Origin: Pseudomonadota bacterium
Lineage (GTDB): Bacteria > Desulfobacterota > Desulfobacteria > Desulfobacterales > RPRI01
NCBI GenBank assembly: GCA_043825875.1
Contig: JBDRRF010000031.1
Location: 70,087 to 134,086 of the forward strand
Length of the DNA: 64,000 bases
Direction: 5' to 3'
In this document: positions 1-64,000 of the stretch, piece by piece
Layout of the letters: the number at the start of each line of letters is the position of its first letter
Numbering within the stretch: the first letter of the stretch is position 1
Notes under the pieces: model-generated
What the model was told of the DNA's origin: nothing
The model's database searches: none
What the model saw: only the letters and a program-made list of their open reading frames with translations
Program-made: the position numbers and the translations under genes

Positions 1-2
1 CT

Positions 3-449
3 CTTCATACCAATGATGCTGTAGCAGCACTTGCACGGCTTGCCGATATGGGAATGGAGCCTTTCCTTGTTTCTTCTTCCCTTGTTGCTGTTGTTGCCCA
101 GCGGCTTGTCAGAACTATTTGCCCTCATTGCAAAGAAGTTTATCAGCCGCCATCTTCGGAAACGGCGTATTTCCCTTTACCTGTTAAACAATTATACAAA
201 GGTAAAGGATGCAGTGAATGCAGACAAAGCGGCTATCTTGGAAGAACGGGGATTTATGAAATTCTTTCCATAGATAATAAACTTAGACAAATGATTGCGG
301 CGCGTGTTGATGCGCAGACTATCAAAGATTATGCTGTTTCCAAAGGAATGAGAACCCTTTATTCGGAAGGCGTTGATAAGGTTATGAAAGGCATTACTAC
401 ATTGCAGGAAATCTTGAGAGCTACGCAGAAAGACTATGCCGATATTTAA
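3..449 (+). CDS. gspE: Type II secretion ATPase GspE, C-terminal part (5'-truncated by window)
   Basis: Frame from nt 3 reads LHTNDAVAALARLADMG...AQRLVRTICPHC...GCSECRQSGYLGRTGIYE: GspE/PilB motifs with the Cys4 zinc module; directly upstream of gspF. Confidence 0.92.
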   Translation, partial: LHTNDAVAALARLADMGMEPFLVSSSLVAVVAQRLVRTICPHCKEVYQPPSSETAYFPLPVKQLYKGKGCSECRQSGYLGRTGIYEILSIDNKLRQMIAARVDAQTIKDYAVSKGMRTLYSEGVDKVMKGITTLQEILRATQKDYADI

Positions 450-1611
450 ATATAAAGGGTATAATTCCAAGGGATCGGAAATAACAGGTACTATAGAAGC
501 ACAGGGGCGTTTTGATGCCATTTCTGCTTTAAAGGCAAAACTGATCTTTCCAACAGATGTCCTGGAGGTAACCAAAAAGCCGATAAGAAGTATATTTCAG
601 AAAAAAGATGATACTTTTCTTCCGGATTTTACAAGAAATCTTTCGATGCTTCTTGCTTCCGGAGTTCAGTTGATGGATGCTCTGCAATCACTTTCTGATG
701 AATATACCGGATATTACGGGGATTTGCTGGTTCAAATAAAAGAAAGAGTATCTGCCGGCATGAGTCTGCATAAAGCACTGGAGGTTTATGGGGATTTTTT
801 TCCGGAGTATTATATTAATATGGTTCAGGCCGGCGAGACAAGTGGCTCTTTAGATATGGTTCTTGTAAAGATTGCCGATTTTCTTGAAACGCAGGCTTTC
901 ATTAAAGCAAAAGTTAGATCGGCAACTGCATACCCTCTTTTAATGGCCGGTGTAAGCTTATTGATTCTCTTCTTTCTGTTTTCTTTTGTAATGCCGAAGA
1001 TTGTAAGAATATTTTCAGAAACAGGCGGTTCTCTGCCTTTTCTTACAGCAGCAATTATTGCGGTGAGCAATATTTTTTCCAAATACTGGTGGGCAATCAT
1101 TGCGATATTTTTTTCGACAGCCTGGTTGTTAAGAAAGTTATTTAAAAAATACAGAACACAAATTGATGGCATTATTTTAAAACTGCCCGGTAATATTATT
1201 CAGAGCCTGTATTATGCTAGATTTGCAAGGACAATGGGTGCTCTTCTTGAAGGGGGTATTCCATTACTTAAAGCGCTCAAACTTTCTGCAAAATCTATTG
1301 GCAACAGAAAACTGGAGCTTAATGTTCTCGATTCCGTAGAAAAGGTAGCAGGCGGACAGCAGATGTCTTCTTCTCTCTCCGGATTTCCGCCGCTTTTATT
1401 AAGACTTATATCTACCGGTGAAAAAAGTGGCAATCTTGCTCAGACAATAAACAGAGCGGCTTTGTCTTATGAACAGCAATTTGCCAGAAAAATTGAAAAG
1501 GCATTATCTCTTTTTGAACCTGCAATGGTACTTTCAATGGGGGTTGTGGTTTGTATTATTGTTCTTGCTGTTTTACTTCCAATCTTTCAGATGAATCAAT
1601 TGGTAAAATAA
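436..1611 (+). CDS. gspF: Type II secretion inner-membrane platform protein GspF
   Basis: MPIFKYKG start, MVQAGETSGSL and TGEKSGNL repeats, EPAM...AVLLPIFQMN end. Confidence 0.92.
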   Translation: MPIFKYKGYNSKGSEITGTIEAQGRFDAISALKAKLIFPTDVLEVTKKPIRSIFQKKDDTFLPDFTRNLSMLLASGVQLMDALQSLSDEYTGYYGDLLVQIKERVSAGMSLHKALEVYGDFFPEYYINMVQAGETSGSLDMVLVKIADFLETQAFIKAKVRSATAYPLLMAGVSLLILFFLFSFVMPKIVRIFSETGGSLPFLTAAIIAVSNIFSKYWWAIIAIFFSTAWLLRKLFKKYRTQIDGIILKLPGNIIQSLYYARFARTMGALLEGGIPLLKALKLSAKSIGNRKLELNVLDSVEKVAGGQQMSSSLSGFPPLLLRLISTGEKSGNLAQTINRAALSYEQQFARKIEKALSLFEPAMVLSMGVVVCIIVLAVLLPIFQMNQLVK

Positions 1612-1612
1612 T

Positions 1613-1754
1613 GAGCCAGTTTCAAAACGTCCCATTTTGGCCGATCTCTGCGTTGGTTGAAAATTTTAATCCTCGAAATACTCCATGTATTCCTGCGGTT
1701 AAAATTTTCACCCGCCTTGATCTTGACCAAACTGAAACGTTTTGAAAGTGGCTC
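1613..1754 (+). mobile_element. 142-bp MITE-like repeat, copy 1
   Basis: Terminal inverted repeats GAGCCAGTTTCAAAACG...CGTTTTGAAAGTGGCTC; TAAT on both sides (1609-1612, 1755-1758); 4 similar copies in window. Confidence 0.88.
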
Positions 1755-1791
1755 TAATGCTTAGGATTTTACGTAATTATTGGGGTGAGAA

Positions 1792-2232
1792 ATGCAAAAA
1801 AAATATATTTCGATAAAAGGCTTTACTTTAATTGAACTTGTTGTTGTGGTTTTTATTCTAAGTCTTTTAGCAGCGATAGTAGCTCCAAAGATTATCGGAA
1901 GAACTGATGATGCACGCATTACAGAAGCAAAAGTACAAATTAAAAATTTTGAGACTGCCTTAAAACTTTTTAAAATTGATAATGGCTTTTATCCGGATAC
2001 TCAACAGGGACTTGATGCTCTTTCTATAAAGCCTGAGACAGGTCGAATACCCAATAACTACAGAACGGGCGGATACCTGGAACAGAAAAAGATACCGCTT
2101 GATCCGTGGGGGAATTCATACATGTACATATCTCCAGGCATAAACGGAGATTTTGATATCATGAGTTTCGGAGATGATGGCAAAGAGGGCGGAGAAGGCA
2201 AGGATGCGGATATTAAAAATTGGGAAATGTAA
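1792..2232 (+). CDS. gspG: Major pseudopilin GspG
   Basis: KGFTLIELVVV prepilin motif; DNGFYP, PLDPWGNSY, SFGDDGKEGGEG motifs. Confidence 0.95.
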   Translation: MQKKYISIKGFTLIELVVVVFILSLLAAIVAPKIIGRTDDARITEAKVQIKNFETALKLFKIDNGFYPDTQQGLDALSIKPETGRIPNNYRTGGYLEQKKIPLDPWGNSYMYISPGINGDFDIMSFGDDGKEGGEGKDADIKNWEM

Positions 2233-2674
2233 GGATAGAGGTTTTACTCTTATAGAATTGATCGTTGTAGTTTTTATCATTTCTGTAATGCTCATGGTAT
2301 CTTTCCCATATATTGGCTTCCGTGAAAGCGGCAAGTTAAAATCCGAAGCAGCGGTTTTAGCATCGGTTCTGCGTTATCTTAATGATAGTGCAGTGACTAT
2401 GAAAGAAACATATGCGGTTAAATTTGATCTGGGCCAAAAAACAATCAGATATAAAGGCCCTGAAGGTGTAAAAACAGAGAAAATTGATGATCTTTCAAGT
2501 GTTTTGTTGCAAACCAGAGGTATAATATCCGATGGAGAAGTAATTGTATTTTATACTCCATTGGGTGCTTCAGAAAGTTTTATGATTAATTTAAAACGTG
2601 ATGATTATACTATTTCCGTTAGTTCAAATTCTCTGAGTGGCAGAATAAGTATAATAACACAGCATAAGGTTTGA
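2204..2674 (+). CDS. gspH: Minor pseudopilin, GspH-like
   Basis: RGFTLIELIVV prepilin motif; position after gspG; start uncertain. Confidence 0.75.
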   Translation: MRILKIGKCKDRGFTLIELIVVVFIISVMLMVSFPYIGFRESGKLKSEAAVLASVLRYLNDSAVTMKETYAVKFDLGQKTIRYKGPEGVKTEKIDDLSSVLLQTRGIISDGEVIVFYTPLGASESFMINLKRDDYTISVSSNSLSGRISIITQHKV

Positions 2675-3012
2675 TGATGCACAAAGGGTTCACTTTCCTT
2701 GAAATCATGATAAGCCTCGCAATTATAGGAGGACTTCTTTTTACCCTGATTTCTTCCCTTAATTACCATCTCGGTGTAGCTGAGAAGCAGATAGTCTTAA
2801 CTACTATCGATAGGTTGGCACATGATAAGATCTATGAAATGGAGAAGAATCCTTCCGAAGATCGCGGAAATTTTCCAAAACCTTTTTCCGACATTCAATA
2901 TGAAACCAGGGTGTCGGATTCAACATTTCCGGGTATGCTGGAAATCGGAGTAACTGTAATAAGTGGGAAAGAAAAACTTATACTATCTGAAATAATAACC
3001 GGGAAAAGATAG
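2671..3012 (+). CDS. gspI: Minor pseudopilin, GspI-like
   Basis: KGFTFLEIMIS prepilin motif; size and order. Confidence 0.75.
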   Translation: MMMHKGFTFLEIMISLAIIGGLLFTLISSLNYHLGVAEKQIVLTTIDRLAHDKIYEMEKNPSEDRGNFPKPFSDIQYETRVSDSTFPGMLEIGVTVISGKEKLILSEIITGKR

Positions 3013-3031
3013 TTGCAGAGAAAGGGGCAAG

Positions 3032-3670
3032 GTGAAAGAATCAAGGACTAAAGGTTTCACATTATTAGAAATCCTGATATCGATAGCCATATTGTCTGTG
3101 GTACTTACAGCTCTTTATAATACCTTTTTTCTTTCTCACAAAGCGCTTGCAGCCGTTGATGGAACCCTGCTTAAACTTCAGGAATCCCGTGCTTTCGTTG
3201 ATATATTAAAAAGAGAGATAGAATCCGTAATTTATTCTCGTGATAACAGCTACACTGTGTTCAGGATGGATGACAGAGATTATTATGGTCGTCAGGCCTC
3301 CCAGCTTACCATGAGCTCATTGTCTCCTTTAACAAACGGTATGGCTAAAATAAACTATACCACGGAAGAAAGAGATGGCAGATTGATTATAACAAAAGAA
3401 ATAAAATCAGCATTTTTACAACCGGATTTATCTCAAAAAACACAAAGCCATAAAATTGATATGATAGAAGATGTTCAATCTTTTACCGTAGAGTGCAAAT
3501 ATGGGAACCGCTGGGTAAAAACATGGGACAGCGCATTGACAAAAAATGTTCCGAACGAGATAAAAATTTCAGTTACGTTTTATATTTCAAATAAAGAAAC
3601 ACGGGATAATACCGGCAGACTATTTGTGATTTCCGATATAGCAAAACCCAGAATAGGGAAGAACTTATAA
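3032..3670 (+). CDS. gspJ: Minor pseudopilin, GspJ-like
   Basis: KGFTLLEILIS motif; W.KTWDS...P.EIKI C-terminus. Confidence 0.8.
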   Translation: MKESRTKGFTLLEILISIAILSVVLTALYNTFFLSHKALAAVDGTLLKLQESRAFVDILKREIESVIYSRDNSYTVFRMDDRDYYGRQASQLTMSSLSPLTNGMAKINYTTEERDGRLIITKEIKSAFLQPDLSQKTQSHKIDMIEDVQSFTVECKYGNRWVKTWDSALTKNVPNEIKISVTFYISNKETRDNTGRLFVISDIAKPRIGKNL

Positions 3671-4582
3671 ATGGCTTCCAATAAGGGTATGGCTCTTATA
3701 CTGACGCTGATGATCCTTGCGATAATGACAACAATGGTTGTTGAGTTTGTGCATGAAGTATATTCAACCAATGCAATTTTAAATAACTGGAGAATCAGCC
3801 GCCAACTTTCGTTAACTGCAAAATCAGGAATTACTATTGTTAAAAAAATAATTTCCGATAATCAGTCACGTTATGCATATACATATCCGGGTAAATATGA
3901 AGTTCCTTTGGGAAACATATTTGGTGAAAATGCTGATGGGTCCGGCGGCAAGGTTTTTGTGAATGTTGAGGATGAGAACGCAAAATTTAATGTAAACAGT
4001 ATTGTCTGGCCTAATGGAACTACTAATGAATCTTCAATAGATTCATTTAAAAGGCTTTTAAAAAATATTAAGCTTGATGAGCAAGTTGCATACAGGGTTG
4101 CTGACTGGATAGATCCTGACAGCGAATCAAGGATGGGAAGATCCGAGCAGGGTGCTAAAAACGCTTATCTGGACAGCATTGATGAGCTAAAACTTATAAA
4201 TGGAATGGATTCTAAAACGTACGAAGTATTAAAGCCTTTTATTACGGTATATGGTGCTGAAGGTGTTACATCTAATATTATAAATATCAATAGTGCACCA
4301 TTGCCGGTAATTATGGCCCTGAATGCCGAAATCACTAAAGATCTTGCAGAAAGAATTATAAAGTACAGAGGTCTTGAGCCTCTCGAAACTCCAAGTGATC
4401 TGGTTAAAATAGCAGGCTTTGAAGGTTCTTTGGGGCAGTCACTTATCGGTATGCTTATAGTAAAAGCCGTAAATTTTAAAATAACATCATTTGCAGAGGA
4501 TAATAAGATAAAGAGAATTATAGAATGTGTTGTGGAAAATAAAGGCGATAAATTTTTAACCAAATACTGGTGTGAAAGGTGA
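3671..4582 (+). CDS. gspK: Minor pseudopilin GspK
   Basis: KGMALILTL N-terminus, DENAKFNVN, DWIDPD, ININSAP motifs. Confidence 0.88.
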   Translation: MASNKGMALILTLMILAIMTTMVVEFVHEVYSTNAILNNWRISRQLSLTAKSGITIVKKIISDNQSRYAYTYPGKYEVPLGNIFGENADGSGGKVFVNVEDENAKFNVNSIVWPNGTTNESSIDSFKRLLKNIKLDEQVAYRVADWIDPDSESRMGRSEQGAKNAYLDSIDELKLINGMDSKTYEVLKPFITVYGAEGVTSNIININSAPLPVIMALNAEITKDLAERIIKYRGLEPLETPSDLVKIAGFEGSLGQSLIGMLIVKAVNFKITSFAEDNKIKRIIECVVENKGDKFLTKYWCER

Positions 4583-4615
4583 AAATAGCCAAATCGTGAA
4601 TAACGTTATAATCAT

Positions 4616-4757
4616 GAGCCAGTTTCAAAACGCCCCATTTTGGCCGATCTCTGCGTTGGGCTCAAATTTCAATCCTCGAAATACTCGATGTATTCCTGTG
4701 GTTGAAATTTTCGCCCGCCTTGAGCTTGACCAAACTGAAACGTTTTGAAAGTGGCTC
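4616..4757 (+). mobile_element. 142-bp MITE-like repeat, copy 2
   Basis: Same terminal inverted repeats; TCAT on both sides (4612-4615, 4758-4761). Confidence 0.88.
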
Positions 4758-4776
4758 TCATGCAAATTGGAGCATT

Positions 4777-5889
4777 ATGAAAAAAATCGGTTTTATTGAT
4801 ATTCATCCGGGCGGTTCTATTTCTACTTTTTGCATAAAACAGGATGAAAGTGAGAAATGGCAGGATAATACTCTTGTTTATATTTTCAAAGAGCATTCCG
4901 GAAAAATTGAGCTTGACAAAACACTTGAATATTCATCCGATGAGAATTTAGAGGATATCAATGATTTTTATTTGAGTATCCCCATGGAGTTATTAAATTT
5001 CAGGATAATTAATCTTCCATATTCAGATAAGGAAAAATTGGGTAAAGCAATCCCTTTAGAACTTGGAAGCCTTATTGAAGGTGGTGATCCTGAAGATATT
5101 GTTTTTGAAACAGTTGTTCTTAAAAACACCGATTCCGGATTTGATATACTGATAGTTTATGCCGACAAAAGCTGCATTAATGCTGTAATTGAAAAGCTTG
5201 CTCTGAAAAATATTGATCCACGTATTATAACATCAATAGATCTTGCTAATATCATTCAAATGGGTGAAGGCACACTTTCTTTTGTTGAACGCCTCGCAAG
5301 TAAGGAAAATAAGGAAGAAATTGACAGAACAGGTTCAGCAGCAAATGAACTTTTTCACCCGACCATAAATTTAAGATCCGGTCCTTTAGCCTATACAAAA
5401 GATATTGCCAGAAGAAAACGTATACTGAAAAAAACAGTGATTTTAAGTTTTTTACTGGCATTTATTATAAATGCCAACATTGTTATCAATCTGACAATAA
5501 CAAATAAAGATATTTCTTCACAGAAGAAAAGTTTAAGGAAAATGTATGCAGCTTTGTTTCCGGAAGAAAAGAAAATAGTTAATGAAGTATATCAGTTAAA
5601 ATCTCATATCAAAGAGTTGAAAAAAAAGAGTGATGCCTTAACAGGAGTAAATCCAATCGATTTTCTTCTAAAACTTTCTCACGAACAAATAGGAGGAGTT
5701 GTATATAACGAGATCTGGTTCGAAAAAGGATTTATTAAAATGAAGGCCGAAGCAGTTTCAATGGAAGTTGTTGACAAGGCCAGGGGGAAGTACTCAAAAT
5801 ACTTATCAGATGTTTTGATCACAGATATTAAACCGGCAACCGACGGAAAGGTTTTTTTTACTGTTGTTGCTAAAGAAAGGCCTGAATAA
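4777..5889 (+). CDS. gspL: GspL-like T2SS assembly protein
   Basis: Position between gspK and gspM; LP...KL.KAIPLEL and INLRSG motifs, single TM; ATG 4777 follows GGAG (the ORF-track extension to 4702 lies inside the repeat). Confidence 0.7.
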   Translation: MKKIGFIDIHPGGSISTFCIKQDESEKWQDNTLVYIFKEHSGKIELDKTLEYSSDENLEDINDFYLSIPMELLNFRIINLPYSDKEKLGKAIPLELGSLIEGGDPEDIVFETVVLKNTDSGFDILIVYADKSCINAVIEKLALKNIDPRIITSIDLANIIQMGEGTLSFVERLASKENKEEIDRTGSAANELFHPTINLRSGPLAYTKDIARRKRILKKTVILSFLLAFIINANIVINLTITNKDISSQKKSLRKMYAALFPEEKKIVNEVYQLKSHIKELKKKSDALTGVNPIDFLLKLSHEQIGGVVYNEIWFEKGFIKMKAEAVSMEVVDKARGKYSKYLSDVLITDIKPATDGKVFFTVVAKERPE

Positions 5890-5891
5890 AA

Positions 5892-6440
5892 ATGGACCTA
5901 AGGCAAATTCCCGAAAAATTATCGCAAAATATCAGTAGAACATATTCGCGTAATGATATTATTATACTATTTCTTCTTCTATGTTTATTTCTTCTTATTA
6001 TTCCTATGCACATGCTTAATAAAAAAGCAGAAAAAGAACTATCAGCTCTAAAAATAAGGCAAAATGATTTTTATACCTTAAGCAATGAATACAAGAAGCT
6101 GAATGTACACGTTAGCGCTATTGAAAGCAAAAGATCTTTGTCAAAGGCCGACAGTATTATTTATGCTTTAGATGAAGTATTTTTGCCGCTTGGTATTAAA
6201 GGGAAAATAAAATCTATAAAAGGTTTTGAGGATAGAGAAATAGAAGGCATGATGAATGAAAAAAGCGCTGAGGTTATGATAGAACAGATCAGTCTCAATG
6301 AACTGGTAAATATTTTTTATAAAATTGAAAATGTACCTATGCTTCTTAAGATAAATAACGCATCTATAAAAAAATCATTTGCATTCCCTGAACTTTTAGA
6401 TATTTCTATGAGTATATCTTTATTTACCGAAAAAGTTTAA
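5892..6440 (+). CDS. gspM: GspM-like T2SS protein
   Basis: N-terminal TM, coiled coil, small C-terminal domain; gene order. Confidence 0.6.
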   Translation: MDLRQIPEKLSQNISRTYSRNDIIILFLLLCLFLLIIPMHMLNKKAEKELSALKIRQNDFYTLSNEYKKLNVHVSAIESKRSLSKADSIIYALDEVFLPLGIKGKIKSIKGFEDREIEGMMNEKSAEVMIEQISLNELVNIFYKIENVPMLLKINNASIKKSFAFPELLDISMSISLFTEKV

Positions 6441-6477
6441 TTAGCCCATATAAAACGGATAACAAGTTTAACTAAAA

Positions 6478-7236
6478 ATGAAAAAAGCAGCCCTTTTTAT
6501 CGCAGTTGCATTCTTTGTCTTTTGGGGGCTATGGATAATAGCAATCCCAAAAAAAATTGTGTCGGATTATATCTCAAACTCTCTGAAAAAATATAGCATT
6601 ATTATAGATTTGGATGGTTTTGAAAAAGGACTTTTTTATAGCATAAAAAAACAAAATGTTCAGGTAAGCAGTACTGATGGTACTTTGATTTTAGTAATAA
6701 ATAATCTAAAAGCCGGAATAAATTTTGCTTCTTTTTTAAAATTATCTCCGACTATAGATTTTCATTGCAATATCAATCAAGGAGATGTTGATGGAAATGT
6801 CGGTTTTAAAAAAGGTACCGGCCTTGTTGCACGAATTAAGGGAAGTGGTATTGATATTAAAGACTTGCCTGTAGTTGAAAGTTTATATGGAATCAGCGGT
6901 ACAGGAGATATTAATTTTGATTTTTTGAAAATAAAAGATAAAAGTAATATTAAGTTTTCTATAAATAATGCAGATATAAAAAGTATCGGACTTATTCCGT
7001 TTGATTTGTTTAAAAAAATGCGTGGAGAAATGTTTGAGGAGAATGGATTAATTACCGTAAAATCTTTGGCAATGGAGGGAAATGGAATATACGCCAGGGC
7101 CAAAGGTTATATAAAAGGAAATAATAGAGATTTGAAAATGGAGATAATGGTGAATTCTTCTTCTGATATGAAACCGTCATATCTTGGAGCTCTTGAAAAA
7201 TACAGGGTTTCACCCGGTTATTATGTAATCAGATGA
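6478..7236 (+). CDS. gspN: GspN-like T2SS protein
   Basis: N-terminal TM and beta-rich body; last gene of gsp operon. Confidence 0.6.
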   Translation: MKKAALFIAVAFFVFWGLWIIAIPKKIVSDYISNSLKKYSIIIDLDGFEKGLFYSIKKQNVQVSSTDGTLILVINNLKAGINFASFLKLSPTIDFHCNINQGDVDGNVGFKKGTGLVARIKGSGIDIKDLPVVESLYGISGTGDINFDFLKIKDKSNIKFSINNADIKSIGLIPFDLFKKMRGEMFEENGLITVKSLAMEGNGIYARAKGYIKGNNRDLKMEIMVNSSSDMKPSYLGALEKYRVSPGYYVIR

Positions 7237-7242
7237 AAGGTG

Positions 7243-8601
7243 CTATTCTTTCGGGATTTCAAACTTTTCCATAAGATCATATAAAGTCGGGCGGCTTATG
7301 CCAAGCTCACAAGCAGCTTTTGTCAGATTGCTGTTGTTTTTGAAAAGTGCTTTTAAAATAAGTTCTTTTTCTAAAGCTTCGCGTGCTTCTTTGAGCCCCA
7401 TACCTTCAAATTTAGCAGGTGCAGAAGATTTCATCTCAAGATCTTCAGGGCTTATTTTACCGCCTTCAGCCATTATAACGGCACGTTTTATACGGTTTTC
7501 AAGTTCTCTGATATTTCCCGGCCATTCATATTGCTCAATAGCATTGATTGCATCAGATGTGTAGCCTTTTATTTTTTTTCTGTTTTCATCTGTATATCGC
7601 TCAAGAAAAGCTTTAGCCAAAAGCAATACATCTCCTTTTCTTTCTCTTAAAGGAGGAAGTGCTATGGAAATTACTCCCAGACGATAATATAGATCATTTC
7701 TGAAACTTCCATCTTTCATTGCCTCTTCCAGATCGCGGTTTGTAGCAGAAAGAACACGGGTATCAACTTCAATTTCTTCCCTTCCTCCTACTCGTTCGAT
7801 AACTTTTTCCTGAAGGAATCGCAGAAGTTTAACTTGAAGAGAGAGCGGGAGTTCGCCTATTTCATCTAAGAACAGGGTACCCCCTTCAGCCATTTCAATA
7901 CGGCCTTTACGTTGCGTATGAGCACCTGTGAAAGATCCCTTTTCATGTCCGAAAAGCTCACTTTCAAGAAGATTTTCAGGTATGGCGCCGCAGTTAATAG
8001 CAATAAAAGAATTGGATTTGCGGTTACTAAGACTGTGAATAGCACGGGCGACCAGTTCCTTGCCCGTACCACTTTCTCCTGTTATAAGAACAGGTGCATC
8101 TGTTGTTGACACCTTTTTTATAGTTGAAAACACTTCCTGTATTTTGGGGCAGGTGCCAAGCATGCCTTCAAAGGAGTTGCCGCTCAACCGGCTCTGTAGT
8201 ATACGCTGTTCCTGCTCAAGATAAGATACATAAAAAGCGCGTTTTAAAACAACCTTAAGTTCATCTATTTGTATCGGTTTGTAGAAAAAATCATATGCAC
8301 CTTGTGCTACAGCGCGCAGGGCGTTTTCTTTTTCTCCGCGTCCGGTAATGATAATTACCTTGAGCTGTCTGTTTTCGGTAAGGATTTCAGACAAGGTCAG
8401 AAAGCCTTCTTCCACACCTGCCGGATGTGGAGGCAACCCAAGATCAAGTGTAATAACAGCTGGGGTTTCCTTTTTAAATAAAGCAAGAGCGCTCTTTCGA
8501 TCTTCGGCCAGAAAAACTCTGTAGTCATTGGATAGAGCCCACTTCATCTGCGTTCTCAAATCTTCATCATCATCTACTATCAGTAATTTTGGTTTTTTCA
8601 T
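7243..8601 (-). CDS. prsR: Sigma-54 response regulator, PEP-CTERM-box type PrsR
   Basis: Receiver with TLDLGLPP, GESGTGKE, GSFTGA, WPGNIRELEN, HTH LGISRPTLYDL; downstream of PrsK-like kinase. Confidence 0.88.
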   Translation of the reverse strand: MKKPKLLIVDDDEDLRTQMKWALSNDYRVFLAEDRKSALALFKKETPAVITLDLGLPPHPAGVEEGFLTLSEILTENRQLKVIIITGRGEKENALRAVAQGAYDFFYKPIQIDELKVVLKRAFYVSYLEQEQRILQSRLSGNSFEGMLGTCPKIQEVFSTIKKVSTTDAPVLITGESGTGKELVARAIHSLSNRKSNSFIAINCGAIPENLLESELFGHEKGSFTGAHTQRKGRIEMAEGGTLFLDEIGELPLSLQVKLLRFLQEKVIERVGGREEIEVDTRVLSATNRDLEEAMKDGSFRNDLYYRLGVISIALPPLRERKGDVLLLAKAFLERYTDENRKKIKGYTSDAINAIEQYEWPGNIRELENRIKRAVIMAEGGKISPEDLEMKSSAPAKFEGMGLKEAREALEKELILKALFKNNSNLTKAACELGISRPTLYDLMEKFEIPKE

Positions 8602-8657
8602 CCCTTGTCCTTAAATATTGTGACTATATATCCTGACAATATATGAACCGTTTTTCT

Positions 8658-10763
8658 TTATTTACTGCTTATCGGCAAAAACACCCTAAACATTGACCAG
8701 TTATTTTCTTTACTTTCAACCTCTATCCTGCCGCCATGAGCTTCAACAATTGTTTTACAGTGAAACAGACCGATTCCCATGCCCTGTTTTTTTGTTGTCC
8801 TGAAAGGCCGGAACAGATCTTTTGCTATAAATTCCTCAGACATTCCGCAACCATTGTCATAGATAGAGATTTGTGCCCAATTTTCTTTACAGGCAGTTTC
8901 AACTATAATTTTACCATCCTGTTCTATGGCATCACAGGCATTCATAAGAAGATTCTCGAGTACTTTATTAATTTGTTCAGGATCTATAAAAAGCAAAGGA
9001 ACATTGTTTAAGTTTTGCAAAACAGACCCTTGGGTATATCCTTTAATATCAGATACGGCAGATGTAATCATCTCATTAAGATCAGTCTTTTGTACAGAAA
9101 GTTCCAGCTTTTGGCTTAAAAGAGAGAGGCGGCTGCTCATGCTGTTTATCTTTGATACGCTTTGTGAAATTGTTTTAAGAGCATCGGCACGAAATTCAGG
9201 GTTATCTATAAGAACAGGTAGGTTCTGTGTTACAAGAGAAAGTTTTGTCGCAAGATTTTTCAGGTCATGCATAAAAAAAGCAGACATGGCCTGGAATGCC
9301 TCTAGCTCTTTTACTTTGCGAAGATGTTCCGAAAGCCTCAAATTCTGCAAGATAGCAGCCGCCTGATCGGCAATGGTTCTAACAAGTTCAGTTTCTTCAA
9401 AAGAAAGGGGCTCATAAAAAACTTTTTCGCTTAACGTCATAATCCCGATAAGTTGACCTGCGGCATTTAGCGGGACACAGTATCTTATACTCGATTCGCG
9501 TGTTTCTGCATCATAGATGCGGTTTAGAGACTTCACCCAGCTGGCTGTATTTCCTTTAAGATCAAGCAAAACAGATTGTTCTTCCATTGTGCGGATAAGA
9601 TCAGCAATATTATAACCTGAAAAACTCATTGTATCTGCTTTTGCATCCGTAAATACTGTTGAACCTTCTAAAGACATCCTTTCCTGTTTCTCATCAACTA
9701 TCCAGATGCTTACGGATAGAATCTCCATTGTTTCAGAGACCATGTTTACAATAATGCTGCAAAGATCTTTTGTTTGTGTAACAGAAGCGGTTCTGTTTGT
9801 AAAATCTCCCCAGATTTTCCGGTAGTCATATTGGGGCCGTTTGAAATGACGGCTTATAAAACGTTTTCTTTTTACCCGCAGACGGTCTGAAAGCAGCAGA
9901 CTTATTATTACGATTAAAGCTACAAATGCTAAAAATATTATTAGATAAGTATTATCGATCCATGCAAAATGAACGGAAAGCCATGTCAGTGTTCCTACTA
10001 ATATAAAGTAGATGCCCGCGATAAGCATTGTAAATGAATTATATAAAAGCTGATGGGAAAGCTGAATACTGGCATTAAGAGGTTTCCCACGTAATAGTGA
10101 CCGTAAAATAAGGATTGCGGCTACAAGAAGCGCTCCTTGATTAATAACATAAAGACCTGTAGTTACACCTTTGAAAAGCAGTACATAGCTATATGTGAAA
10201 AGTCGTATTCCTATCATAGCTCCCAAGCCGAGAAACATAAATTTGGTTTGCCAGCGTATATGACCTGTGGAATGTCGGAATGTTCTTTCAAAATTCATCA
10301 GAATCAGGATTGCAGATAATATCCAGATAAGATGCCATATATATCCTGAATTTCCGATTGCTATAAAAAGTTCTGAGGTTTTTGTTAAAACGGGTTCTCC
10401 CGAAAAGAAAGAGTTTCTGAAAAAAATGGCTATTAATACAGGCAGAATAAAAAATGAAATAATGACCCATTTCCATTTTGATATCTGTTCCATATAATTA
10501 GCTCGGGCAAAGCTTATGCTGAAAAGAAGCCAGACAGATGGCAGAAATGAAGCGGTTATTGACTGGAAATGCTGTCGAATTAAAAAATTATCTATAGATA
10601 ATGACTGGAAAAGAAACCCGGTTAATGCGGCATTTACTGAACATAAAATCATGCCTGCTGCAAAAATACGATGAATAAAAGAGCGAGGTTCTCGCCACAG
10701 CGCAAGAAGCGCAATTCCTGCTGCTACCGCAGCCGCTACATATGAGATAGTTAAGGTAAACAT
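8658..10763 (-). CDS. prsK: PEP-CTERM system membrane histidine kinase PrsK
   Basis: Multi-TM N-terminus, FISRHF...YDYR, GAF domain, SAFFMHDLKN H-box, GMGIGLF G-box. Confidence 0.88.
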   Translation of the reverse strand: MFTLTISYVAAAVAAGIALLALWREPRSFIHRIFAAGMILCSVNAALTGFLFQSLSIDNFLIRQHFQSITASFLPSVWLLFSISFARANYMEQISKWKWVIISFFILPVLIAIFFRNSFFSGEPVLTKTSELFIAIGNSGYIWHLIWILSAILILMNFERTFRHSTGHIRWQTKFMFLGLGAMIGIRLFTYSYVLLFKGVTTGLYVINQGALLVAAILILRSLLRGKPLNASIQLSHQLLYNSFTMLIAGIYFILVGTLTWLSVHFAWIDNTYLIIFLAFVALIVIISLLLSDRLRVKRKRFISRHFKRPQYDYRKIWGDFTNRTASVTQTKDLCSIIVNMVSETMEILSVSIWIVDEKQERMSLEGSTVFTDAKADTMSFSGYNIADLIRTMEEQSVLLDLKGNTASWVKSLNRIYDAETRESSIRYCVPLNAAGQLIGIMTLSEKVFYEPLSFEETELVRTIADQAAAILQNLRLSEHLRKVKELEAFQAMSAFFMHDLKNLATKLSLVTQNLPVLIDNPEFRADALKTISQSVSKINSMSSRLSLLSQKLELSVQKTDLNEMITSAVSDIKGYTQGSVLQNLNNVPLLFIDPEQINKVLENLLMNACDAIEQDGKIIVETACKENWAQISIYDNGCGMSEEFIAKDLFRPFRTTKKQGMGIGLFHCKTIVEAHGGRIEVESKENNWSMFRVFLPISSK

Positions 10764-11076
10764 TTTTAAGTTAGATTAAAGATTTAAGTATCTTTGTTGA
10801 TATATCCGATTTGAATTTTTATATATCTGGGTTTTTGACTCTCCATTATAGTCAACAATGTGCAGACTTTATAGCATACAGCACGGGAATGCAAGTGTCA
10901 TTTTAATGTTATAATTCAGGCAGGATTATTATTTCTTATTTTCTTCTAATCATTGACCTTTTATCTTCTTATGTGGTAATAATCTCCCGGCTTAATTTTT
11001 CAAAGATGCATGAATCGTTTTAATAAAACGATATTTTCTGATGATTAATTAATAAACATGTTAAACAAAAATATTA

Positions 11077-11218
11077 GAGCCACTTTCAAAACGTTTCAGT
11101 TTGGTCAAGGTCAAGGCGGGTGATAATTTTAACCGCAGGAATACATGGAGTATTTCGAGGATTAAAATTTTCACCCAACGCAGAGATCGGCCAAAATGGG
11201 ACGTTTTGAAACTGGCTC
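11077..11218 (-). mobile_element. 142-bp MITE-like repeat, copy 3 (inverted)
   Basis: Reverse complement of copy 1 with few changes; ATTA on both sides (11073-11076, 11219-11222). Confidence 0.88.
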
Positions 11219-11282
11219 ATTAGTACTTTAAAACCTGACGGTTGCATTATTTCAAGCCGTCAAAATCAGGAGGTTTTTTTAT

Positions 11283-12572
11283 ATGAAAGAAGTTGTAATA
11301 GTTGGAGGAGCAAGAACTGCTGTAGGTTCATTTGGTGGAAGCTTAAAAGATGTTTCAGTTATTGACTTAGGAGGTCTGGTTATAAAAGATGCTCTTAAAA
11401 GAACAGGGCTTAGGCCTGTTGTTGGAGCAAATACATTGGAAAATGCTCCCGAAACATTGAAAGATAAGGGAATAACCGAGCTTGAAAGCAAATATTCTGA
11501 TTGGGATGATTCAAAACAACCAATTGAAATTGATGAAGTTATAATGGGAAATGTACTTCAGGCCGGATTGGGGCAAAATCCTGCAAGACAGTCAATGATA
11601 CGTGGCGGTATTCCGAAGGAAACGCCTGCTTTTACCATTAATAAAGTATGCAGCTCAGGACTTCGGGCGATTGCTTTGGGGGCAACTTCCATAATGGCCG
11701 GACAGGCTGATGTTATAATAGCCGGTGGGCAGGAAAACATGAGCCTTGTACCTATGGCGCTTCAAAAAGCCCGCTGGGGTTACAGAATGGAAATCACAGG
11801 AAACGGCCAGATCCAGGATTTAATGGTTTTGGATGGATTATATGAGATATTTTACGGCTATCACATGGGATTAACAGCTGAAAATATTGCTGCTATGTAT
11901 GGGATCAGCAGAGAAGAGCAGGATCAACTTGGCGCACTTAGCCATGAAAGAGCTATGGCTGCAATAAAAAACGGCATATTTGCCCAGGAAATAACACCTG
12001 TTGTTATAAAGACGCGAAAAGGTGACACGATAGTTGATACGGATGAGCGCCCAATGGAAACAAGCGTTGAAAAAATGGGAAAATTAAGACCGGCATTCAA
12101 AAAAGACGGAACCGTGACAGCCGGAAATGCCTCCGGAATAAATGATGGTGCTGCGGCTGTTGTTATGATGAGCCTTGATAAGGCAAAAGAGCTTGGGCTT
12201 GAGCCTATTGTCTATGTCAAGTCCTTTGCATCAGGCGGTGTTGATCCGGCATATATGGGTCTTGGACCTGTTCCTGCTATTAAAAAAGCATTAAAAACAG
12301 CCGGCATGGCATTGCAAGATATTGACATGATAGAATTAAATGAAGCATTTGCGTCCCAGGCTATCGGTTGTATGCGCGAACTTGGTATTGATAATGACAG
12401 GCCGAATGAACTGGGAAGCGGCATTTCTTTGGGGCATCCCATTGGCTGTACAGGTGCTCGCCAAATGGTTTCGGGAATGAACCAGATGAAAAGAAAAGGA
12501 TATTCTACAGGCCTTATTTCCATGTGCATTGGCGGTGGTATGGGAATGGCCATGGTCATTGAAAGAAAGTAA
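11283..12572 (+). CDS. Acetyl-CoA C-acetyltransferase (thiolase)
   Basis: [27 protein letters not shown] catalytic motifs; AGGAGG RBS. Confidence 0.95.
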
Positions 12573-12647
12573 TTTGGATATCGATTTTCACCGTTTTATA
12601 TTTGGGTTTTGCGATTTGATTATTGGGTTTTTTTGAGGGGTTGTAAG

Positions 12648-12806
12648 ATGGATCTTAGCAGAAAACTCGGGATTCTCATTTTTTGTGGTGTACCTGCCAT
12701 AGTTGGCGGGGGTATAGCATATGCTGTGTTTGGCAGTTATGCTTATGTGATTGCTTATGAAATCATTCTTATACTTGTTGCCGGAGTATTTGTCGGCAAA
12801 GCATAA
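12648..12806 (+). CDS. Small two-TM hypothetical membrane protein
   Basis: 52-aa hydrophobic ORF with GAGGGG upstream. Confidence 0.55.
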   Translation: MDLSRKLGILIFCGVPAIVGGGIAYAVFGSYAYVIAYEIILILVAGVFVGKA

Positions 12807-12859
12807 AGAACAGATATCTATTCCGGTAGTAAACTTTAAACAAAAGGTTTTGTATTATT

Positions 12860-15283
12860 ATGCAAACTGAAGAACTACATGAGATCGACTTAGAGACAGA
12901 GATGAAAAAGTCTTATCTCGATTACGCTATGAGCGTTATTATCGGGAGGGCTTTGCCTGATGTTCGCGATGGCCTTAAGCCTGTCCATCGTCGCATTCTT
13001 TACGCCATGCGCGAGCTTAAGAATGATTGGAATAAACCGTATAAAAAATCAGCCAGAATAGTCGGTGATGTAATAGGTAAATATCATCCGCATGGTGATA
13101 CGGCAGTTTATGATACTATTGTTCGAATGGCCCAGGATTTTTCATTAAGGTATCTGCTTGTTGATGGCCAGGGCAATTTCGGCTCTGTAGATGGAGATCC
13201 CCCTGCAGCAATGCGTTATACTGAAATCAGAATGACGCGCCTTGCCCATGAAATGATGGAAGATATCGACAAAGAGACCGTTGATGTTGTGCCGAATTAT
13301 GATGAGTCTTTAACCGAGCCTTCAATACTGCCTGCTAAAATACCATGTCTTCTGATTAACGGATCTTCAGGTATTGCTGTCGGAATGGCGACAAGTATTC
13401 CACCGCATAATCTTACCGAAGTAATAGAAGCAATAAAAAGTCTTATAGATAACCCCGATATTACATGTGAAGAGCTTATTAAAATAGTACCGGGGCCTGA
13501 TTTTCCTACAGCCGGTATAATCTACGGGAGAAGCGGAATATATGATGCTTATTCCACCGGAAGAGGTAAAGTAAAGGTTCGTGCACGAGTTCTTGTGGAA
13601 GTGGATAAAAAGAGTCAGAGCGAAACTATAGTGGTTACAGAGCTTCCATATATGGTCAATAAAGCAACCCTTATTGAAAAAATTGCCGAAATGATCCGTG
13701 ACAAGCAGATAGAAGGAATAAAGTATGTACGGGATGAATCCGACAGACAAGGGATGCGGATCGCTCTTGGTCTTAAGAAAGACCAGATGGCAAAAATTAT
13801 CATCAATCAACTTTATAAGCATACCCGGATGCAAAGCACATTCGGTATCATCTTCCTTGCTGTTGTAAATAACAGACCGGAAGTACTGACATTAAAGGAA
13901 ATCCTTGAGTATTTCGTACTGCACCGCAAGGATATTATTATAAAGCGGACTAAATTTGAGCTAAAGAAGGCTGAAGCACGGGCTCATATACTTGAAGGGC
14001 TCAAGATAGCGATAGATAATATTGATGCAGTAATTACATTGATTAAAAGCTCTAAATCTCCCACAGAGGCTAAACAAGCGCTTATATCTAAATTCGATAT
14101 GACTCCTATTCAGTCTCAGGCTGTGTTGGATATGCGTCTTCAAAGACTTACCGGCCTTGAGCGGGAAAAGATAATTGAAGAATATGATAATATAATAAAA
14201 GATATTGCAAAGTACAGGGCAATACTTTCCAGCGAAACTCTGGTATTAAATATCATAAAAGATGAACTTACCCTGATAAAAAGCGAATACGCCGATGTAC
14301 GACGTACTGAAATTACGGATGAAACGGAAGATATTTCAATTGAGGATTTAATCGTTGAAGAGGATATGGTTGTTACTGTTTCCAAGGATGGATATATTAA
14401 GCGGACACCCGCAAGTATATATAATGCGCAAAGTCGCGGAGGAAAAGGTAAAACTGCGATGGCAACAAAAGAAGAGGATTTTGTTTCATTGCTTTTTGTT
14501 GCATCTACTCACCACCATTTTCTGTTTTTTACAAATCAGGGGAAAGTCTACTGGTGTAAAGTTTATGATATTCCTGAAGCCGGACGGACAAGCCGGGGTA
14601 AGGCTATAGTTAATTTATTAAACTTTGCACAAGGTGAAAAACTTACTACCGTTCTTGCTGTAAAGGATTTTGAGCCGGGGTCTTTTGTGATCATGGCAAC
14701 AAAGCGGGGGCAGGTTAAAAGGACGGATATCATGGCATACAGCCGGCCAAGAGTAGGAGGAATCAAGGCTTTAAAACTTGATGATGGAGATGAGCTTATA
14801 GCAGTGCGTATTACTGATGGTACGCTTAATGTTTTTGTTTGTTCAGCTTCGGGGAAATCTATTCGTTTCCATGAATCGGATATACGGGCAACTGGCCGTG
14901 TTACCGGAGGAATGCGGGGGATGCGTTTGTCCAAGGATGACCGGATTGTGGGAATGGAGGTTTTAAGCCATGGACAGACGCTTTTTGCGGTTACGGAAAA
15001 CGGTTTCGGCAAAAGGACATCTATTGATGAATATCCTGTTCATAAAAGAGGAGGAAAGGGTGTCATATGTATAAAAACCAGTGAAAGAAACGGCCAGGTT
15101 GTAACAATAATTATTGTAGATGAGGATGATGACCTTATGCTTATGACAGACTCCGGTAAAATTATTCGTACTCCCATAAGCGGTATTTCGGTTATCAGCC
15201 GCAATACTCAGGGAGTCAAGCTTATGAACAGAGAAGAGCCTGAAAAAGTTATCGGAGCGGTGAGGCTTGCTGAAAAAGACTAG
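12860..15283 (+). CDS. gyrA: DNA gyrase subunit A
   Basis: [23 protein letters not shown] (catalytic Tyr), GyrA-box QSRGGKG, C-terminal pinwheel repeats. Confidence 0.98.
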
Positions 15284-15332
15284 TACAGGGTCGGGAGAAT
15301 ATACCATATAAGAGGATATGGATGAATTTTAG

Positions 15333-16364
15333 ATGATGGATATATCAGATATAAATAATGCTAATATAGGTGTGATTGGGGCAGGAAGCTGGGGTACTGC
15401 GCTTGCCAATCTTTTAGGTAATAAAGGATTTAAGGTTGATTTCTGGGTTTTTGAAAAGGAAATAAAAGAACAGATCGAAGAATTTCGCGAGAATAAGGTT
15501 TTTCTTCCGGATATAGTACTTTCTTCAAATATTATTCCTTCAAATAATATTGCCTATGCTGTTAAAGAAAAAGATCTTGTTCTTATAGTTGTGCCATCCC
15601 ATGTGATGCGCGAAACAGCTATGAAAATTTCGGGCTTGATTGATAAAAAAACAATTATAGTTACTGCTTCAAAGGGAATAGAAAATGGTACATATCTTAC
15701 CATGACTGGTGTTCTCAAGGAGTGTATCACTAATATTTGTGAAGATAATTTTGCTGTTCTTTCAGGGCCGAGTTTTGCAAAGGAAGTAGCAAAAAACTTG
15801 CCTACGGCAGTAACAGCGGCATCAAAAAGTCCGGATGTTGCAGCTTTTGTTCAGCTCCTGTTTGCAACTCCATTTTTCAGGGTATATACCAATGATGATA
15901 TAATAGGGGTTGAATTGGGAGGTGCAGTCAAAAATGTTATAGCTATTGCTGCAGGAATTATAGACGGTCTTGATCTGGGATTAAATACCAGAGCAGCACT
16001 TATAACAAGAGGACTGGCAGAGCTAAAGCGACTAGGGCTTGCAATGGGTGCAAAGCCTGAAACATTTACAGGTCTTGCCGGTGTCGGTGACCTGGTTCTT
16101 ACCTGTACAGGCGATTTAAGCAGAAATCATATGATTGGCAAAAAAATAGGCGAAAACAAGAAACTAAAGGAAATCCTTTCCGAAATGCGTATGGTTGCAG
16201 AAGGTGTAAATACTACAAAGTCGGTTTATAATCTTTCTAAAAAACTTGGTGTTGAAATGCCTATCACCGATCAGATTTACAGCATATTATACGAAGATGT
16301 TTCTCCGAAGGAGGCTCTCCTTAATCTTATGACGCGTGATCTTAAGCAGGAAGTGGATGAGTAA
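15333..16364 (+). CDS. gpsA: NAD(P)H-dependent glycerol-3-phosphate dehydrogenase
   Basis: GAGSWGTA, LSGPSFA, GGAVKNVIA, GDLVLTC..SRN. Confidence 0.96.
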   Translation: MMDISDINNANIGVIGAGSWGTALANLLGNKGFKVDFWVFEKEIKEQIEEFRENKVFLPDIVLSSNIIPSNNIAYAVKEKDLVLIVVPSHVMRETAMKISGLIDKKTIIVTASKGIENGTYLTMTGVLKECITNICEDNFAVLSGPSFAKEVAKNLPTAVTAASKSPDVAAFVQLLFATPFFRVYTNDDIIGVELGGAVKNVIAIAAGIIDGLDLGLNTRAALITRGLAELKRLGLAMGAKPETFTGLAGVGDLVLTCTGDLSRNHMIGKKIGENKKLKEILSEMRMVAEGVNTTKSVYNLSKKLGVEMPITDQIYSILYEDVSPKEALLNLMTRDLKQEVDE

Positions 16365-17109
16365 AGACAGAATACAGGAAAAAGGCGAAGGCCACAGGCA
16401 AAGGCTTCGAGATAAATTCCTGTCGTCAGGCCTTTCCGGTTTTCATGATTATGAAGTAATAGAACTTTTACTGACTCTTGCTACCCCACGCAAAGACTGC
16501 AAGGAATCTGCAAAGGCGGCTTTAAACAAATTTAAGACTTTTCAGGCAGTCCTTGAAGCTTCCCCCTCTGAATTGTGTAAGATAAAAGGCATAGGGCCTG
16601 TAAATCTTTTTGGGATCAAGCTTGTTAATGATGTTGCAAACAGGTATCTTGAAAAGAAATTGATTAATAAAGATCCTATAAACAATTCCAAAGAATTGTT
16701 CGATTATCTTAATCATAATCTAAGGGACAAAAACATTGAGTGCTTTGAGGTGATTTTTCTTGATGCCAAGAACAAAGTCATAAGAGCCGAAACCCTTTTT
16801 AAGGGTTCGCTTACTTCAAGTTCCGTATATCCAAGAGAAGTAGCACGGGCTGCACTAGATTATCATGCAGCAGCTCTTATTTTCGCACATAACCATCCGT
16901 CAGGTGATCCTGAACCTTCTGCCGAAGACATTGCAGTAACAAGACAGCTTGTTTTTGCATGCAAGGTAATGGGTGTTTCCGTCCATGAACATATTATAAT
17001 AGGCGACAATAAATATTACAGCTTTGCAGATCATGGTTATATTGAAAAGATTAACCTGGAATTTAATTTGCAGACAAAAGAATTTGAAGCAAAAAATTTG
17101 CCGAAATGA
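16357..17109 (+). CDS. radC: RadC/JAB-domain protein
   Basis: GHRQRLR, VYPREV, AHNHPSGDPEPSAED JAB motif. Confidence 0.92.
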   Translation: MSKDRIQEKGEGHRQRLRDKFLSSGLSGFHDYEVIELLLTLATPRKDCKESAKAALNKFKTFQAVLEASPSELCKIKGIGPVNLFGIKLVNDVANRYLEKKLINKDPINNSKELFDYLNHNLRDKNIECFEVIFLDAKNKVIRAETLFKGSLTSSSVYPREVARAALDYHAAALIFAHNHPSGDPEPSAEDIAVTRQLVFACKVMGVSVHEHIIIGDNKYYSFADHGYIEKINLEFNLQTKEFEAKNLPK

Positions 17110-17381
17110 ATGCTGACCACAAAAAACATCCGGATTGTTTTGGGAAAATGGACATTGTTTTTCCAATGGCCGATGACGGCTTAAGATGTTCGCCGGAGTC
17201 CTGTCTTGCATGCGATTTAAAGACCGATTGCTTAAAAACAGCTATGAATCAGAAAGAAGGTTTAAAAGCGCAAGAAGAATTTACCGACAGGTTTTATGAA
17301 GCAGGCATGATCGGCTTTTTAAAAAGATGGTCTGATAAGAAAATTCTTCACCGCAAGATTAATAAAAAGAATAAGGAGTAA
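17106..17381 (+). CDS. Small Cys-containing hypothetical protein
   Basis: PDCFG...CLAC...C; ATGA overlap with radC, abuts pgk. Confidence 0.65.
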
Positions 17382-17385
17382 AGTT

Positions 17386-18582
17386 TTGAAAACTATAAAA
17401 GACATTAACCTTTCGGGCAAACGTGTGTTTATAAGAGTTGATTTTAATGTGCCTTTAGATGAAAAGCTTAATATAACTGATGATACCAGAATAAGTTTTG
17501 CACTTCCTTCCTTAAAATACGCGATAGAAAATAAAGCAAAGCTTATTGTTGCATCTCATCTTGGCAGACCGAAAGGAAAAGTTTCTCCACAGTTTAGTCT
17601 TTTGCCGGTAGCAAAACGCCTTAGTTCTTATTTGGACAAAGAAGTTAAGATGGCTTCCGACTGTATAGGGCCTGATGTTGATTCTTTAATATCTTCAATG
17701 TCTGAAGCAGATGTGTTGCTTCTTGAAAACTTAAGATTTCATCCGGAAGAAGAAAAAAATGACGATAATTTTGCAAAAGAACTGGCCAAGCTTTGTGATG
17801 TATATGTTAATGATGCATTTGCAGTATCTCATAGGGCGAATGCTTCTGTTGCCGCAATAACAGAGCATGCAACAGTGTCGGTTGCAGGATTATTACTTGA
17901 AAAAGAGCTGGAATACTTTGAAAAAGCCATGACAAACCCAAAGCGACCGCTTGTGGCAGTGGTTGGAGGGGCGAAAGTTTCAAGCAAGTTGGCTGCTCTT
18001 GAAAATATGATTTTGCGCGTGGATAAACTGATAATAGGCGGTGCAATGGCAAATACTTTCTTAAAAAGCCAGGGCATTGATGTTGGGGATTCAAAGGTTG
18101 AAGAAGATCTTCTTGAAGTTGCCGCATCTATAATGAAAAAAGCTTCTGAAAAAGGTGTTAAATTTTATCTTCCGGTTGATGGAATTGTTGCTGATTCTTT
18201 TTCTCCCGATGCAGCGACAAAAATTGTGCCTGTAGCCAAAATACCGGCAAAGTGGATGATGCTTGATATAGGGCCTGAGTCATCTCTGCTTTTTTCAAAA
18301 GCTTTAAAGGATGCAGGAACAATAATCTGGAACGGCCCTCTCGGGGCATTTGAAATGGAAGCTTTTGCCAAAGGTACAATGTCTATGGCAAATGATCTGG
18401 CAAATTCGAAAGCATTGACCATAGTTGGCGGAGGAGATACTGATTCGGCTGTCCATAAAGCAGGTAAAGCAGGCAGTATAACTTTTATTTCAACAGGAGG
18501 CGGTGCTTTTCTTGAGCTGCTTGAAGGCAAGACTTTGCCTGCTGTTGCAGCTTTGGCCAAAGCTCAACAAAAAACAGTATAA
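17386..18582 (+). CDS. pgk: Phosphoglycerate kinase
   Basis: [37 protein letters not shown] start after AAGGAG. Confidence 0.97.
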
Positions 18583-18603
18583 AAACAAAAGCTGTTTTTA
18601 CCT

Positions 18604-19308
18604 ATGAAAAATCTCAGTTCTCATAAATTGGGTATGCTGATTGGTGTCTGTATTATTGCTGTTGCAGTGGTAATATATATTTTCAGGACTCCCTTGTGGG
18701 ATTTGACTCTTTTTTATTGGAATCTTTTATCCGACAGGGAACAGATTAAAACATTTATTACATCGTTTGGAATTCTCGCCCCTATAGCTTTTATAGCTAT
18801 CCAGATCCTTCAGGTAATTTTTGCTCCTGTTCCTGGTGAAGCAACGGGCTTTATCGGCGGATATCTTTTTGGTGCTTTACAGGGTTTTATTTATTCAAGC
18901 ATAGGACTTGCAGTTGGATCGTGGATAAATTTTCTTATAGGTCGTTTTTTAGGCAAGCGGGTCATCAGAAAAATAATCCCTTCAAACTATCTGACTAAAT
19001 TTGATTCTACAATTAAGCACCAGGGGGTTTTAGTGCTTTTTGTTCTGTTTGTTTTTCCCGGTTTTCCCAAAGATTATCTTTGCCTGTTTCTTGGCATAAG
19101 TGCTCTTCCGATTAAAGTATTTATTCTTCTCGCCACTATAGGGCGCATGCCCGGAACTTTGATGTTAAGTTTTCAGGGAGCATCCCTTTATGATAAAGCG
19201 TACGGGCCCTTTATAATTATAACGGTAATTTGTATTGTCTTTATGGCCATTGGATATAAATACCGCGATGCTATTTATCAGTGGGTTGATAAAGTTAACA
19301 ACAAGTAA
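18604..19308 (+). CDS. TVP38/VTT (DedA superfamily) membrane protein
   Basis: QVIFAPVPGE, GYLFG, PGFPKD, GRMPG motifs. Confidence 0.85.
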   Translation: MKNLSSHKLGMLIGVCIIAVAVVIYIFRTPLWDLTLFYWNLLSDREQIKTFITSFGILAPIAFIAIQILQVIFAPVPGEATGFIGGYLFGALQGFIYSSIGLAVGSWINFLIGRFLGKRVIRKIIPSNYLTKFDSTIKHQGVLVLFVLFVFPGFPKDYLCLFLGISALPIKVFILLATIGRMPGTLMLSFQGASLYDKAYGPFIIITVICIVFMAIGYKYRDAIYQWVDKVNNK

Positions 19309-19402
19309 TACTTCAGCTCGCATTACTTATGGCGGGTAAGAATGGGTGTGGAGCTGCAAGCCCGTTATCGAAGTATGATGCAATGAAAAAGACAATGCCT
19401 AA

Positions 19403-19672
19403 GAAAAAATATATAACACAGAACTGCAACTAACTTTGAACCACGTTAAAAAATTGCAGGGACTTCTTCCAATTTGTGCTTCATGTAAGAAAATTAAAGA
19501 TGACAAAGGTTATTGGAATCAGATTGAATCCTACATTGTAGAGCATTCTGAGGTTCAATTTAGTCATGGACTTTGTGAGGAATGTTCTGAAAAGCTTTAT
19601 GGTAAAGAAGATTGGTATAAAAAATTGAAAAGAAAAAGTGAACCATATAATCGGATAGCCGGAGATTTTTAA
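19403..19672 (+). pseudogene. Orphan C-terminal Cys/His domain of a signalling protein (remnant or tiny protein)
   Basis: ELQLTLNHVKKLQGLLPICASCKKIKDDKGYWNQIESYI...FSHGLCEEC, normally the tail of larger PAS/receiver proteins; in-frame TAA at 19400. Confidence 0.55.
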
Positions 19673-19720
19673 ACTAAAAAAGCCTCTTCGCCTTCTCGGT
19701 TACTGTGCAGAATAATGTTC

Positions 19721-20104
19721 TTATGCGATCCCTTTCCCCTTTTTATATAATACCCAATGACATTCGCCCTGGCGCTGGTAATGCTGTGCGCTAAATGCAC
19801 CAATAAGATGTATTCTCCAGTCATAATCTGGCTCTGAAACTGCCAACTCTTCAGCTTCAGCCACGGATATATAATCATTGCAGCTTTGCGCTTGCTTTTC
19901 CGAATATACACACTCACCATTTTTAGTCAGTAATGCATTGCCGAACCCAACTGCAATTACTTCTTGCATGGACAGGGATATATGTTTGCATCCACATAAA
20001 GGGCATATCTCATTTTTTGCTTCAATACAGGGAAGATATTTAAATTCCGTTAAGGGTTCAGACGAAAACCTATCTGACTTTGGTAGAATTTTACAGTTAT
20101 TCAT
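19721..20104 (-). CDS. Hypothetical protein with CxxC
   Basis: 127-aa ORF with GAGG/AGGA-like upstream sequence; CPLCG, DWRIHL, YQRQG..W. Confidence 0.6.
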   Translation of the reverse strand: MNNCKILPKSDRFSSEPLTEFKYLPCIEAKNEICPLCGCKHISLSMQEVIAVGFGNALLTKNGECVYSEKQAQSCNDYISVAEAEELAVSEPDYDWRIHLIGAFSAQHYQRQGECHWVLYKKGKGIA

Positions 20105-20481
20105 AGAGGTCCTTTTTATTGCAAGTAATAGTAATTATAATGATATTGGTCTAATTCTTATAGCTTATAACTTTACAGGAAATGCCCTTTTTTGATACGC
20201 TTCCTTATTTACTACAGAACAACTTACAAATAGCATACAGATTGACTGAATAATGATTTTTTTACTGTTTTTTTTAATTAAAAGCGTATGAGGCATATTT
20301 TTTTATACTTGACGCATTAATTTTTATTATGATAATGATAACTTCGGTCGTGTTGCTCGTATCATTTTTCTATAGACATCGGGCCAAAAGACTATTTTCT
20401 ACTTCCCTGTCTTTGGTTTTCCCGAAAGCAAATCCTTTTTAAGCGATAAGCTGCTTTTAGAGGATTGGAAGATTATTTTTC

Positions 20482-23400
20482 ATGAAAGGAACCAACGCCT
20501 CAATATCCAAAATATCGCGGCCCGCGCTCACGAATGTCTTTCATAGAACAAGACTGTTTGAGGCGTTGGAGATTGGCAGCAAACCCATTGTCTGGATCTC
20601 TGGCCCTGCGGGCTCAGGAAAGACCACGTTTGCTGCGAGCTATTTGGATTACACAGGAATTCCGTGTCTTTGGTATCGTGTGGACAAAAGCGATTCTGAC
20701 ATAGAGAATTTTTTCTATTATATGGGGCTAGCGGCAAAGAAAGCAGCTCCACGTTTCAAAAAGCCGCTTGAAACTTTAAGACCTGAATATCTACAGGGAA
20801 TACCGGTTTTCACACAAAGATTCTTCGAAGACCTTTATCGCAGGCTGAAACCTCCTTTTGTAATTATTTTGGACGATTACCAGGAAGCACTTGAAACCTC
20901 CGACTTTCATGAGATTGTTAATATAGGCTTGTCTGATGTACCTGACGGTACGCGTGTTTTTATTCTAAGCAGGAATGAACCGCCCCCGGCTCATATCGGG
21001 CTGCGTGCAGGTAACAAGATGCATTTTATCAGATGGGATGATCTTCGCTTTACACTCGATGAATCGAAACAGTTCACGCAAATTGTCGGAAAGCAAGAGC
21101 TGACGGACAATGAAATCACAGGCATGCACAACAGCATCGAAGGCTGGGCTGCAGGTCTTGTTTTGCTTATGGAAAACAATGCCTACGCGGCAACAGCACT
21201 GAAACCTCCCCAAAAACCATTGCGGAAAGATGTGTTTAGCTATTTTGCGAGGGAGGTTTTCGACAGGCTTGATGAAAAGATGCAAGGTTTTTTGTTAAAG
21301 ACAGCATTGCTACCGGTAATACCGGCGAAGATTGCGGAAAGGCTGGCTGGAAAGGGTGCTGAAGATATGCTTGAAACTCTTAGAGGCAGCCATTTTTTTA
21401 CTGAGCTAAATTTGACACCTAAACCTGTATACAGATATCACTCCCTGTTCAGAGATTTTCTGATTGCCCGCATGAGAGAATCTTTTAGCCCGGAAGATAT
21501 CTTTCAGGAGCAAAGGCGTGCTGCATCGCTGCTTGAGGAATCAGGTCAGGTGGAACATGCAGCGGATCTTTGGATTGAATGTGAAGATTGGGAGGCACTT
21601 TCGGCCCTTATATTGAAAAACGCTGAAATACTTCTTGGTCAGGGCAGGATCCAATCTCTGGCCGGCTGGCTTAACAGGCTACCTGATGAAGCACTTTCTA
21701 AATCCCCATGGCTCTTTTATTGGCTGGGTATGTGCCGCCTTTTATTTGATCCTGCTTCTGCAAGACAATATCTTGAAAAAGCGTTTGATGAGTTTAATAA
21801 AGCCGACAACCTTGCGGGGGCCTTGCTTTCATGGTCTTTTATTATAGAGAGTTTCGGTTATGAGTTTGCTGATTTTACCCCGCTTCAGATGTGGATCAAG
21901 CGCCTATATAAATTAATGGGCAGGAGGCGACTAAACTTTCCCTCAGTCCAAATTGAGACCAGAGTAGCTGCCGGTATGGTGTTTGCTATGACAACCGCAT
22001 GGCCTTGGCACGCCGATATGGAAGATTGGATAAAAAGGTCGCTTAAATTAGCAAGAGAATGTGGTGACCAAACACTTTGCTGTACAGCTTTTTTTTCGGT
22101 TTGTCTTCATTACGCATTATCCGGAGATTTTAAAAAATTCTCCTTATTGATGGAAGAAATGCGCAATATGGCCAGGAGGTCCGGAGCTAGTCTGTTTGTA
22201 AAAGCTATATTTATTGTACTTGAAGCCCATCTTTGCCTTGCCTTTCATATTGGTTCTGATCATAGAGATGCGGCAAAAATTATTTCAGCAGCACTTGAAT
22301 TCTCTGCCAAAACAGGCATCCATTATTTTGATTACCTTGTTTTATATACAAAGGCTTTTGTCGAGTTCGAAGCCGGAGATCTTGCGGCAGGAGATGAAAG
22401 CTTGCGTGCTCTTGAAGCTATATTGGATCCCAGGCAAAGACTTCGTGTTGCATTTTTTCATCGTCTTTTAGCTTATCGTGAGTTTGTGGCAGGAAATTTC
22501 TCTAAGGCATTGACTCGTGCCGAAGAAGCACTCAAAATCTCAGAAAAGGGTGGGTATGTCTATGTGACGGCAAACAGCCATTTGGCGATTGCCCGAGTCC
22601 TGCATGTAATAAAGCAGACTGATAAGGCCCAAAACCATATCCGGTCGGCTATGGATCTTTCATGCGGGTCGAAGCTATTTTATTTTATGTGCATTCTTGC
22701 CCAGGCACACTTTGCTTTCGACACGGGCAAAGAGGAAGAAGGTCTGAGTCTGTTGCGGCAGGGTTTTCTAATCGGAAGAGAGCAAAATTATATGGGTTTT
22801 GTATACTGGTGGGAGCCAAAAATTATGGCTTTTCTTTGTGCAAAAGCTCTTAGCGCAGGTATAGAAACTGACTATGTCAGACAATTCGTTAGCAATAGGA
22901 AACTCATAGAATACCAAGTCCCGGTAGAATTGGAAGGCTGGCCCTGGCCACTTAAGATTTATACATTTAGCGAGTTCAGGATTGAACGGGATGGAAATAA
23001 TCTGGATTTCAAAGGCAAGGCTCCCCAGAAGCCCTTGGCACTTCTTAAGGTGCTGATTTGCCTCGATCACAATAATGTACCTGAAGAAGATATTGCGGAC
23101 GCACTTTGGCCTGAAACCGACGGAGATTTGGCCCATAAATCCTGTGAAATAACACTTCTGCGTCTCCGAAATATCATAGGAAAAGAGGTTGTTTCGGTCA
23201 ATGGAGGGTTGGTCTCGCTGCACAAAAAATATTGCTGGACAGATCTTAGAGCGATCAGGAGCCTGTTGGATCAGGCTGAGAGCTCATGGGCAAAGGCAAA
23301 GAGAGAGCGGGAATTCAAAGCAGCCATAGACTTGACCGGCAGGGCTATGGGCCTGTACAAAGGAGACTTCCTTCCGGGGGACTCTACAAAGAGCTGGGTT

Positions 23401-23694
23401 ATGACTGTCCGTGAGAACATAAGAAACAGGCTTCTTGACCTTGTAATCAACACCGGAAAATACTGGCAGAAAACCGGTCAATTTGAAAAGGCAATAGAAC
23501 AGTACAAACGGGGGCTGATACTGGATAACCTGGTGGAGGAGCTCTATCAATATCTGATGCTCTGCCAAATCAACCTTGGGCGCAGGGCCGAGGCTGCAAG
23601 AATTTACGAAAAATGCAAAGCTGTTCTTTCAAAAACCTTGAGCATATCCCCATCCGAAAAAACAAACACGATATACAAGTCCATAACTTCTTAA
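20482..23694 (+). CDS. MalT-like NTPase/TPR transcriptional regulator with C-terminal wHTH-BTAD (SARP-like) module
   Basis: GPAGSGKT Walker A, ILDDY, LRFT, EGWAAGL, YRYHSLF, TPR-like helices, ALWPE...LRLR, LYKGDFL, EELYQYLM...SPS. Confidence 0.88.
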   Translation: MKGTNASISKISRPALTNVFHRTRLFEALEIGSKPIVWISGPAGSGKTTFAASYLDYTGIPCLWYRVDKSDSDIENFFYYMGLAAKKAAPRFKKPLETLRPEYLQGIPVFTQRFFEDLYRRLKPPFVIILDDYQEALETSDFHEIVNIGLSDVPDGTRVFILSRNEPPPAHIGLRAGNKMHFIRWDDLRFTLDESKQFTQIVGKQELTDNEITGMHNSIEGWAAGLVLLMENNAYAATALKPPQKPLRKDVFSYFAREVFDRLDEKMQGFLLKTALLPVIPAKIAERLAGKGAEDMLETLRGSHFFTELNLTPKPVYRYHSLFRDFLIARMRESFSPEDIFQEQRRAASLLEESGQVEHAADLWIECEDWEALSALILKNAEILLGQGRIQSLAGWLNRLPDEALSKSPWLFYWLGMCRLLFDPASARQYLEKAFDEFNKADNLAGALLSWSFIIESFGYEFADFTPLQMWIKRLYKLMGRRRLNFPSVQIETRVAAGMVFAMTTAWPWHADMEDWIKRSLKLARECGDQTLCCTAFFSVCLHYALSGDFKKFSLLMEEMRNMARRSGASLFVKAIFIVLEAHLCLAFHIGSDHRDAAKIISAALEFSAKTGIHYFDYLVLYTKAFVEFEAGDLAAGDESLRALEAILDPRQRLRVAFFHRLLAYREFVAGNFSKALTRAEEALKISEKGGYVYVTANSHLAIARVLHVIKQTDKAQNHIRSAMDLSCGSKLFYFMCILAQAHFAFDTGKEEEGLSLLRQGFLIGREQNYMGFVYWWEPKIMAFLCAKALSAGIETDYVRQFVSNRKLIEYQVPVELEGWPWPLKIYTFSEFRIERDGNNLDFKGKAPQKPLALLKVLICLDHNNVPEEDIADALWPETDGDLAHKSCEITLLRLRNIIGKEVVSVNGGLVSLHKKYCWTDLRAIRSLLDQAESSWAKAKREREFKAAIDLTGRAMGLYKGDFLPGDSTKSWVMTVRENIRNRLLDLVINTGKYWQKTGQFEKAIEQYKRGLILDNLVEELYQYLMLCQINLGRRAEAARIYEKCKAVLSKTLSISPSEKTNTIYKSITS

Positions 23695-23912
23695 CAATAT
23701 TCATATAAATATGTATTCCGAAGGCCCTTTATATAATCCGGCATTTTTTTGTAAAATCCGTAATCTGTAGGCTATCTGTAGCTGCTTGTCTGTTATGATA
23801 TTTGTTATAAGCAAACAATTACATATTGAGTCAAAATATTATTTTGACAAACGCTATAAAATCCACTGCAAAAGTTTAAATAGTTATGAATGAGTTGTAA
23901 AAGGGGGGAGTT

Positions 23913-24110
23913 GTGGAGTGCTACATAATACGTATTTACAGAAGAGATAAAAAAAACCCGGACATTGTTTCTGGAATAGCCGAAATATCTGGCGTTGAAA
24001 AGCCCGTTATTTTCTCAAGCATGAAAGAACTTGAAAATATATTAAAGAATCGCTCTGAAGAGATGTGTTCGGTTGGTCTAAAATCCCCACGCAAATCTGC
24101 CGGTAAATAA
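23913..24110 (+). CDS. Small hypothetical protein
   Basis: GTG start after AGGGGGGAG; YIIRIYRR...G..E...F.S..EL. Confidence 0.6.
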   Translation: MECYIIRIYRRDKKNPDIVSGIAEISGVEKPVIFSSMKELENILKNRSEEMCSVGLKSPRKSAGK

Positions 24111-24923
24111 ATATCCTTGAGAAGTATTTCTGACACCAAATTCGGATAGGGCGCTAAGGGTTATGCAAAGTCTATTCCCTGTATTCCAGTATATGGAGGG
24201 GCCGACCTGAAAGCGTCTTATGCCTGAATCATGGATTTTGTGTCCGTTTACTGTCTTGTTCACTCCGAATGTGGCGTTGAAGTTTCCCCCTGCCAATAGG
24301 CCGGGGTAAATCATATATCCAACATAAACTTCCAAAATCGTTTCATTGCCTTCTTTTGTGTTTGTATCATTATTTTCAGTAAATATATTATAAAAAAGAG
24401 CTGTCTCAATATTAAATTTACCCAATTGTTTTGCCATACCCAAAACTGGCCTTATTTTCCATACATTCTCTCCCATATTTACTATTCTATTTTTGTTATA
24501 ATCTCCTGTTGGAATATCCAAAAATGAACCTAAGACAAAATATGTTTTTGATACCGGATCATCTATAAACCAATATCCAAGACCAACCGTTAAATCCCCT
24601 ATGCCCAGATCATGTTCGCCGCGCAGATCCTTACGTCCGGCATGCAATAAAAGTGTGAAACCCAATGTATTAGGCAAGAATGACTTATTGTACGTTGTAA
24701 ATTTGAGAACAGTTTCATAAACCCTTGCATCTATGTTTATAAGCAATGTTTTTCCTTTGTTATTTTTTAACTTGGATGCTGTGTAATACACGGGATAAAG
24801 TGAAAAATATGATCCTGGCAATGCCCAATTATCATAAGGATTTATAGCATGACAGGGACTAATTTGAAAAAAATATGCATATATGAATATAATGAACCCT
24901 ACAAAATATAATTTCCTATTCAA
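24078..24923 (-). CDS. Putative outer-membrane channel (MetA-pathway/SphA-like transporter)
   Basis: Signal peptide, GIGD, PTGDY...NMGEN.W motifs, C-terminal Phe; TTG start after GGAGG. Confidence 0.7.
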   Translation of the reverse strand: MNRKLYFVGFIIFIYAYFFQISPCHAINPYDNWALPGSYFSLYPVYYTASKLKNNKGKTLLINIDARVYETVLKFTTYNKSFLPNTLGFTLLLHAGRKDLRGEHDLGIGDLTVGLGYWFIDDPVSKTYFVLGSFLDIPTGDYNKNRIVNMGENVWKIRPVLGMAKQLGKFNIETALFYNIFTENNDTNTKEGNETILEVYVGYMIYPGLLAGGNFNATFGVNKTVNGHKIHDSGIRRFQVGPSIYWNTGNRLCITLSALSEFGVRNTSQGYLFTGRFAWGF

Positions 24924-25004
24924 AAGGCCTCCGTATTTTATTCTATCCGAATTTTGACAAATACTATATTTTAATTCTTTGGCTAATAGATATACTGTAG
25001 TAAT

Positions 25005-28000
25005 TTAATCTGTAGCCGGCAATTTCCTGAAACGAGAGAACAAAGCTAAAAAATCTTCCAGCAACATATACAGGCATGGAATCAAAAGCAGTGTAATAAA
25101 AGTAGCAAATAGTACTCCAAACCCAAGGCTTATTGCCATAGGAGTTATGAATCTTGCCTGTATGCTTTTTTCCAGCATAATAGGTGTTAAACCGGCAAAA
25201 GTAGTCAAAGATGTAAGGATAATAGCCCGGAATCTTAGTTTGGCTGCTTTTATTACCGCATCATAAGCGTTATAATTGTCTTCCGTCCTTAATCTGTTTG
25301 TGCGGTCTATAAGTACCAGCGAGTCGTTTACGACAACCCCTGAAAGACCCACCATGCCCATAAGACTCATCATACTTAAGTTGAAACCAAGAAGAATATG
25401 ACCGATTACTGCTCCCACTAGTCCGAAGGGAATTGCAGCCATGACAACAAGGGGTTGTGAAAAGGAGCGAAACGGAATAGCCAGAAGTGCAAATATGCCA
25501 AACAGAGCAAAAATGAACCCTCTTTTGATATCGGCTAATGACTCGTTTTGTTCCCTGCCTTCTCCTTCAAGGGTATAACGTAGTCCCGAATAGCGGTTCA
25601 GCAGGTTCGGAATAAACCGCTCAGTAAGATCGTTTCGAATGTCATTGGCATTTCCAACTTTTTCATTAACATCTGCTGTTACCTTGATAACCCTTCGGCG
25701 CTGGGCTCTTTCAATTGTGGCATATCCCTGTTTCATTTCTATTTCCGCTACAAGATTGAAAGGCACCTCATGGCCTGAAGGTGTGCGAATCCTCATTTCT
25801 TCAGTATTGGCAAGGGACTTTCGTTCAGACTCCGGATATCGCACTAAAACTTTCACTTCATCATTATCCAGCTGCAACCGAAGGGCTTCGGCGCCGTAAA
25901 AAGCGCTTCTTACCTGCCTTGCCAGATCGTTTAATGTAAGGCCAAGGGTGCTGGCAGCCGGTTTCAATTTAAGCTGCATCTCCTGTTTGCCGGGTAAGAA
26001 ACTGTCGCTTATATCAAATACGCCCGGATATTTCTCAAGTTCATTTTTTAATTCATCCGCAGCCAAAAGAAGTTGTTCGTGGTTATCCATGGAAAGGTGA
26101 ATTTCAATGGCATTTCCGGCATTGCTGATATCGCTTTTGAAACTTACGGTTTCTGCATCGGGTACTATTCCTGCTTCTTTACGCCACAGATTTAAAATTT
26201 CCCCGGAGCTTAAGTTGCGCTGTTCAGATTCTAACAGCTGAATCCATATTTGTGCCAGATGTCCGCCCACATCGTTGTTTCCGCTGTGTCTGTCAAAATG
26301 AGAGCCCACCATGGATATACTGTATTCAAAATTTGAAGGCGCACCGGCAGGATTCTTTTTATCAATTTCATCCAGAACTTTTTTTGCAGCTTTTTCAAAA
26401 TGGCTTACTACTTCAGAAGTTCTGGCAGGCGGAGTGCCTGATGGCATGGTTATCAAGCATTCCATTGTGTCGCTTTCCACTTTTGGAAAGAAAGTGTATT
26501 TTATTAAACCTGCCTGCCATATACCCAACGTAATAAATATAATGGCAATTCCAAGAGCAACTGAAGCATACCGCCATTTTACTGTAAATTCTACAAGCCT
26601 GGCATAAGGTCCGTTAACAAAACTGTTTAGCCACCTGGAACTGAATTTTTCACGTTTAACCCCGGTGCTGCTGTTTTTTTTGAGTGCTTTTGAGCGATTC
26701 AAATGTGAAGGAAGAACAAATAGTGATTCTATCAATGATCCCGACAATACCAGAATTACTACAAGGGGAATATTTCGGGTCATTTTTCCCATTGTGCCTC
26801 CAGCCATAAGAAGCGGCCAGAAGGCGACCATAGTGGTCAGTACTGAAAAAATAACAGGTCTTCCCACTTCCATGGTTCCAATGGTTGCTGCATCAAGGGC
26901 ATTTGCGCCCTCTTCATATTTCCGGTATATATTTTCACCCACTATTATGGCATCATCAACAACTATACCAAGTACCATGATAAAAGCAAAAAGGGATATC
27001 ATATTGATAGATACATCAAACTGGGGTAAAAACATCAATCCTGCTGCAAAGGATATGGGAATGCCAAGAGTCACCCAAAACGCAAGCCGTATCTCCATAA
27101 AAATACCAAGAATTATTATTACCAAAAAAAGTCCCATGGCCATGTTTTTCATGAGAAGTTCAATGCGGCTTTTCAATATTTTGGACATATCACCAAAATA
27201 TTCGATATCTACACCTTTCGGCAGACTTGGCTGTATTTCTTTAATATATTTCTTAACAGCTTTTACAACTGAAAGTGCGCTCTGGTCGGCAACCCGGAAA
27301 ACATTTATAATAGCAGCCGGTTTTCCCATAAAATGTGCAAATACATCCACATTCTGAAACCCGTCACTTAACTTTGCAATGTTGCCCAGAGTTACCCGGC
27401 TTCCGTCAGGCCGGTTAATAATAGCTATATTGCGATAGTCATCGGCGTAATATCGCTTACCCTTGGTCCGTATAAGAATTTCACCGCCTGTTGTTTTAAC
27501 ACTTCCGGCAGGAAGGTCAAAACTGCTTTTTGCGATAATATTGGCAACATTAACAAGAGTCAGGGCATATCTGCGCAGAGTTTTTTCGGAAATTTCAATG
27601 TGGATTTCTCTTTCTCTTACAGCGCTTATATCTGCCTGGGTAACTCCCGGAAGATTGGTAAGGTCATCTTTTATCCTGTTTGAAAGATGTTTTAAAGTCG
27701 ATTCCGAAACATCTCCGTAAATGGCGATATTAATAACCTGCATGCGACGAACAATTTCCCTGACAACCGGCTGTTCGGCCTCTTCCGGAAATGTAGTAAT
27801 ACGATCTACTTCCGCTTTTACTTCATCAAGAAGTTTTTTTAAATCCCAGTCTTTCATTACTTCCACGACAACGGATCCGAAACCTTCTCTAACGGTTGAA
27901 TCTATTCGTTTGATGCCGGCAAGTCCTGAAATTTTTTCCTCAATTTTTCGAATTACTCCTTCTTCAACTTCGGCCGGGGAGGCGCCGAAGTATACTACCG

Positions 28001-28145
28001 AAATATTGATTTTGTCCAGAGCCAAATCCGGGAAAACCTCAAGTTTGATACCGGTTCCCACGACTATTCCGCCGATAAGCAGAAAAAACATCAAAAGATT
28101 TGCGGCGACATGGTTTTGTGTAAACCATTTGATGGCCCCATTCAT
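25005..28145 (-). CDS. RND efflux permease (AcrB family)
   Basis: N.VAANLLM, GIVVDDAI..GEN, GVVVNDS, RFRAIILTSLTT. Confidence 0.95.
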   Translation of the reverse strand: MNGAIKWFTQNHVAANLLMFFLLIGGIVVGTGIKLEVFPDLALDKINISVVYFGASPAEVEEGVIRKIEEKISGLAGIKRIDSTVREGFGSVVVEVMKDWDLKKLLDEVKAEVDRITTFPEEAEQPVVREIVRRMQVINIAIYGDVSESTLKHLSNRIKDDLTNLPGVTQADISAVREREIHIEISEKTLRRYALTLVNVANIIAKSSFDLPAGSVKTTGGEILIRTKGKRYYADDYRNIAIINRPDGSRVTLGNIAKLSDGFQNVDVFAHFMGKPAAIINVFRVADQSALSVVKAVKKYIKEIQPSLPKGVDIEYFGDMSKILKSRIELLMKNMAMGLFLVIIILGIFMEIRLAFWVTLGIPISFAAGLMFLPQFDVSINMISLFAFIMVLGIVVDDAIIVGENIYRKYEEGANALDAATIGTMEVGRPVIFSVLTTMVAFWPLLMAGGTMGKMTRNIPLVVILVLSGSLIESLFVLPSHLNRSKALKKNSSTGVKREKFSSRWLNSFVNGPYARLVEFTVKWRYASVALGIAIIFITLGIWQAGLIKYTFFPKVESDTMECLITMPSGTPPARTSEVVSHFEKAAKKVLDEIDKKNPAGAPSNFEYSISMVGSHFDRHSGNNDVGGHLAQIWIQLLESEQRNLSSGEILNLWRKEAGIVPDAETVSFKSDISNAGNAIEIHLSMDNHEQLLLAADELKNELEKYPGVFDISDSFLPGKQEMQLKLKPAASTLGLTLNDLARQVRSAFYGAEALRLQLDNDEVKVLVRYPESERKSLANTEEMRIRTPSGHEVPFNLVAEIEMKQGYATIERAQRRRVIKVTADVNEKVGNANDIRNDLTERFIPNLLNRYSGLRYTLEGEGREQNESLADIKRGFIFALFGIFALLAIPFRSFSQPLVVMAAIPFGLVGAVIGHILLGFNLSMMSLMGMVGLSGVVVNDSLVLIDRTNRLRTEDNYNAYDAVIKAAKLRFRAIILTSLTTFAGLTPIMLEKSIQARFITPMAISLGFGVLFATFITLLLIPCLYMLLEDFLALFSRFRKLPATD

Positions 28146-28147
28146 GG

Positions 28148-29317
28148 TTATTCCTCTCCGTTTATTGCAGGTACATTGCGTACTTTCATTCCGTTTGTTA
28201 CTTCCTTAATGGGAGATACAACAATCTGTTCCTTATCAAAAAGACCGCTCTTTACCACAATACCGGTTCTTGAACGAAGGGCCACTTCAATAGTTCGAAA
28301 CTCAAGACTTTCGTCTTTACCAACCACCCAGACTATATTTCCCTGATGAATGGCGGATCTTGGAATAATGACTCCGTTTTCTATAGGCCTTCCCTGTATG
28401 TCAACGGATACAAAAAGACCGGGAGCCAGTGGCGGTTTCTTGGCATAAGGATTATCAACTTTAACCACAATATTTACCATTCGTGTCTGTTCATCTATTT
28501 TCCCTTCAGCCCTTGCTACAGTGCCATTCCATGTTCTTCGTTTACCCGCGATATCTGCATATACTATAGCGTCTGCGCCCTTTCCAATACCATTTGTAAA
28601 GCCCGGAACATGAAACCATTGCAGATTCTCGGTTTCCATTGGAAGCACAATCTCCGATGCTTCTGTGGAATAAAGAGTGGCAAGTCCCTGGCCAAGAGAA
28701 ACATATTGACCGATATCTACGCTTTTTTGGCTTATACGCCCGTCAAATGGGGCTATAAGCCGTGTTCTTGCAAGGTTTAATTTCGCACGTTCCAGCTCTG
28801 CCCTCTGAGCCTCAAGCTTTGCCTTTGCAGTGGCAAGTTGTGGCTCCTTGGCTACCAATGGGGGAGGGGGCTGATCGGGGTGAAGCGCTTTCCAGTCTGA
28901 TATTGCAACGGATGCTTCCTGTTCGGCCAGTATATATTTGCTTTCAGCATCTTTGAGCAATGCTTCTGCAAGTGTTACGGCGATTTTATAATCAGCCGGA
29001 TCAATTTCCAGGAGAATCTCGTCTTTTTTATACTCACCGCCATTTACAAGAGCTGGTGAAATATACACTACTTTGCCTCCAACCTGGGGAACAAGCTGGA
29101 TTTCTTTTAAAGGAAAAACCGTTCCATTTCCATCGATCGGTACCAAAAAGGTTTTTGCTTTAACTGCAATAGTCCTTGCAAGTGGAATGGCAAGAGGTGC
29201 GTTTTGTTTTTCAATAGGTGGGCGGGAAGCTTTAAGATACATATTTCCCGCAACTCCTACAGCTAAGATTAAGATGACTATCAAAAAATAAATTATTCTT
29301 TTGTTTGTTTTTTTCAT
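28148..29317 (-). CDS. RND periplasmic adaptor (MFP)
   Basis: N-terminal TM, PQVGGKV, coiled hairpin, APFDG, IPRSA. Confidence 0.93.
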   Translation of the reverse strand: MKKTNKRIIYFLIVILILAVGVAGNMYLKASRPPIEKQNAPLAIPLARTIAVKAKTFLVPIDGNGTVFPLKEIQLVPQVGGKVVYISPALVNGGEYKKDEILLEIDPADYKIAVTLAEALLKDAESKYILAEQEASVAISDWKALHPDQPPPPLVAKEPQLATAKAKLEAQRAELERAKLNLARTRLIAPFDGRISQKSVDIGQYVSLGQGLATLYSTEASEIVLPMETENLQWFHVPGFTNGIGKGADAIVYADIAGKRRTWNGTVARAEGKIDEQTRMVNIVVKVDNPYAKKPPLAPGLFVSVDIQGRPIENGVIIPRSAIHQGNIVWVVGKDESLEFRTIEVALRSRTGIVVKSGLFDKEQIVVSPIKEVTNGMKVRNVPAINGEE

Positions 29318-31632
29318 GTAATTTTATTCTTTTCTTCCAGTGCTTTTAATATTTTTTCAGCACTTATGGGCAAACTGTTGATATTTACTCCGACAGCATC
29401 AAAGATTGCATTGGCTATTGCGGGGCCGACAGGAGCTACGCTTCCTTCGCCGCAGGCCTTTGCACCGAAAGGTGCGTTCGGCTCATCCGTTTCAACTACA
29501 ATTATATCGGTTTGAGGCATTTCAAATGCCGTTGGCATATGGTAGCCCAAAAACGACGGGTTTAAAATGAGTCCATTTTCCATATTCAGATCTTCAAACA
29601 GACTGTACCCGATTCCCATATGAAGCCCGCCTTCAAGCTGGCCTTCCACCATAACAGGGTTAACCGGTTTGCCGACATCCATGGCAAAACAGAAGTTTTC
29701 CACATCAACCTGTCCGGTTTCCCGATCTACCTTAACTTCGGCTGTTCCTGCGCTGAAAATGTATGCCGGTGCGTAATTTCCCTTTCCTGTTTCAAATATG
29801 GCTTTTATTTCGGCAGCGTCGACTTCGTGACGCCATATTCCGTACCCTACGACTTCTTTACCTTTATTGTCTTCCTGAGAAGCCCAGATAGCTTCTCTAA
29901 AAGTCATGCCTTTATCAGGAGATCCCTTGATGTAAATTCTATTATCTCCTGCCTCAAGATCATCAATTCTTGCTTCAAGGCGTTTGGCAACAGCCTCAAA
30001 AAGCCTGTCTTTTGCATCGACAGCGGCTCGCTTTGTGGCCATGCCGGAGTGAAATGTTATCCTTTGACTGGCAGAACCTGCGCTGTAAGGGCAGATATCG
30101 GTATCACCGGATACAATCCTGATTTTATCCATATCGATTCCCAGTTCTTCGGCTGCCATCATGGCCATTACAGTGTCTGATCCCTGACCGATATCCTGAG
30201 CACCCGAATAAAGAGTGGCAAATCCCTCCGTATGAAGTTTGATCATTGCTGCGGCAGTATAATTGGCCGGAGTAATGTTGGCTGCGCGGCTGCCACCTGA
30301 GAGAGAGCCGCCGCTTCCCATACCGACACCTTTATCCAGTTTGTTCAATTTTCCACGTTTATCCTTCCATCCAATGCACATTGCAGCTTTTTCTATGGCT
30401 TCGGTGAATCCGCAGCTGGTTATATCCATTCCGGTTCCAGTCCTGTAACCGGTAGTAACGGCATTTTTGAGACGCAATTGTACAGGGTCCATTCCAAGCT
30501 CCCTTGCTATCAGGTCCATGTGCATATTCTCTGCAAAATGCGCCTGAGGAGCTGTATAGCCACGCCTTGCGCCTGCAACCGTTTTATTTGTATATACTCT
30601 TATAGAATTTAAACTTATGTTCGGGACCTTATAATCTATTCCCAGAAAAAGAGTTGAAAGAAATGGCCCAGGTAACCCCGAACCGCTATATGCGCCTCCA
30701 TCCATTATACATTTTACCTGCTTGGCGACAAGAGTTCCATCGCGCATAACACCTGTTTTCATATCAAAAATAATGGGATGACTGACTCTGGTGGTTCCAA
30801 ACTCTTCCTCACGGGAAAGTACAATCTTAACCGGCCGGCCGGTTTTTCTTGAAAGAGCGACACAACAGACATCCAAAGGAAAAAGTTCCGCCTTGCCTCC
30901 GAATCCCCCTCCCACTTTGGGTATAATCAGCCTTACCTTTTCTTCAGCAAGACCCAGAACATACGCAAGAATACTTCTGACATTATAAGGATTCTGAGTC
31001 GAGGTATATAAAGTAACCCGGCCGTCAAGTCCCCAAACACCGATTGAAGAATGAGGCTCCATTGCACAATGCGCCTGATACCTGGTTTCATAACGATGCT
31101 CGAATACTCTGTATGATTCCCTGAATCCTTGTTCCACATCTCCTGATTCTGTGAGAACCTGGTTTGATATATTCCTTTCAAACTCGTCATGAATAAGCGG
31201 AGCGCCGGGCTCCAATGATTCGAACGGATCAAATACTGGCGGCAGTTCTTTATAGTCCACACGGATAAGTTCTAAGGCCTCCATTGCCGTATCTTCATTA
31301 ACAGCTGCTACAGCCGCTACTTCATCTCCTATATAGCGCACCTTATCCAGACAAAGGGCAGGTTGGTCCCATATGGGCCGGTTTGAGGCAGCAACACCCA
31401 TTTTCCTGTCTCCGATATCTTTACTTGTTATAACCGCTTTCACTCCGGAAAGCTTTTGCGCCCTGCTTATGTCTATGTTTAGAACGCGTGCATGAGGGTA
31501 GGGGCTTCTTAATATCTTGCCGGTTAACATACCGGAAAATTTCAGGTCATCGGTGTAAATGGCCTTTCCCGTGACCTTTTCCAGAGAATCAACTTTATGT
31601 AAAGGCTTGCCCACTACACAATATTCTTTCAT
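29314..31632 (-). CDS. Xanthine dehydrogenase-family molybdopterin-binding subunit (paralog 2)
   Basis: KVTGKAIYTDD, RSPYPHA, MEPH, GGGFGGK, GQG, GQLEGG, GAKACGE. Confidence 0.93.
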   Translation of the reverse strand: MKEYCVVGKPLHKVDSLEKVTGKAIYTDDLKFSGMLTGKILRSPYPHARVLNIDISRAQKLSGVKAVITSKDIGDRKMGVAASNRPIWDQPALCLDKVRYIGDEVAAVAAVNEDTAMEALELIRVDYKELPPVFDPFESLEPGAPLIHDEFERNISNQVLTESGDVEQGFRESYRVFEHRYETRYQAHCAMEPHSSIGVWGLDGRVTLYTSTQNPYNVRSILAYVLGLAEEKVRLIIPKVGGGFGGKAELFPLDVCCVALSRKTGRPVKIVLSREEEFGTTRVSHPIIFDMKTGVMRDGTLVAKQVKCIMDGGAYSGSGLPGPFLSTLFLGIDYKVPNISLNSIRVYTNKTVAGARRGYTAPQAHFAENMHMDLIARELGMDPVQLRLKNAVTTGYRTGTGMDITSCGFTEAIEKAAMCIGWKDKRGKLNKLDKGVGMGSGGSLSGGSRAANITPANYTAAAMIKLHTEGFATLYSGAQDIGQGSDTVMAMMAAEELGIDMDKIRIVSGDTDICPYSAGSASQRITFHSGMATKRAAVDAKDRLFEAVAKRLEARIDDLEAGDNRIYIKGSPDKGMTFREAIWASQEDNKGKEVVGYGIWRHEVDAAEIKAIFETGKGNYAPAYIFSAGTAEVKVDRETGQVDVENFCFAMDVGKPVNPVMVEGQLEGGLHMGIGYSLFEDLNMENGLILNPSFLGYHMPTAFEMPQTDIIVVETDEPNAPFGAKACGEGSVAPVGPAIANAIFDAVGVNINSLPISAEKILKALEEKNKIT

Positions 31633-31650
31633 TGATTTCTCCTTCAGCTA

Positions 31651-34014
31651 TTATTTATTAATGTCTTTGCAATCCAGCATCTGTTTATTGGCGCTTTTCT
31701 CTTGTTCTTCCAGCGCCTTTAATATTTTTTCAGGGGTTAACGGCAGGTTTTTAATTCTTACACCAATGGCATCATAAATGGCGTTTGCAATAGCAGGAGC
31801 AACCGGTGCAAGACTTCCTTCACCACATGCTTTAGCGCCGAAAGGGCCCAGCTTTTCATCGGGTTCAATCAAAATAATATCCATTTCAGGCATTTCATAA
31901 ACAGTAGGAAATTTATAATCAATATACGATGCGTTCATAATTGATCCATTTTCGGTTTTTATATTTTCCATCAGGCTGTATCCAAGACCCATGTGAAGCC
32001 CTCCTTCCAGTTGGCCTTCTACACCGACCGGGTTAATTGCTGTGCCGCAGTCCTGGGCGAAACAGAATCTGCTTACGTCAATTTGGCCTGTTTCCTTATC
32101 TATCTTAACTTTGGCGGCACCGGCACAAAAAACATATGCCGCACAATAATTTCCGAATCCTGTTGCATAGATTTGTCCCAATACTTCCGGTTTCTCATCA
32201 TGCCGGAAATGCCCCCGGCCAATAATTTCCTGGCCATTATTATCTTCCTGACAAATCCAGATTGCTTGTCTGAAAGTCATTCCTTTTTCAGGTGTTCCCT
32301 TGACGTATATGCGATTGTCCTTTGCCTCAAGATCTTTGATGTTTGCTTCGAGTTTTTTTGCTACCACCTCAAAAAGTTGTTTTTTTGCATCTGCGGCCGC
32401 CAGCCTGGATGCATTGCCTGCATGGAATGTAACTCTTTGACCCCATGTTCCGGCATCATATGGACAAAGGTCGGTATCACTTACCATAAGCATTATCTTG
32501 TCCATGCTGATGCCCAGTTCCTCTGCTGCTATCATGGGAAGTACTGTGCCTGAACCCTGCCCGCAATCGGTAGCTCCGGTATAAAGGGTGGCAAAACCCT
32601 CTTTGTGCAGCTTTATCATTACAGATGTTGTATAATTCATCGGTGTTATATCAGGAGCATAACTGCTTCCCGAAACCGAACCGCCGCCACCCATTCCGAC
32701 TCCGACAGCCTTTTCTTTTTGTTTGCCGCGTATGTCTTTCCAGCCAATGCAGTTTGCTGTTTTTTCTATTGCCTCAGGAAATCCGCAGCTTGTTACTTTA
32801 ATACCGGTACTGCTGGTATAATTGGGGCCGATAGCATTTTTCAGACGAAATTCCACAGGATCCATTCCAAGATCTTCTGCGATTTCATCAAGATGGGAAC
32901 ATTCGGCAAAACGCACCTGGGGAGCTGTATAGCCGCGCCTTGCGCCCGCAATGGTTTTATTGGTATAGACCCTTAATGCATTCAAACTGAGATTGGGAAC
33001 CTTATAATCCAGACGCAAAAAAAGAGTTGAAAGAAAAGGGCCTGCTCCACCGGCACCACCGGCACCGTATGCGCCTCCATCCATTATATTTCTGATTTTC
33101 TTGGCAAGAATAATTCCGTCTTTTGTAACGGCGGTTTTTATTTCAACTGTTATTGGATGACTGACCCGGCTGGTGCCAAATTCCTCTTCTCTGGTTAATG
33201 TTATTTTTACCGGATACCCAGTTTTTTTTGAAAGCAGGGCACAGCATACATCCATCGGCATGAGCTCAACCTTTCCCCCGAAACCCCCTCCCAAAGCAGG
33301 CACTATTACTCTGACTCTGTCTTCGGGAAGGCCCAATACAAATGCCAGAACAGTTCTTATTTGATACGGGGCCTGCGTGGAAGTCCATAAGGTTATCCTG
33401 CCATTATTATCCCAACTGCCTAGCGATGTATGTGGTTCCATTGCACAATGGGCATGACAATGACTTTCATAGCGGCTCTCATACACCTTATAGGAATCCT
33501 TCAAAGCCTGCTCCACATCTCCTGCTTTAAGTAAAACCTGGTTTGAAATATTTTTTTCAAATCCTTCATGAATGATCGGGGCATCGGGTTCCATAGCTTC
33601 ATACATGTCAAATACCGCAGGCAGCTCCTTGTAATCCACTTTGATAAGTTCAAGAGCCTCCATAGCCGTATCTTCATCTGTGGCGGCAACAGCAGCGACT
33701 TCATCTCCTATGTATCTGACCTTGTCAATACAAAGAGAAGTCTGATCCCATAAAATATCACGTGTCGCAACAGATGTGCCCATCTTGAGGGAGCCGGTAT
33801 CCTTGCCGGTAATAACTGCTTTAACTCCGCGAAGCTTTGTTGCTTTGGATGTATCAATATTTAAAATTTTTGCATGAGGAAAAGGGCTTCTTAAAAGCTT
33901 GCCGGTAAGCATTCCGGCCATTTTTACATCATCCGTATAAATAGCCTTGCCGGTTACTTTGGAAACGGCATCAGTTCTTGGAGTGGATTTACCTACTATA
34001 GAGTAATCTTTCAT
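31651..34014 (-). CDS. Xanthine dehydrogenase-family molybdopterin-binding subunit (paralog 1)
   Basis: Same motif set, visibly collinear with paralog 2; start at MKDY after GGAG. Confidence 0.93.
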   Translation of the reverse strand: MKDYSIVGKSTPRTDAVSKVTGKAIYTDDVKMAGMLTGKLLRSPFPHAKILNIDTSKATKLRGVKAVITGKDTGSLKMGTSVATRDILWDQTSLCIDKVRYIGDEVAAVAATDEDTAMEALELIKVDYKELPAVFDMYEAMEPDAPIIHEGFEKNISNQVLLKAGDVEQALKDSYKVYESRYESHCHAHCAMEPHTSLGSWDNNGRITLWTSTQAPYQIRTVLAFVLGLPEDRVRVIVPALGGGFGGKVELMPMDVCCALLSKKTGYPVKITLTREEEFGTSRVSHPITVEIKTAVTKDGIILAKKIRNIMDGGAYGAGGAGGAGPFLSTLFLRLDYKVPNLSLNALRVYTNKTIAGARRGYTAPQVRFAECSHLDEIAEDLGMDPVEFRLKNAIGPNYTSSTGIKVTSCGFPEAIEKTANCIGWKDIRGKQKEKAVGVGMGGGGSVSGSSYAPDITPMNYTTSVMIKLHKEGFATLYTGATDCGQGSGTVLPMIAAEELGISMDKIMLMVSDTDLCPYDAGTWGQRVTFHAGNASRLAAADAKKQLFEVVAKKLEANIKDLEAKDNRIYVKGTPEKGMTFRQAIWICQEDNNGQEIIGRGHFRHDEKPEVLGQIYATGFGNYCAAYVFCAGAAKVKIDKETGQIDVSRFCFAQDCGTAINPVGVEGQLEGGLHMGLGYSLMENIKTENGSIMNASYIDYKFPTVYEMPEMDIILIEPDEKLGPFGAKACGEGSLAPVAPAIANAIYDAIGVRIKNLPLTPEKILKALEEQEKSANKQMLDCKDINK

Positions 34015-34082
34015 TTTATCCTCCATAAACAAATTTATTTATGTGGATCAGGATTTGTTTATATCAGTTATATTATCAATTG

Positions 34083-35534
34083 CTATAAACCCCATCCACC
34101 GCCCAAAGCCCGATGAAGGGTTACACGGTTTTGTAAAATGGTAAGGTCGGATGCAATGATTTCTTCCTCGGCCAAAAATCTGGCCTGTACAGCGTCTAAT
34201 ACCGTCAGATAGTCCACTATCCCCCGGTCATAGCGAAATTCGGCCATTTCCTGGGTTGCTTTTGCCTCATTCAAAAAATCGTTCAGCTGCTCTCTTCTCA
34301 GGATCTGCTGTTTTCTGATCAACAGGGCATTTTCAACTTCGGCAAAAGCCGAAAGTACTGTTTTGGCATAATCGGATACACCTTGCTGATAACGGGCCTG
34401 TGCAATATCGTATCCGGCTTTCCGGCTGCCTGCATCAAAAACAGGAGCGGTTATTCCGGAGGCAATATTCCATAATTCACTGGCCGGTGTAATCAGACTG
34501 CTCAGTTCATCGCTGGCATAACCAAAGCTTGCGGTTAAACTGATTGCAGGAAACCTGTTGGCTTTTGCTTGCCCCACTCTGGCATTTAAAGCCATAAGTT
34601 GTGCTTCAGCAGCCCGGATATCGGGCCTTTGCTTGAGAAGATCCGAAGGTAAACCGCCGGGAACAGGGGGTAGATGATCAATATAATTTTTTGGCTTAGT
34701 TTCCTGTGAAGTATTTTCCGGATATTTACCGCATAGTATGGCAAGATTGTTTTGGCTTACTTGCAATGCCTGGTGCAAAGACGGCTGAGCTGATTTAACC
34801 TGGGAAAGACTTCTTCTGGCCTGCCTGACCTCCAGAGCATCGGTAAGACCTGCTGTGTAGCGTTTATCAACTAAATTTAAACCGGTCTGATAATTTTGAA
34901 TGCGCTGTTCGTTTAGCTGTATTTGCCGGTTTAAAGATTCAATTTTAAGATAAAGACTAACCACTTCAGCAATAACGCTTTGGATAATCGTATCCCTGTT
35001 TTCTTCAGCCTGCAAAAGATCGGCTTTAGCCGCTTCATCCGCCCTTGCAAGACGACCCCAGAGATCCAGTTCAAAGGTGGCCGGAATTGATAATCCATAA
35101 CTGTTTGTGGTAATGCGTTTTTCACTTGTAATAAAACCGATGCCGCCTGCTGGCAAAACGGTTGGAGAAGTCATATCAACTGTAGACTGATTACGTTTTG
35201 CCTGCCCTGCGATATTCACACTTGGAAAACGGTTTGCTCCGGTTTGAATCATCCTGCCTTTTTGCTCAAGAATAACGGCAGCCGCTTTTCTTATATCAGG
35301 ATTGTATTTAAATGCTTCGTCAACAAGATCATTTAATTTCGGATCACCGAATTCGCGCCACCAGAAGTCTTTTGTGCCGGACAATGCAGACAGCTTTTCA
35401 TCTTCCTGAATATAGGCTTTGGGTATATTGATTCCAAGTTCCGGCCTTGAATAATTATCGCCCATTTTCATGCAGCCCGAAATAAACAGGGCAGATATTA
35501 TGAAAGTATAAAGTACCCAAAATAAAGGCTTCAT
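34083..35534 (-). CDS. Outer-membrane efflux lipoprotein (NodT/OprM family)
   Basis: Lipobox FISGC, WWREFGD, FELDLWG, RPDIRAAE, ALGGGW; TGATG overlap with tetR. Confidence 0.93.
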   Translation of the reverse strand: MKPLFWVLYTFIISALFISGCMKMGDNYSRPELGINIPKAYIQEDEKLSALSGTKDFWWREFGDPKLNDLVDEAFKYNPDIRKAAAVILEQKGRMIQTGANRFPSVNIAGQAKRNQSTVDMTSPTVLPAGGIGFITSEKRITTNSYGLSIPATFELDLWGRLARADEAAKADLLQAEENRDTIIQSVIAEVVSLYLKIESLNRQIQLNEQRIQNYQTGLNLVDKRYTAGLTDALEVRQARRSLSQVKSAQPSLHQALQVSQNNLAILCGKYPENTSQETKPKNYIDHLPPVPGGLPSDLLKQRPDIRAAEAQLMALNARVGQAKANRFPAISLTASFGYASDELSSLITPASELWNIASGITAPVFDAGSRKAGYDIAQARYQQGVSDYAKTVLSAFAEVENALLIRKQQILRREQLNDFLNEAKATQEMAEFRYDRGIVDYLTVLDAVQARFLAEEEIIASDLTILQNRVTLHRALGGGWGL

Positions 35535-36187
35535 CAACAAATCTCCCCGGATTTTCCATATAGACCATGCAAAGCAAAGGAAACAATATGTTCTGTCAGC
35601 TGATTAATAAAGGTTTCATTGTATTCTTTTCCGGTGATTGTAGTAACAGGAAGCTGCGCAAGGGAAAAATACAAAGACATTGCGATCATGCTGAAAATAT
35701 TTAACTTTATTTTAATTTCATCCATATTTTCAGGCAGGTATGGTTTTAATTGTTTTATCAATACCTCAAAAAAGGGTACCATTCCTTCCTTGATAACAAT
35801 TTCAACGGCTCCGGTAGGATTATTGATTTCTCTGTGCATCATACTATTTAAACTTTCATTGCCTAAATTATTAAGATGCTTTTCTATAAAAACAAGTGTT
35901 AAGGTTCTTACAATAGTTTCAAGATTGATTTCAGTCTGTTTTGCAAGGTTGTCTTCGAATCGGGTTTCGATTTCGGCCAAACGGGGAAGAAGTTGATACC
36001 GAAACACGTCGAAGTAAAGATTTTTTTTATTGCCGAAATGATAGTTTACAGCTGCAAGGTTGCATTTTGCAGATTGTGTGATTTCTCTGACTGATACACC
36101 GTTGTAACCTTTTTGGGCAAATAATTTTTCTGCGGTTGCAAGAATGCGTTTTCTTGTATTGTCTGTCACATCGTTAGGAGATTTCAT
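35534..36187 (-). CDS. TetR-family regulator
   Basis: LFAQKGY..VSVREI...NLAAVNYHFGNK HTH. Confidence 0.93.
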   Translation of the reverse strand: MKSPNDVTDNTRKRILATAEKLFAQKGYNGVSVREITQSAKCNLAAVNYHFGNKKNLYFDVFRYQLLPRLAEIETRFEDNLAKQTEINLETIVRTLTLVFIEKHLNNLGNESLNSMMHREINNPTGAVEIVIKEGMVPFFEVLIKQLKPYLPENMDEIKIKLNIFSMIAMSLYFSLAQLPVTTITGKEYNETFINQLTEHIVSFALHGLYGKSGEIC

Positions 36188-36256
36188 GCTTTGCCTTTAT
36201 AGAAACAGGTGAAAAGCCAAAAGATACAAATAATTTTATTTTATGCTGCAATAGTA

Positions 36257-36305
36257 TAAAACATATATTTAAAACGTATGTATAAAACATTTGTTTTAAT
36301 GTCAA
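36257..36305 (-). promoter_or_regulatory. Probable TetR operator array overlapping promoter
   Basis: TAAAAC at 36257, 36270, 36283 (13-bp period); TAAAACA-TT-TGTTTTA perfect inverted repeat 36283-36298; minus-strand TTGACA at 36300-36305. Confidence 0.65.
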
Positions 36306-36514
36306 GTTTTTTTATAAAGATTTTCAAAAAAGCTTAATATGGAATGCTAAGAAATTATAATAAATTAATTGCTGAGATATTCGTGTTGTATTTGCTTTTG
36401 GAGACCTATCAATAAGGTTCCAGAGGCAACAGGCTGGCAGTTTTTTTCAAATCGAGAATCTTTGGTTTACTGACTTAATATGCATGCTGTTAAATTATTG
36501 CAAGTCCGAATATC

Positions 36515-37870
36515 TTAACTCGCAGCAAGTTTTTTCAAAAATGAAACAATTTCCCAGGAAAAGCCTTCCTTGCGGCACGGTAATATGGAATTATTTGTAA
36601 ATATCGGATCAGAATTAAGATCATAACGTGAACATTGAACTGCTTTTTCCCAGAGTGCGGTATGAGGAATTGGAGTATAATAAACAGGAATCGGTGTAAT
36701 TCCATTTTCGGCAACAATTTTTATCGATTTTATTACATTTTTTTCATCCTGACCCGGAAGTCCTGCCATAATGTAAGCTCCGATCTGCGTTTTTGAAAAC
36801 CCGGCTTCTTTTAAAGAAATAAGTGCCTGTTTAAATTCAAGTTCGGAAACCTTATTATCAAATCTGTTTGTATCAAAAAGTGTTGTCTCAAGTCCAAGCC
36901 TTACTGTTTTAAAACCTGCTTTAAACATGAGCTTTGCCGTGTATTCTGAAATTTCTCTTACATGAAGAGCATTCGGGGTGTGGAAGCGTACATTTATTCC
37001 GGAATTTATTATTTTCTCAAGTAACGGTATTGCGTGGTTTTTTGCATCTATAAGGAAAGCATCATCGTAGAGTGCAAAATCGGTTATTTTGTGTCTTTTA
37101 TGCCAGTAAACTATTTCATTGATAACAGATTCAGGGTTTCTGAGCATTCGTTTTTTGTTAAGATAACCGGATGCACAGTATGCACATGAAAAGGGGCATC
37201 CTTTTGAAGTCAGAACCGGAATAAAAGTGGTTTTTGTTTCAAGATCAAAAGCAGGGTAAGGATAAGAATCAAGCTCTTCCGGGTCAAATTTTATACTGCT
37301 TGAAAATCCGGTATATTCTTTAACAAGTTCAAGAACGACTTTTTCTCCTTCTCCAGCAATTACCTTATCTGCGCCTGAGTATTTTATAGCATGGTCATGG
37401 CATAAAGAGGCATAGATACCTCCTAAAATAATGGGTGCAGACGGAAAATTTTTTTTTACAATGCGTATTGTTTCAAATACTCCAGGATACCAGTATGTCA
37501 TATGAGAAGTAATAAAAACTATATCTGGATGTTTTGATGCAAGAAGTTCTTTTTCAAACCATTGAGTTTGTATCCCGTATTGCGAATAATTTCTTGAAAT
37601 ATCGTCAAGGCCTTTTGGCTTTAAAATGCTGGTCTTGAGATAGGAGCCTCTTCCGTCTTTTTTTGAAGAAATAGATTTTTTTAAATCAGGGTGAAATCTG
37701 TTCAGGCAGTCAATATATGAAATATTACATCCATGGGTTCTTAATATTGATGCAAGATATAAAAGCCCTAATGGTTTGGCCCAATAATCATAGGCGGCAA
37801 AATCGTGTATCCACGGGTTTATTAGTAAAATATTTGGGGAGTCTGAAACCACAGGAAAATATTTTATCAA
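36515..37870 (-). CDS. B12-binding-type radical SAM protein
   Basis: LLINPW..DF...PLGL N-terminal domain; SKGCPFSCAYC CxxxCxxC. Confidence 0.88.
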   Translation of the reverse strand: MIKYFPVVSDSPNILLINPWIHDFAAYDYWAKPLGLLYLASILRTHGCNISYIDCLNRFHPDLKKSISSKKDGRGSYLKTSILKPKGLDDISRNYSQYGIQTQWFEKELLASKHPDIVFITSHMTYWYPGVFETIRIVKKNFPSAPIILGGIYASLCHDHAIKYSGADKVIAGEGEKVVLELVKEYTGFSSSIKFDPEELDSYPYPAFDLETKTTFIPVLTSKGCPFSCAYCASGYLNKKRMLRNPESVINEIVYWHKRHKITDFALYDDAFLIDAKNHAIPLLEKIINSGINVRFHTPNALHVREISEYTAKLMFKAGFKTVRLGLETTLFDTNRFDNKVSELEFKQALISLKEAGFSKTQIGAYIMAGLPGQDEKNVIKSIKIVAENGITPIPVYYTPIPHTALWEKAVQCSRYDLNSDPIFTNNSILPCRKEGFSWEIVSFLKKLAAS

Positions 37871-38349
37871 CTTTCATTTTCTGTTGAAAAGTACTGCATG
37901 GATGTTTTTTTTAGTTCTTTACGGCTGAATAATACTGTATAGTTTTTAACACCTGTTGCTTCTGACATTTTATCAATTGTTTTCAAACAGGATTCTTCGG
38001 TTTTAGCATGAACCATAGTATACAGGTTATATGGCCAATCCTTATTAGGATTTCTCCGGTAACAATGTGATACCTGCCTGAAGGAAGCGAGCTTTTTCCC
38101 GACTTGTTCAACAATATCTTCATCTACTTCCCAGGCTGCCATGGCATTTGCTTCAAAGCCTGAATTCTGATGACAAAGAGTTGCTCCAAAACGCCTTATA
38201 ACCCCTTTTTCTAAAAGCCGATTAAGAGTATCAAGCAAAGTCTTTTCAGTAATATTGAGCTGTTTTGCTATTTTGGCATATGGCCGTTTTAAAACAGGCA
38301 TATCGCCTTGTATTGAAGCGATAATTTTTTTTTCAAGCTCTGTAAGCAT
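37867..38349 (-). CDS. ahbB: Siroheme decarboxylase subunit, AhbB/NirH-like (Lrp/AsnC fold)
   Basis: GVIRRFGA, NAMAAW, VSHCYRR, WPYNLYTMVH, ELKKTSM. Confidence 0.8.
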   Translation of the reverse strand: MLTELEKKIIASIQGDMPVLKRPYAKIAKQLNITEKTLLDTLNRLLEKGVIRRFGATLCHQNSGFEANAMAAWEVDEDIVEQVGKKLASFRQVSHCYRRNPNKDWPYNLYTMVHAKTEESCLKTIDKMSEATGVKNYTVLFSRKELKKTSMQYFSTENES

Positions 38350-38387
38350 ATTTATATCATTAAATTATTATGTGTTAGCTTACAAGG

Positions 38388-38891
38388 TTATTCTTTTAAT
38401 TGGCCATACTTTTCAAGCAAATTTCCACTTGAACTAAAAGATATGGTATCAGACCCATATAAAATGCCGCCTAAGAGAATTTTCCCTTGTATGTTATAGT
38501 CAATTTGTTTCTTGCCGGTTTTAGAACCAGGCATAAGCAATTTTATTATTACAGAAATCAAATCAAAGGAGTTCGAGTTAATTTCTAAAGGTACAATTCC
38601 TGTGCCGTGAGCCGGAATAGAAAATATTTCATCAGAGACCGCAGAAGCAATATGCTGACCTGCAATTTCAACATCACATTCTATCGTTTTAATATTAAAC
38701 GGTATAAAATTTGGATTATATACCTCAATATTAACACTAAACACAGCTTCGAGGTTTTTTATTTCCTTAATCTGAATACTGTTTAGATGAACCTCGGGCT
38801 TTTTTAAAAGTTTTCCACAGCCAGAAAGGGTTAGCATTAACAAAAACAAACATAATATTCTAAGAATTGATAATGTAAGGTGTTTAGCCAT
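38388..38891 (-). CDS. LEA type 2 / WHy-domain lipoprotein
   Basis: Lipobox LSGC, P.V, NPN motif, IPA.G. Confidence 0.8.
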   Translation of the reverse strand: MAKHLTLSILRILCLFLLMLTLSGCGKLLKKPEVHLNSIQIKEIKNLEAVFSVNIEVYNPNFIPFNIKTIECDVEIAGQHIASAVSDEIFSIPAHGTGIVPLEINSNSFDLISVIIKLLMPGSKTGKKQIDYNIQGKILLGGILYGSDTISFSSSGNLLEKYGQLKE

Positions 38892-39096
38892 TTTATTTAT
38901 TATTTACAATTAAATATATATGCCTAATAAATCCAACAAGATTATATCCATTAATAACTTAAGTCTTGTATTATGATAGCGCTTATAGGTCAATAATTTT
39001 TATAAAAAGAAGTCCGACTCCATATATATAACCCTTCTCCCACTATTTAAAAAGCTATAAATACACTCTATAAATAACATGAATATACATTGAAAT

Positions 39097-39117
39097 TATC
39101 TATTGGACAAATAGATA
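39097..39117. promoter_or_regulatory. Candidate operator upstream of the 13-gene operon
   Basis: Perfect 8-5-8 inverted repeat TATCTATT-GGACA-AATAGATA. Confidence 0.35.
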
Positions 39118-39258
39118 TTATATCTTGTAGTTGTTATGTGCCTATATAGTCATATTTGAAGTTTAAGAGAGTAAAAATTATATTTTATATAATAAACCGT
39201 ATGCTTCATTTCAACTTAAGGCAAAAGACTCATATCAAATTTAATTGCGGATAAATAT

Positions 39259-40095
39259 ATGTTTGCAGGTATAGATATAGGATCAATGACAGCAAAATGC
39301 GTCATTTTAAATGAATCGCAAATTACTTCCTGCGTTGTCATTCCTACTGATTCAAATCCAAAATTAGCCGGAATAACCGTATTTGAAAAGGCACTTGATG
39401 CGATTGAATGCACTATTAAAGAAATCAAGCGAATTGTGGGTACCGGATACGGTCGCGTATCCCTTGATTTTTTTGATCAAACAATAACGGAATTAAGCTG
39501 CCAGGCTAAAGGGGTTCGTTATTTGAATCCTGCCATCGAAGGTATTATTGATATAGGTGGCCAGGACAGTAAGGCTATTAAACTCAAACGTGATGGAACA
39601 ATTGATGACTTTAGCATGAATGACCGTTGTGCGGCCGGAACCGGGCGTTTTTTAGATGCTATGGCAAAAGCTCTTAAAACAGATACGGAATCTTTCAGCA
39701 ATTATTGTCAGGCCTCAAGGAAACCATGCTCAATTAACAGCACTTGTGTTGTATTTGCAGAATCGGAGGTGATTTCTCTTCTTGCTGCCGGAGAAACCAG
39801 AGAAGATATTGCGGCAGGACTTAATGAAAGCATAGCAAGACGTATTGGCACCCTGGTTAGACGTATAGGTCTTAACCGTAATGTCGCTTTTGTCGGTGGT
39901 GTTGCCAGAAATGACGGATTACGGTTGGCTTTGGAAAAGTATTTAAAAATTAAATTTACTGCAATTTCAGAAGATCCTCAGATTACGGGAGCTCTGGGCG
40001 CATCAATAATTGCAAAAGAAGGATATTTGGGCAGCAATAAAATAAATGATATGAATACAAAAAATATTTTGAGTGAAAGGAGAATATTTATTTAA
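39259..40095 (+). CDS. ATP-dependent [4Fe-4S] activase (HgdC/BcrAD/YjiL ASKHA family), probable reductase for the double-cubane protein
   Basis: GIDIGS, TGYGR, DIGGQDSK, MNDRCAAGTG, STCVVFAESEVIS. Confidence 0.92.
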   Translation: MFAGIDIGSMTAKCVILNESQITSCVVIPTDSNPKLAGITVFEKALDAIECTIKEIKRIVGTGYGRVSLDFFDQTITELSCQAKGVRYLNPAIEGIIDIGGQDSKAIKLKRDGTIDDFSMNDRCAAGTGRFLDAMAKALKTDTESFSNYCQASRKPCSINSTCVVFAESEVISLLAAGETREDIAAGLNESIARRIGTLVRRIGLNRNVAFVGGVARNDGLRLALEKYLKIKFTAISEDPQITGALGASIIAKEGYLGSNKINDMNTKNILSERRIFI

Positions 40096-42171
40096 ATGAA
40101 ATTTAAATTATTAAAACTTTTAGGACTGGGCTTTCTGGCTTTATGCCTGTTTATGCCTCAGAGTGTATGGGCACAAGAGGATGAAGATTGCCCGGACTGT
40201 CCTAAAAAAGAAGATTCTATAGATGATGAACGTGTTAAGCTGGGAGATGTTTTTGTCCACGCTTTTGGCGGGGGTGCAGTAACATATACTCCTACCAGTA
40301 CTTTAGTGGATGTGGATAAATATGTCAAAGCAGGAAAAGTAGAAAAAGTAGAAGATATACTTATGAACATTGCCGGAATTGATGTGTTGAAAAGTTCCGG
40401 AGCTCCTGATGCACAGGCTGTTGTTATGATGAGAGGGTTTGATGACAGCCGTTTTATTGTGGCAATGGACGGAAGACCACTAACAGGTTCAACCGGAAAG
40501 CAAAATACAACAATAGATTGGTCTGCTTTACCTTTGAGTGATATCGAAAAGATAGAGATTATCAGAGGTGGTGCATCAGCCGCTTATGAAAGTGCAGAAG
40601 GCGGTGTTATAAATATCATTACAAAAAAAGGAAGAAAAAGAGACTCTCCGGTTCCAAGACTGATTTATACGCAGGATTATTCGGCAAATCTTGATTACAC
40701 CAATGCAATTTCACATAGCGAAAGAGTCAACGTGGATGGAGGTGTGGGGGGTCTTACCTATTATTTAAATTACGGACACCGCGACGATGAAGCGTATTTG
40801 AATAATAATTATTTCTCTGGTGAAGACTATTCGGCCAGGTTTAATTATCTCTTCCCCTTTCAAGGAATTTTGTTCTTTAGTTATAAAGGCTCATCCACGG
40901 AAACGGGGAATAATGTAGTAAACTGGCCCGGTGTTGCAGGATATGATCCGGATTATCCTAAAGTTCCCGAAGATGCGGATACGATAAGATATAGGGCGAT
41001 ATCCTACGATTATCCTGGTAGAAATTACAAGGAAAGATCCGTAAAGCATATGGATGTGGCTTTTGAGCAGCCGATAAAGGATACAAAGTTAAAAATATAC
41101 TACTACAATACTCAAAATTATGAAAAACTTTACTATTTTACATCTACGGGTGTTCCCATGACATATGGCGGTGATGAGATAACCGAAAGGCATGTCGGAG
41201 GGGGTATCAAATGGTCTTTGTATCCTTTTAAAAATAATTCACTCACACTCGGGTATAATTTTAAAAGAACGGAAGCCAAGGAATTACATGATATTTTTAG
41301 AATCCATGCGGGATATTTTGAAGACTTGTGGAATATTTCCGATAAATGGATGATGAAAACCGGCCTGCGTGTTTCAAAGGCAAGACAGCAAACTTATCCT
41401 TTTAAGCTTTCCGATGAAGCGGCTTCTTCAAGGCATTTATACAATGACTGGTTCATCTTACCAAAATTTGCCTTAACATATAATTTCAATCCGGAAACCA
41501 ATGTATATGTATCCGTTGCCAAGGACTATGACACTCCAGGGTGCTGAGATGGCTCTGCTATGTCTGCCGGCGGCAAACAAAAAAAACTTGAATATGAAAC
41601 AACGTGGCAATATGAAACCGGAATTTATCATCGTTTTACAGAAAATATCGATAACAGATTTGTAGTTTATTATACTGATATCACAGATTACGTTACAATA
41701 AACAGAGCTGATGTAATTCATAACAGCACATGGAGTGGATGGAATATCGATACCGTAAGGTTCTGGGGAATTGAATATGAATTTAACATAAATTGTAAGA
41801 AAATGACTGCTTTTGGAAACTATACATATGTTGATAACGAAGTAAAAGAAGATGATCCCACAAAATTAGTAGACTTTTTAGTGGAATTACCACCTAAGCA
41901 TAAGATTAATCTTAGTTTAAGATATCATCTTAGCGATTCTGTACAATTTTCCTGGGATCAGCGTTACGTTGGCAAGAGATACAGTGAAGCAGGATATACT
42001 CTTAGCGAATATACAACATCGGATATCGGTGTGCAGTATTCATTTTATAAGAACAAAGCAAAGCTAAACGCTTATATCAATAATTTGTTCGGGGAAAATT
42101 ACGAGCAAACATACGGTTATCAGATGAAACGCCAAATTTATGGTTTAACATTTAAATATACATTCTTTTAA
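40096..42171 (+). CDS. TonB-dependent receptor with in-frame TGA at 41545-41547, putative selenoprotein (Cys-Sec), 691 aa
   Basis: Signal peptide, plug motifs MRGFD...DGRP, IEKIEIIRG...GGVINIITKK; ORFs 40096-41547 and 41560-42171 share one frame with one TGA between; ends ...FKYTFF. Confidence 0.8.
41561..41579 (+). other. Putative bacterial SECIS hairpin for TGA 41545
   Basis: TGTCTGCC-GGC-GGCAAACA (7 of 8 pairs), G-led apical loop about 21 nt after the TGA. Confidence 0.55.
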
Positions 42172-42177
42172 TTATTT

Positions 42178-44007
42178 ATGAAAAAACGAACCGTTAGTAT
42201 TTTGAAATTAAAATTTATCTATATTGTAAACATCAGTTGTGTATTGATTCTGCTGCCTTTTTTTAATGGTATCCTTAATGCAAAAGAAAAAATAATCAAA
42301 GAAGAAACCATTAAAATTGATACAAACAAGGATGGGAAGATTGATCAGTTAGTCTATCTGGATGCAGGTGGAAAAGTATTTAAGGTAGAAAATGACGGCA
42401 ATGCCGATGGAATAATGGACAGGTTCCAGTATTATGAAAATGGCAAACCAGTGCGTGTTGAAAGAGATCTTGATTTTAATCAAAAGATCGACTGCCGGGA
42501 TTTTATCAAAGATGGCAAAAGAGTCAGGCAGGAAAAGGACAGCACAGGCAATGGCAAAATCGATCAGATTATATACTTTGACAAGAAAGAAAATCCTTTA
42601 AAGATTGAAAAGGATTCTACAGGCGACGCTTATTTCGATACTATTATCTATTTTGATAAGGGAGTAATTGCAAGTTCAACAAAAGATACAAAAGCAGACG
42701 GAAAAATAAATGTATGGGAAACATATCAAAACGGAAAGCGTTTTGAAAGAAAAGAAGATATGGACGGTGATGGGCTGGTTGAAAAATTCATATTGTTTGA
42801 TGGCGAAGGTCTTGTAAAAGAAATCAGGATGGATTCGGACAAAAGCGGTAATATGGATACTTTCCGGTTTTTTGAAAAAGGAGATATCGTTTTACAGAAA
42901 AAGGATATGGATTATGACGGCTGGTTTGAAACCGTAATTATATTTAAAAACGGAAAAATATATGAAGAACAAAAAGATTCAAACAATGACAGGGTATTTG
43001 ATATAACACTCAAGTTTAAAAACGAAAAGCCTTTTTACCAGGAAAAAGACACTGATTTTGATAAAACAGCGGACTTCTTCTGTGATTTCGATTCAAAAGG
43101 ACTTCCGGCAGTAATCAGGGAAGACAGCAGGTATACAGGAAAAATAGATCGAACAAGATATTTTGAAAAGGGCGAGATAAGTAAAATGGAATATGATTCA
43201 CAAGGAGATGAATTCATAGATCAGGTAACCTTTTTTAAAAACAGTAAACCGAGTTTGCAGACACTTGATGAAAATAAAGACACAAAGCCTGATATAAAGA
43301 TTTTTTTCAACAAAAAGGGAGAAAAACAAAAGGTTGAAAGTGATACGAATTATAACGGCAAATCTGATACATGGCAGTACTACGAAAATGAAAAAATCGT
43401 AAGAGTGGAAAAAGATGAAAATGAAAACGGGGCAGTTGATCATAAACTGTATTTTGACAAAAACGAAAACAGAATAAAACTGCTTACGGATCAGGATCAC
43501 AATGGCAGATTTGAAACCACACAGTGGTTTAACCTTAAAGATTGGGATGTGGTTATAGAAACTGATATCGATGGAGATAAAAACACCGATACCCGTCATT
43601 TCTACAAGGATGGTATTTTAAGAGTAAAAGAAATTGATGAAAATGCCGACGGGAAACCGGATCTTGTTGAATATTACGACAAAGACAAAAAGCTTGTAAA
43701 GAGTAAGGAAGATGTCGGGTACACCGGTATTTTAAATACTGTCTGGCATTATGACGGAAAGCAGCAGGCAGTTCTCGCCGAAAAGGATGTTGACGGAGAC
43801 GGCAGGATTGATACCTGGTTTTACTATGACAAGGATCGTGTAACAAGAGTTGAGGAAGATTCAAACCATGACGGCAAACCGGACATCTGGGAAGAATATG
43901 ATGAATCCGAAGCACTGGTAAAAAAATCAAAAGATCTGGATTATGACGGAATTGTCGATGTGATAGAAGACAAGACAAATAATGATAATTTAAACATTAA
44001 TAAATAA
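42178..44007 (+). CDS. Exported acidic tandem-repeat protein (about 24-aa repeats with DxxxDGxxD)
   Basis: Signal-like N-terminus, then roughly 20 or more repeats such as DTNKDGKID, DMDGDGLVE, DVDGDGRID, DSNHDGKPD. Confidence 0.8.
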   Translation: MKKRTVSILKLKFIYIVNISCVLILLPFFNGILNAKEKIIKEETIKIDTNKDGKIDQLVYLDAGGKVFKVENDGNADGIMDRFQYYENGKPVRVERDLDFNQKIDCRDFIKDGKRVRQEKDSTGNGKIDQIIYFDKKENPLKIEKDSTGDAYFDTIIYFDKGVIASSTKDTKADGKINVWETYQNGKRFERKEDMDGDGLVEKFILFDGEGLVKEIRMDSDKSGNMDTFRFFEKGDIVLQKKDMDYDGWFETVIIFKNGKIYEEQKDSNNDRVFDITLKFKNEKPFYQEKDTDFDKTADFFCDFDSKGLPAVIREDSRYTGKIDRTRYFEKGEISKMEYDSQGDEFIDQVTFFKNSKPSLQTLDENKDTKPDIKIFFNKKGEKQKVESDTNYNGKSDTWQYYENEKIVRVEKDENENGAVDHKLYFDKNENRIKLLTDQDHNGRFETTQWFNLKDWDVVIETDIDGDKNTDTRHFYKDGILRVKEIDENADGKPDLVEYYDKDKKLVKSKEDVGYTGILNTVWHYDGKQQAVLAEKDVDGDGRIDTWFYYDKDRVTRVEEDSNHDGKPDIWEEYDESEALVKKSKDLDYDGIVDVIEDKTNNDNLNINK

Positions 44008-44023
44008 CAGGGGGTGTATCGAT

Positions 44024-44641
44024 ATGCTCGAATTCTTTTCGAAGGGCGGTATCTGCATGTGGCCGATTCTTCTGTGTTCGGTTATATCATTGGCTATTTT
44101 TATAGAGCGTCTTATACGGATCGGCAAGATGCGTAAGCGCGGACAGGGGCTTGAGTATAAGGTGGCTGAGAAACTGAAAAACAGGGATGATCAAAATGCT
44201 TTTGCGATTGCAGGTCAGAGCAATTCACCTATTGGACGGGTGTTGGTAAAAGCACTGGAAGTAAAAGACCAGGACAGGGAAACCATTGAGACCGTTATTG
44301 TCCATGCGACCGATGAAGAGGTTCAGGGCCTTTCACGATATCTTCAGGCTCTTGCAACAATGGGAAATATAGTACCTATGATGGGACTTTTAGGTACGGT
44401 TATGGGTATGATTAAAGCATTTATGGTTATCCAGGAAATGGGAGGCAAGGTCAACTCTTCAGTTCTTGCCGGAGGTATCTGGGAGGCTATGCTGACAACA
44501 GCATTCGGCCTTGCTGTAGCTCTTCCTATTGTTGTTGCTCACAGCTATCTTCTTTCAATGGTAAATGGCTATGAGTCCAGAATTCAGCAGGGAAGTGTTT
44601 TGTTTTTGAAAACCATATCATCTCTTAGAAACAAATCTTAA
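44024..44641 (+). CDS. exbB: ExbB/TolQ proton-channel protein
   Basis: GG..MWPI, PMMGLLGTV.GMI, GGIWEAMLTTAFGL. Confidence 0.92.
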   Translation: MLEFFSKGGICMWPILLCSVISLAIFIERLIRIGKMRKRGQGLEYKVAEKLKNRDDQNAFAIAGQSNSPIGRVLVKALEVKDQDRETIETVIVHATDEEVQGLSRYLQALATMGNIVPMMGLLGTVMGMIKAFMVIQEMGGKVNSSVLAGGIWEAMLTTAFGLAVALPIVVAHSYLLSMVNGYESRIQQGSVLFLKTISSLRNKS

Positions 44642-44653
44642 AAGGATTGCTTT

Positions 44654-45061
44654 ATGATTAAAAGCCGTAAAAAGAGGGCAATTTATGAGGTGCAGATGCC
44701 GCTTACCTCGCTTATTGATATTATTTTCATGCTGCTTATATATTTTCTTTTGACCACAAATTTCATGGTGGATGAAGGAATAAAGATCAAGCTTCCCCAG
44801 GCAAAAGCATCAAAGCCCCAGGTGGAGGAATCCATCACTATTTTTGTTGATAAAGATGGCAGAACATATCTGAACGAACAGGAAGTCGAGATAGGCGAAC
44901 TTTTCAAGAAGGTTAAGGAAATGGTTGGAAACGATAAGGATAAACTGGTAGTAGTCAGATCCGACAGGGGAGTAATACTTAACAAGGTGGTCAAGGTCAT
45001 GGATGTTGCCAAGGCTGCCGGAGCCGGCAGGCTTTGCCTTGCTACGGAAAAGGATTTGTAA
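44654..45061 (+). CDS. exbD: ExbD/TolR protein
   Basis: LTSLIDIIFMLLIYF, LP.A, RSD...VVKVMD. Confidence 0.92.
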   Translation: MIKSRKKRAIYEVQMPLTSLIDIIFMLLIYFLLTTNFMVDEGIKIKLPQAKASKPQVEESITIFVDKDGRTYLNEQEVEIGELFKKVKEMVGNDKDKLVVVRSDRGVILNKVVKVMDVAKAAGAGRLCLATEKDL

Positions 45062-45066
45062 TTGTC

Positions 45067-45792
45067 ATGGAAACTACATGGGGAACAAATATTATTGGTG
45101 ACCGTTACGATAGAAAAAAAAATGCAAACTGGCTTCTAAGAGGACTGATCGGAATTTCTTTGGGGGTCCATTTGATAGCGGTTTTGCATGTTTCAGGGCT
45201 ATATAAGTCAAGCATGATATCATTTATAGAGTTAAGTATGGAAGATATTTCAAAGTCTGTTTCAAGAGATATTCCAAGACCCCGTCACAAACCGAAACCT
45301 GTTTCCGTCCCGAAAGAGATTCAAAAGCTCAAAATACAAACAAGGGTTATGCCAAGCTTCAAACCTATCAAAATAGACAACATAAATAATAACTATTCAA
45401 GCAAAATGACCGAACAGATAAGTGCTTCCGGGATTTTAAAAGGCTCTGCTTTGGATCTTGCCGCTCTTGATCCGGGAGTATCAGACGGATTAAAGGATGT
45501 AATAACGAAAAAAGATTATTTTGATCTTGTTCAGCTCAGGATAGAAAGCAAAAAAGAATATCCGAGAATAGCAAAGATGAATCGGATAGAGGGTCGGTCA
45601 ACCGTGGAATTTGTTGTCGGACTTGACGGTAGTATATCCGGACTATCGATTGTAGGAACATCAAGAGACAGAACTTTAGACAATGCCGTTATTGAAGCCG
45701 TAAAAAAAGCATCACCTTTTCCAAGGCCTCCTTTAAGACTTTTTAGCGGGCCTATTCCGATTGAAATTACTGTCGTTTTTGAAATAACATAA
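45067..45792 (+). CDS. tonB: TonB energy transducer
   Basis: TM with S...H (SLGVH), Pro-rich linker, YP..A....IEG...VEF and SPFP.PP C-domain. Confidence 0.88.
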   Translation: METTWGTNIIGDRYDRKKNANWLLRGLIGISLGVHLIAVLHVSGLYKSSMISFIELSMEDISKSVSRDIPRPRHKPKPVSVPKEIQKLKIQTRVMPSFKPIKIDNINNNYSSKMTEQISASGILKGSALDLAALDPGVSDGLKDVITKKDYFDLVQLRIESKKEYPRIAKMNRIEGRSTVEFVVGLDGSISGLSIVGTSRDRTLDNAVIEAVKKASPFPRPPLRLFSGPIPIEITVVFEIT

Positions 45793-45803
45793 CAGGAGAC
45801 CTG

Positions 45804-46961
45804 ATGAAAGAATTCAAGGTTAATGATACTATTCAGGAAGTAAGAACAAATCTGGCTTTAGAACTTGAAATGGCGAAAGATGAGGGAAGAAAAGTTGTAG
45901 GTTCAATGTGTTCTTATTTTCCAAAGGAACTTGTATGGGCAGCCGATGCGATTTCAGTCGGTCTTTGCGGAACTACTGAAGAGCCGATTGCAGCAGCAGA
46001 AGAAGTGCTGCCTGCTGACTTATGCCCCATGGTTAAAGCAACTTACGGCCGTGCTGTTTCAAACACCTGCCCAATATTTCCGCTTACCGATTGTATTGTG
46101 GGTGAAACAACATGCGATGGCAGAAAAAAAATGTATGAACTACTTGCATGGGAAAAGCCTATGCACATTATGGAACTCCCGCAGATGTCTGAAGAAAAGG
46201 AAGCTCTTGTCCACTGGATAGCGGAGGTTAAAAAGCTTAAAGTATTTATTGAAAAACAACTTGGGGTAAAAATAACAGACGAAAAATTAAAACAGGCCAT
46301 CAAAGATGTAAATGAAGAACGCAGGCTTTTAGTTGAAATTCATAAATGCCGTAAGTCACATCCAGTGCCGGTTATGGGTGTTGACCTTGTTGGATTAACC
46401 ACCAAATTCGCCTATACGGTTGATCGCAAACCTTATAGAGAAAAACTTGGCAATCTTCTCGAAGGGCTAAAAACAAAAATACAAAATAATGAATATGCCT
46501 GTTCTTCTGACAGACCAAGAATCCTCTGGACGGGTTTGGGAAACAGCCTGGGATGTGACAAGGTTTTAAAACTGGTGGAGGAATGCGGAGGGGTTGTCGT
46601 CTGTCAGGAAGGTTGTGGCGGTATTACGCGCATGGAAGATATGGTGGATGAAAACAAAGATCCTATTGAAGCGATTGCCCAAAGATATCTAAGAGTAACT
46701 TGTTCCTGTATGACGCCGAATAATACAAGGTTTAAAGATATCGACAGGCTTATAACGGAATATAATATACAGGGTGTTATAGATCTTACATGGCAGTTTT
46801 GCCATACTTTTAATATCGAATCTTACAGGGTAAAAGAAGTTGTTAAAGGAAAGCATGACCTTCCTTTTCTCCATATCGTAACGGATTTTTCGCAGTCCGA
46901 TATCGGACAGCTCAGAGTACGCATTGAAGGTTTTCTGGAGCAGATTTCAATGGGAAATTAG
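45804..46961 (+). CDS. Double-cubane-cluster-type anaerobic reductase (YjiM / 2-hydroxyacyl-CoA dehydratase superfamily)
   Basis: [58 protein letters not shown]; no second dehydratase subunit in the operon. Confidence 0.8.
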
Positions 46962-46962
46962 C

Positions 46963-47745
46963 ATGTGTCTCATTGAGGCGGAAAAACTTACAAAAGTATA
47001 TGCGGATGGAAAAAGCAAAAATGTAATTGCAATCGAAGACTTTAATCTCAAAGTTGAGGAACGTGAATTTACCAGCATAGTCGGTCCTAGCGGATGCGGA
47101 AAATCAACTTTTCTATTATTGGTTTCGGGCTTAGAAAAAGCAACGGCAGGCAAGCTATATATTAAAGGCCAACCGGTAAACGGTCCCGATCCTTTAAGGT
47201 CTATAGTATTTCAGGAATATCTTCTTTTCCCATGGAAAACTGTCAGAGGTAATGTTGAGTTCGGTCTGGAACTTAAAAGAATACCGAAAAACAAACGCCG
47301 GGAAATTGCTTCCGTCTATATTGAACTCGTAGGTCTGGAGGGTTTTGAAGACCGCTATCCTCACGAGTTGAGCGGAGGCATGAAACAGCGGGTAGCAATT
47401 GCAAGGGCGCTTGTAAATAAGCCCAAGGTAATTTTGCTTGACGAACCATTCGGATCATTGGATGCACTCACCCGTGAAGGCCTTCAGACAGAGCTTTTGC
47501 GAATATGGCATGAGGCAAAATGCACAGTACTTTTTGTAACCCATAGCATAAGCGAGGCGGTTTATTTGTCTGACAAAGTTGCAATTATGACCAAGCGGCC
47601 AGGAAAGATTAAAGAATTGATTAAAATTGATCTTCCCCGGCCACGCACCAGGGATATGTTTGTTTCGCCTGAGTTTAGAGAATATGAAAGATATCTTAAA
47701 GAACTTGTATGGGAAGAATTTCAAGAAGGCAACAATGAGGTTTAA
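46963..47745 (+). CDS. ABC ATPase, TauB/SsuB type
   Basis: [32 protein letters not shown]. Confidence 0.93.
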
Positions 47746-48505
47746 ATACAGAAAAATTATCTCTCCCATATGTGTTCTTGCATTATGGGAAATCATCGGC
47801 CGTTTTATCTGGGTGGATCCTTTCTTTTTTCCGCCTCCGTCCGAAATGCTTAAGGAATTGTATGCAATGATAATTACCGGTGAGGTATTTCCGCACATTG
47901 CTATTAGTATTGCCCGTGCATTTAGCGGATATATTCTCGCAGCAATTGCAGGTCTGACTATAGGACTTCTTGTAGCATGGTCAACGGTTGTCGAAGATAT
48001 CATCGATCCGCTTATCGAACTGATCAGGCCTATTTCCACATTTGCGTTGGTACCTGTTATGTTTATCTGGTTCGGTATAGGAAACGGCTCTAAAGTGGCG
48101 ATTATTTTTAAAGCATGTTTTTTCCCTATAGTCTTAAATACAATTGCAGGAATCAAAGGTGTAGATAAAAAACTCATTCAGGCTGCGCGTTCACTTGGCG
48201 CAAATGGTTTTCAGCTATGGGTTAAAGTACTTATACCGGCAGCCCTCCCCATGATTGTCACCGGTATGAGAATTTCAACCGCCATGTCAATGCTTGCAAT
48301 TGTGGGAGTTGAAATGCTTGCTGCCGATTCCGGAATAGGCTTTCTAGTTATAGATGCACAACGAACATTTGCCACAGCGAGAATGTTTGCAGGAATTATC
48401 GTAATTTCATCTCTAGGATTTAGTATGGATCGTATTGCCCGGATTATTCAAAGCAGAGTACTGGCTTGGCATACCGAAACCTCTTTATCCGGGGGAATGG
48501 CGTAA
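47735..48505 (+). CDS. ABC permease, TauC/SsuC type
   Basis: PPPS, WFGIG, AARSLGA, PAALP, GIGF. Confidence 0.92.
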
Positions 48506-48531
48506 ATAAACAGAGTTTATAAGGAATCAGA

Positions 48532-49512
48532 ATGTATTTTAAAAAAATTACAATTATGATCATATCCGTTACGGTAATTGTATTACTAAATTTATATCCC
48601 TGCACAGCCAAAGACTTTCCTCTGGGCAGCATGAAGGTAACATACGGCAGAAGTATAGACGATCTTCCTCTCTATGTAGGGCTTGAAGAAGGCTTTTGGG
48701 AAAAAGAAGGACTCAAAGTCGAGCTTGTAAGACTTGTAGGTGAACAAAACATTATCGCTTCAGCGCTTCATGGCGACATAAATGCAGGTCATATTGCACC
48801 TGCATCATTTTTTCATGCTGCAAACAGAAAAATTCCCATAAAGATCGTTGCATGGCTCGGCAGGGCGCATAATGGAACAAGATGCGGTCTTCATTCGGAT
48901 GCAACAAATAAGGAAATAAAAGACATTACGGATTTAAAAGGCAAGAGAGTTGCAACCAGTGGGGATATAAGTGCCAAGATGATTCTTCGCGAAACTTTGA
49001 TAAAGGCCGGCTTAAGCTTTGATGATATTCATGAAATAAAGGGGATCAAGCTTGATGATGCCATGAAGCATGAAGCTGCCTTAAGATCAAAAGGCGTTGA
49101 TGTAATAGTTGCCTGAGATCCCACTGCGACCATGCTGGAGATGCATGGTGCGAGTCGGCTGCTTTTTTCATTTAATGACGCAATCCCGGGATATGTATTT
49201 TCAGGATTGTTTTTTACGGATAAGTATCTTCGTGAAAACCCGGAAAAAGCAAAAGCCTTTTTACGGGGCCTTGTCAGGTCATTTGATTATATAAAAAACA
49301 ATGAAAAAGAAGCAAGACGCTGGATACCGAAATATTGCGGAGTCGAAATGGAAGTGGCTATGCGCTCTGCCCTGAGGCATTTTGAAGACGGAAGGGAACC
49401 TATTAAACAGTTATATAAACAGCAGGATATTATGATAGAAAACGGCCATCTTCCGGGAAGAATTCCCATAGAAGATTTTATCGATTACAGTTATCTGCCA
49501 GATAATAATTGA
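48532..49512 (+). CDS. ABC substrate-binding protein (SsuA/NMT1 type) with in-frame TGA at 49114-49116, putative selenoprotein, 326 aa
   Basis: ORFs 48532-49116 and 49132-49512 share one frame; read-through gives VDVIVA-U-DPTAT; PLYVGLEEG, DLKGKRVA, ENPE..KAFLRGL motifs span both halves. Confidence 0.8.
49120..49158 (+). other. Putative bacterial SECIS hairpin for TGA 49114
   Basis: Perfect stem ACCATGC (49129-49135) / GCATGGT (49143-49149), loop TGGAGAT, extendable lower stem; loop about 19 nt after the TGA. Confidence 0.7.
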
Positions 49513-49558
49513 TTTTAAAATTGGGAGAAGAAATATAATTATTACGGAGGTCAAGACT

Positions 49559-51745
49559 ATGAAAAAAAGAATCTTCATCAATGAAGAATCAGCTAAGGGA
49601 TATACAAGGCGACAATTTCTTAAATACCTTGAGCTTGCAGGAATCGGTGTAACAATAGGCGGTGCAGGCTTTCTTGCAGGATGCAGTGATAAAGTTGATT
49701 CTCTTGCCGGGACAAAGGAAGTCATCACAAGATGCGGTCTTTGCGGATCGGATTGCGGCATGAAGGCATATATCAAAAATGATCGTGTGATTGCAGTTTC
49801 TCCTAACAAGGATGACCCTCATAGCAAAGGATTTATGTGCGATATGGGGCTTGCAAATGTTGAACAAACATATTCTCCGGATAGAATTCTTAATCCAGGA
49901 AAGCGGGTCGGTGATAAATGGGTGGATATTTCGTGGGATGAAGCATTAAATATTATTTCGGAAAAACTTTCAAAACTTAAAAATGATTATGGCCCTCAAT
50001 CAACAGTCTGCCACTATGGAGTTACCGAGGTTAGAGCACCTTTTTACAGGCAGTTATTCAGGCGGTTTTCAAATGTTTACGGAACTCCAAATTTTACCGG
50101 CTGCGGCAGCCAGTGCGCTGTTTCAACAATGATGGCAAAAAAATACAGCATAGGTTCTGTTCACCCTGATTATGAAAATACTAAATGCATGGTTCAATGG
50201 GGAAGCAATCCGTCATCTTCAAGCCTTCTTGAATGGTTTAGTGAAGTACTGCCTGCCAGGGAAAGAGGTGCAAAACTTATCTGCATTGATCCAAGAGCAA
50301 ATCCCATGACTCAAATGGCAGATATTCATCTTAAGCCGCGTCCCGGAACAGACGGGGTGCTTGCACTGGCAATGACAAATATAATTTTAGAAAATAATCT
50401 TTATAACAGGGATACTGTAGAAAAATATGGCACAGGTTTTTTCGAATATGAAGAACTTGTAAAACAATACAAGCCTAAGCGAGCGGAAGCCATAACCGGA
50501 ATTTTGGCAAAAGATATTATAAATGCAACAATGATGTATGCCGAAAATTCACCTGCTTGTATTGAAACAGGCAATGCATTGGAACTCCATATAAACGGAG
50601 TGCAGACAATCAGGTCTGTTATGTTGATACAAGCCTTATGTGGAAATGTGAATGTAAAGGGAGGTATGATTTCTTCGGGAGAAAAAGTCGGGCTTGCGGA
50701 TTTGGAATTAGATAATTATAAGCCATTTACATCCCAAGGATATTCTGCCGACAGCTATCCTGTTTTATGGCAGTCAAGAAAAATGGTAACGGCAAATCTT
50801 TTGCCGGATACCGTGTTAACAAAAAAGCCATATCCGATTAAAGCGCTTATGGTTATAGGTGGCAATCCGATTATTACGGGTCCTAATTCTTCACACCAGA
50901 GAAAAGCATATAAAGAAATGGATATGGTGGTTGTCTATGATCTTTTTATGACAGAAACTGCCAAAATGGCAGATATATTCTTACCTGCTACATCATGTCT
51001 TGAAAGAGATAATTTCAAGGCAAGGGACAGGATATATCTGACACCAAAGGTTATAGCCGAACAGGGAAATGCTTGGCCGGAATGGAAGCTATGGTTTGGG
51101 CTGGCAAATAAGATGGGTTATGAAAATGAATTTCCATGGGCGACCCTGGATGAAGCTATAGACGAACACCTCTCTCCCATCAATGTTACCGCTTCGGATC
51201 TTAGGATGAATTTTAATGGTATTGATCATCCTTTAAAGTCGGGAAGCATGAAAAAGCTGGAGAATAAAATAAAGACTCCTTCCGGAAAAATTGAATTCCA
51301 TTCACAAACACTGGCAGACGCAGGATACAATCCTCTGCCTGACTATGTTGAGCCATACGAAGGACCTGCTGACAAAAAACTTCTTGCAAAATATCCGCTT
51401 CTTATGACCTCCGGCATACGGATACCATACTATATTCATTCCCAGTTTAGAAATCTTGCTTCGCTTAAAGCAAAATCACCAGGTCCTGTGATTGAGATGA
51501 ATCCGGCCGATGCTTCATCTCTTGGAATATCCGAAGGAAATAATGTATCAATAAGCTCTCTTAGAGGCAGCATCCAGGCAAAGGCACAACTTAATAAAAG
51601 CCTGAAATCCGGAATAGTAGCCATGTCTCATGGATGGTCAAAAAGTAATGTAAACGAATTGACAGACGATTCGGCTCAATCTCTGGACCCGATAAGCTCT
51701 TTTCCGGGGTATAGAGGATTTTTGTGTAAAGTTGAAAAAGTATAG
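49559..51745 (+). CDS. Tat-exported Mo/W-bisPGD oxidoreductase catalytic subunit
   Basis: TRRQFLK Tat motif plus LAGC lipobox, CGLCGSDC..C FS0 cluster, GTPN...SQC likely metal-ligand Cys, TPSGKIEF, HSQFRN. Confidence 0.9.
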   Translation: MKKRIFINEESAKGYTRRQFLKYLELAGIGVTIGGAGFLAGCSDKVDSLAGTKEVITRCGLCGSDCGMKAYIKNDRVIAVSPNKDDPHSKGFMCDMGLANVEQTYSPDRILNPGKRVGDKWVDISWDEALNIISEKLSKLKNDYGPQSTVCHYGVTEVRAPFYRQLFRRFSNVYGTPNFTGCGSQCAVSTMMAKKYSIGSVHPDYENTKCMVQWGSNPSSSSLLEWFSEVLPARERGAKLICIDPRANPMTQMADIHLKPRPGTDGVLALAMTNIILENNLYNRDTVEKYGTGFFEYEELVKQYKPKRAEAITGILAKDIINATMMYAENSPACIETGNALELHINGVQTIRSVMLIQALCGNVNVKGGMISSGEKVGLADLELDNYKPFTSQGYSADSYPVLWQSRKMVTANLLPDTVLTKKPYPIKALMVIGGNPIITGPNSSHQRKAYKEMDMVVVYDLFMTETAKMADIFLPATSCLERDNFKARDRIYLTPKVIAEQGNAWPEWKLWFGLANKMGYENEFPWATLDEAIDEHLSPINVTASDLRMNFNGIDHPLKSGSMKKLENKIKTPSGKIEFHSQTLADAGYNPLPDYVEPYEGPADKKLLAKYPLLMTSGIRIPYYIHSQFRNLASLKAKSPGPVIEMNPADASSLGISEGNNVSISSLRGSIQAKAQLNKSLKSGIVAMSHGWSKSNVNELTDDSAQSLDPISSFPGYRGFLCKVEKV

Positions 51746-52517
51746 ATTGAAACATCACAAGGCAGATGAATTTAAAATAACACGAAGGGTCTTTTTGAAA
51801 AATACCGGTATGTTGGCTACCACAGCATCTTTTCCGATATTAAGAAGTAAAGAAGATGTCTTAAGGCCGCCTGGTGCCGCATCTGATTTTCTTTCAAAAT
51901 GTATCAGATGCGGCAAATGTGTTGAAGCATGTCCTTATGATAGTATTCGTTTTTTAGGGGCCAATTCCGGTCTTAATATTTATACACCATATATAGATCC
52001 TGTAAAAACCCCCTGTTATTTATGCCGGACAACAGGGACAGACGGAAAATCAAAGCCTCTCGACAAATACTTGCGCTGTGGAAAAGCATGCCCGACAGGT
52101 GCTTTAAAACCCATACCAAACGATATAGAAGTACTATCCAAGCTTCCAAAAGAAATGAAAATCGGGACAGCAAACCTTAACAGGAAGCTTTGTGTGGCCT
52201 GGCAGTTTAGTTTTTGTGGGGAATGTTATTTTAACTGCCCACTTAAAGACAAGGCACTTCTATCAAGGCCGCCTGATGAAGAAGTATCAAGAAGCGGCAT
52301 ATCGCCTTATGTTAATCAAAAAGCCTGTATCGGATGTGGCCGGTGTGTTTTTGTCTGTCCGGTAAGAAAATTCGATGCAAAATTTATAAACGAAACTAAT
52401 GTGCCGGATTATTTTCAGCTAAGATACGGCGCTCTTGTGGAAAGAATTATTGCACAAAATAGAGATAATGCACAATTGCCGGCAATTAGAGTATTAAAAA
52501 ACAAGTCAGACAGATGA
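51732..52517 (+). CDS. NapG/MauM-like periplasmic polyferredoxin
   Basis: TRRVFLK, LRPPGA, CIRCGKCVEACP, CIGCGRCVFVCP. Confidence 0.85.
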   Translation: MKKYRLKHHKADEFKITRRVFLKNTGMLATTASFPILRSKEDVLRPPGAASDFLSKCIRCGKCVEACPYDSIRFLGANSGLNIYTPYIDPVKTPCYLCRTTGTDGKSKPLDKYLRCGKACPTGALKPIPNDIEVLSKLPKEMKIGTANLNRKLCVAWQFSFCGECYFNCPLKDKALLSRPPDEEVSRSGISPYVNQKACIGCGRCVFVCPVRKFDAKFINETNVPDYFQLRYGALVERIIAQNRDNAQLPAIRVLKNKSDR

Positions 52518-53383
52518 AGAGAAGTGAGAAGAAAAATCTTAAAATACTTCCATTAAGACGTATATCTCAGATAAGTATAATTCTCCTTATCATTGCCGTG
52601 CCCTTATACTCACAAAATCCGTATAACGGGTCACCCTCATTAATTGTAAAGGGTCAATTGCCGCCCCCTGCCATTTCGAAAGTATCCGGTGATACATGGA
52701 GTTTTTCAATAGGAAATTTTAATATTATTCATCCCGCAGCTTTTTTTGATTTTGTGTTTTCAGCAAAATCCGTTTCTTCTTCCATGCTCATCGCTGTTTT
52801 AATTCCTTTATTGATAACATTACTTTTTGGCAGGGTATTTTGTTCCTGGCTTTGCCCAATCGGTTTTATACTGGAACTTTCAACAAAAATTAATGCGATT
52901 TTGAAAAAAAAAGGATTTACCCGTAAAATATATATAAGAAATTTTCGTTATATAATTCTTGCAGTATCCCTTCTTACAGCATTATTATTAGGAATTCCCA
53001 TAATTTCAATCTTTGATCCTGCCCATCTTCTCGGCAGGGAACTTTCCATGATATTTACCCATCAGGAAGTAAGTGTTGCCGGTCTTATATTTCTATTAGC
53101 TATACTTGTATTTGAAATATTATTTGTATCCCGCGCCTGGTGCAGGTTTTTTTGCCCGTCCGGGGCATGTCTGTCTCTAATTGGAGTTAATCGAAATTTT
53201 AAAATCAGAACAGATCAAAAAGAATGTGTAAATTGTAACCTATGCAGATCGGTGTGTTCTTATAATCTTGAGCCGGACAAGATAGTAAACTACACAACTT
53301 TACAGAGAGCGGTTTGTGATAATTGCGGTTTATGCAGGGATTCATGTCCGAAAGGAGCAATATCTTATGACTTTTGTATATAA
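52514..53383 (+). CDS. NapH/MauN-like membrane polyferredoxin (quinol-interacting)
   Basis: GRVFCSWLCP, RAWCRFFCP, two C-terminal CxxCxxCxxxC motifs, TM helices. Confidence 0.87.
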   Translation: MKRSEKKNLKILPLRRISQISIILLIIAVPLYSQNPYNGSPSLIVKGQLPPPAISKVSGDTWSFSIGNFNIIHPAAFFDFVFSAKSVSSSMLIAVLIPLLITLLFGRVFCSWLCPIGFILELSTKINAILKKKGFTRKIYIRNFRYIILAVSLLTALLLGIPIISIFDPAHLLGRELSMIFTHQEVSVAGLIFLLAILVFEILFVSRAWCRFFCPSGACLSLIGVNRNFKIRTDQKECVNCNLCRSVCSYNLEPDKIVNYTTLQRAVCDNCGLCRDSCPKGAISYDFCI

Positions 53384-53436
53384 AATTGCCACTGATTTTT
53401 CCCTTATGTAGTTATAAGTATTATATCGCATGGATG

Positions 53437-54102
53437 TTAATGTTTCGCACTGTTCTTAATTCCAGCCTCTTTTTTGATTGATTCAATATCGAGTTTTTGA
53501 ATCCATTCGGGAAGATTGCCAAACACTGTATGGAAGTTAAAGCCACCTTTTGTCATTTCAGAAATAGCCTCATCCTTAGGCCATCCCTGGATTGCAATTC
53601 TATATAAAGCACTCATTGTTCCTGTACGATCTGCGCCGTGCAGGCAATGTACCAGTACCGGGGTATAATTCGGGTCGGTTGCGATTTGTAGAAACCGGAT
53701 AATATCTTCTTGCTCAGGATGCCAGGCTTTCATATAGATGTGTTCATACTTTAATTCCGTATTTCCGATTTTGCTCCGATCCGAATGAAAAGTTCGGAGA
53801 TTTACCACTGTTTTAATTCCCATTTCTTTTAAATTCTTCATTCCATTGGCTGTAGGCTGGGCGCTTCGGTACAAATTATCGCTTACTTTGTGAAGATTTG
53901 GGACACCTTCTATCACAAGAGGCTGAGCCCAAGTTTCAGGACGTTTTAAGGCGGATTCATTTGCAAATGCAAAATTGACCAGAATTAAACAGAGAGCTAT
54001 AGTTATGGTCAGTTTAATTTTAAACGAAAAGCAATGAAAATATGGACGTGTTTGCAAGTCGTTTATTATGCCAGTTTTGCTGGAATAATTATTTTGTTCC
54101 AT
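53437..54102 (-). CDS. Cys-based (dual-specificity/tyrosine) phosphatase, probably exported
   Basis: LYRSAQP, HCLHGADRTG (CX5R); hydrophobic leader; start uncertain. Confidence 0.85.
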   Translation of the reverse strand: MEQNNYSSKTGIINDLQTRPYFHCFSFKIKLTITIALCLILVNFAFANESALKRPETWAQPLVIEGVPNLHKVSDNLYRSAQPTANGMKNLKEMGIKTVVNLRTFHSDRSKIGNTELKYEHIYMKAWHPEQEDIIRFLQIATDPNYTPVLVHCLHGADRTGTMSALYRIAIQGWPKDEAISEMTKGGFNFHTVFGNLPEWIQKLDIESIKKEAGIKNSAKH

Positions 54103-54802
54103 GCAGGTATCCCTTCCTTTCAGTTTCAGGTAGTTTTTCTATAGCATAACGCAACATAGTTCGAGGCATTTTTTTGTAGTATTTATCCAAAAATAATTCT
54201 TCGCTGGTTTTATTTCGTTTGCCGACTTCACGCAACATCCATCCTACGGCCTTGTGAATCAAGTCTTCCCGGTCATTTAATAATATTTCTGCAATTGCCA
54301 AAGTATCGAAGAAGTCATTTCTTTTGATGAAATGAAAAGTGGATATAATGCTGATTCTTCGTTCCCAGAGATCCTTTGAACGCACGAGTCTGTAAATAGG
54401 CTTTCTTTCTCTAATGAATAAATGAGCGCCTACAATGTGCTCTGCCGTACAGTCAACAAGATCCCAACTGTTTATGAATTTTGTGTGATTCAGGTAAGAA
54501 TGATATATTAACACTTTTCCAGAACTATTATTTTCTGAAGAATATTTTGCAACCAGTATCAACAATGCCAGTAGCCTGGCTTCATGGAAAGGAGATTTTA
54601 AAATATCGAGGGTATCATCCAAAGATATATTCCTGTATTCTCTTACGCATTTTCTTATAGCAGGAACACGAATCCCCAAAAACTTGTCTCCTTCTCCATA
54701 TTCTCCCTTGCCGGTTTTAAAAAATCGCTGTGAATGAGTTGCGATATCGCTATTGCTCAGCTGCTCTAACATACTCATGATTTGCTTAGTCTGATTGCTC
54801 AT
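54089..54802 (-). CDS. DNA alkylation repair protein (AlkD-like)
   Basis: FFKTGKGEYGEGD.FLG, WDLVD, KAVGWMLRE, MPRTMLRYAIE. Confidence 0.87.
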   Translation of the reverse strand: MSNQTKQIMSMLEQLSNSDIATHSQRFFKTGKGEYGEGDKFLGIRVPAIRKCVREYRNISLDDTLDILKSPFHEARLLALLILVAKYSSENNSSGKVLIYHSYLNHTKFINSWDLVDCTAEHIVGAHLFIRERKPIYRLVRSKDLWERRISIISTFHFIKRNDFFDTLAIAEILLNDREDLIHKAVGWMLREVGKRNKTSEELFLDKYYKKMPRTMLRYAIEKLPETERKGYLHGTK

Positions 54803-54808
54803 AACGGA

Positions 54809-55492
54809 TTATTGCATGGGCCCTTGTTTTATTTGTTCATCCAGACTCAAGAGGCTGTTTACTGTTAGTGTAGGCTCGATTCCCCATGGATCAAATAATA
54901 TATCAGGTAAACGCTTAACCCATACAGCCCGCATTCCGGAAGAAATAGCACCGATCACATCGAATGGATTACTTGATATAAGCCATGCATCAGTTCCCAC
55001 AGCGTTAGCCCTTCTTAAAAAATGGCTATACACGCCGGGATTTGGTTTAAAAGATTTTATTTCATCAACACTTACTACTCCAAGAAAGTAGTTTCTGATA
55101 CCGGCATTTTTCAGCAATGTTTCCACGGCATCGGCGCTGCCATTCGAGAATGCGAACATTCTGAAACCTGATTTCTTTGCGCGGGCCAATCCTTCTTCTA
55201 CATCATCAAATGCCGGTAAAACTTTATATGCATCCATCAGTTCCTGCTTATCTTCCTGGCTAAGCTGGATTTTAAGATATGAAATCGTATAATCAAGAGC
55301 GTTTCCGGTACATATGGCAAAGTTTTCGTAATTTTGCATAAGGCCCCGCCGAAACGAATATTCAAGCTGTTTATCACGCCAGATGCGAGAAAATTCATAA
55401 GCTTTATCACCAACATATTTTTCCAATAACGCAATGATGCCATGTGTATCTATCAAAGTTCCATAGACATCAAACGCAAGTGTGATTGCCAT
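54809..55492 (-). CDS. Haloacid dehalogenase, type II
   Basis: FDVYGTL, WR.KQLEY, SNG, FKP, SSNPFD. Confidence 0.9.
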   Translation of the reverse strand: MAITLAFDVYGTLIDTHGIIALLEKYVGDKAYEFSRIWRDKQLEYSFRRGLMQNYENFAICTGNALDYTISYLKIQLSQEDKQELMDAYKVLPAFDDVEEGLARAKKSGFRMFAFSNGSADAVETLLKNAGIRNYFLGVVSVDEIKSFKPNPGVYSHFLRRANAVGTDAWLISSNPFDVIGAISSGMRAVWVKRLPDILFDPWGIEPTLTVNSLLSLDEQIKQGPMQ

Positions 55493-55712
55493 ATGCTTCT
55501 CCTTTACAAAAACCCGAAAAAACTTGTTTAAATTATATAAAAAATCAATTGGTTGTCAACCGGTTTTTCCTGGTTTAACCGGAATGAGACCTAACAGAAG
55601 GGTTGTGGTTGTTTTTTGTTTATTGAAACGGGAAATATTATTGAAGATATTTATGTAGTCGAAAGTTTGGGAACAGATTTACGTCAATAGCTATGCCCGT
55701 TTTGCGAATAGC

Positions 55713-56564
55713 TCATCTGATAAAGCCTTGGTAAATGGCATTTCCAAGTTTTACAAACTCTTCTATTGTCAGGGTTTCCGCACGTCTTGTAGGATCTATT
55801 TCTACACTGTTTAATGCCGATTCTGCGGTTTGTGCATTAATTTTAAGTTCACTTGACGAAAGTGAATTTTTAAGGGTTTTGCGTCTTTTTCCGAAGGCAG
55901 CTTTGATAACATTAAAAAAGAATTGTTCGTCATCTGCCATAAATTCCGGATATTCCCTGAATCTGATCTCAAGTATCTGGGAGTCTATTTTTGGCTTTGG
56001 GAAAAAAAGAGAGGCTTTTATATCAGCGATTACAGATGAATCCGCACAATATTTCAGCATAACCGAAATTCTTCCATAATCTTTATTGCCGGGTTTCCCG
56101 CAGATTCTTCCGGCAAGTTCTTTCTGGAACATCAATATGGCACGACTTATACTGCTTCGGTCTTTTATAAGTTTTATAAGTATTTGGGAAGAGATATTGT
56201 ATGGGAGATTCCCTATTACAATAATTTTTTGATCATGTCTTGCTGCAAGTCCATTTATATCAAGTTTAAGTATATTTTCGTTTAATATTTCAACATTATC
56301 AACAGATTTTGATAGAAGTTCATTTTCTAAGAGCGGGATCAGACCATTGTCTTTTTCAACTGCATATACCTTAGCAGCAACGGCTGCAAGAGGCAATGTG
56401 AGAGCTCCTAGACCAGCTCCTATTTCAAGAATGATATCTTCGGGTAGTATTTTTGAGCGTAGAACTATCATTTCTGCTGTTGATGGATCGGTAAGAAAAT
56501 TTTGTCCGAATTGCTTTTTAGGAGAAAGTTTCGATGCAGAAAGTAATGATCTTGGAGAAGTCAT
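55713..56564 (-). CDS. rsmA: 16S rRNA m6,2A dimethyltransferase
   Basis: GQNFL, EIGAGLG, GNLPYNIS, RRKTL, RAETL. Confidence 0.96.
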   Translation of the reverse strand: MTSPRSLLSASKLSPKKQFGQNFLTDPSTAEMIVLRSKILPEDIILEIGAGLGALTLPLAAVAAKVYAVEKDNGLIPLLENELLSKSVDNVEILNENILKLDINGLAARHDQKIIVIGNLPYNISSQILIKLIKDRSSISRAILMFQKELAGRICGKPGNKDYGRISVMLKYCADSSVIADIKASLFFPKPKIDSQILEIRFREYPEFMADDEQFFFNVIKAAFGKRRKTLKNSLSSSELKINAQTAESALNSVEIDPTRRAETLTIEEFVKLGNAIYQGFIR

Positions 56565-57019
56565 GAAATATTCTCTTTCTGTTTTTTAGCAAAATGTACT
56601 TTTTTTGTTATATGGCTGGTAATAAAATATGCTGCTATAGCGGGCGGGATTCCTATCAACACTCCTCCGGTCATAAGGGCAATAGTGGCATCAGACCCTA
56701 ATTCCAACAGTTCGGTAAATGTTGTGTATTTTATGTCAAAAGGAAAAGATGTTCCATAAATAATTTGTCCGGCCTTATAGCTTGTAAAATAAAAAAAAGG
56801 CATTGTAAGAGGATTTCCTAACCAGACTCCAAGTGCTGCGGCTGCCTTGCTTGCGCGCATTAAATATGCAAGCATTACCGCAAGAGCGGTATGAAAAGGA
56901 AAAGTCGGAGTAATGCCGATAAATACCCCGATAGACATTCCCATCGCAATATAGTGCGGATCACCATCGAGATTTTTTATTTTTTCAACAAACTCGAAAA
57001 ATTTTTTCTTAATTGTCAT
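56561..57019 (-). CDS. DUF2062-like membrane protein
   Basis: P..IAMG..IGVF...P, W..NPLT motifs. Confidence 0.8.
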   Translation of the reverse strand: MTIKKKFFEFVEKIKNLDGDPHYIAMGMSIGVFIGITPTFPFHTALAVMLAYLMRASKAAAALGVWLGNPLTMPFFYFTSYKAGQIIYGTSFPFDIKYTTFTELLELGSDATIALMTGGVLIGIPPAIAAYFITSHITKKVHFAKKQKENIS

Positions 57020-57435
57020 CTATATTTATGCAAAGCGTACATTACCTTTTTATTATATCTTTTCTAAAGAACGCTTATATCAAACCTGTATCATTTACAA
57101 TAATATTTGTTGAATTTTCTTGAAATCTTCATTGAGAGATTTAAAAGTTATTTATGGTTAGAAAAATCTATTTTAGGTTGATTAAGTATTGACAAAATTA
57201 ATCTGCATATGAAATAGGGCAAAATGTTACGAAAAATAACATATGTCACAAATGTCGTAATATTTGAATGATTAAAATTACTGGAGGCGGGCAATATTAT
57301 TTAGAGACTATGTCACAATTAGAAAAAATGTCATTTTGAACGTATTTGAAAAATCTTAAAATACTGAATTTAGTTTAAACCAAGAGTCAAAATGCACAGG
57401 TTGAGTGTAATTGTTCAGGTAAAAGGAGAAGAAGA

Positions 57436-59418
57436 ATGGTTAAGGGGTCAGTAAGAGTTGTTGTTTTTATGGTAATTGGAATATGTTTTTGTTTTCCATA
57501 TAAAGCATTTTCAGAATCAGTTGGTGATCAAACGGCGGCATATTCTTTAGGTGAAGTTATTGTTTCGGGTAAAACTGTTGGGGTGGAATCAATTGGTACC
57601 GTTCGGGAAATTACTGCTAAAGATATAGAGATGCAGAATGCGCGTACATTAGATCAGGCTTTAAGGTTGTTGCCTGGTGTGAGTATACGTACCGGAAATG
57701 ACGGAATACCGCGTGTTGATTTAAGAGGATTTCGGTCAAGGCATGTGTTGCTGCTGTTGAATGGAATAGCTTTCAATTCAGCATTTGACGGTCAGTTTGA
57801 TCCGGCTATAATTCCGGTGGAAAACATAGCTAAAATCAAGGTTTCCTATGGTAACAGTTCGGTGCTATACGGACAGGGCGCGTTGGGCGGTGTTATAAAC
57901 ATCATTACAAGAAAAGGCACCGAAGGCGTTCAGGGTAATGTAAAGCTGGAAACGGGAGAACGTGAGAATCATATAGGAAGTTTCAGAATATCGGGCGCAA
58001 AAGATAAATTCAATGGTTTTATCAGCGGCAGTGCCCAGGACAGCGAAGGTTTTATGTTATCGGATGATTTTGATGAAACTAAATATGAAAATGGTGGCCT
58101 AAGAGAAAACAGTGATAGAAAGCAGAACAGCCTTTTTGCCAACCTTGGATATTCTCCTACTGATAGTTTGGAAATAGGGCTGGTTGCCAACACGACTAAA
58201 GGTGAATTTGGAAAACCGCCTGGTACTATTGCATCTGACGATTTTACCTCCAACCCAAAGTATGTCAGAATCGAAGACTACGAGGGTTTTTCCGGGCAAC
58301 TTTCCATGAGTTATAACTCACAAGGGCCTTTTGGTGTTCGCGGATGGATGTTTTTTAACCGTATGGATGAGGATGAAAACCGGTATGATGATGATCTATA
58401 TGATACCATAACCAGCAAGAATACTTATTTTATAAGCAATCTTACTAAAACATACGGCGGTACTATTCAAACTTTTGCCGATTTAAAAAATATCGGTCTC
58501 GTTACATTGGCTGTAAGTACAGAAAAACAATCTTTTGATTCAAATGGAATCGTTCGGGATAACAAAAACAATATCCAAGAATTAGACGAAGACTATAACG
58601 TAAATATCCATTCAACTGCTCTTGAATATGAAGTGTCTCCGTTTGATAAGCTCGGCTTGGTGTTTGGCTACAGCCATCACTGGTTTAATAAAGACTCCGG
58701 CGGTACGGATGACAAAAACAGTTATCTGGCTGGCATCCATTATGATGTGTTTGAAAATACCCGTATCAAAGGGTCATATGCGCGAAAAATCAGGTTTCCT
58801 TCCATTCGTCAGCTTTATGAGGAAGATACCGGTAATCCGGATTTAGAGCCTGAGCGATCAAATAATTATGAGTTGGGAATAGAACAGAATATTTTTGAAC
58901 GCACCTCGGTTTCGCTAACAGGGTTTTATATAGATGTTAAAAATTATATTGAAAAAGTTGATGCAACGGATATTTTTGAAAACAATGAACAATATTGTTT
59001 TCAGGGAATCGAATTTGTTGCTGAAACCCGCTATATTAATAATCTGATGCTAAGAGCCGGTTATACGTATATGGATACTGAAGACAAATCCGACAATACC
59101 GGCAAAGACGAATTGCAATACAGGCCTGAACATAAGCTGACGTTTGAAAGTCAATATACTTTTCCCTGCGGGCTTTCAGCCTATGCATCTGCCATGCATT
59201 ACGCCAATCAGTATTTTTACAGCAAAAGCGCACCGTATCGGCAGCGGAAGCTAAATGATATTACACTGGTTAATTTAAAACTTGACCAGTCTTTCTTAAA
59301 AAACCGCCTTAAAGCTTATATTGGTGTGGAAAACGTTACAAATTTAGATTATGAGGAAGCTTATAGCCTCCCGCAAAAAGGCCGGACTTTTTATGGAGGA
59401 ATAGAATATAGCTTCTAA
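57436..59418 (+). CDS. TonB-dependent receptor (metal-chelate/cobalamin-like class)
   Basis: Signal peptide, LRGF, SSVLYG.GALGGVINIIT, GNPDLEPE, C-terminal EYSF. Confidence 0.92.
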   Translation: MVKGSVRVVVFMVIGICFCFPYKAFSESVGDQTAAYSLGEVIVSGKTVGVESIGTVREITAKDIEMQNARTLDQALRLLPGVSIRTGNDGIPRVDLRGFRSRHVLLLLNGIAFNSAFDGQFDPAIIPVENIAKIKVSYGNSSVLYGQGALGGVINIITRKGTEGVQGNVKLETGERENHIGSFRISGAKDKFNGFISGSAQDSEGFMLSDDFDETKYENGGLRENSDRKQNSLFANLGYSPTDSLEIGLVANTTKGEFGKPPGTIASDDFTSNPKYVRIEDYEGFSGQLSMSYNSQGPFGVRGWMFFNRMDEDENRYDDDLYDTITSKNTYFISNLTKTYGGTIQTFADLKNIGLVTLAVSTEKQSFDSNGIVRDNKNNIQELDEDYNVNIHSTALEYEVSPFDKLGLVFGYSHHWFNKDSGGTDDKNSYLAGIHYDVFENTRIKGSYARKIRFPSIRQLYEEDTGNPDLEPERSNNYELGIEQNIFERTSVSLTGFYIDVKNYIEKVDATDIFENNEQYCFQGIEFVAETRYINNLMLRAGYTYMDTEDKSDNTGKDELQYRPEHKLTFESQYTFPCGLSAYASAMHYANQYFYSKSAPYRQRKLNDITLVNLKLDQSFLKNRLKAYIGVENVTNLDYEEAYSLPQKGRTFYGGIEYSF

Positions 59419-60421
59419 AAAAAATATAGCATCGGCGATACTGTTTATTGCGTTGCCGATTATATGCATTTGTTTATCACTATGCATCGGAAGGTATCCT
59501 TTACCTTTATCTGATGTGTTGAAAATATTGTTGAGCAGATTTGAGCCTTTTCATATTTCGGTAACGGATATTCAATATGGTGTGGTTTGGGATATCCGTT
59601 TGCCACGTGCTATTTTAGGGGCATTGGTAGGCGGCGCTCTTGCGGTAAGCGGCGCCGCATTTCAGGGGCTATTTAAGAACCCTTTGGTCAGTTCAGGAAT
59701 TTTAGGTGTCAGTGCTGGCTCTGGTTTCGGGGCAGCACTGGCAATTCTTTTGTTCAACTCGGTAGTAGCAACCTATCCGTTTGCCCTTGCTTTTGGCATT
59801 CTGGCTGTTATGCTCAGTTATATGATCGGCAGGGTGTATCAATCGACACCCAGTATCATGTTGGTTCTGGGGGGTGTTATTGTGGCATCAGTGTTTTCCG
59901 CTTTGATTTCATTTGTCAAATTTGTAGCAGACCCATATGAACAACTTCCTGCAATTGTCTTCTGGCTTATGGGCTCTCTTGCCAATGTCGGTTATTATGA
60001 AATTGCCGTAGCAATCATTCCCATTTTTATAGGACTTGCAGGGCTTTTTGGCATAAGCTGGCGTATTAATGTGCTTTCGATGGGAGATAAGGAAGCTCAC
60101 TCACTGGGTATAAACGTACGGCTATCAAAGGCAATCGTCATTATTTGTGCGAGCCTTGCTACGGCAGGGGCAGTTTCAGTCAGTGGCATTATAGGATGGA
60201 TTGGATTGGTAATTCCTCATATAGGCCGTATGTTGGTTGGAAACGATAACCGTATACTGATTCCGGTCAGCTTCTCTTTAGGTGCGTCTTTTCTGATTTT
60301 AGTCGATAATTTGGGAAGAATATTGACGGGATCTGAAATTCCGCTTGGTATTTTAACCGCTATTATCGGCGGCCCGTTTTTTGTATATCTTTTAAAAAAG
60401 ACAAAAGGAGGTGGCTGGTAA
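59408..60421 (+). CDS. FecCD/BtuC-family ABC permease (probable ATA start at 59408; first canonical start TTG 59453)
   Basis: IRLPR, NPLV...LGV..G, FWLMGS, GWIGLVIPH, GGPFF. Confidence 0.9.
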   Translation: MASKKNIASAILFIALPIICICLSLCIGRYPLPLSDVLKILLSRFEPFHISVTDIQYGVVWDIRLPRAILGALVGGALAVSGAAFQGLFKNPLVSSGILGVSAGSGFGAALAILLFNSVVATYPFALAFGILAVMLSYMIGRVYQSTPSIMLVLGGVIVASVFSALISFVKFVADPYEQLPAIVFWLMGSLANVGYYEIAVAIIPIFIGLAGLFGISWRINVLSMGDKEAHSLGINVRLSKAIVIICASLATAGAVSVSGIIGWIGLVIPHIGRMLVGNDNRILIPVSFSLGASFLILVDNLGRILTGSEIPLGILTAIIGGPFFVYLLKKTKGGGW

Positions 60422-61236
60422 TGACAATGCCCCTTTTGTCGGTTGAACAGGCAGGCTTTTCGTATGGCCACCAGCAGATATTAAGTGATATCAGCTTTAG
60501 TGTTGATAAAGGAGAAGTTTTTTGTTTGCTAGGTCCTAATGGTTGTGGAAAAACAACTCTTCTGGATTGTATTCTTGGATTTCAACGCCTGAAATCGGGC
60601 AGTATTATAGTTTCCGGCAAGTCCATCTCGGAGATAACTTCGGGCAATCTCGCCAGATTAATTTCCTATGTTCCTCAAAGCCATGAGAGGACATTTCCTT
60701 ATACAGTAATGGAAATTGTTATGATGGGTCGGGCTGCTTACACCGGTTTGTTTTCCGCACCGAACAGAACGGACAGACGGATTGCCGAATCGGCATTAGA
60801 TACTGTTGGTATTTCACATTTAAAAATAAGGCCATATACACGTCTTAGCGGCGGGGAAGGCCAATTGGTCATGATTGCAAGAGCGCTGGCCCAAAATGCG
60901 CCTCTTGTAATCATGGATGAGCCAACGGCCCATCTTGATTTTAAGAATGAACTGATAGTACTTGAAACCATAGCCCGGCTTGTGCAGGACAAAGGGATAT
61001 CGGTAATAATGGCAACGCATTTTCCCAATCATTCTTTTTTCTTCGAAAACAGTGATATATCTATTAATGTCGCTATGCTAAAAGATACTCGGTTCATTGA
61101 AACTGGCCCACCTGAAAAGGTATTGCATGAAGATAAGATTGAAACATTATATGGCATACAAGCCGATATTATCAAATATACTAATGGTACTGACAGAGCA
61201 AGAAAACAGGTGATACCTATTCGCACGATCGTATAA
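60421..61236 (+). CDS. FecE/BtuD-type ABC ATPase
   Basis: GPNGCGKT, LSGGE, MDEPTAHLD. Confidence 0.93.
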   Translation: MTMPLLSVEQAGFSYGHQQILSDISFSVDKGEVFCLLGPNGCGKTTLLDCILGFQRLKSGSIIVSGKSISEITSGNLARLISYVPQSHERTFPYTVMEIVMMGRAAYTGLFSAPNRTDRRIAESALDTVGISHLKIRPYTRLSGGEGQLVMIARALAQNAPLVIMDEPTAHLDFKNELIVLETIARLVQDKGISVIMATHFPNHSFFFENSDISINVAMLKDTRFIETGPPEKVLHEDKIETLYGIQADIIKYTNGTDRARKQVIPIRTIV

Positions 61237-61280
61237 GGGCCTAATATCGGAGCACCGCTCAAAAGAATGGAATGGAATAA

Positions 61281-62375
61281 ATGAAAAAACACTTTCTCGG
61301 ATGGCTTATTCTTGTTGGATTACTCCTGGCAATGTTCACAACGCCGGTACTATTGCATTGTCAAGAAGACAAAGATGGTTTTAATGGCAAAGTTGTAAAG
61401 CTTATAGATTGTAAGGGACGTTTGGTGGTGTTGCCTGCAAAGGTGAAAAGAATTGCTTGTTTGTATGCGTTTACAGGGCATGTGGTTACGATGCTGGGAA
61501 GAGGAGAGGATATCATTGCCGTTTCTTATGGCCTTAAACGCGATACGCTTTTGCTTAGCATATGCCCATCGATTTTGGACGCACGGGTTCCTAAGGCGCA
61601 AGGCTCTATCAATATTGAAGAATTACTGGTATCTGAGCCAGATATTCTTTTTGTGCCTGGAGATGTTGCCGGTGACCTCTCGGATATGGCAAAGCTTGCC
61701 AGATTTCAAATACCATATCTGATTATCGATTATTCCAGCATCGAAACACAGCAATATGCCATTAAGTTAATCGGACAGGCTATCTGGGCCGAGGCACGTG
61801 CTGATGAGTATATTGACTATTACCAGGATACAATTTACCGCGTACGCCAACTCACTGATAAGATCCCGATGAAAAACCGTATTCATGTCTATTATGCAGT
61901 TAACGAGCCGCTTCGAACCACGCTGACTCAAAGCATTGAAATAGATTGGCTCAAAGTAACAGGGTGTGAAAATGTGGTCCTCAACAGGGAGCAGCAGATA
62001 ATTGAAGGTGCAAACTACACAAGCCTGGAGCAGATATTGCTATGGAATCCGGATGTCATTCTTGCAAATGAACCGAGTGCTGTTCAGCTCATTCTTAATG
62101 ATGATAAGTGGTCAGCGCTAAAAGCCGTGAAAAACAGAAAAGTATACCAAATGCCTATCGGTATTTCACGCTGGGGGCATCCGGGGTCATTAGAAACGCC
62201 GCTTGCTATCCTTTGGACGGCAAAAACACTTTATCCGGAACTGTTTTCCCATATTGATATGAAAGCCGAAACCAAGGCATTTTATAAAAAATTTTTTAAC
62301 TATGAGCTTTCGGAAGAGATGACGGAAAAGATTTTAAGTGGTAAAAATGTGAGAAAACCGAAAAGAAGAAAATAG
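61281..62375 (+). CDS. Metal-chelate ABC substrate-binding protein (BtuF/FhuD class)
   Basis: D..GR.V.LP..V.RI, NIEELL..EPD, SLEQILLWNPD, AVKNRKVY. Confidence 0.88.
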   Translation: MKKHFLGWLILVGLLLAMFTTPVLLHCQEDKDGFNGKVVKLIDCKGRLVVLPAKVKRIACLYAFTGHVVTMLGRGEDIIAVSYGLKRDTLLLSICPSILDARVPKAQGSINIEELLVSEPDILFVPGDVAGDLSDMAKLARFQIPYLIIDYSSIETQQYAIKLIGQAIWAEARADEYIDYYQDTIYRVRQLTDKIPMKNRIHVYYAVNEPLRTTLTQSIEIDWLKVTGCENVVLNREQQIIEGANYTSLEQILLWNPDVILANEPSAVQLILNDDKWSALKAVKNRKVYQMPIGISRWGHPGSLETPLAILWTAKTLYPELFSHIDMKAETKAFYKKFFNYELSEEMTEKILSGKNVRKPKRRK

Positions 62376-62443
62376 ATATTTTGCATAAAGTTCAAGATCA
62401 AGGTGCGCAATGAAGAAACTGTGCAGGAAAAAGGAGTTTTGAA

Positions 62444-63190
62444 ATGAGGATATTGGTGTCTATCGATGATACGGATAATTTGGAGAGCATCGGAACAGGG
62501 AAACTGGCTTCGATGTTATCGGAAAACATAAATATCAATGGATGGGGAAAAGGAGGTTTTATAACCCGTCATCAGATGTTTGTTCATCCCGATATTCCTT
62601 ATACTTCGCACAACAGTGCCATGTGTTTTCCCGCAACGGTTAATGATGGATATATAGATACTTTTATAGAGTTTGCCATATCCTTTTTGAAGATAGAAAG
62701 CGCCATTGGATCTGACCCTGGACTGTGTGTTGTTAATATTGATAAGCTTTCCGGAACCAAAGAATTGATGACATTTGGATATAATGCCAAAAAAAGTATA
62801 ATTAAGAAAGCGGATGCATATGAGCTTGCAAAACGCCTGGGTGTTCATCTTTCGGAGCATGGCGGAACCGGTCAAGGTGTGATAGGAGCACTTGCCGCAG
62901 TTGGCCTGCGTCTGACCGGCAATGATGGTCGTATTAAAGGCCATTTGAAAATTGAATCGGCTAACGGTATTGTCACACCTGTTGAGATAAAAAGGCAAAC
63001 ACATGTTGAAGTGGTTCAATCCATTGATGAGGGGTTGCTGATAGAAAATGATAAAATTCGTCTCGGCGATAAGGTGAAAGCCGTCTTGCTTGAAGGAAAA
63101 TCCACTTTATTGGTTAATAAAATCGATACTGATGAGAAAGCTTCGGCCAAATGGGAGACTTGCAGCAAACAGCAATTACGGGCTTATTGA
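62444..63190 (+). CDS. Hypothetical protein with TiaS N-terminal-like motifs
   Basis: IDDTD...GT, RHQ...P.IPYTSHNSAMC, SDPG, G.GVIGALAA. Confidence 0.7.
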   Translation: MRILVSIDDTDNLESIGTGKLASMLSENININGWGKGGFITRHQMFVHPDIPYTSHNSAMCFPATVNDGYIDTFIEFAISFLKIESAIGSDPGLCVVNIDKLSGTKELMTFGYNAKKSIIKKADAYELAKRLGVHLSEHGGTGQGVIGALAAVGLRLTGNDGRIKGHLKIESANGIVTPVEIKRQTHVEVVQSIDEGLLIENDKIRLGDKVKAVLLEGKSTLLVNKIDTDEKASAKWETCSKQQLRAY

Positions 63191-63490
63191 GCAAAAAGAT
63201 TTATCCACATAGATTTTCTAAGATTTATATTATTACTACTAGTAATGCTACCTCATATTTTAAGCCGGTTTTACAGCCGGAAAATTTATCTGATAAAGCA
63301 ATATAGTGATTTTTAGTAAATATTACTATAATCCTACCCCTGATGACTGAAAATAATATTTGGCGAGAATCTTTGCTATACATTTATGAAGCTTGACTTT
63401 AGTATTATTATCAATTAGTTTTATATTGATATTTCCTACAATTATGTCGTTTGTTTTGTATATATTTCATTGTCAAAAAAAGGGGGGGAT

Positions 63491-63856
63491 ATGGCTAAGA
63501 AAAGAGTAAAAGCAGTTAGTTTTGATGCAATGGTCAAATTTTTCATGCTGACTTATGACATTCCATCTAGAAAAGATCTTCAAAAAATTTTGACTAAAGT
63601 GGAAAATCTGGAGATGCTGATAAAAAATTGTGGGGAAAAAAGTGGCCGTTTGTCTGTGCGCAACGATAACAGGTCAGTAATAACAGCATATGAAACAGTG
63701 CTAAAGGTAATTAAAAGTTATGATCAGGGAGCAAATTTTGAGGATATTCAGGCAAAAACGGGTTTTGAGGAAAAGAAAATTCGTAACCTTATTTTCAGGT
63801 TGAATAAGTTAGGAAAAATAAAGCGTAAAAACAGAGGAATATATATTGCCATTTAG
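63491..63856 (+). CDS. Hypothetical protein, C-terminal winged-helix-like
   Basis: P..KD..K...K..LE coil; I...TGF.EKKIRNLIFRL.K.GKI...RGIY; AGGGGGG RBS. Confidence 0.7.
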   Translation: MAKKRVKAVSFDAMVKFFMLTYDIPSRKDLQKILTKVENLEMLIKNCGEKSGRLSVRNDNRSVITAYETVLKVIKSYDQGANFEDIQAKTGFEEKKIRNLIFRLNKLGKIKRKNRGIYIAI

Positions 63857-63859
63857 TGC

Positions 63860-64000
63860 GAGCCAGTTTCAAAACGCCCCATTTTGGCCGATCTCTGCGT
63901 TGGGCTCAAATTTCAATCCTCGAAATACTCAATGTATTCCTGTGGTTGAAATTTTCTCCCGCCTTGAGCTTGACCAAACTGAAACGTTTTGAAAGTGGCT
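63860..64000 (+). mobile_element. 142-bp MITE-like repeat, copy 4 (last base beyond window)
   Basis: Near-identical to copy 2; right flank not visible. Confidence 0.85.

Follow-up and report, generated by a model that had tools for sequence, protein, structure and literature searches.

The 64,000-nucleotide window analysed here comes from a groundwater relative of the sulfate-reducers and contains a run of thirteen genes, all on the forward strand between positions 39259 and 53383, in which every neighbouring pair overlaps or is separated by at most 46 bp; the preliminary description of a co-oriented cluster with gaps under 50 bp is thus borne out. The first gene encodes an ATP-dependent activase (archerase) for a double-cubane reductase (39259..40095; TIGR00241, 257 bits, cut-off 125, with a PF01869 match), and it is followed by a TonB-dependent receptor selenoprotein of the CU motif type (40096..42171) and an exported 609-residue repeat protein (42178..44007). 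The latter has no Cys, consists of ~24-residue DxDxDG-type repeats with weak matches to DUF6802 and Lsa25.6 (in the atlas it lies close to DUF6802, FG-GAP, VCBS, and EF-hand clusters), and adjoins the receptor in every case of synteny. ExbB (44024..44641; PF01618, 108 bits), ExbD (44654..45061; PF02472, 106 bits), and TonB (45034..45792; TIGR01352, 61.6 bits, cut-off 27) come next.

The second half of the operon opens with a reductase of the double-cubane [8Fe-9S] type, which we named DCCP1 (45804..46961; NF040772, 484 bits, cut-off 350) and which has Cys residues at positions 36, 55, 74, 104, 271, 300, and 333. An ABC importer follows, comprising an ATPase of the NitT/TauT type (46924..47745; ntrCD 251 bits, SaoA 248.6 bits), a permease (47627..48505, the true start probably lying near 47738; TauC 179 bits, SaoP 176.8 bits), all four scores being below the respective cut-offs, and a periplasmic substrate-binding selenoprotein resembling NMT1/SsuA (48532..49512). 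The last three genes encode a 728-residue molybdo- or tungsto-pterin oxidoreductase with a TRRQFLK Tat export motif (49559..51745), a NapG-like periplasmic poly-ferredoxin with a TRRVFLK Tat motif (51732..52517; NF007012, 108 bits, below cut-off), and a NapH-like membrane quinol-dehydrogenase ferredoxin (52514..53383; NF007013, 127 bits, below cut-off, with a PF12801 match). In the profile search, no characterised family matched the oxidoreductase above cut-off; it has Cys186 at the metal-ligand position and, judging from an LAGC motif, is possibly a lipoprotein.

The two selenocysteine codons

The receptor has Plug and barrel domains, and its in-frame TGA (41545..41547; Sec484) lies within a match to the NCBIfam model NF049946, 'TonB-dependent receptor, CU motif-type', that scores 1106 bits (cut-off 700) and runs from 2 to 683 of 683 positions straight across the codon. 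The receptor is therefore no new selenoprotein but a full-length member of an already curated family, CU dipeptide included. Sister models exist (NF049944, NF049945, and NF049947), and six other Sec receptors that we looked at do not reach the CU cut-off and have unrelated gene neighbourhoods, with TP_methylase at five of the six loci, DUF4198 at three, and FmdE at two. An FCYXU-type Sec receptor has been reported by deep-Sep (PMC12013277) and also appears in a 2026 review (PMC13188914); our literature search found no paper that names the CU-type receptor or its gene context. The invariant residues of the receptor are C32 and C35, in a CPDCP motif that precedes the presumed TonB box, and C483 and U484, in a PGCU motif; CP[DE]CP, PGCU, and the TGA itself are conserved in all eight orthologs. 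Strand counting in a poor model (mean pLDDT 48.6) would place the CU pair at the base of extracellular loop 7.

The binding protein matched no curated family above cut-off in the profile search. Its in-frame TGA (49114..49116) encodes Sec195 of an AUDP motif (AUDPTATMLEMHG), and translation ends at a second TGA, 49510-49512. The same column has TGA in 9/9 orthologous loci and Cys in four full-length homologs, whilst 116 of 120 database relatives end just before it, and in SaoX the aligned site is Cys-Asp-Pro. Cys118 is invariant, His113, His121, and His205 are kept beside Cys118 and Sec195, and the invariant Ser143-Gly144 is retained. Homologs have TGA or Cys, not Trp, at both sites, in agreement with the selenocysteines originally proposed, and we regard both selenoproteins as genuine. 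The genome also has the machinery to make them: selA (603 bits), selB (378 bits), selD (381 bits), and tRNA-Sec were all found when checked for, and selD itself contains one in-frame TGA.

Hairpins had been described after both TGAs. Downstream of the binding-protein TGA is a SECIS-like hairpin (49120..49158; apical stem ACCAUGC/GCAUGGU, loop UGGAGAU), and a 13-pair consensus hairpin is conserved here across nine loci, with a compensatory change in one pair and G-C to G-U changes in three. The candidate apical part of a receptor SECIS is a small GC hairpin 20 nt 3' of the TGA (UGCC-GGC-GGCA, 41565..41575), weak in the window at 4 bp and -2.9 kcal/mol, though in 7/8 orthologs a GC hairpin with a G-rich loop begins 15-20 nt after the TGA, with differing stem sequences. 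Single-sequence folds gave unremarkable z-scores (-1.3 and -1.2).

Conservation and linkage to selenium genes

The gene set recurs, with its order changed, in three further families within the phylum, and one of these has a rearranged but complete copy (G394: all 13 genes plus an additional reductase), so that conservation beyond this genome, the check suggested at the outset, is confirmed. The core module of reductase, ATPase, permease, and Sec binding protein is present in 9/9 loci. The system is rare: in a sample of 401 genomes from the phylum, the CU receptor and the Sec binding protein occur together in four, the binding protein alone in one, and the receptor alone in none, 5/401 overall, with selD being near-universal (141/151). 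Two loci have no receptor (G052 and L026), and the molybdo-enzyme module is absent from receptor-less loci, reduced to remnants in G011, and non-adjacent in G016.

The host genome encodes a second double-cubane reductase, DCCP2, only 35% identical to DCCP1, in an operon with the order DCCP2-activase-SelD-YedF, the YedF of which scores 233 bits on TIGR03527 (cut-off 110). Among the 39 phylum genomes in which both DCCP2 and selD were found, as established by cross-referencing the two lists by hand, 11 genomes from seven families have them within 7 kb of each other. The neighbours at these 11 loci include an activase at ten, YedF at eight, DUF3343 and a carbohydrate-kinase-like gene at seven each, and YedE at six; in G038, for example, the order is DCCP2-activase-YedF-YedE-DUF3343-kinase-like-SelD. 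This linkage of DCCP2 and its activase to selD, YedE, and YedF is a new finding. Dehydratase-like and activase genes also stand, without comment from the authors, in Table 1 of Lin et al. (2015; PMC5322559). Of the selD matches listed for the phylum, all but two have an in-frame TGA.

The window operon adjoins no selenium gene, and the selenium island of its host is on another contig, but physical links between importer module and island are found elsewhere, in two events. In a Desulfobacterium sp. contig (L026), DCCP1, ATPase, permease, and Sec binding protein are embedded in a selenium island, between DCCP2 with its activase at one end and, at the other, YedE (TIGR04112, 486 bits, cut-off 200), DUF3343, and the kinase-like gene. 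A second copy of the 3' end of the latter lies at the module's flank, which suggests that the module arrived in a single insertion. In G298, a DCCP2 ortholog (54% identity) is the first gene of the receptor operon, and a three-rhodanese protein comes after the molybdo-enzyme. The module and DCCP2 are ~2 Mb apart in G052.

A possible selenium-scavenging route

These links in related genomes between the machinery and selenium-handling genes suggest that the operon may be a dedicated selenium-scavenging route. Our favoured interpretation, to which we give slightly less than an even chance, is TonB-energised, selenocysteine-assisted scavenging and reduction of a scarce thiophilic substrate, most likely a selenium species; the preliminary description had left the substrate open, listing sulfur and selenium compounds among the options, and it is the gene context that now points to selenium specifically. 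We infer the topology of the Cys and Sec sites, the order of the relay, the substrate, and the reaction as follows. The outer-membrane receptor would capture the substrate on the outside, with the Cys-Sec pair assigned to the base of loop 7, and ExbB, ExbD, and TonB would drive it through. The receptor's periplasmic N-terminal CPDCP motif, and then Sec195/Cys118 of the binding protein, could take it over by thiol/selenol exchange. Where present, the Tat-exported molybdo-enzyme with its NapG- and NapH-like partners may carry out a redox conversion of the substrate in the periplasm, coupled to the quinone pool. After import through the NitT/TauT-type transporter, the substrate would be reduced at very low potential by the double-cubane reductase once the ATP-dependent activase has charged this enzyme, and the product, on the selenium reading, would be selenide for SelD.

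Nitrate, sulfonates, and bicarbonate are among the anions that importers of the NitT/TauT family transport, and this transporter type and the invariant Ser143-Gly144 are better suited to a chalcogen anion than to a metal cation. Selenium chemistry would fit an ATP-driven, low-potential reductase. That selenium is needed to get selenium is a paradox already tolerated in the phylum, as the TGA-bearing selD genes illustrate. Weighing against the selenium reading are the rarity of the system, the low identity of DCCP1 to DCCP2, the separation of the window operon from any selenium gene, the origin of the physical links in two events, the His residues of the binding protein, and the gene neighbours of the other Sec-receptor types.

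Uptake of a soft metal, metalloid, or organometallic compound, an extension of Haft's reading of SAO, seems to us unlikely yet the strongest of the alternatives. Here Sec and Cys would out-compete sulfide for Ni, Co, Cu, Hg, As, or Mo/W thio-species, and the reductase would release or transform the metal in the cytoplasm. Haft and Gwadz (preprint 10.1101/2022.07.06.499078) proposed that SaoX binds metal at its Cys-Asp-Pro site, to which the Sec column of our binding protein is homologous. The three invariant His residues next to Cys118/Sec195 would suit a soft-metal site, and the other Sec-receptor types adjoin genes of metal or tetrapyrrole flavour (DUF4198, TP_methylase, and FmdE). There is also a likeness between the paired CPxCP and CU motifs and the Cys pairs in the mer relay. 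However, ABC systems of the NitT/TauT type import anions and are not of the cluster A or NikA types used for metals, no metallochaperone, efflux pump, MerB-like lyase, or metal regulator lies near any of the nine loci, and the neighbours that recur across lineages are genes for selenium/sulfur trafficking.

Uptake with reductive processing of a sulfane-sulfur or organosulfur compound, such as polysulfide, thiosulfate, a sulfonate, or a disulfide, in which Sec would be a better sulfur carrier, the periplasmic enzyme Psr/Phs-like, and the reductase active on the imported sulfur compound, is an explanation we consider improbable. The SsuA and TauC types are the nearest to the binding protein and permease, PhsA and the Thermus polysulfide/thiosulfate reductase 2VPW give 297 and 176 bits, respectively, with the molybdo-enzyme, the three-rhodanese protein of G298 lies behind this enzyme, and the YedE, DUF3343, and TusA/DsrE families have sulfur-handling relatives. 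Yet every sulfur-family model stays below its cut-off, the neighbouring YedE and YedF pass selenium-specific NCBIfam models and not those for thiosulfate TsuA, the paralogous DCCP2 is linked to selD specifically, and TonB-dependent, high-affinity sulfur capture would bring little benefit to a sulfate reducer surrounded by sulfide. That TonB receptor cassette, ABC importer, reductase, and respiratory molybdo-enzyme each serve a function of their own and lie together by chance is very improbable: the molybdo-enzyme module is dispensable and two loci dispense with the receptor, but the gene spacing fits a single operon, G394 keeps 13/13 genes despite rearrangement, and the receptor strictly co-occurs with the Sec binding protein in the 401-genome sample.

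Comparison with known systems

Two systems resemble the proposed selenium route in working principle only, with no sequence homology detected. In the mer thiol relay, MerP-MerT-MerA, a thiophilic substrate is handed along paired Cys sites across compartments to a reductase, and in the Sud/Psr polysulfide system of Wolinella a periplasmic molybdo-enzyme is paired with a rhodanese-type carrier.

DCCP1 and its activase pass the models NF040772 and TIGR00241 and resemble DCCP and DCCP-R of Carboxydothermus hydrogenoformans (PMC7317905, PMC9351452), the seven Cys of DCCP1 having near-canonical spacing; the physiological substrate of the studied enzyme is given as unknown in PMC7317905, whereas the reductase here is tied to an import route. 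The SelD-YedE-YedF-DUF3343-LysR_Se neighbourhood of Lin et al. (PMC5322559), who propose YedE to be the transporter, includes DCCP2 and its activase in 11 genomes, although the window operon is not adjacent to those genes.

A further comparison is with the SAO system of Clostridioides difficile and other anaerobes (preprint 10.1101/2022.07.06.499078), which likewise has a NitT/TauT-like ABC importer with Sec/Cys in the binding pocket. The hosts of both are strictly anaerobic and Sec-using, and, in agreement with a true SAO locus, the double-cubane reductase gene lies directly upstream of ATPase and permease. When compared with the Sao-family models, SaoA reached 248.6 bits (cut-off 360), SaoP 176.8 (295), and SaoX 59 (300), none passing; the other Sao models matched none of the 13 proteins, so that homologs of SaoB, SaoC, SaoT, SaoE, SaoD, and SaoL are not seen in the operon, and a genome search for SaoL gave no match, its control being likewise silent. 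The permease has Gly at the SaoP gating position, which is Sec in SAO, and in the binding protein the CC motif of SaoX is replaced by Ser-Gly and the second Cys is a different one (C118). The Cys-Asp-Pro homology and the shared gene order speak for kinship with SAO, the family models and the gate residue against membership. With its Sec receptor, ExbBD-TonB, repeat protein, and periplasmic molybdo-enzyme as additions, the operon is a relative of SAO rather than a member, by a kinship that is real but distant.

Layout of the operon and its surroundings

The operon consists of thirteen plus-strand genes (window 39259-53383) and is as tightly packed as the preliminary description had it, with gaps of at most 46 bp and otherwise overlaps. 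An activase gene comes first (TIGR00241, 257 bits in the HMM scan against a cut-off of 125), followed by the gene of a TonB-dependent receptor, split by a TGA at 41545-41547 (NF049946, 1106 bits, cut-off 700), and that of a 609-aa repeat protein with nothing beyond weak DUF6802 and Lsa25.6 matches. ExbB, ExbD and TonB (PF01618, PF02472 and TIGR01352) precede a double-cubane reductase, DCCP1 (NF040772, 484 bits, cut-off 350). The importer comprises an ABC ATPase and permease of the NitT/TauT type, with scores below cut-offs, and an NMT1/SsuA-like binding protein whose gene is split by a second TGA at 49114-49116. The last three genes encode a 728-aa molybdopterin oxidoreductase and NapG-like and NapH-like proteins, the latter two with scores below cut-offs. 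The earlier architecture-level interpretation of the operon is supported.

Twin-arginine motifs are present in the oxidoreductase (TRRQFLK) and the NapG-like protein (TRRVFLK), and the oxidoreductase may also be a lipoprotein, since LAGC comes after its signal region. Every NCBIfam match of this molybdo-enzyme lies below cut-off (Fdh, PhsA/Psr, acetylene hydratase, Arr, Ynf and Nap were compared); among solved structures, acetylene hydratase is the closest to it (269 bits), and formate dehydrogenases and the Thermus polysulfide/thiosulfate reductase come next. A role in acetylene conversion, an idea prompted by this likeness and by the reduction of acetylene by DCCP in vitro, was set aside in view of the enzyme's Tat export and of the missing hydratase Asp: a Gly follows the second cluster Cys of the enzyme, the position that we take to hold the catalytic Asp in acetylene hydratase.

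The operon has unrelated genes on either side, namely those for a B12-radical SAM protein, a siroheme decarboxylase and an LEA_2 protein on one and a phosphatase-like, a DNA-alkylation repair and a HAD gene on the other. An Rfam scan of window 36000-56000 found no riboswitch or known RNA, its two matches both being at chance level, and promoter and terminator counts were no higher than in shuffled sequence. Further away, the window holds a type II secretion/pseudopilin set at 48-4579 (T2SS E, F, G and K with N-methyl-motif proteins) and, on the minus strand at 25008-35540, two tandem genes for molybdenum hydroxylases of the xanthine dehydrogenase family that lie inside an RND efflux cluster (OEP, HlyD and AcrB, with a TetR regulator at its end). 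At 57436-62372, the genes of a FecCD-type ABC importer (permease, ATPase and binding protein) come after that of another TonB-dependent receptor, this one without Sec. The DNA datasets containing the stretch are groundwater and marine metagenomes, and a search for expression data listed no RNA dataset with it.

Selenocysteine in the receptor and the binding protein

The Sec machinery on which the preliminary description depended is all present: the host genome, 99.8% complete, encodes selA, selB, tRNA-Sec (selC) and selD, the last with a TGA of its own. The receptor matches NF049946 end to end across its TGA (1106.4 bits, profile positions 2-683 of 683; 1099.7 bits in the genome search), and its residues 481-484 read PGCU, with the Cys-Sec dipeptide encoded by TGC-TGA; PGCU is found in all eight orthologs collected. 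(PGCU also matches at minus-strand position 34608, in a stop-rich frame, and this match was rejected as noise.) The TGA of the binding-protein gene is followed by DP[TV]ATMLE in nine of nine orthologous loci, at identities down to 41%. When relatives of this protein were drawn from a collection of 5.8 billion proteins, 116 of the 120 listed stop exactly before the Sec column and four, in VTCDPVATMLEMHG, are full-length with Cys at that column. Homologs carry TGA or Cys at both sites, as the proposal of two selenoproteins requires.

A hairpin had also been noted 3' of the binding-protein TGA, and we find there a candidate SECIS with an apical stem, ACCAUGC/GCAUGGU, and a UGGAGAU loop; the alignment of nine sequences gives a 13-pair consensus with one compensatory change and three G-C to G-U changes. 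The SECIS evidence is weaker for the receptor. A weak 4-bp GC hairpin, and nothing larger, lies 3' of its TGA in the window, and seven of the eight orthologs have a GC hairpin 15-20 nt past the TGA, with a GGC, GGU or AGGG loop and stems that differ in sequence, in a stretch where the encoded peptide varies too. Single-sequence fold z-scores were unremarkable. We accept the receptor and the binding protein as predicted selenoproteins.

How much of this is new differs between the two proteins. The receptor is already curated, as NF049946, 'TonB-dependent receptor, CU motif-type', one of four Sec-receptor models (NF049944 to NF049947) in NCBIfam release 20. The deep-Sep study (PMC12013277) was the first to report a TonB receptor with Sec, that of Desulfosarcina sp. 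BuS5, and the accessible sections of a 2026 review (PMC13188914) list FCYXU as the only Sec TonB receptor type and, in a table, SaoX, SaoB and BtuF as the only Sec binding proteins. Our literature searches found no paper naming the CU receptor type, and none combining double-cubane with TonB or, among the papers listed, with TonB-dependent. The binding protein has no NCBIfam model above cut-off (SsuA_fam, 112 versus 163.5; SaoX, 59.3 versus 300), and over 100 of its database clusters appear as truncated 190-aa entries, the Sec codon having been taken for a stop codon. As far as the searches reach, it represents an uncurated selenoprotein family that is cut off in databases.

Six other Sec receptors of the phylum (L120-L125, from genomes G322, G066, G241, G362, G434 and G211) have one TGA each; against the CU model they reach 380-430 bits, short of the cut-off. 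Their neighbours include TP_methylase (5/6), DUF4198 (3/6) and FmdE (2/6), and none of the six loci has a neighbouring reductase or an ABC importer of this type; they belong to a different uptake context, possibly for a metal or tetrapyrrole.

Four sulfur or selenium residues of the CU receptor are invariant: C32 and C35, within a CP[DE]CP motif right after the signal peptide and upstream of the presumed TonB box, and the C483-U484 pair. General receptor architecture would place C32 and C35 in the periplasm. An AlphaFold2 model built from eight sequences is poor overall (mean pLDDT 48.6), and we used its better-modelled C-terminal half for strand counting, backwards from the last strand through alternating turns of 2-4 residues and long loops. 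By this count, the CU pair would open extracellular loop 7, which links strands 13 and 14; if exposed there at the outer membrane, Sec would occupy a position uncommon for this residue. In the binding protein, Sec195 presumably lies at the point where the chain returns from one lobe to the other, and Cys118 and Ser143-Gly144 occupy what we take to be cleft-lining positions in the relatives 3QSL, 4NMY, 3UIF and 2X26.

Conservation of the gene set and the selD-linked reductase

Synteny with the operon extends beyond the genus, and complete thirteen-gene sets are found in two other genomes. One, of the same genus (G008), has all genes at 87-99% identity; the other, of family f118 (G394; L118 and L126), has 13/13 genes and an extra reductase in a rearranged order, with the oxidoreductase first and NapG/NapH last. 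A second member of the genus (G011) retains everything up to the binding protein, and at its locus (L022, 4854-5972) no more than the first 49 codons of the molybdo-enzyme gene and fragments of NapH are left, in an otherwise intact operon. The third (G016) has the activase, reductase, ABC genes, Sec binding protein and CU receptor (44%) and three further ORFs, the last of which encodes a TonB C-terminal protein. In family f95, the G298 operon (L116) runs from DCCP2, a paralog of the operon's own reductase, through a TIM-barrel protein, activase, DCCP1, ABC genes, Sec binding protein and CU receptor to the repeat protein, ExbBD, TonB, the oxidoreductase (65%) and a three-rhodanese protein, and G427 has the same gene order up to its contig end. 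At a second G298 locus (L119), the CU receptor gene is intact and accompanied by NapG and NapH, and the repeat-protein, ExbB and oxidoreductase genes are in fragments. Order-level relatives, G052 and a Desulfobacterium sp. contig (L026), have the reductase, ABC genes and Sec binding protein only, without the receptor.

Of 401 sampled genomes of the phylum, four have a CU receptor that scores above cut-off and five a member of the binding-protein family, with both in four; a contig search for related loci gave, among the matches listed, one true ortholog (L026) and 79 relatives at 21-29% identity. These locus contents and co-occurrences define an invariant core, made up of the reductase and of the ABC importer together with the Sec binding protein. 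To this core, an outer-membrane extension of receptor, repeat-protein and Exb/TonB genes is frequently added, and the oxidoreductase, NapG and NapH are a frequent yet dispensable periplasmic module.

Several smaller features accompany these loci. In G394 (L118:4098-7384), the repeat-protein gene is split by an opposite-strand 484-aa ORF that matches no family, and a stretch of ~33 aa from this region recurs at the start of a 479-aa ORF that separates the oxidoreductase and receptor genes; the split region may be a mobile insertion. Two protein families have no Pfam or NCBIfam match: one of ~195 aa (L024:5447-6034 and L026:10124-10705, 74% mutual identity), whose gene, in these loci without a receptor, comes directly 3' of that of the Sec binding protein, and one of 158-171 aa (L026:14121-14594 and L118:636-1148, 32% identity), which adjoins the activase.

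The seven Cys of DCCP1 are spaced by 18, 18, 29, 166, 28 and 32 residues, close to, if not identical with, the set quoted for double-cubane proteins in the available part of the Haft preprint (10.1101/2022.07.06.499078; 19, 18-19, 29, 166-170, 32-34 and 32), and an [8Fe-9S] cluster is predicted. Double-cubane reductases, discovered in 2018, still have no known cellular role, and the accessible text of a review of the family (PMC7317905) likewise describes its physiological function as unknown. The host genome encodes a second such reductase above cut-off, DCCP2, with 35% identity to DCCP1, 77% to the second reductase of L026 and 54% to the first gene of the G298 operon. Its minus-strand operon (contig C76:112000-124000; L145) holds ferredoxin, aldehyde:ferredoxin oxidoreductase, DCCP2, activase, SelD and YedF genes, the last scoring 233 bits on TIGR03527 (cut-off 110).

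Sampling of the phylum gave DCCP2 orthologs in 92 of 301 genomes and selD in 141 of 151. With two exceptions, the listed selD matches have a single in-frame TGA, which makes SelD a selenoprotein too in nearly all of the phylum. When DCCP2 and selD positions were cross-referenced by hand, both genes were found in 39 genomes and lay within 7 kb of each other in 11 of these, spread over seven families; this figure, with its wider span, replaces that of a narrower check of the 1.5-kb flanks of the 30 best selD loci, where the reductase stood beside selD in 1/30. The 11 loci (including L206-L215) were fetched and compared by tblastn, and the neighbours of DCCP2 and selD are an activase (10), YedF (8), the Se/S carrier DUF3343 (7), a carbohydrate-kinase-like gene (7) and YedE (6). 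The genes usually form one co-oriented cluster, as in G038 (DCCP2, activase, YedF, YedE, DUF3343, kinase-like gene, SelD). Table 1 of Lin et al. (PMC5322559), in the portion available, lists dehydratase-like and activase genes that the authors do not interpret. The DCCP2-SelD island gives the DCCP family a candidate physiological context.

In L026, the DCCP1-ATPase-permease-Sec binding protein module lies inside such a selenium island. Upstream of it are a LysR gene, YedE (TIGR04112, 486 bits, cut-off 200), a TusA-like ORF, DUF3343 and the kinase-like gene, and downstream are DCCP2 and an activase. A duplicate of the 3' end of the kinase-like gene (L026:5041-5958) lies downstream of the module at L026:11281-11606, with 92-97% protein identity, and this scar-like flank suggests a single insertion into the island.

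Candidate substrates and relation to the SAO system

The reading that we tentatively favour is that the operon may serve as a selenium scavenging pathway. The receptor at the outer membrane and the periplasmic binding protein would hold selenium on their own selenocysteines, and the double-cubane [8Fe-9S] reductase would carry out the energetically hard reduction to selenide, feeding SelD; the DCCP2-activase pair of the SelD/YedE/YedF islands would be the core of that selenide chemistry. The elemental selenium/selenide couple probably lies at about -0.73 V, and the redox chemistry of selenium would account for the presence, in a pathway for this element, of a low-potential enzyme driven by ATP. 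For the acquisition of trace selenium by selenium-rich anaerobes, a question not yet settled, YedE is a bioinformatic candidate only. It is possible, if somewhat doubtful, that the Sec-held selenium, the reductase and the DCCP2-activase core together make up the first dedicated high-affinity selenium acquisition pathway in bacteria. The locus and its selD-linked paralog suggest a testable chain, from receptor, binding protein and importer to reductase and SelD.

Several observations argue against selenium. No selD, YedE or YedF, nor any other selenium gene, lies beside the window's operon; the importer module has been joined to island genes by two evolutionary events only, in L026 and G298, and a long distance separates the module from DCCP2 in G052. 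The molybdo-enzyme fits no family, and the other Sec receptors stand in TP_methylase/DUF4198/FmdE contexts. A soft metal or an organometallic compound is an unlikely substrate by comparison, even though the conserved His beside Cys118 and Sec195 would suit a metal site too. We consider a sulfur compound less likely again, and it is highly improbable that the genes form no unified pathway at all. Were the selenium scavenging reading true, the selenocysteine-assisted organometallic (SAO) system might be reread as selenium or chalcogen trafficking instead of organometallic chemistry.

The operon had been proposed as a diderm counterpart of SAO, and this survives in part: the import cores are related, with Sec at a SaoX Cys site, but the operon fails SAO membership. 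The Sao models all score below cut-off (SaoA, 248.6 versus 360; SaoP, 176.8 versus 295; SaoX as above), no SaoP above cut-off is found in the whole genome, and the 13 operon proteins have no match to the SaoL, SaoB, SaoC, SaoT, SaoE or SaoD models at E <= 1e-5; a genome-wide SaoL search also found nothing, although its control was silent too. Sec195 (AUDP) aligns with the Cys of TCDP in two SaoX proteins that score above cut-off. Its column appears to be that of the conserved Cys-192 of the SaoX pocket described in the available part of the Haft preprint, a match made by position because the C. difficile sequence is absent from the alignment.

In other respects the two binding proteins differ. 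Overall identity is 19-21%, the CC motif of SaoX is replaced by Ser-Gly and its Cys-50 is absent, and the family described here has an invariant Cys118 of its own, in GT[RHK]CG[LI]H. The gate of true SaoP is Sec (SVIUAEF), whereas the permease of this operon has Gly (IVGVEM). In a true SAO locus, the reductase, ATPase and permease genes (44%, 39% and 29% identity, respectively) nevertheless follow one another in the same order. The shared order together with the divergent scores and residues indicates a relative of the SAO import core as opposed to an SAO member; as a diderm variant with this kinship, the operon has not been described before.

Follow-up and report, generated by a model that had tools for sequence, protein, structure and literature searches.

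The locus considered here raises the question of whether an in-frame TGA in a TonB-dependent receptor gene is a lesion or a codon for selenocysteine (Sec) and, in the latter case, what such a receptor would carry. The gene lies at 40096-42171 (+) of the window, i.e. of the whole 64,000-nucleotide stretch that we analysed, and comprises 691 codons with a sole in-frame interruption, TGA 41545-41547, immediately 3' of a Cys codon (TGC, 41542-41544). The best explanation of the locus as a whole, to which we assign a probability of roughly 75%, is a Sec-containing receptor of the family NF049946 that forms part of a conserved module for the uptake of a thiophilic cargo.

The receptor was characterised from its reading frame, Pfam and NCBIfam matches and an AlphaFold model. 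A sequence-only reading had proposed a Cys-Sec (CU) dipeptide in a TonB-dependent receptor whose frame stays open to a C-terminal Phe at 691 aa, and both statements hold: from 41539 the gene reads GGG TGC TGA GAT GGC, within a GCUD motif shared with aligned homologues, TGC TGA (41542-41547, +) corresponds to Cys483-Sec484, U484 is the only TGA, and the readthrough product ends in ...KYTFF. The string that had been compared by eye likewise occurs in the window's other receptor (57436-59415), at residue 450. The Pfam domain TonB_dep_Rec_b-barrel (PF00593) gives a single match, residues 228-664, that crosses the TGA, and Plug (PF07715) covers residues 75-170; the plug, the 22-strand barrel and the terminal Phe are those of a TonB-dependent transporter. 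The protein scores 1106.4 bits against NF049946 (cut-off 700), residues 8-691 aligning to positions 2-683 of the 683-position profile, with its CU dipeptide at the conserved site of the family and no difference found along the full-length match. It is a member of NF049946, "TonB-dependent receptor, CU motif-type", a family that is already curated. The siderophore (TIGR01783) and BtuB/cobalamin (TIGR01779) receptor models are not passed (127.8 against a cut-off of 223.5, and 98.1 against 599.7, respectively). As predicted for standard pipelines, public databases store such genes as fragments, in entries of 481-493 aa named plainly TonB-dependent receptor.

Could the TGA reflect a nonsense mutation or a fault in sequencing or assembly, so that the gene would be a pseudogene or a pair of fragments? 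Translation table 11 does break the frame into two ORFs, 40096-41547 (483 aa) and 41560-42171 (203 aa), and the second in-frame TGA of the operon, in a binding-protein gene, could suggest decay. Against such damage stands the comparison with 401 genomes of the same order, of which 10 pass the NF049946 cut-off. At the aligned site nine of the ten carry TGA (GCUD), while the remaining one, the sister-species locus L040, carries TGC TGC (GCCD); these ten have CU or CC here, the pairs that the sequence-only reading had suggested looking for. The TGA persists in the 9 species at identities down to 41-54%, and the TGA of the binding-protein gene is itself kept in 12/12 matches among the same 401 genomes. 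Counted by codon position, the differences from locus L036 amount to 29/20/72 downstream of the TGA and 60/31/179 upstream, third positions dominating both, and the frame beyond the TGA is, judged from such counts, under purifying selection. Contigs from three independent studies span the receptor gene at 90-99% likeness and contain no indels, their base differences having been read only to 41021, before the TGA. One RNA sequencing run compared with the locus yielded nothing. We regard damage as extremely improbable.

The form of the site varies among relatives. All six public homologues (62-100% identity) terminate exactly at ...PGC. In a 33-locus protein alignment, from whose counts locus L049 was excluded since it had been picked in the wrong frame, the corresponding position is occupied in sister subfamilies by CPUD, U[IV]UD or CxxU, and four loci of relatives without Sec have no Cys there. 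Distant Cys forms read PGCCD, PNCCD, CPHC or CEVC, with CC in P0009 and P0012 (alignment A2, 34 near-full-length matches out of 150 listed).

A different objection is that the TGA is translated, by near-cognate readthrough or under an altered code, as Trp, Cys or Gly rather than as Sec. In its favour, Trp occupies, in the solved structure 4NMY, the residue aligned with the TGA of the binding protein. On the other hand, TGA terminates 18 of the 57 long ORFs in the window, and therefore no general reassignment has taken place; the genome holds a complete Sec machinery (tRNA-Sec 75.6 bits, SelB 378, SelA 603, SelD 381), together with classical TGA-bearing genes, namely two FdhA genes and the SelD gene itself; Cys, the usual partner of Sec, is found in close homologues at both Sec sites; and conserved hairpins follow both UGAs at SECIS distance. 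We consider translation as another amino acid very improbable.

The hairpin downstream of the receptor UGA deserves a closer description. The sequence-only reading had placed a hairpin TGTCTGCC-GGC-GGCAAACA shortly after the TGA and had pointed to folding of the region as a check. A bSECIS-like hairpin, UGUCUGCC-GGC-GGCAAACA, with one C.A mismatch, is indeed located at 41561-41579 (+), its 7-bp helix beginning 14 nt past the UGA. A hairpin stands at this distance in 22 aligned loci, where 85% of the cells are paired, compared to 66.7% in shuffles and at most 60% in slid controls, and 5 of the 7 pairs show compensatory changes on both sides; these values come from alignment A1 (22 of 27 post-UGA stretches), from whose own sequences the tested structure was derived, and they concern a hairpin within coding sequence. 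Five CxxU-type loci were omitted from A1 because their spacer differs. The hairpin was found at the position given by the sequence-only reading and it covaries, but the window's own copy is weak: the minimum free energy structure of the 72-nt region of the window (41539-41610) does not contain it, and this region is no more stable than its shuffles (z = +0.33; 123 of 200 fold equally well or better). Single-sequence folding gave no signal; the evidence for the hairpin comes from the 22-locus comparison. SelB probably recognises this hairpin.

The conserved TGA, the Cys-Cys orthologue, the conserved downstream frame, the covarying hairpin and the Sec machinery (tRNA-Sec, SelA, SelB and SelD) together make the case for a true selenoprotein and support what was first proposed, a selenoprotein of the outer membrane in which Cys and Sec are vicinal. 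Comparative evidence thus indicates that the receptor TGA codes for Sec and is not damage, and Sec is very probably inserted at codon 484. We are not aware of any outer-membrane transporter with Sec that has been characterised so far. Sec in TonB-dependent receptors is not new as such: besides the curated family, a TonB-dependent receptor selenoprotein of Desulfosarcina sp. BuS5 was predicted with deep-Sep in 2025, according to the accessible part of the report (PMC12013277), and is classed as FCYXU type in the accessible part of a 2026 review (PMC13188914). The sister models NF049944 (PUIUD), NF049947 (PCPU) and NF049945 (FCYXU) share the fold, the position of the Sec loop and the hairpin distance with the window receptor, but score it at 245-355 bits, below cut-offs of 800-850, and differ in motif spacing. 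Among the matches listed in our literature search, we found no paper on the function or context of the NF049946 subfamily.

Where in the protein would the Cys-Sec pair lie? In the AlphaFold model (22 barrel strands, mean pLDDT 80.5), residues 483-484 lie between strand 13 (468-479) and strand 14 (501-513). Because nine strands follow the dipeptide, it is placed on the extracellular side, in loop 7, which is modelled at a pLDDT of 56-61, with residues 488-494 below 50. By strand counting in this model, loop 7 has the pair at its beginning, on the extracellular side, in agreement with the surface loop that had been predicted. A Foldseek search retrieves solved TonB-dependent transporters with E values of 3e-33 to 1e-28 and TMq of 0.67-0.74. 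PirA (5fr8), BtuB (1nqh), PfeA, Cir and OprC (6z8s) have the same 22-strand barrel and plug as the window receptor, while sharing only 12-19% identity with it, and none of them is a selenoprotein. The copper ligands of OprC are Cys, Met and His. At its N-terminus, the receptor carries a further Cys motif, CPDCP (residues 32-36; 40189-40203, +). It follows the signal peptide and precedes a TonB-box-like DVFVHAF (residue 51), and its place before the TonB box suggests that it is periplasmic. Cys is present at both positions in 8 of the 9 Sec-type receptors, the remaining one having CPEGKC, and CPDCP is absent from the one Cys-Cys-type receptor.

The gene neighbourhood gives the receptor a context. 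Directly upstream lies a BcrA/BadF/HgdC-type ATPase, or activase (39259-40095, +; PF01869, TIGR00241 257 bits), of which a close copy (at least 59% identity) accompanies the receptor in 5/9 related loci and a distant or cut copy in 2 more. Downstream follow, all on the same strand, an Asp/Gly-rich repeat protein of 609 aa with partial Pfam and NCBIfam matches only (42178-44007), which adjoins receptor or TonB genes in 5/9 related loci, ExbB (44024-44641; Pfam MotA_ExbB), ExbD (44654-45061; Pfam ExbD), TonB (45034-45792; Pfam TonB_C) and a double-cubane-cluster anaerobic reductase, DCCP (45804-46961; NF040772 484.3 bits, cut-off 350), present in 7/9 related loci. An ABC ATPase (46924-47745; NCBIfam), an ABC permease (47627-48505; NCBIfam and alignment) and an SsuA/NMT1-type binding protein (48532-49512) come next. 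Module synteny is kept in 8 of the 9 related loci, often in the company of TonB/ExbBD and the repeat protein. The Sec binding protein occurs in 9/10 receptor genomes, and the receptor in 9/12 genomes with the binding protein. By synteny, the receptor is the outer-membrane part of a module composed of activase, DCCP, ABC ATPase, permease and Sec binding protein. The 18 sister-type loci differ in this respect from the window receptor, having no ABC or DCCP genes within about 1.5 kb. Further downstream, Pfam and NCBIfam identify a Tat-signal Mo/W bis-PGD oxidoreductase with a TRRQFLK motif (49559-51745, +) and NapG-like (51732-52517, +) and NapH-like (52514-53383, +) ferredoxins. The window shares the linkage of the oxidoreductase and NapGH-like genes to the receptor with three other genomes, G008, G011 and G090, the last of which has the receptor between these genes and no ABC or DCCP genes nearby.

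The binding protein is, as far as comparison of homologues can tell, the second selenoprotein of the operon. Its in-frame TGA (49114-49116, +; VIVA-U-DPTATMLE) aligns with Cys in full-length homologues, and a hairpin is found 3' of this UGA as well. The protein has a single Sec (Sec195) and a distant Cys (Cys118), passes the cut-off of no NCBIfam model and has 4NMY as its nearest solved structure. A Trp-to-stop pseudogene or Trp readthrough was considered for this TGA and dropped, given its conservation and the Cys homologues. Database clusters of the family consist mostly of 180-230-aa fragments (among 120 listed), and since it is mostly deposited in this form, the family constitutes an annotation gap. 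No relevant literature on selenoproteins of the SsuA/NMT1/TauA type was found among the matches listed. The permease probably starts at 47735 and has a conserved Cys codon at 48116, with KACFFP kept in 7/7.

A known system with a similar composition is the selenocysteine-assisted organometallic (SAO) system, for which we draw on the accessible text of a preprint (10.1101/2022.07.06.499078). According to this text, Sec-bearing ABC importers are linked to double-cubane enzymes, 955 of 970 double-cubane proteins are in SelD-containing assemblies, and double-cubane reductases have no known physiological substrate. SAO and the window operon both combine a Sec-bearing ABC importer with a double-cubane reductase (NF040772) and an activase, and the window binding protein resembles SaoX in its fold neighbour 4NMY and a U-x-P motif, a likeness at the level of the motif. 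The second-best NCBIfam matches of the ATPase and the permease are SaoA (248.6, cut-off 360) and SaoP (176.8, cut-off 295), and SaoX scores 59.3 (cut-off 300); all three cut-offs are missed. SaoL (MerB-like), SaoE, SaoT, SaoC and SaoB were not found among the 13 operon genes scanned. SAO as described has no component in the outer membrane, and the word "TonB" is absent from the preprint text, whereas the window module includes a receptor. A literature search for papers joining double-cubane, TonB and selenocysteine found none.

If Sec is real, three uses of the pair have to be weighed. As the sequence-only reading proposed, it may plausibly bind a soft metal or form a selenenylsulfide. The neighbours point to a thiophilic species, for which we would rank selenium first and a soft metal second. 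A reducible selenium, or sulfur/selenium, species is a tentative choice that falls short of an even chance, and a cargo of some third kind takes the share of probability that selenium and soft metals leave. Of the 6 loci whose flanking genes were scanned, 2 have YeeE/YedE-type Sulf_transp and Se_S_carrier genes right beside the module and 1 has a TusA-DsrE fusion there; in the window, no YedE or Se-carrier gene stands beside the operon. A soft metal, metalloid or organometallic cargo (Hg, As, Cu, thio-Mo/W), as proposed for SAO, which the CU pair would chelate with no chalcogen exchange, is possible, though on balance unlikely. CU/CC motifs mark SaoB, SaoC and SaoX as proposed metal ligands associated with double-cubane enzymes, as far as the accessible preprint text goes (10.1101/2022.07.06.499078); Sao models are among the top three NCBIfam matches of ATPase, permease and binding protein, though never the best; the neighbours include Mo/W enzymes, a TOBE protein and FmdE; and copper-transporting OprC has the top TM-scores in the fold search (0.73-0.74). 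Such a cargo fits less well with an operon in which neither a MerB-like SaoL nor an efflux pump was found among the genes scanned and every Sao score stays below cut-off, and with the genes for Se/S handling that border the module in 3 of the 6 flank-scanned loci. Finally, the CU pair might act as a redox switch or lock, gating loop 7 or sensing redox conditions through a selenenylsulfide instead of contacting a ligand. A vicinal Cys-Sec could form a strained selenenylsulfide, CxxU and UxU of the sister subfamilies are classical redox spacings, and the periplasmic CPDCP is similar to a CxxC redox motif; yet no reductant is known beyond the outer membrane, the single Sec and distant Cys of the partner binding protein look more like a binding site, and the association with an importer and a reductase of the cytoplasm suits a cargo better. 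We hold the switch to be quite unlikely.

Under the preferred reading of an uptake module, the thiolate/selenolate pair Cys483-Sec484 would contact the thiophilic cargo where the barrel opens. Once driven through by TonB, the cargo would reach the Cys118/Sec195 site of the binding protein, with the periplasmic CPDCP of the receptor possibly serving as an intermediate station, and the permease would then pass it on to the double-cubane reductase, which is ATP-driven. A speculative, rather improbable extension is an envelope-spanning selenol relay that would run from CU in loop 7 via CPDCP, Cys118/Sec195 and the permease Cys to the double-cubane reductase and would scavenge reducible selenium, or some other thiophilic element, from sulfidic water. 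If true, it would provide the first physiological substrate for double-cubane enzymes and a dedicated high-affinity route of bacterial selenium uptake. The receptor by itself adds little, since it enlarges a family that is curated, if experimentally untouched; its worth is as a handle on the cargo, for the operon aligns receptor, binding protein and reductase for one cargo and could reveal it. It is awkward for the reading of selenium as cargo that the scavenger would depend on the very element it collects.

The sequence-only reading had described the TonB-dependent receptor encoded at 40096-42171 (+) as an outer-membrane selenoprotein with a vicinal Cys-Sec pair, carried by a gene that standard annotation would split. 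The codon string (GGG TGC TGA GAT GGC from 41539), the position of TGC-TGA and the 691-residue frame to a C-terminal Phe were all confirmed on the window sequence. Translation table 11 yields two ORFs in the same frame, 40096-41547 (483 aa) and 41560-42171, as that reading had anticipated, and database matches are often N- or C-terminal pieces. Readthrough gives 691 residues ending in ...KYTFF with one TGA (U484, 41545-41547); Pfam returns a Plug domain (residues 75-170) and a single barrel match (residues 228-664) which runs across the stop. The peptide used for the earlier by-eye comparison was found at residue 450 of the other receptor in the window (57436-59415).

All six database homologues (62–100% identity over the common part) are 399–493 aa long and terminate exactly at ...PGC. 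Many matches of an exhaustive HMMER search are N-terminal pieces that stop at residue 483 of the query, or C-terminal ones that begin between 491 and 505, a pattern characteristic of split gene calls; the same search returned the remoter Cys forms PGCCD, PNCCD, CPHC and CEVC. When 61 related genomes were searched in six frames, full-length matches interrupted by a single in-frame TGA appeared at 97, 82 and 44% identity, together with remoter ones (28–31%) containing one or two TGAs. When 401 genomes of the same order were searched with the family model NF049946, its cut-off was passed in ten, nine with one TGA and one without. The earlier reading had proposed aligning homologues for CU or CC at this site; across 33 aligned loci we found GCUD in nine and GCCD in one (codons TGC TGC), next to U[IV]UD in eight, CPUD in five, CxxU in five and neither Sec nor Cys in four relatives, counts which leave out one locus (L049) in the wrong frame. 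At one locus (L043; genome G334, contig C18:18933-24101), two adjoining receptors both bear Sec but differ in motif type; the first type has one TGA and the other two.

Compared with the related locus L036, substitutions at codon positions 1/2/3 number 29/20/72 downstream of the TGA and 60/31/179 upstream, so that changes past the TGA fall mainly at third positions, like those upstream, and amino-acid identity is about equal on both sides. The genome contains the Sec machinery (tRNA-Sec 75.6 bits, SelB 378, SelA 603, SelD 381), and one in-frame TGA each is present in SelD (contig C76:116389-117315) and in two formate dehydrogenase alpha subunits (C112:20699-22705 and C8:33515-35524). TGA terminates 18 of the 57 long ORFs in the window and is therefore not reassigned. 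The conserved TGA, the Cys forms, the downstream selection and the Sec machinery together support the interpretation as an outer-membrane selenoprotein with a vicinal Cys-Sec pair.

A hairpin begins 14 nt past the UGA in every CU, UxU and CPU locus, and the string named in the earlier reading was located in the window at 41561. Pair counting with a named 7-bp helix covered 22 of the 27 extracted post-UGA stretches, the five CxxU loci being left out because their spacer differs. Helix cells were paired in 85% of cases against 66.7% in shuffles (0/500 reaching 85%), five of the seven pairs had changes on both sides, and the covariation score was 0.45 against 0.135 in shuffles and at most 0.163 with the partner slid, all for a helix which sits inside coding sequence and was derived from the same sequences it was scored on. 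In the window, the hairpin contains one C.A mismatch and is absent from the MFE structure, and the local fold is not better than shuffles (z = +0.33).

An AlphaFold2 model of the receptor from a 34-row alignment (mean pLDDT 80.5, pTM 0.82) shows 22 barrel strands, in which even-to-odd connections are all short (2–6 residues) and the long loops are among the odd-to-even ones. In the usual barrel arrangement short turns are periplasmic and long loops extracellular. Since residues 483-484 lie between strand 13 (468-479) and strand 14 (501-513), with nine strands after, the modelled topology would place the CU pair at the opening of extracellular loop 7. The surface-loop claim of the earlier reading thus holds for the extracellular side; the loop itself is poorly modelled (pLDDT 56–61, below 50 for residues 488-494). 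Solved transporters matched by the model in Foldseek include PirA, BtuB, PfeA, Cir and OprC (TMq 0.67–0.74).

The receptor scores 1106.4 bits with NF049946, 'TonB-dependent receptor, CU motif-type' (NCBIfam release 20; cut-off 700), and sister models cover PUIUD, PCPU and FCYXU types. A TonB-dependent receptor of Desulfosarcina sp. BuS5 was predicted to be a selenoprotein by deep-Sep, which reported both TGA-bearing and Cys-bearing homologues (PMC12013277); FCYXU is the only type listed in the accessible part of a 2026 review (PMC13188914). The receptor is therefore a genuine member of an already catalogued family of predicted selenoproteins, with little that is new in the receptor itself. Moderate interest attaches to the operon-level reading and to an uncatalogued Sec binding protein.

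The receptor sits inside an operon, directly after an activase (39259-40095). It is followed by a 609-aa Asp/Gly-rich protein (42178-44007; about 20 DxDxDGK.D-like repeats, an N-terminal hydrophobic segment, partial family matches only), kept beside receptor or TonB genes in five of nine related loci, then by ExbB, ExbD and TonB (44024-45792), a double-cubane reductase (DCCP; 45804-46961; NF040772, 484 bits), an ABC ATPase and permease (46924-48505), the binding protein (48532-49512), and a Mo/W bis-PGD oxidoreductase (Tat signal TRRQFLK) with NapG-like and NapH-like partners (49559-53383; also at 6742-12677 of locus L067). The oxidoreductase fell below every named NCBIfam cut-off. In eight of nine related loci, two of which end at contig ends, the receptor is adjoined by part or all of the activase-DCCP-ATPase-permease-binding protein run; the exception, genome G090, has it between Mo/W oxidoreductase and NapGH-like genes. 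Within the 401 genomes the Sec binding protein occurs in nine of the ten receptor genomes and without the receptor in three.

This SsuA/NMT1-type binding protein is the second predicted selenoprotein of the operon. Its in-frame TGA (49114-49116; VIVA-U-DPTATMLE) is present in 12/12 matches among the 401 genomes, reads VAUDP or IAUDP in 8/8 module loci, and is followed 3' by a hairpin; full-length homologues of 51–52% identity have Cys there. Cys118 is invariant. The nearest solved structure, 4NMY, aligns Trp with the Sec, and no NCBIfam model is passed (SsuA_fam 112 vs 163.5, SaoX 59 vs 300). Most of the 120 database cluster entries listed are 180–230-aa fragments ending at the TGA codon. Further conserved cysteines comprise the CPDCP motif of the receptor (40189-40203), which lies past the signal peptide and ahead of the TonB-box-like DVFVHAF. 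Such a motif is kept in all nine Sec-type receptors, in eight with both Cys and in one as CPEGKC, and the only Cys-Cys-type receptor is without it. In the permease, one Cys is conserved (KACFFP, codon 48116-48118; 7/7 orthologues).

The closest described system is the selenocysteine-assisted organometallic (SAO) system, whose preprint, in its accessible text, reports Sec-bearing ABC parts with CU/CC motifs co-occurring with double-cubane enzymes (10.1101/2022.07.06.499078). The operon's ABC genes do not reach the Sao cut-offs, the operon contains no further sao gene, and SAO as described in that text is without an outer-membrane part. Flanks were scanned in six related loci: in two, YeeE/YedE-type Sulf_transp, Se_S_carrier (PF11823) and Carb_kinase-like genes adjoin the module (L061 646-3568; L066 7134-9937), in one a TusA-DsrE fusion does (L068 8843-9436), and Mo-related genes (TOBE, Oxidored_molyb, FmdE) are found in other flanks. 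We infer that the module is an uptake route for thiophilic cargo, which would be held by thiolate and selenolate contacts from loop 7 inward, with the double-cubane enzyme as its cytoplasmic reductase. Selenium is our first, tentative choice of cargo (probability about 0.35); a soft metal or organometal comes a close second.

Elsewhere in the window, two large subunits of molybdenum hydroxylases of the xanthine dehydrogenase family are encoded in tandem (29314-34032, -), next to a TetR regulator and RND efflux genes (25005-29314, 34083-35540).

Follow-up and report, generated by a model that had tools for sequence, protein, structure and literature searches.

The ABC substrate-binding protein encoded in a transport operon in the window, the whole stretch of 64,000 nucleotides analyzed here, very likely carries selenocysteine (Sec) at position 195, specified by a recoded UGA codon. 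Conserved sequence features and gene linkages suggest that the protein most likely serves a route for the import of a selenium compound, a reading with about an even chance of being right. The module to which it belongs is a candidate for a specific selenium importer, of which bacteria so far have no known example. The gene shows the following features:

48532..49512, + strand: ABC substrate-binding protein of the SsuA/TauA/NrtA fold, 326 amino acids by read-through (open reading frame, profile and structure comparison)
48883..48885, + strand: Cys118, invariant in 31 of 31 aligned members, aligned with TauA Glu106 at the hinge
49114..49116, + strand: in-frame TGA, predicted Sec195 (VA-U-DP), aligned with TauA Trp176 and with the Cys of the SaoX motif TCDP
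49129..49149, + strand: SECIS-type hairpin with a 7-bp stem and a 7-nt loop (folding, conservation across 28 genes)

The sequence GTT GCC TGA GAT CCC occupies positions 49108 to 49122, with the TGA as codon 195 of the gene. A preliminary description of this DNA had placed the TGA in a VA-U-DP context and had expected read-through to give a 326-residue protein of the SsuA/NMT1 type. The sequence is as described there, and the product of the read-through frame matches Pfam NMT1 with an E value of 7e-26. A signal peptide is recognizable by eye at the N terminus. Public protein records split the gene into two open reading frames, and 81 matching C-terminal fragments stand as separate records, an annotation that favors a reading without Sec.

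Codon 195 is constant in the relatives at the DNA level. TGA is kept in all 40 homologous gene sequences, 28 of which are non-redundant once 12 near-identical or short ones are dropped, and TGG is found in none; these counts cover the family without its deeper "SGGVDAFIV" subclade, whose DNA was looked for and not found. All seven GTDB loci, with 65 to 85% identity, retain the TGA. Of 400 genomes sampled evenly across the phylum, four contain matches, with TGA at codon 195 in all five places. One of these five is a truncated second copy of the gene (L016, G338 C1:1448663-1448947), which keeps the TGA and breaks off within the hairpin. A degenerate DNA pattern run on metagenomes, covering the downstream motif only and leaving codon 195 and the synonymous sites free, gives 29 matches: 28 homologues, all with TGA, and one unrelated sequence. 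Among the 120 protein homologues listed of 151 matches, 116, including the window's own product, end exactly at residue 194, four run to full length and carry Cys, and Trp is found in none. Of 174 candidates of similar length, a search with residues 170 to 326 finds just one, which is a Cys form. Neither the metagenome pattern scan nor the 400-genome sample yields DNA of the Cys forms. The comparison of U or Cys with Trp in the closest homologues, for which the preliminary description had called, is thereby answered with TGA in every DNA copy, Cys in a few listed proteins, and Trp never.

The same description had cautioned that this column is often Trp, so that the TGA might be a mutated TGG. 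Among 30 outgroup binding proteins, the column contains Trp in 24, Thr in 2, and Cys in 4, two of the last being true SaoX proteins with the motif TCDP. The caution therefore holds for distant family members, where it speaks for a nonsense mutation, and fails for the nearest orthologues: TGA is fixed across genes that are 40 to 95% identical, and the Trp form is absent from the clade. The coding sequence past the TGA, which had been suggested for a test of relaxed selection, shows purifying selection as strong as that on the part before it. The dN/dS values before and after the TGA are 0.040 and 0.040 against L004 and 0.10 and 0.079 against L040, the two pairs used since five further pairs are saturated, and the mean identity of the protein before and after the TGA is 0.54 and 0.56. 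The D-P-x-A-T codons between the TGA and the ATG at 49132 encode unchanged amino acids in the 10 relative loci that were identified by means other than the DNA pattern, which argues against a split gene with a second start at this ATG. UGA is also the ordinary stop codon of the binding-protein gene itself, which argues against its being read as Trp or Cys.

The hairpin behind the TGA is built from the stem ACCATGC (49129 to 49135), the loop TGGAGAT (49136 to 49142), and the arm GCATGGT (49143 to 49149). It starts 12 nt 3' of the TGA, with the loop 19 nt from the TGA and a G at loop position 2. This geometry, recognized already in the preliminary description as a perfect 7-bp stem of SECIS type, agrees with the bacterial SECIS model as outlined in PMC13188914 (loop of 3 to 9 nt, stem of 4 to 16 bp, G within the first two loop positions, spacing of 16 to 37 nt, minimum free energy of ≤−7.5). 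Taken in isolation, the hairpin energy is weakly beyond chance, with a z-score of −1.5 for 60 nt, where 18 of 200 shuffles reach the same stability, and of −2.1 for 41 nt, where 10 of 200 do, a point in favor of a reading without Sec. It is the conservation of the stem, and not its energy, that places the hairpin far beyond chance. The full 7-bp stem is intact in 26 of the 28 non-redundant genes, which include kin and are thus not independent, compared to 1.6 expected when each gene's own codon usage is resampled (maximum of 7 in 2,000 runs); for the metagenome sequences in this count, the amino acids of the motif are set by the search pattern, while the synonymous sites are free. The stem codons are nearly fixed, with Thr as ACC in 27 of the 28 genes, Leu as CTG in 26, His as CAT in 28, and Gly as GGT in 26. 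Their synonymous diversity is 0 to 0.14, compared to at least 0.60 at all 30 other Gly/Leu columns, and the wobble site of Glu203 in the loop is free (0.48). Residue 204 is represented by seven different amino acids, yet the pairing G ends its codon in all 28 genes. No compensatory changes in the stem are seen among the 28 genes; the stem shows invariance. The hairpin is thus kept by synonymous constraint, the property that the preliminary description had named as a check. Its further argument, that the shared TGAGAT context of the two TGA codons of the operon favors Sec, falls away because this context simply arises from the Asp codon after the TGA, and in 9 of the 28 relatives that codon is GAC.

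The genome encodes tRNA-Sec as well as selA, selB, and a TGA-containing selD above the cut-offs. It is close to certain that SelB with tRNA-Sec would recode the UGA via the hairpin. All 10 other carrier genomes tested contain selA, which adds little, since selA may be common in this phylum.

The AlphaFold model of the binding protein, built from a 31-row alignment, has a pLDDT of 94. It compares with the SsuA/NrtA/TauA proteins at Z-scores of 27 to 30; for PDB 2X26, 6SSY, and 2G29, the Z-scores are 26.7 to 28.6 and the root mean square deviation is 2.6 to 2.9 over 278 to 290 aligned residues with 17 to 18% identity, so that the class II binding-protein fold is present together with the membership in Pfam NMT1. 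The invariant columns include His113, Cys118, Met178, position 195, and the motif D-P-x-A-T-M-L-E-x-H-G. In the profile alignment to TauA, with numbering worked out from Gly61, Gly79, and Glu106, U195 falls on Trp176 and Cys118 on Glu106. According to the relevant part of the TauA study (PMC6906117), Glu106 and Trp176 each touch the morpholino ring of the MES ligand, and the binding of taurine requires Glu106. Since both residues align with positions touching the same ligand ring, Sec195 and Cys118 are predicted to face each other across one cargo cleft. The preliminary description had placed the TGA residue before the [DE]P motif of the family, near the ligand cleft.

The protein shows no over-cut-off match to an NCBIfam model. 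It reaches 112.3 bits with the SsuA family model TIGR01728 (cut-off of 163.5) and 59.3 bits with the SaoX model NF040735 (curated cut-off of 300). No sao model is matched above its cut-off by the operon or flanking proteins, which thus lack the nine-gene sao locus with its SaoP, SaoB, SaoL, SaoT, and SaoE, and the genome contains no over-cut-off SaoX. In the tree, drawn midpoint-rooted from a quick method, 42 rows form a well-supported clade on a long stem, apart from SaoX and with the outgroups outside it. The four Cys forms are one group nested among the TGA forms, which suggests that Sec is ancestral; such nested full-length Cys forms also argue against a reading without Sec. Two unrelated binding proteins of the phylum (L066 and L070) have Cys, in the motif CEQ, at the column of Sec195.

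Among the closest known systems is SaoX, the extra substrate-binding lipoprotein of the SAO system, which shares the SsuA-like fold, a Cys or Sec in the same column (TCDP compared to VAUDP), and nearby double-cubane genes. The profile comparison matches the two proteins with 98% probability and an E value of 1.6e-13 and confirms the register of column 195, and U195 aligns with the Cys of TCDP, the equivalent of Cys/Sec192, in two over-cut-off SaoX proteins. This alignment is obtained by profile methods only, and pairwise BLASTP of the two proteins gives nothing (E value of 1.3). The part of the SAO study describing SaoX gives a single assembly among 52 with Sec at position 192 (Haft and Gwadz, bioRxiv 10.1101/2022.07.06.499078), so that the Sec site has a precedent in the same column. 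The differences are nevertheless clear. The identity is about 20%, the clade is separate and long branched, and Sec is the rule here, as 116 of the 120 listed proteins end before residue 195, in contrast to the single SaoX assembly. SaoX Cys50 and the pair Cys224-Cys225 are absent from the aligned columns, where the binding protein has Cys118 instead, and it stands beside a TonB receptor, whereas SaoX stands among nine sao genes. SaoB (NF040727) and SaoP (NF040733) resemble the module in placing Sec in an ABC import path and in their double-cubane association. No SaoB match occurs in the module at an E value of ≤0.001, and the permease, below the SaoP cut-off, has by eye a Gly where a SaoP-like permease has Cys. 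The SsuA, TauA, and NrtA class II proteins share the fold and the ABC partners and differ in the replacement of TauA Glu106 and Trp176 by Cys and Sec.

Table 1 of a 2026 inventory of 119 selenoprotein families (PMC13188914) lists SaoX, SaoB, and BtuF as the only binding proteins. The family described here is absent from that table and from the passages of deep-Sep (PMC12013277) and BSepDB (PMC13326102) concerned. A literature search gave no paper describing it, although supplementary material or other inventories may mention it. Sec in ABC binding proteins, even in this column, is thus known from SAO, and the receptor family is known as well; new is an unmodelled, almost purely Sec-containing binding-protein family in a different system.

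The operon in which the gene lies is composed of the following genes, preceded by a palindromic element:

39097..39117, no strand: perfect 8-5-8 inverted repeat, candidate operator, 141 nt 5' of the operon's first gene, with left arm and spacer shared with a selD-yedF operon
39259..40095, + strand: ATP-dependent activase (TIGR00241, profile match), the operon's first gene
40096..42171, + strand: TonB-dependent receptor, CU motif-type (NF049946, 1106 bits, cut-off of 700), predicted Sec codon at 41545-41547
42178..44007, + strand: 609-aa acidic repeat protein, recurrent beside the receptor (profile search, locus comparison)
44024..45792, + strand: exbB, exbD, and tonB (profile matches)
45804..46961, + strand: double-cubane-cluster reductase (NF040772, 484 bits, cut-off of 350; profile match)
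46963..47745, + strand: ABC ATPase, NrtC/D, SsuB type (profile match)
47735..48505, + strand: ABC permease, TauC/SsuC type (profile match; SaoP model 175 bits, cut-off of 295)
49559..53383, + strand: accessory genes for a Tat-type molybdopterin oxidoreductase and NapG-like and NapH-like proteins, in few relatives

The gene order thus runs from the activase through the receptor, the repeat protein, exbB, exbD, tonB, the reductase, the ATPase, and the permease to the binding protein and, behind it, the molybdoenzyme with the NapG/H-like genes. The second in-frame TGA that the preliminary description had seen in the operon is real and forms the Cys-Sec pair of the TonB receptor. With its score, the receptor is a full member of the CU motif-type family, so that this half of the module is already catalogued. 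Conservation of the module is judged from 17 non-redundant relative loci of at least 9 kb, 21 shorter or duplicate loci being left out. The double-cubane gene is present in 16 of the 17, and the contig of the remaining one ends first. The TonB receptor is found in 13, one of which has Cys-Cys: at L009:5413 the Sec codon is replaced by TGC, and the adjacent binding protein keeps its TGA. The 609-aa protein contains acidic D-x-D-x-D-G repeats and travels with the CU receptor; its family matches are weak.

Selenium genes (yedE, yedF, selD, selA/B, lysR_Se, and the DUF3343 gene) lie in the flanks of 7 of the 17 long loci, with the nearest one 2.9 to 5.3 kb from the TGA. yedE occurs in L008, L023, and L045, yedF in L009, L037, and L047, and selA, selB, selD, and yedF in L041, with lysR_Se or DUF3343 in some. 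No selenium gene is present in the fetched flanks of the other 10 loci or within the 64,000-nt window. By a rough estimate from the four known places in this genome, a random 20-kb stretch would contain a selenium gene about 2% of the time. These flanking genes are the YedE/YedF/LysR_Se/DUF3343 set of Lin et al. (PMC5322559), Table 1 of which links the set also to dehydratase-subunit and activase genes. YedE differs from the module in being a single membrane protein, and the term "ABC" is absent from the main text of PMC5322559; no over-cut-off YedE is present in this genome. The double-cubane reductases point in the same direction, with 955 of 970 NF040772 proteins in SelD genomes according to the portion of bioRxiv 2022.07.06.499078 concerned and a provisional link of double-cubane proteins to selenium in the pertinent passage of PMC10418091.

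The only other double-cubane gene of this genome heads an operon with an activase, a TGA-containing selD, and a yedF-like gene (G000 C76:115525-119450, minus strand). The 12-mer comprising the left arm and spacer of the inverted repeat occurs exactly twice in the genome, upstream of the window's operon and of this double-cubane, activase, selD, and yedF operon. Copies of the box are found in three genomes, which are kin:

39097-39117 of the window and G000 C76:119551-119571
L092/L103, L093/L104, L100, and L101

The inverted repeat is identical over 20 to 21 nt in L004 and L007, upstream of their activase genes. In G401 and G403, two of the three box matches in each genome fall at the module's operon and the selD-yedF operon, and the reversed control gives 0 and 0. 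The box is not found at the module or selenium genes of G206, G242, and G338, where seven matches elsewhere equal the reversed-control number and G242 has no more than a weak variant. A second box pattern gives no relevant match in five further genomes, and a loose matrix matches many sites without discriminating. The spacer, a part of the shared 12-mer, is similar to a −35 hexamer and may overlap a −35 element, which explains the likeness of the boxes in part; a sigma-70 scan upstream of the operon is at chance (5 compared to 4.2). T-N11-A is a trait of LysR binding sites. The LysR_Sec_metab regulator (NF040786) is present in this genome and in all five relatives tested, and the relevant passage of PMC5322559 proposes LysR_Se as regulator of selenium genes. 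The shared palindromic box is a candidate LysR_Se operator.

The conserved anatomy and the linkages are observed. Inference begins with the cargo, the chemistry, and the direction in which regulation acts. In the main reading, the Cys-Sec pair of the TonB receptor would capture a scarce Se species, be it selenide or polyselenide, a selenosulfide, or an organic diselenide, and the binding protein would take it over by dichalcogenide exchange on Sec195 and Cys118. A selenol favors Se-Se over Se-S bonds and would thereby pick selenium from a large excess of sulfide. The permease and ATPase would then import the Se species, the ATP-driven double-cubane reductase would release selenide, and YedF and SelD would convert it to selenophosphate, with a LysR_Se-type regulator binding to the shared box and co-regulating uptake with selD. 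In a bolder and somewhat less likely version, the module would be a dedicated high-affinity import system for selenium, in which the Cys-Sec receptor and the Sec/Cys binding protein would relay Se covalently by diselenide exchange, sorting it from excess sulfide, and the ATP-driven [8Fe-9S] double-cubane reductase would free selenide for SelD, the whole route being co-regulated with selD. Against selenium import, it is awkward for a selenium scavenger to depend on Sec itself during starvation, and the co-regulation with selD could equally mean that Sec-dependent genes are expressed when selenium is present.

A real selenoprotein with another cargo is rather unlikely to be the answer in the form proposed for SAO, i.e., a soft heavy metal or organometal(loid) bound by Sec195, Cys118, His113, and Met178 and reduced by the double-cubane enzyme. 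Metal complexes are common cargo of TonB receptors, both His113 and Met178 are invariant, and L023 contains an SO_0444/SaoE-like gene below the cut-off. The Sec position is also homologous to C/U192 of SaoX, and the corresponding part of the SAO study likewise shows CU motifs and double-cubane neighbors (bioRxiv 2022.07.06.499078). Yet no MerB-like lyase, thioredoxin-like SaoT, or efflux gene recurs beside the module, and the recurring neighbors together with the shared box point toward selenium genes instead.

It is improbable, too, that the selenoprotein imports an organosulfur compound, disulfide, or polysulfide for reductive cleavage by the double-cubane enzyme, its ties to selenium being the mere need for Sec. 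The fold and the ABC partners are those of the sulfonate/taurine/nitrate class, and a nitrogenase-like enzyme of Rhodobacter reportedly assimilates the sulfonate isethionate. However, Cys and Sec stand in place of the ligand-binding Glu106 and Trp176 of TauA, the SsuA cut-off is missed (112 compared to 163.5 bits), and no sulfur-assimilation genes recur in the flanks. The relatives are by name sulfate-reducer lineages, which are presumably seldom short of sulfur.

A gene without Sec, be it a TGG-to-TGA nonsense pseudogene, a split gene with its second part starting from ATG 49132, or a UGA read as Trp or Cys, is very improbable and is rejected on the fixed TGA, the constrained tail, and the nested Cys forms.

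According to PMC13188914, prokaryotes have no known transporter that is specific for selenium and of high affinity. For double-cubane reductases, bioRxiv 2022.07.06.499078 reports that their physiological substrates are generally not known, though these enzymes track SelD. For both questions, the module names genes, residues (Sec195, Cys118, and the receptor Cys-Sec), and a candidate operator for testing. If selenium import is the true function, the module would supply the missing transporter and a physiological substrate for double-cubane enzymes. At a minimum, the module contributes a selenoprotein family that has no curated model and is currently divided into two open reading frames in public records.

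Further genes accompany the module in some loci. The molybdopterin oxidoreductase and NapG/NapH-like genes directly 3' of the binding protein are intact in L040, left as remnants in L004, and represented by NapG/H alone in L005; the oxidoreductase of the window (49559 to 53383) might reduce an Se or S oxyanion. An unannotated protein of ∼197 residues, without a Pfam or NCBIfam match, is encoded directly 3' of the binding protein in three loci (L023:10124-10705, L027:3919-4509, and L084:8847-9434), beside which no receptor is found. At positions 57436 to 62375, the window contains a second TonB receptor together with a Btu/Fec-type ABC transporter.
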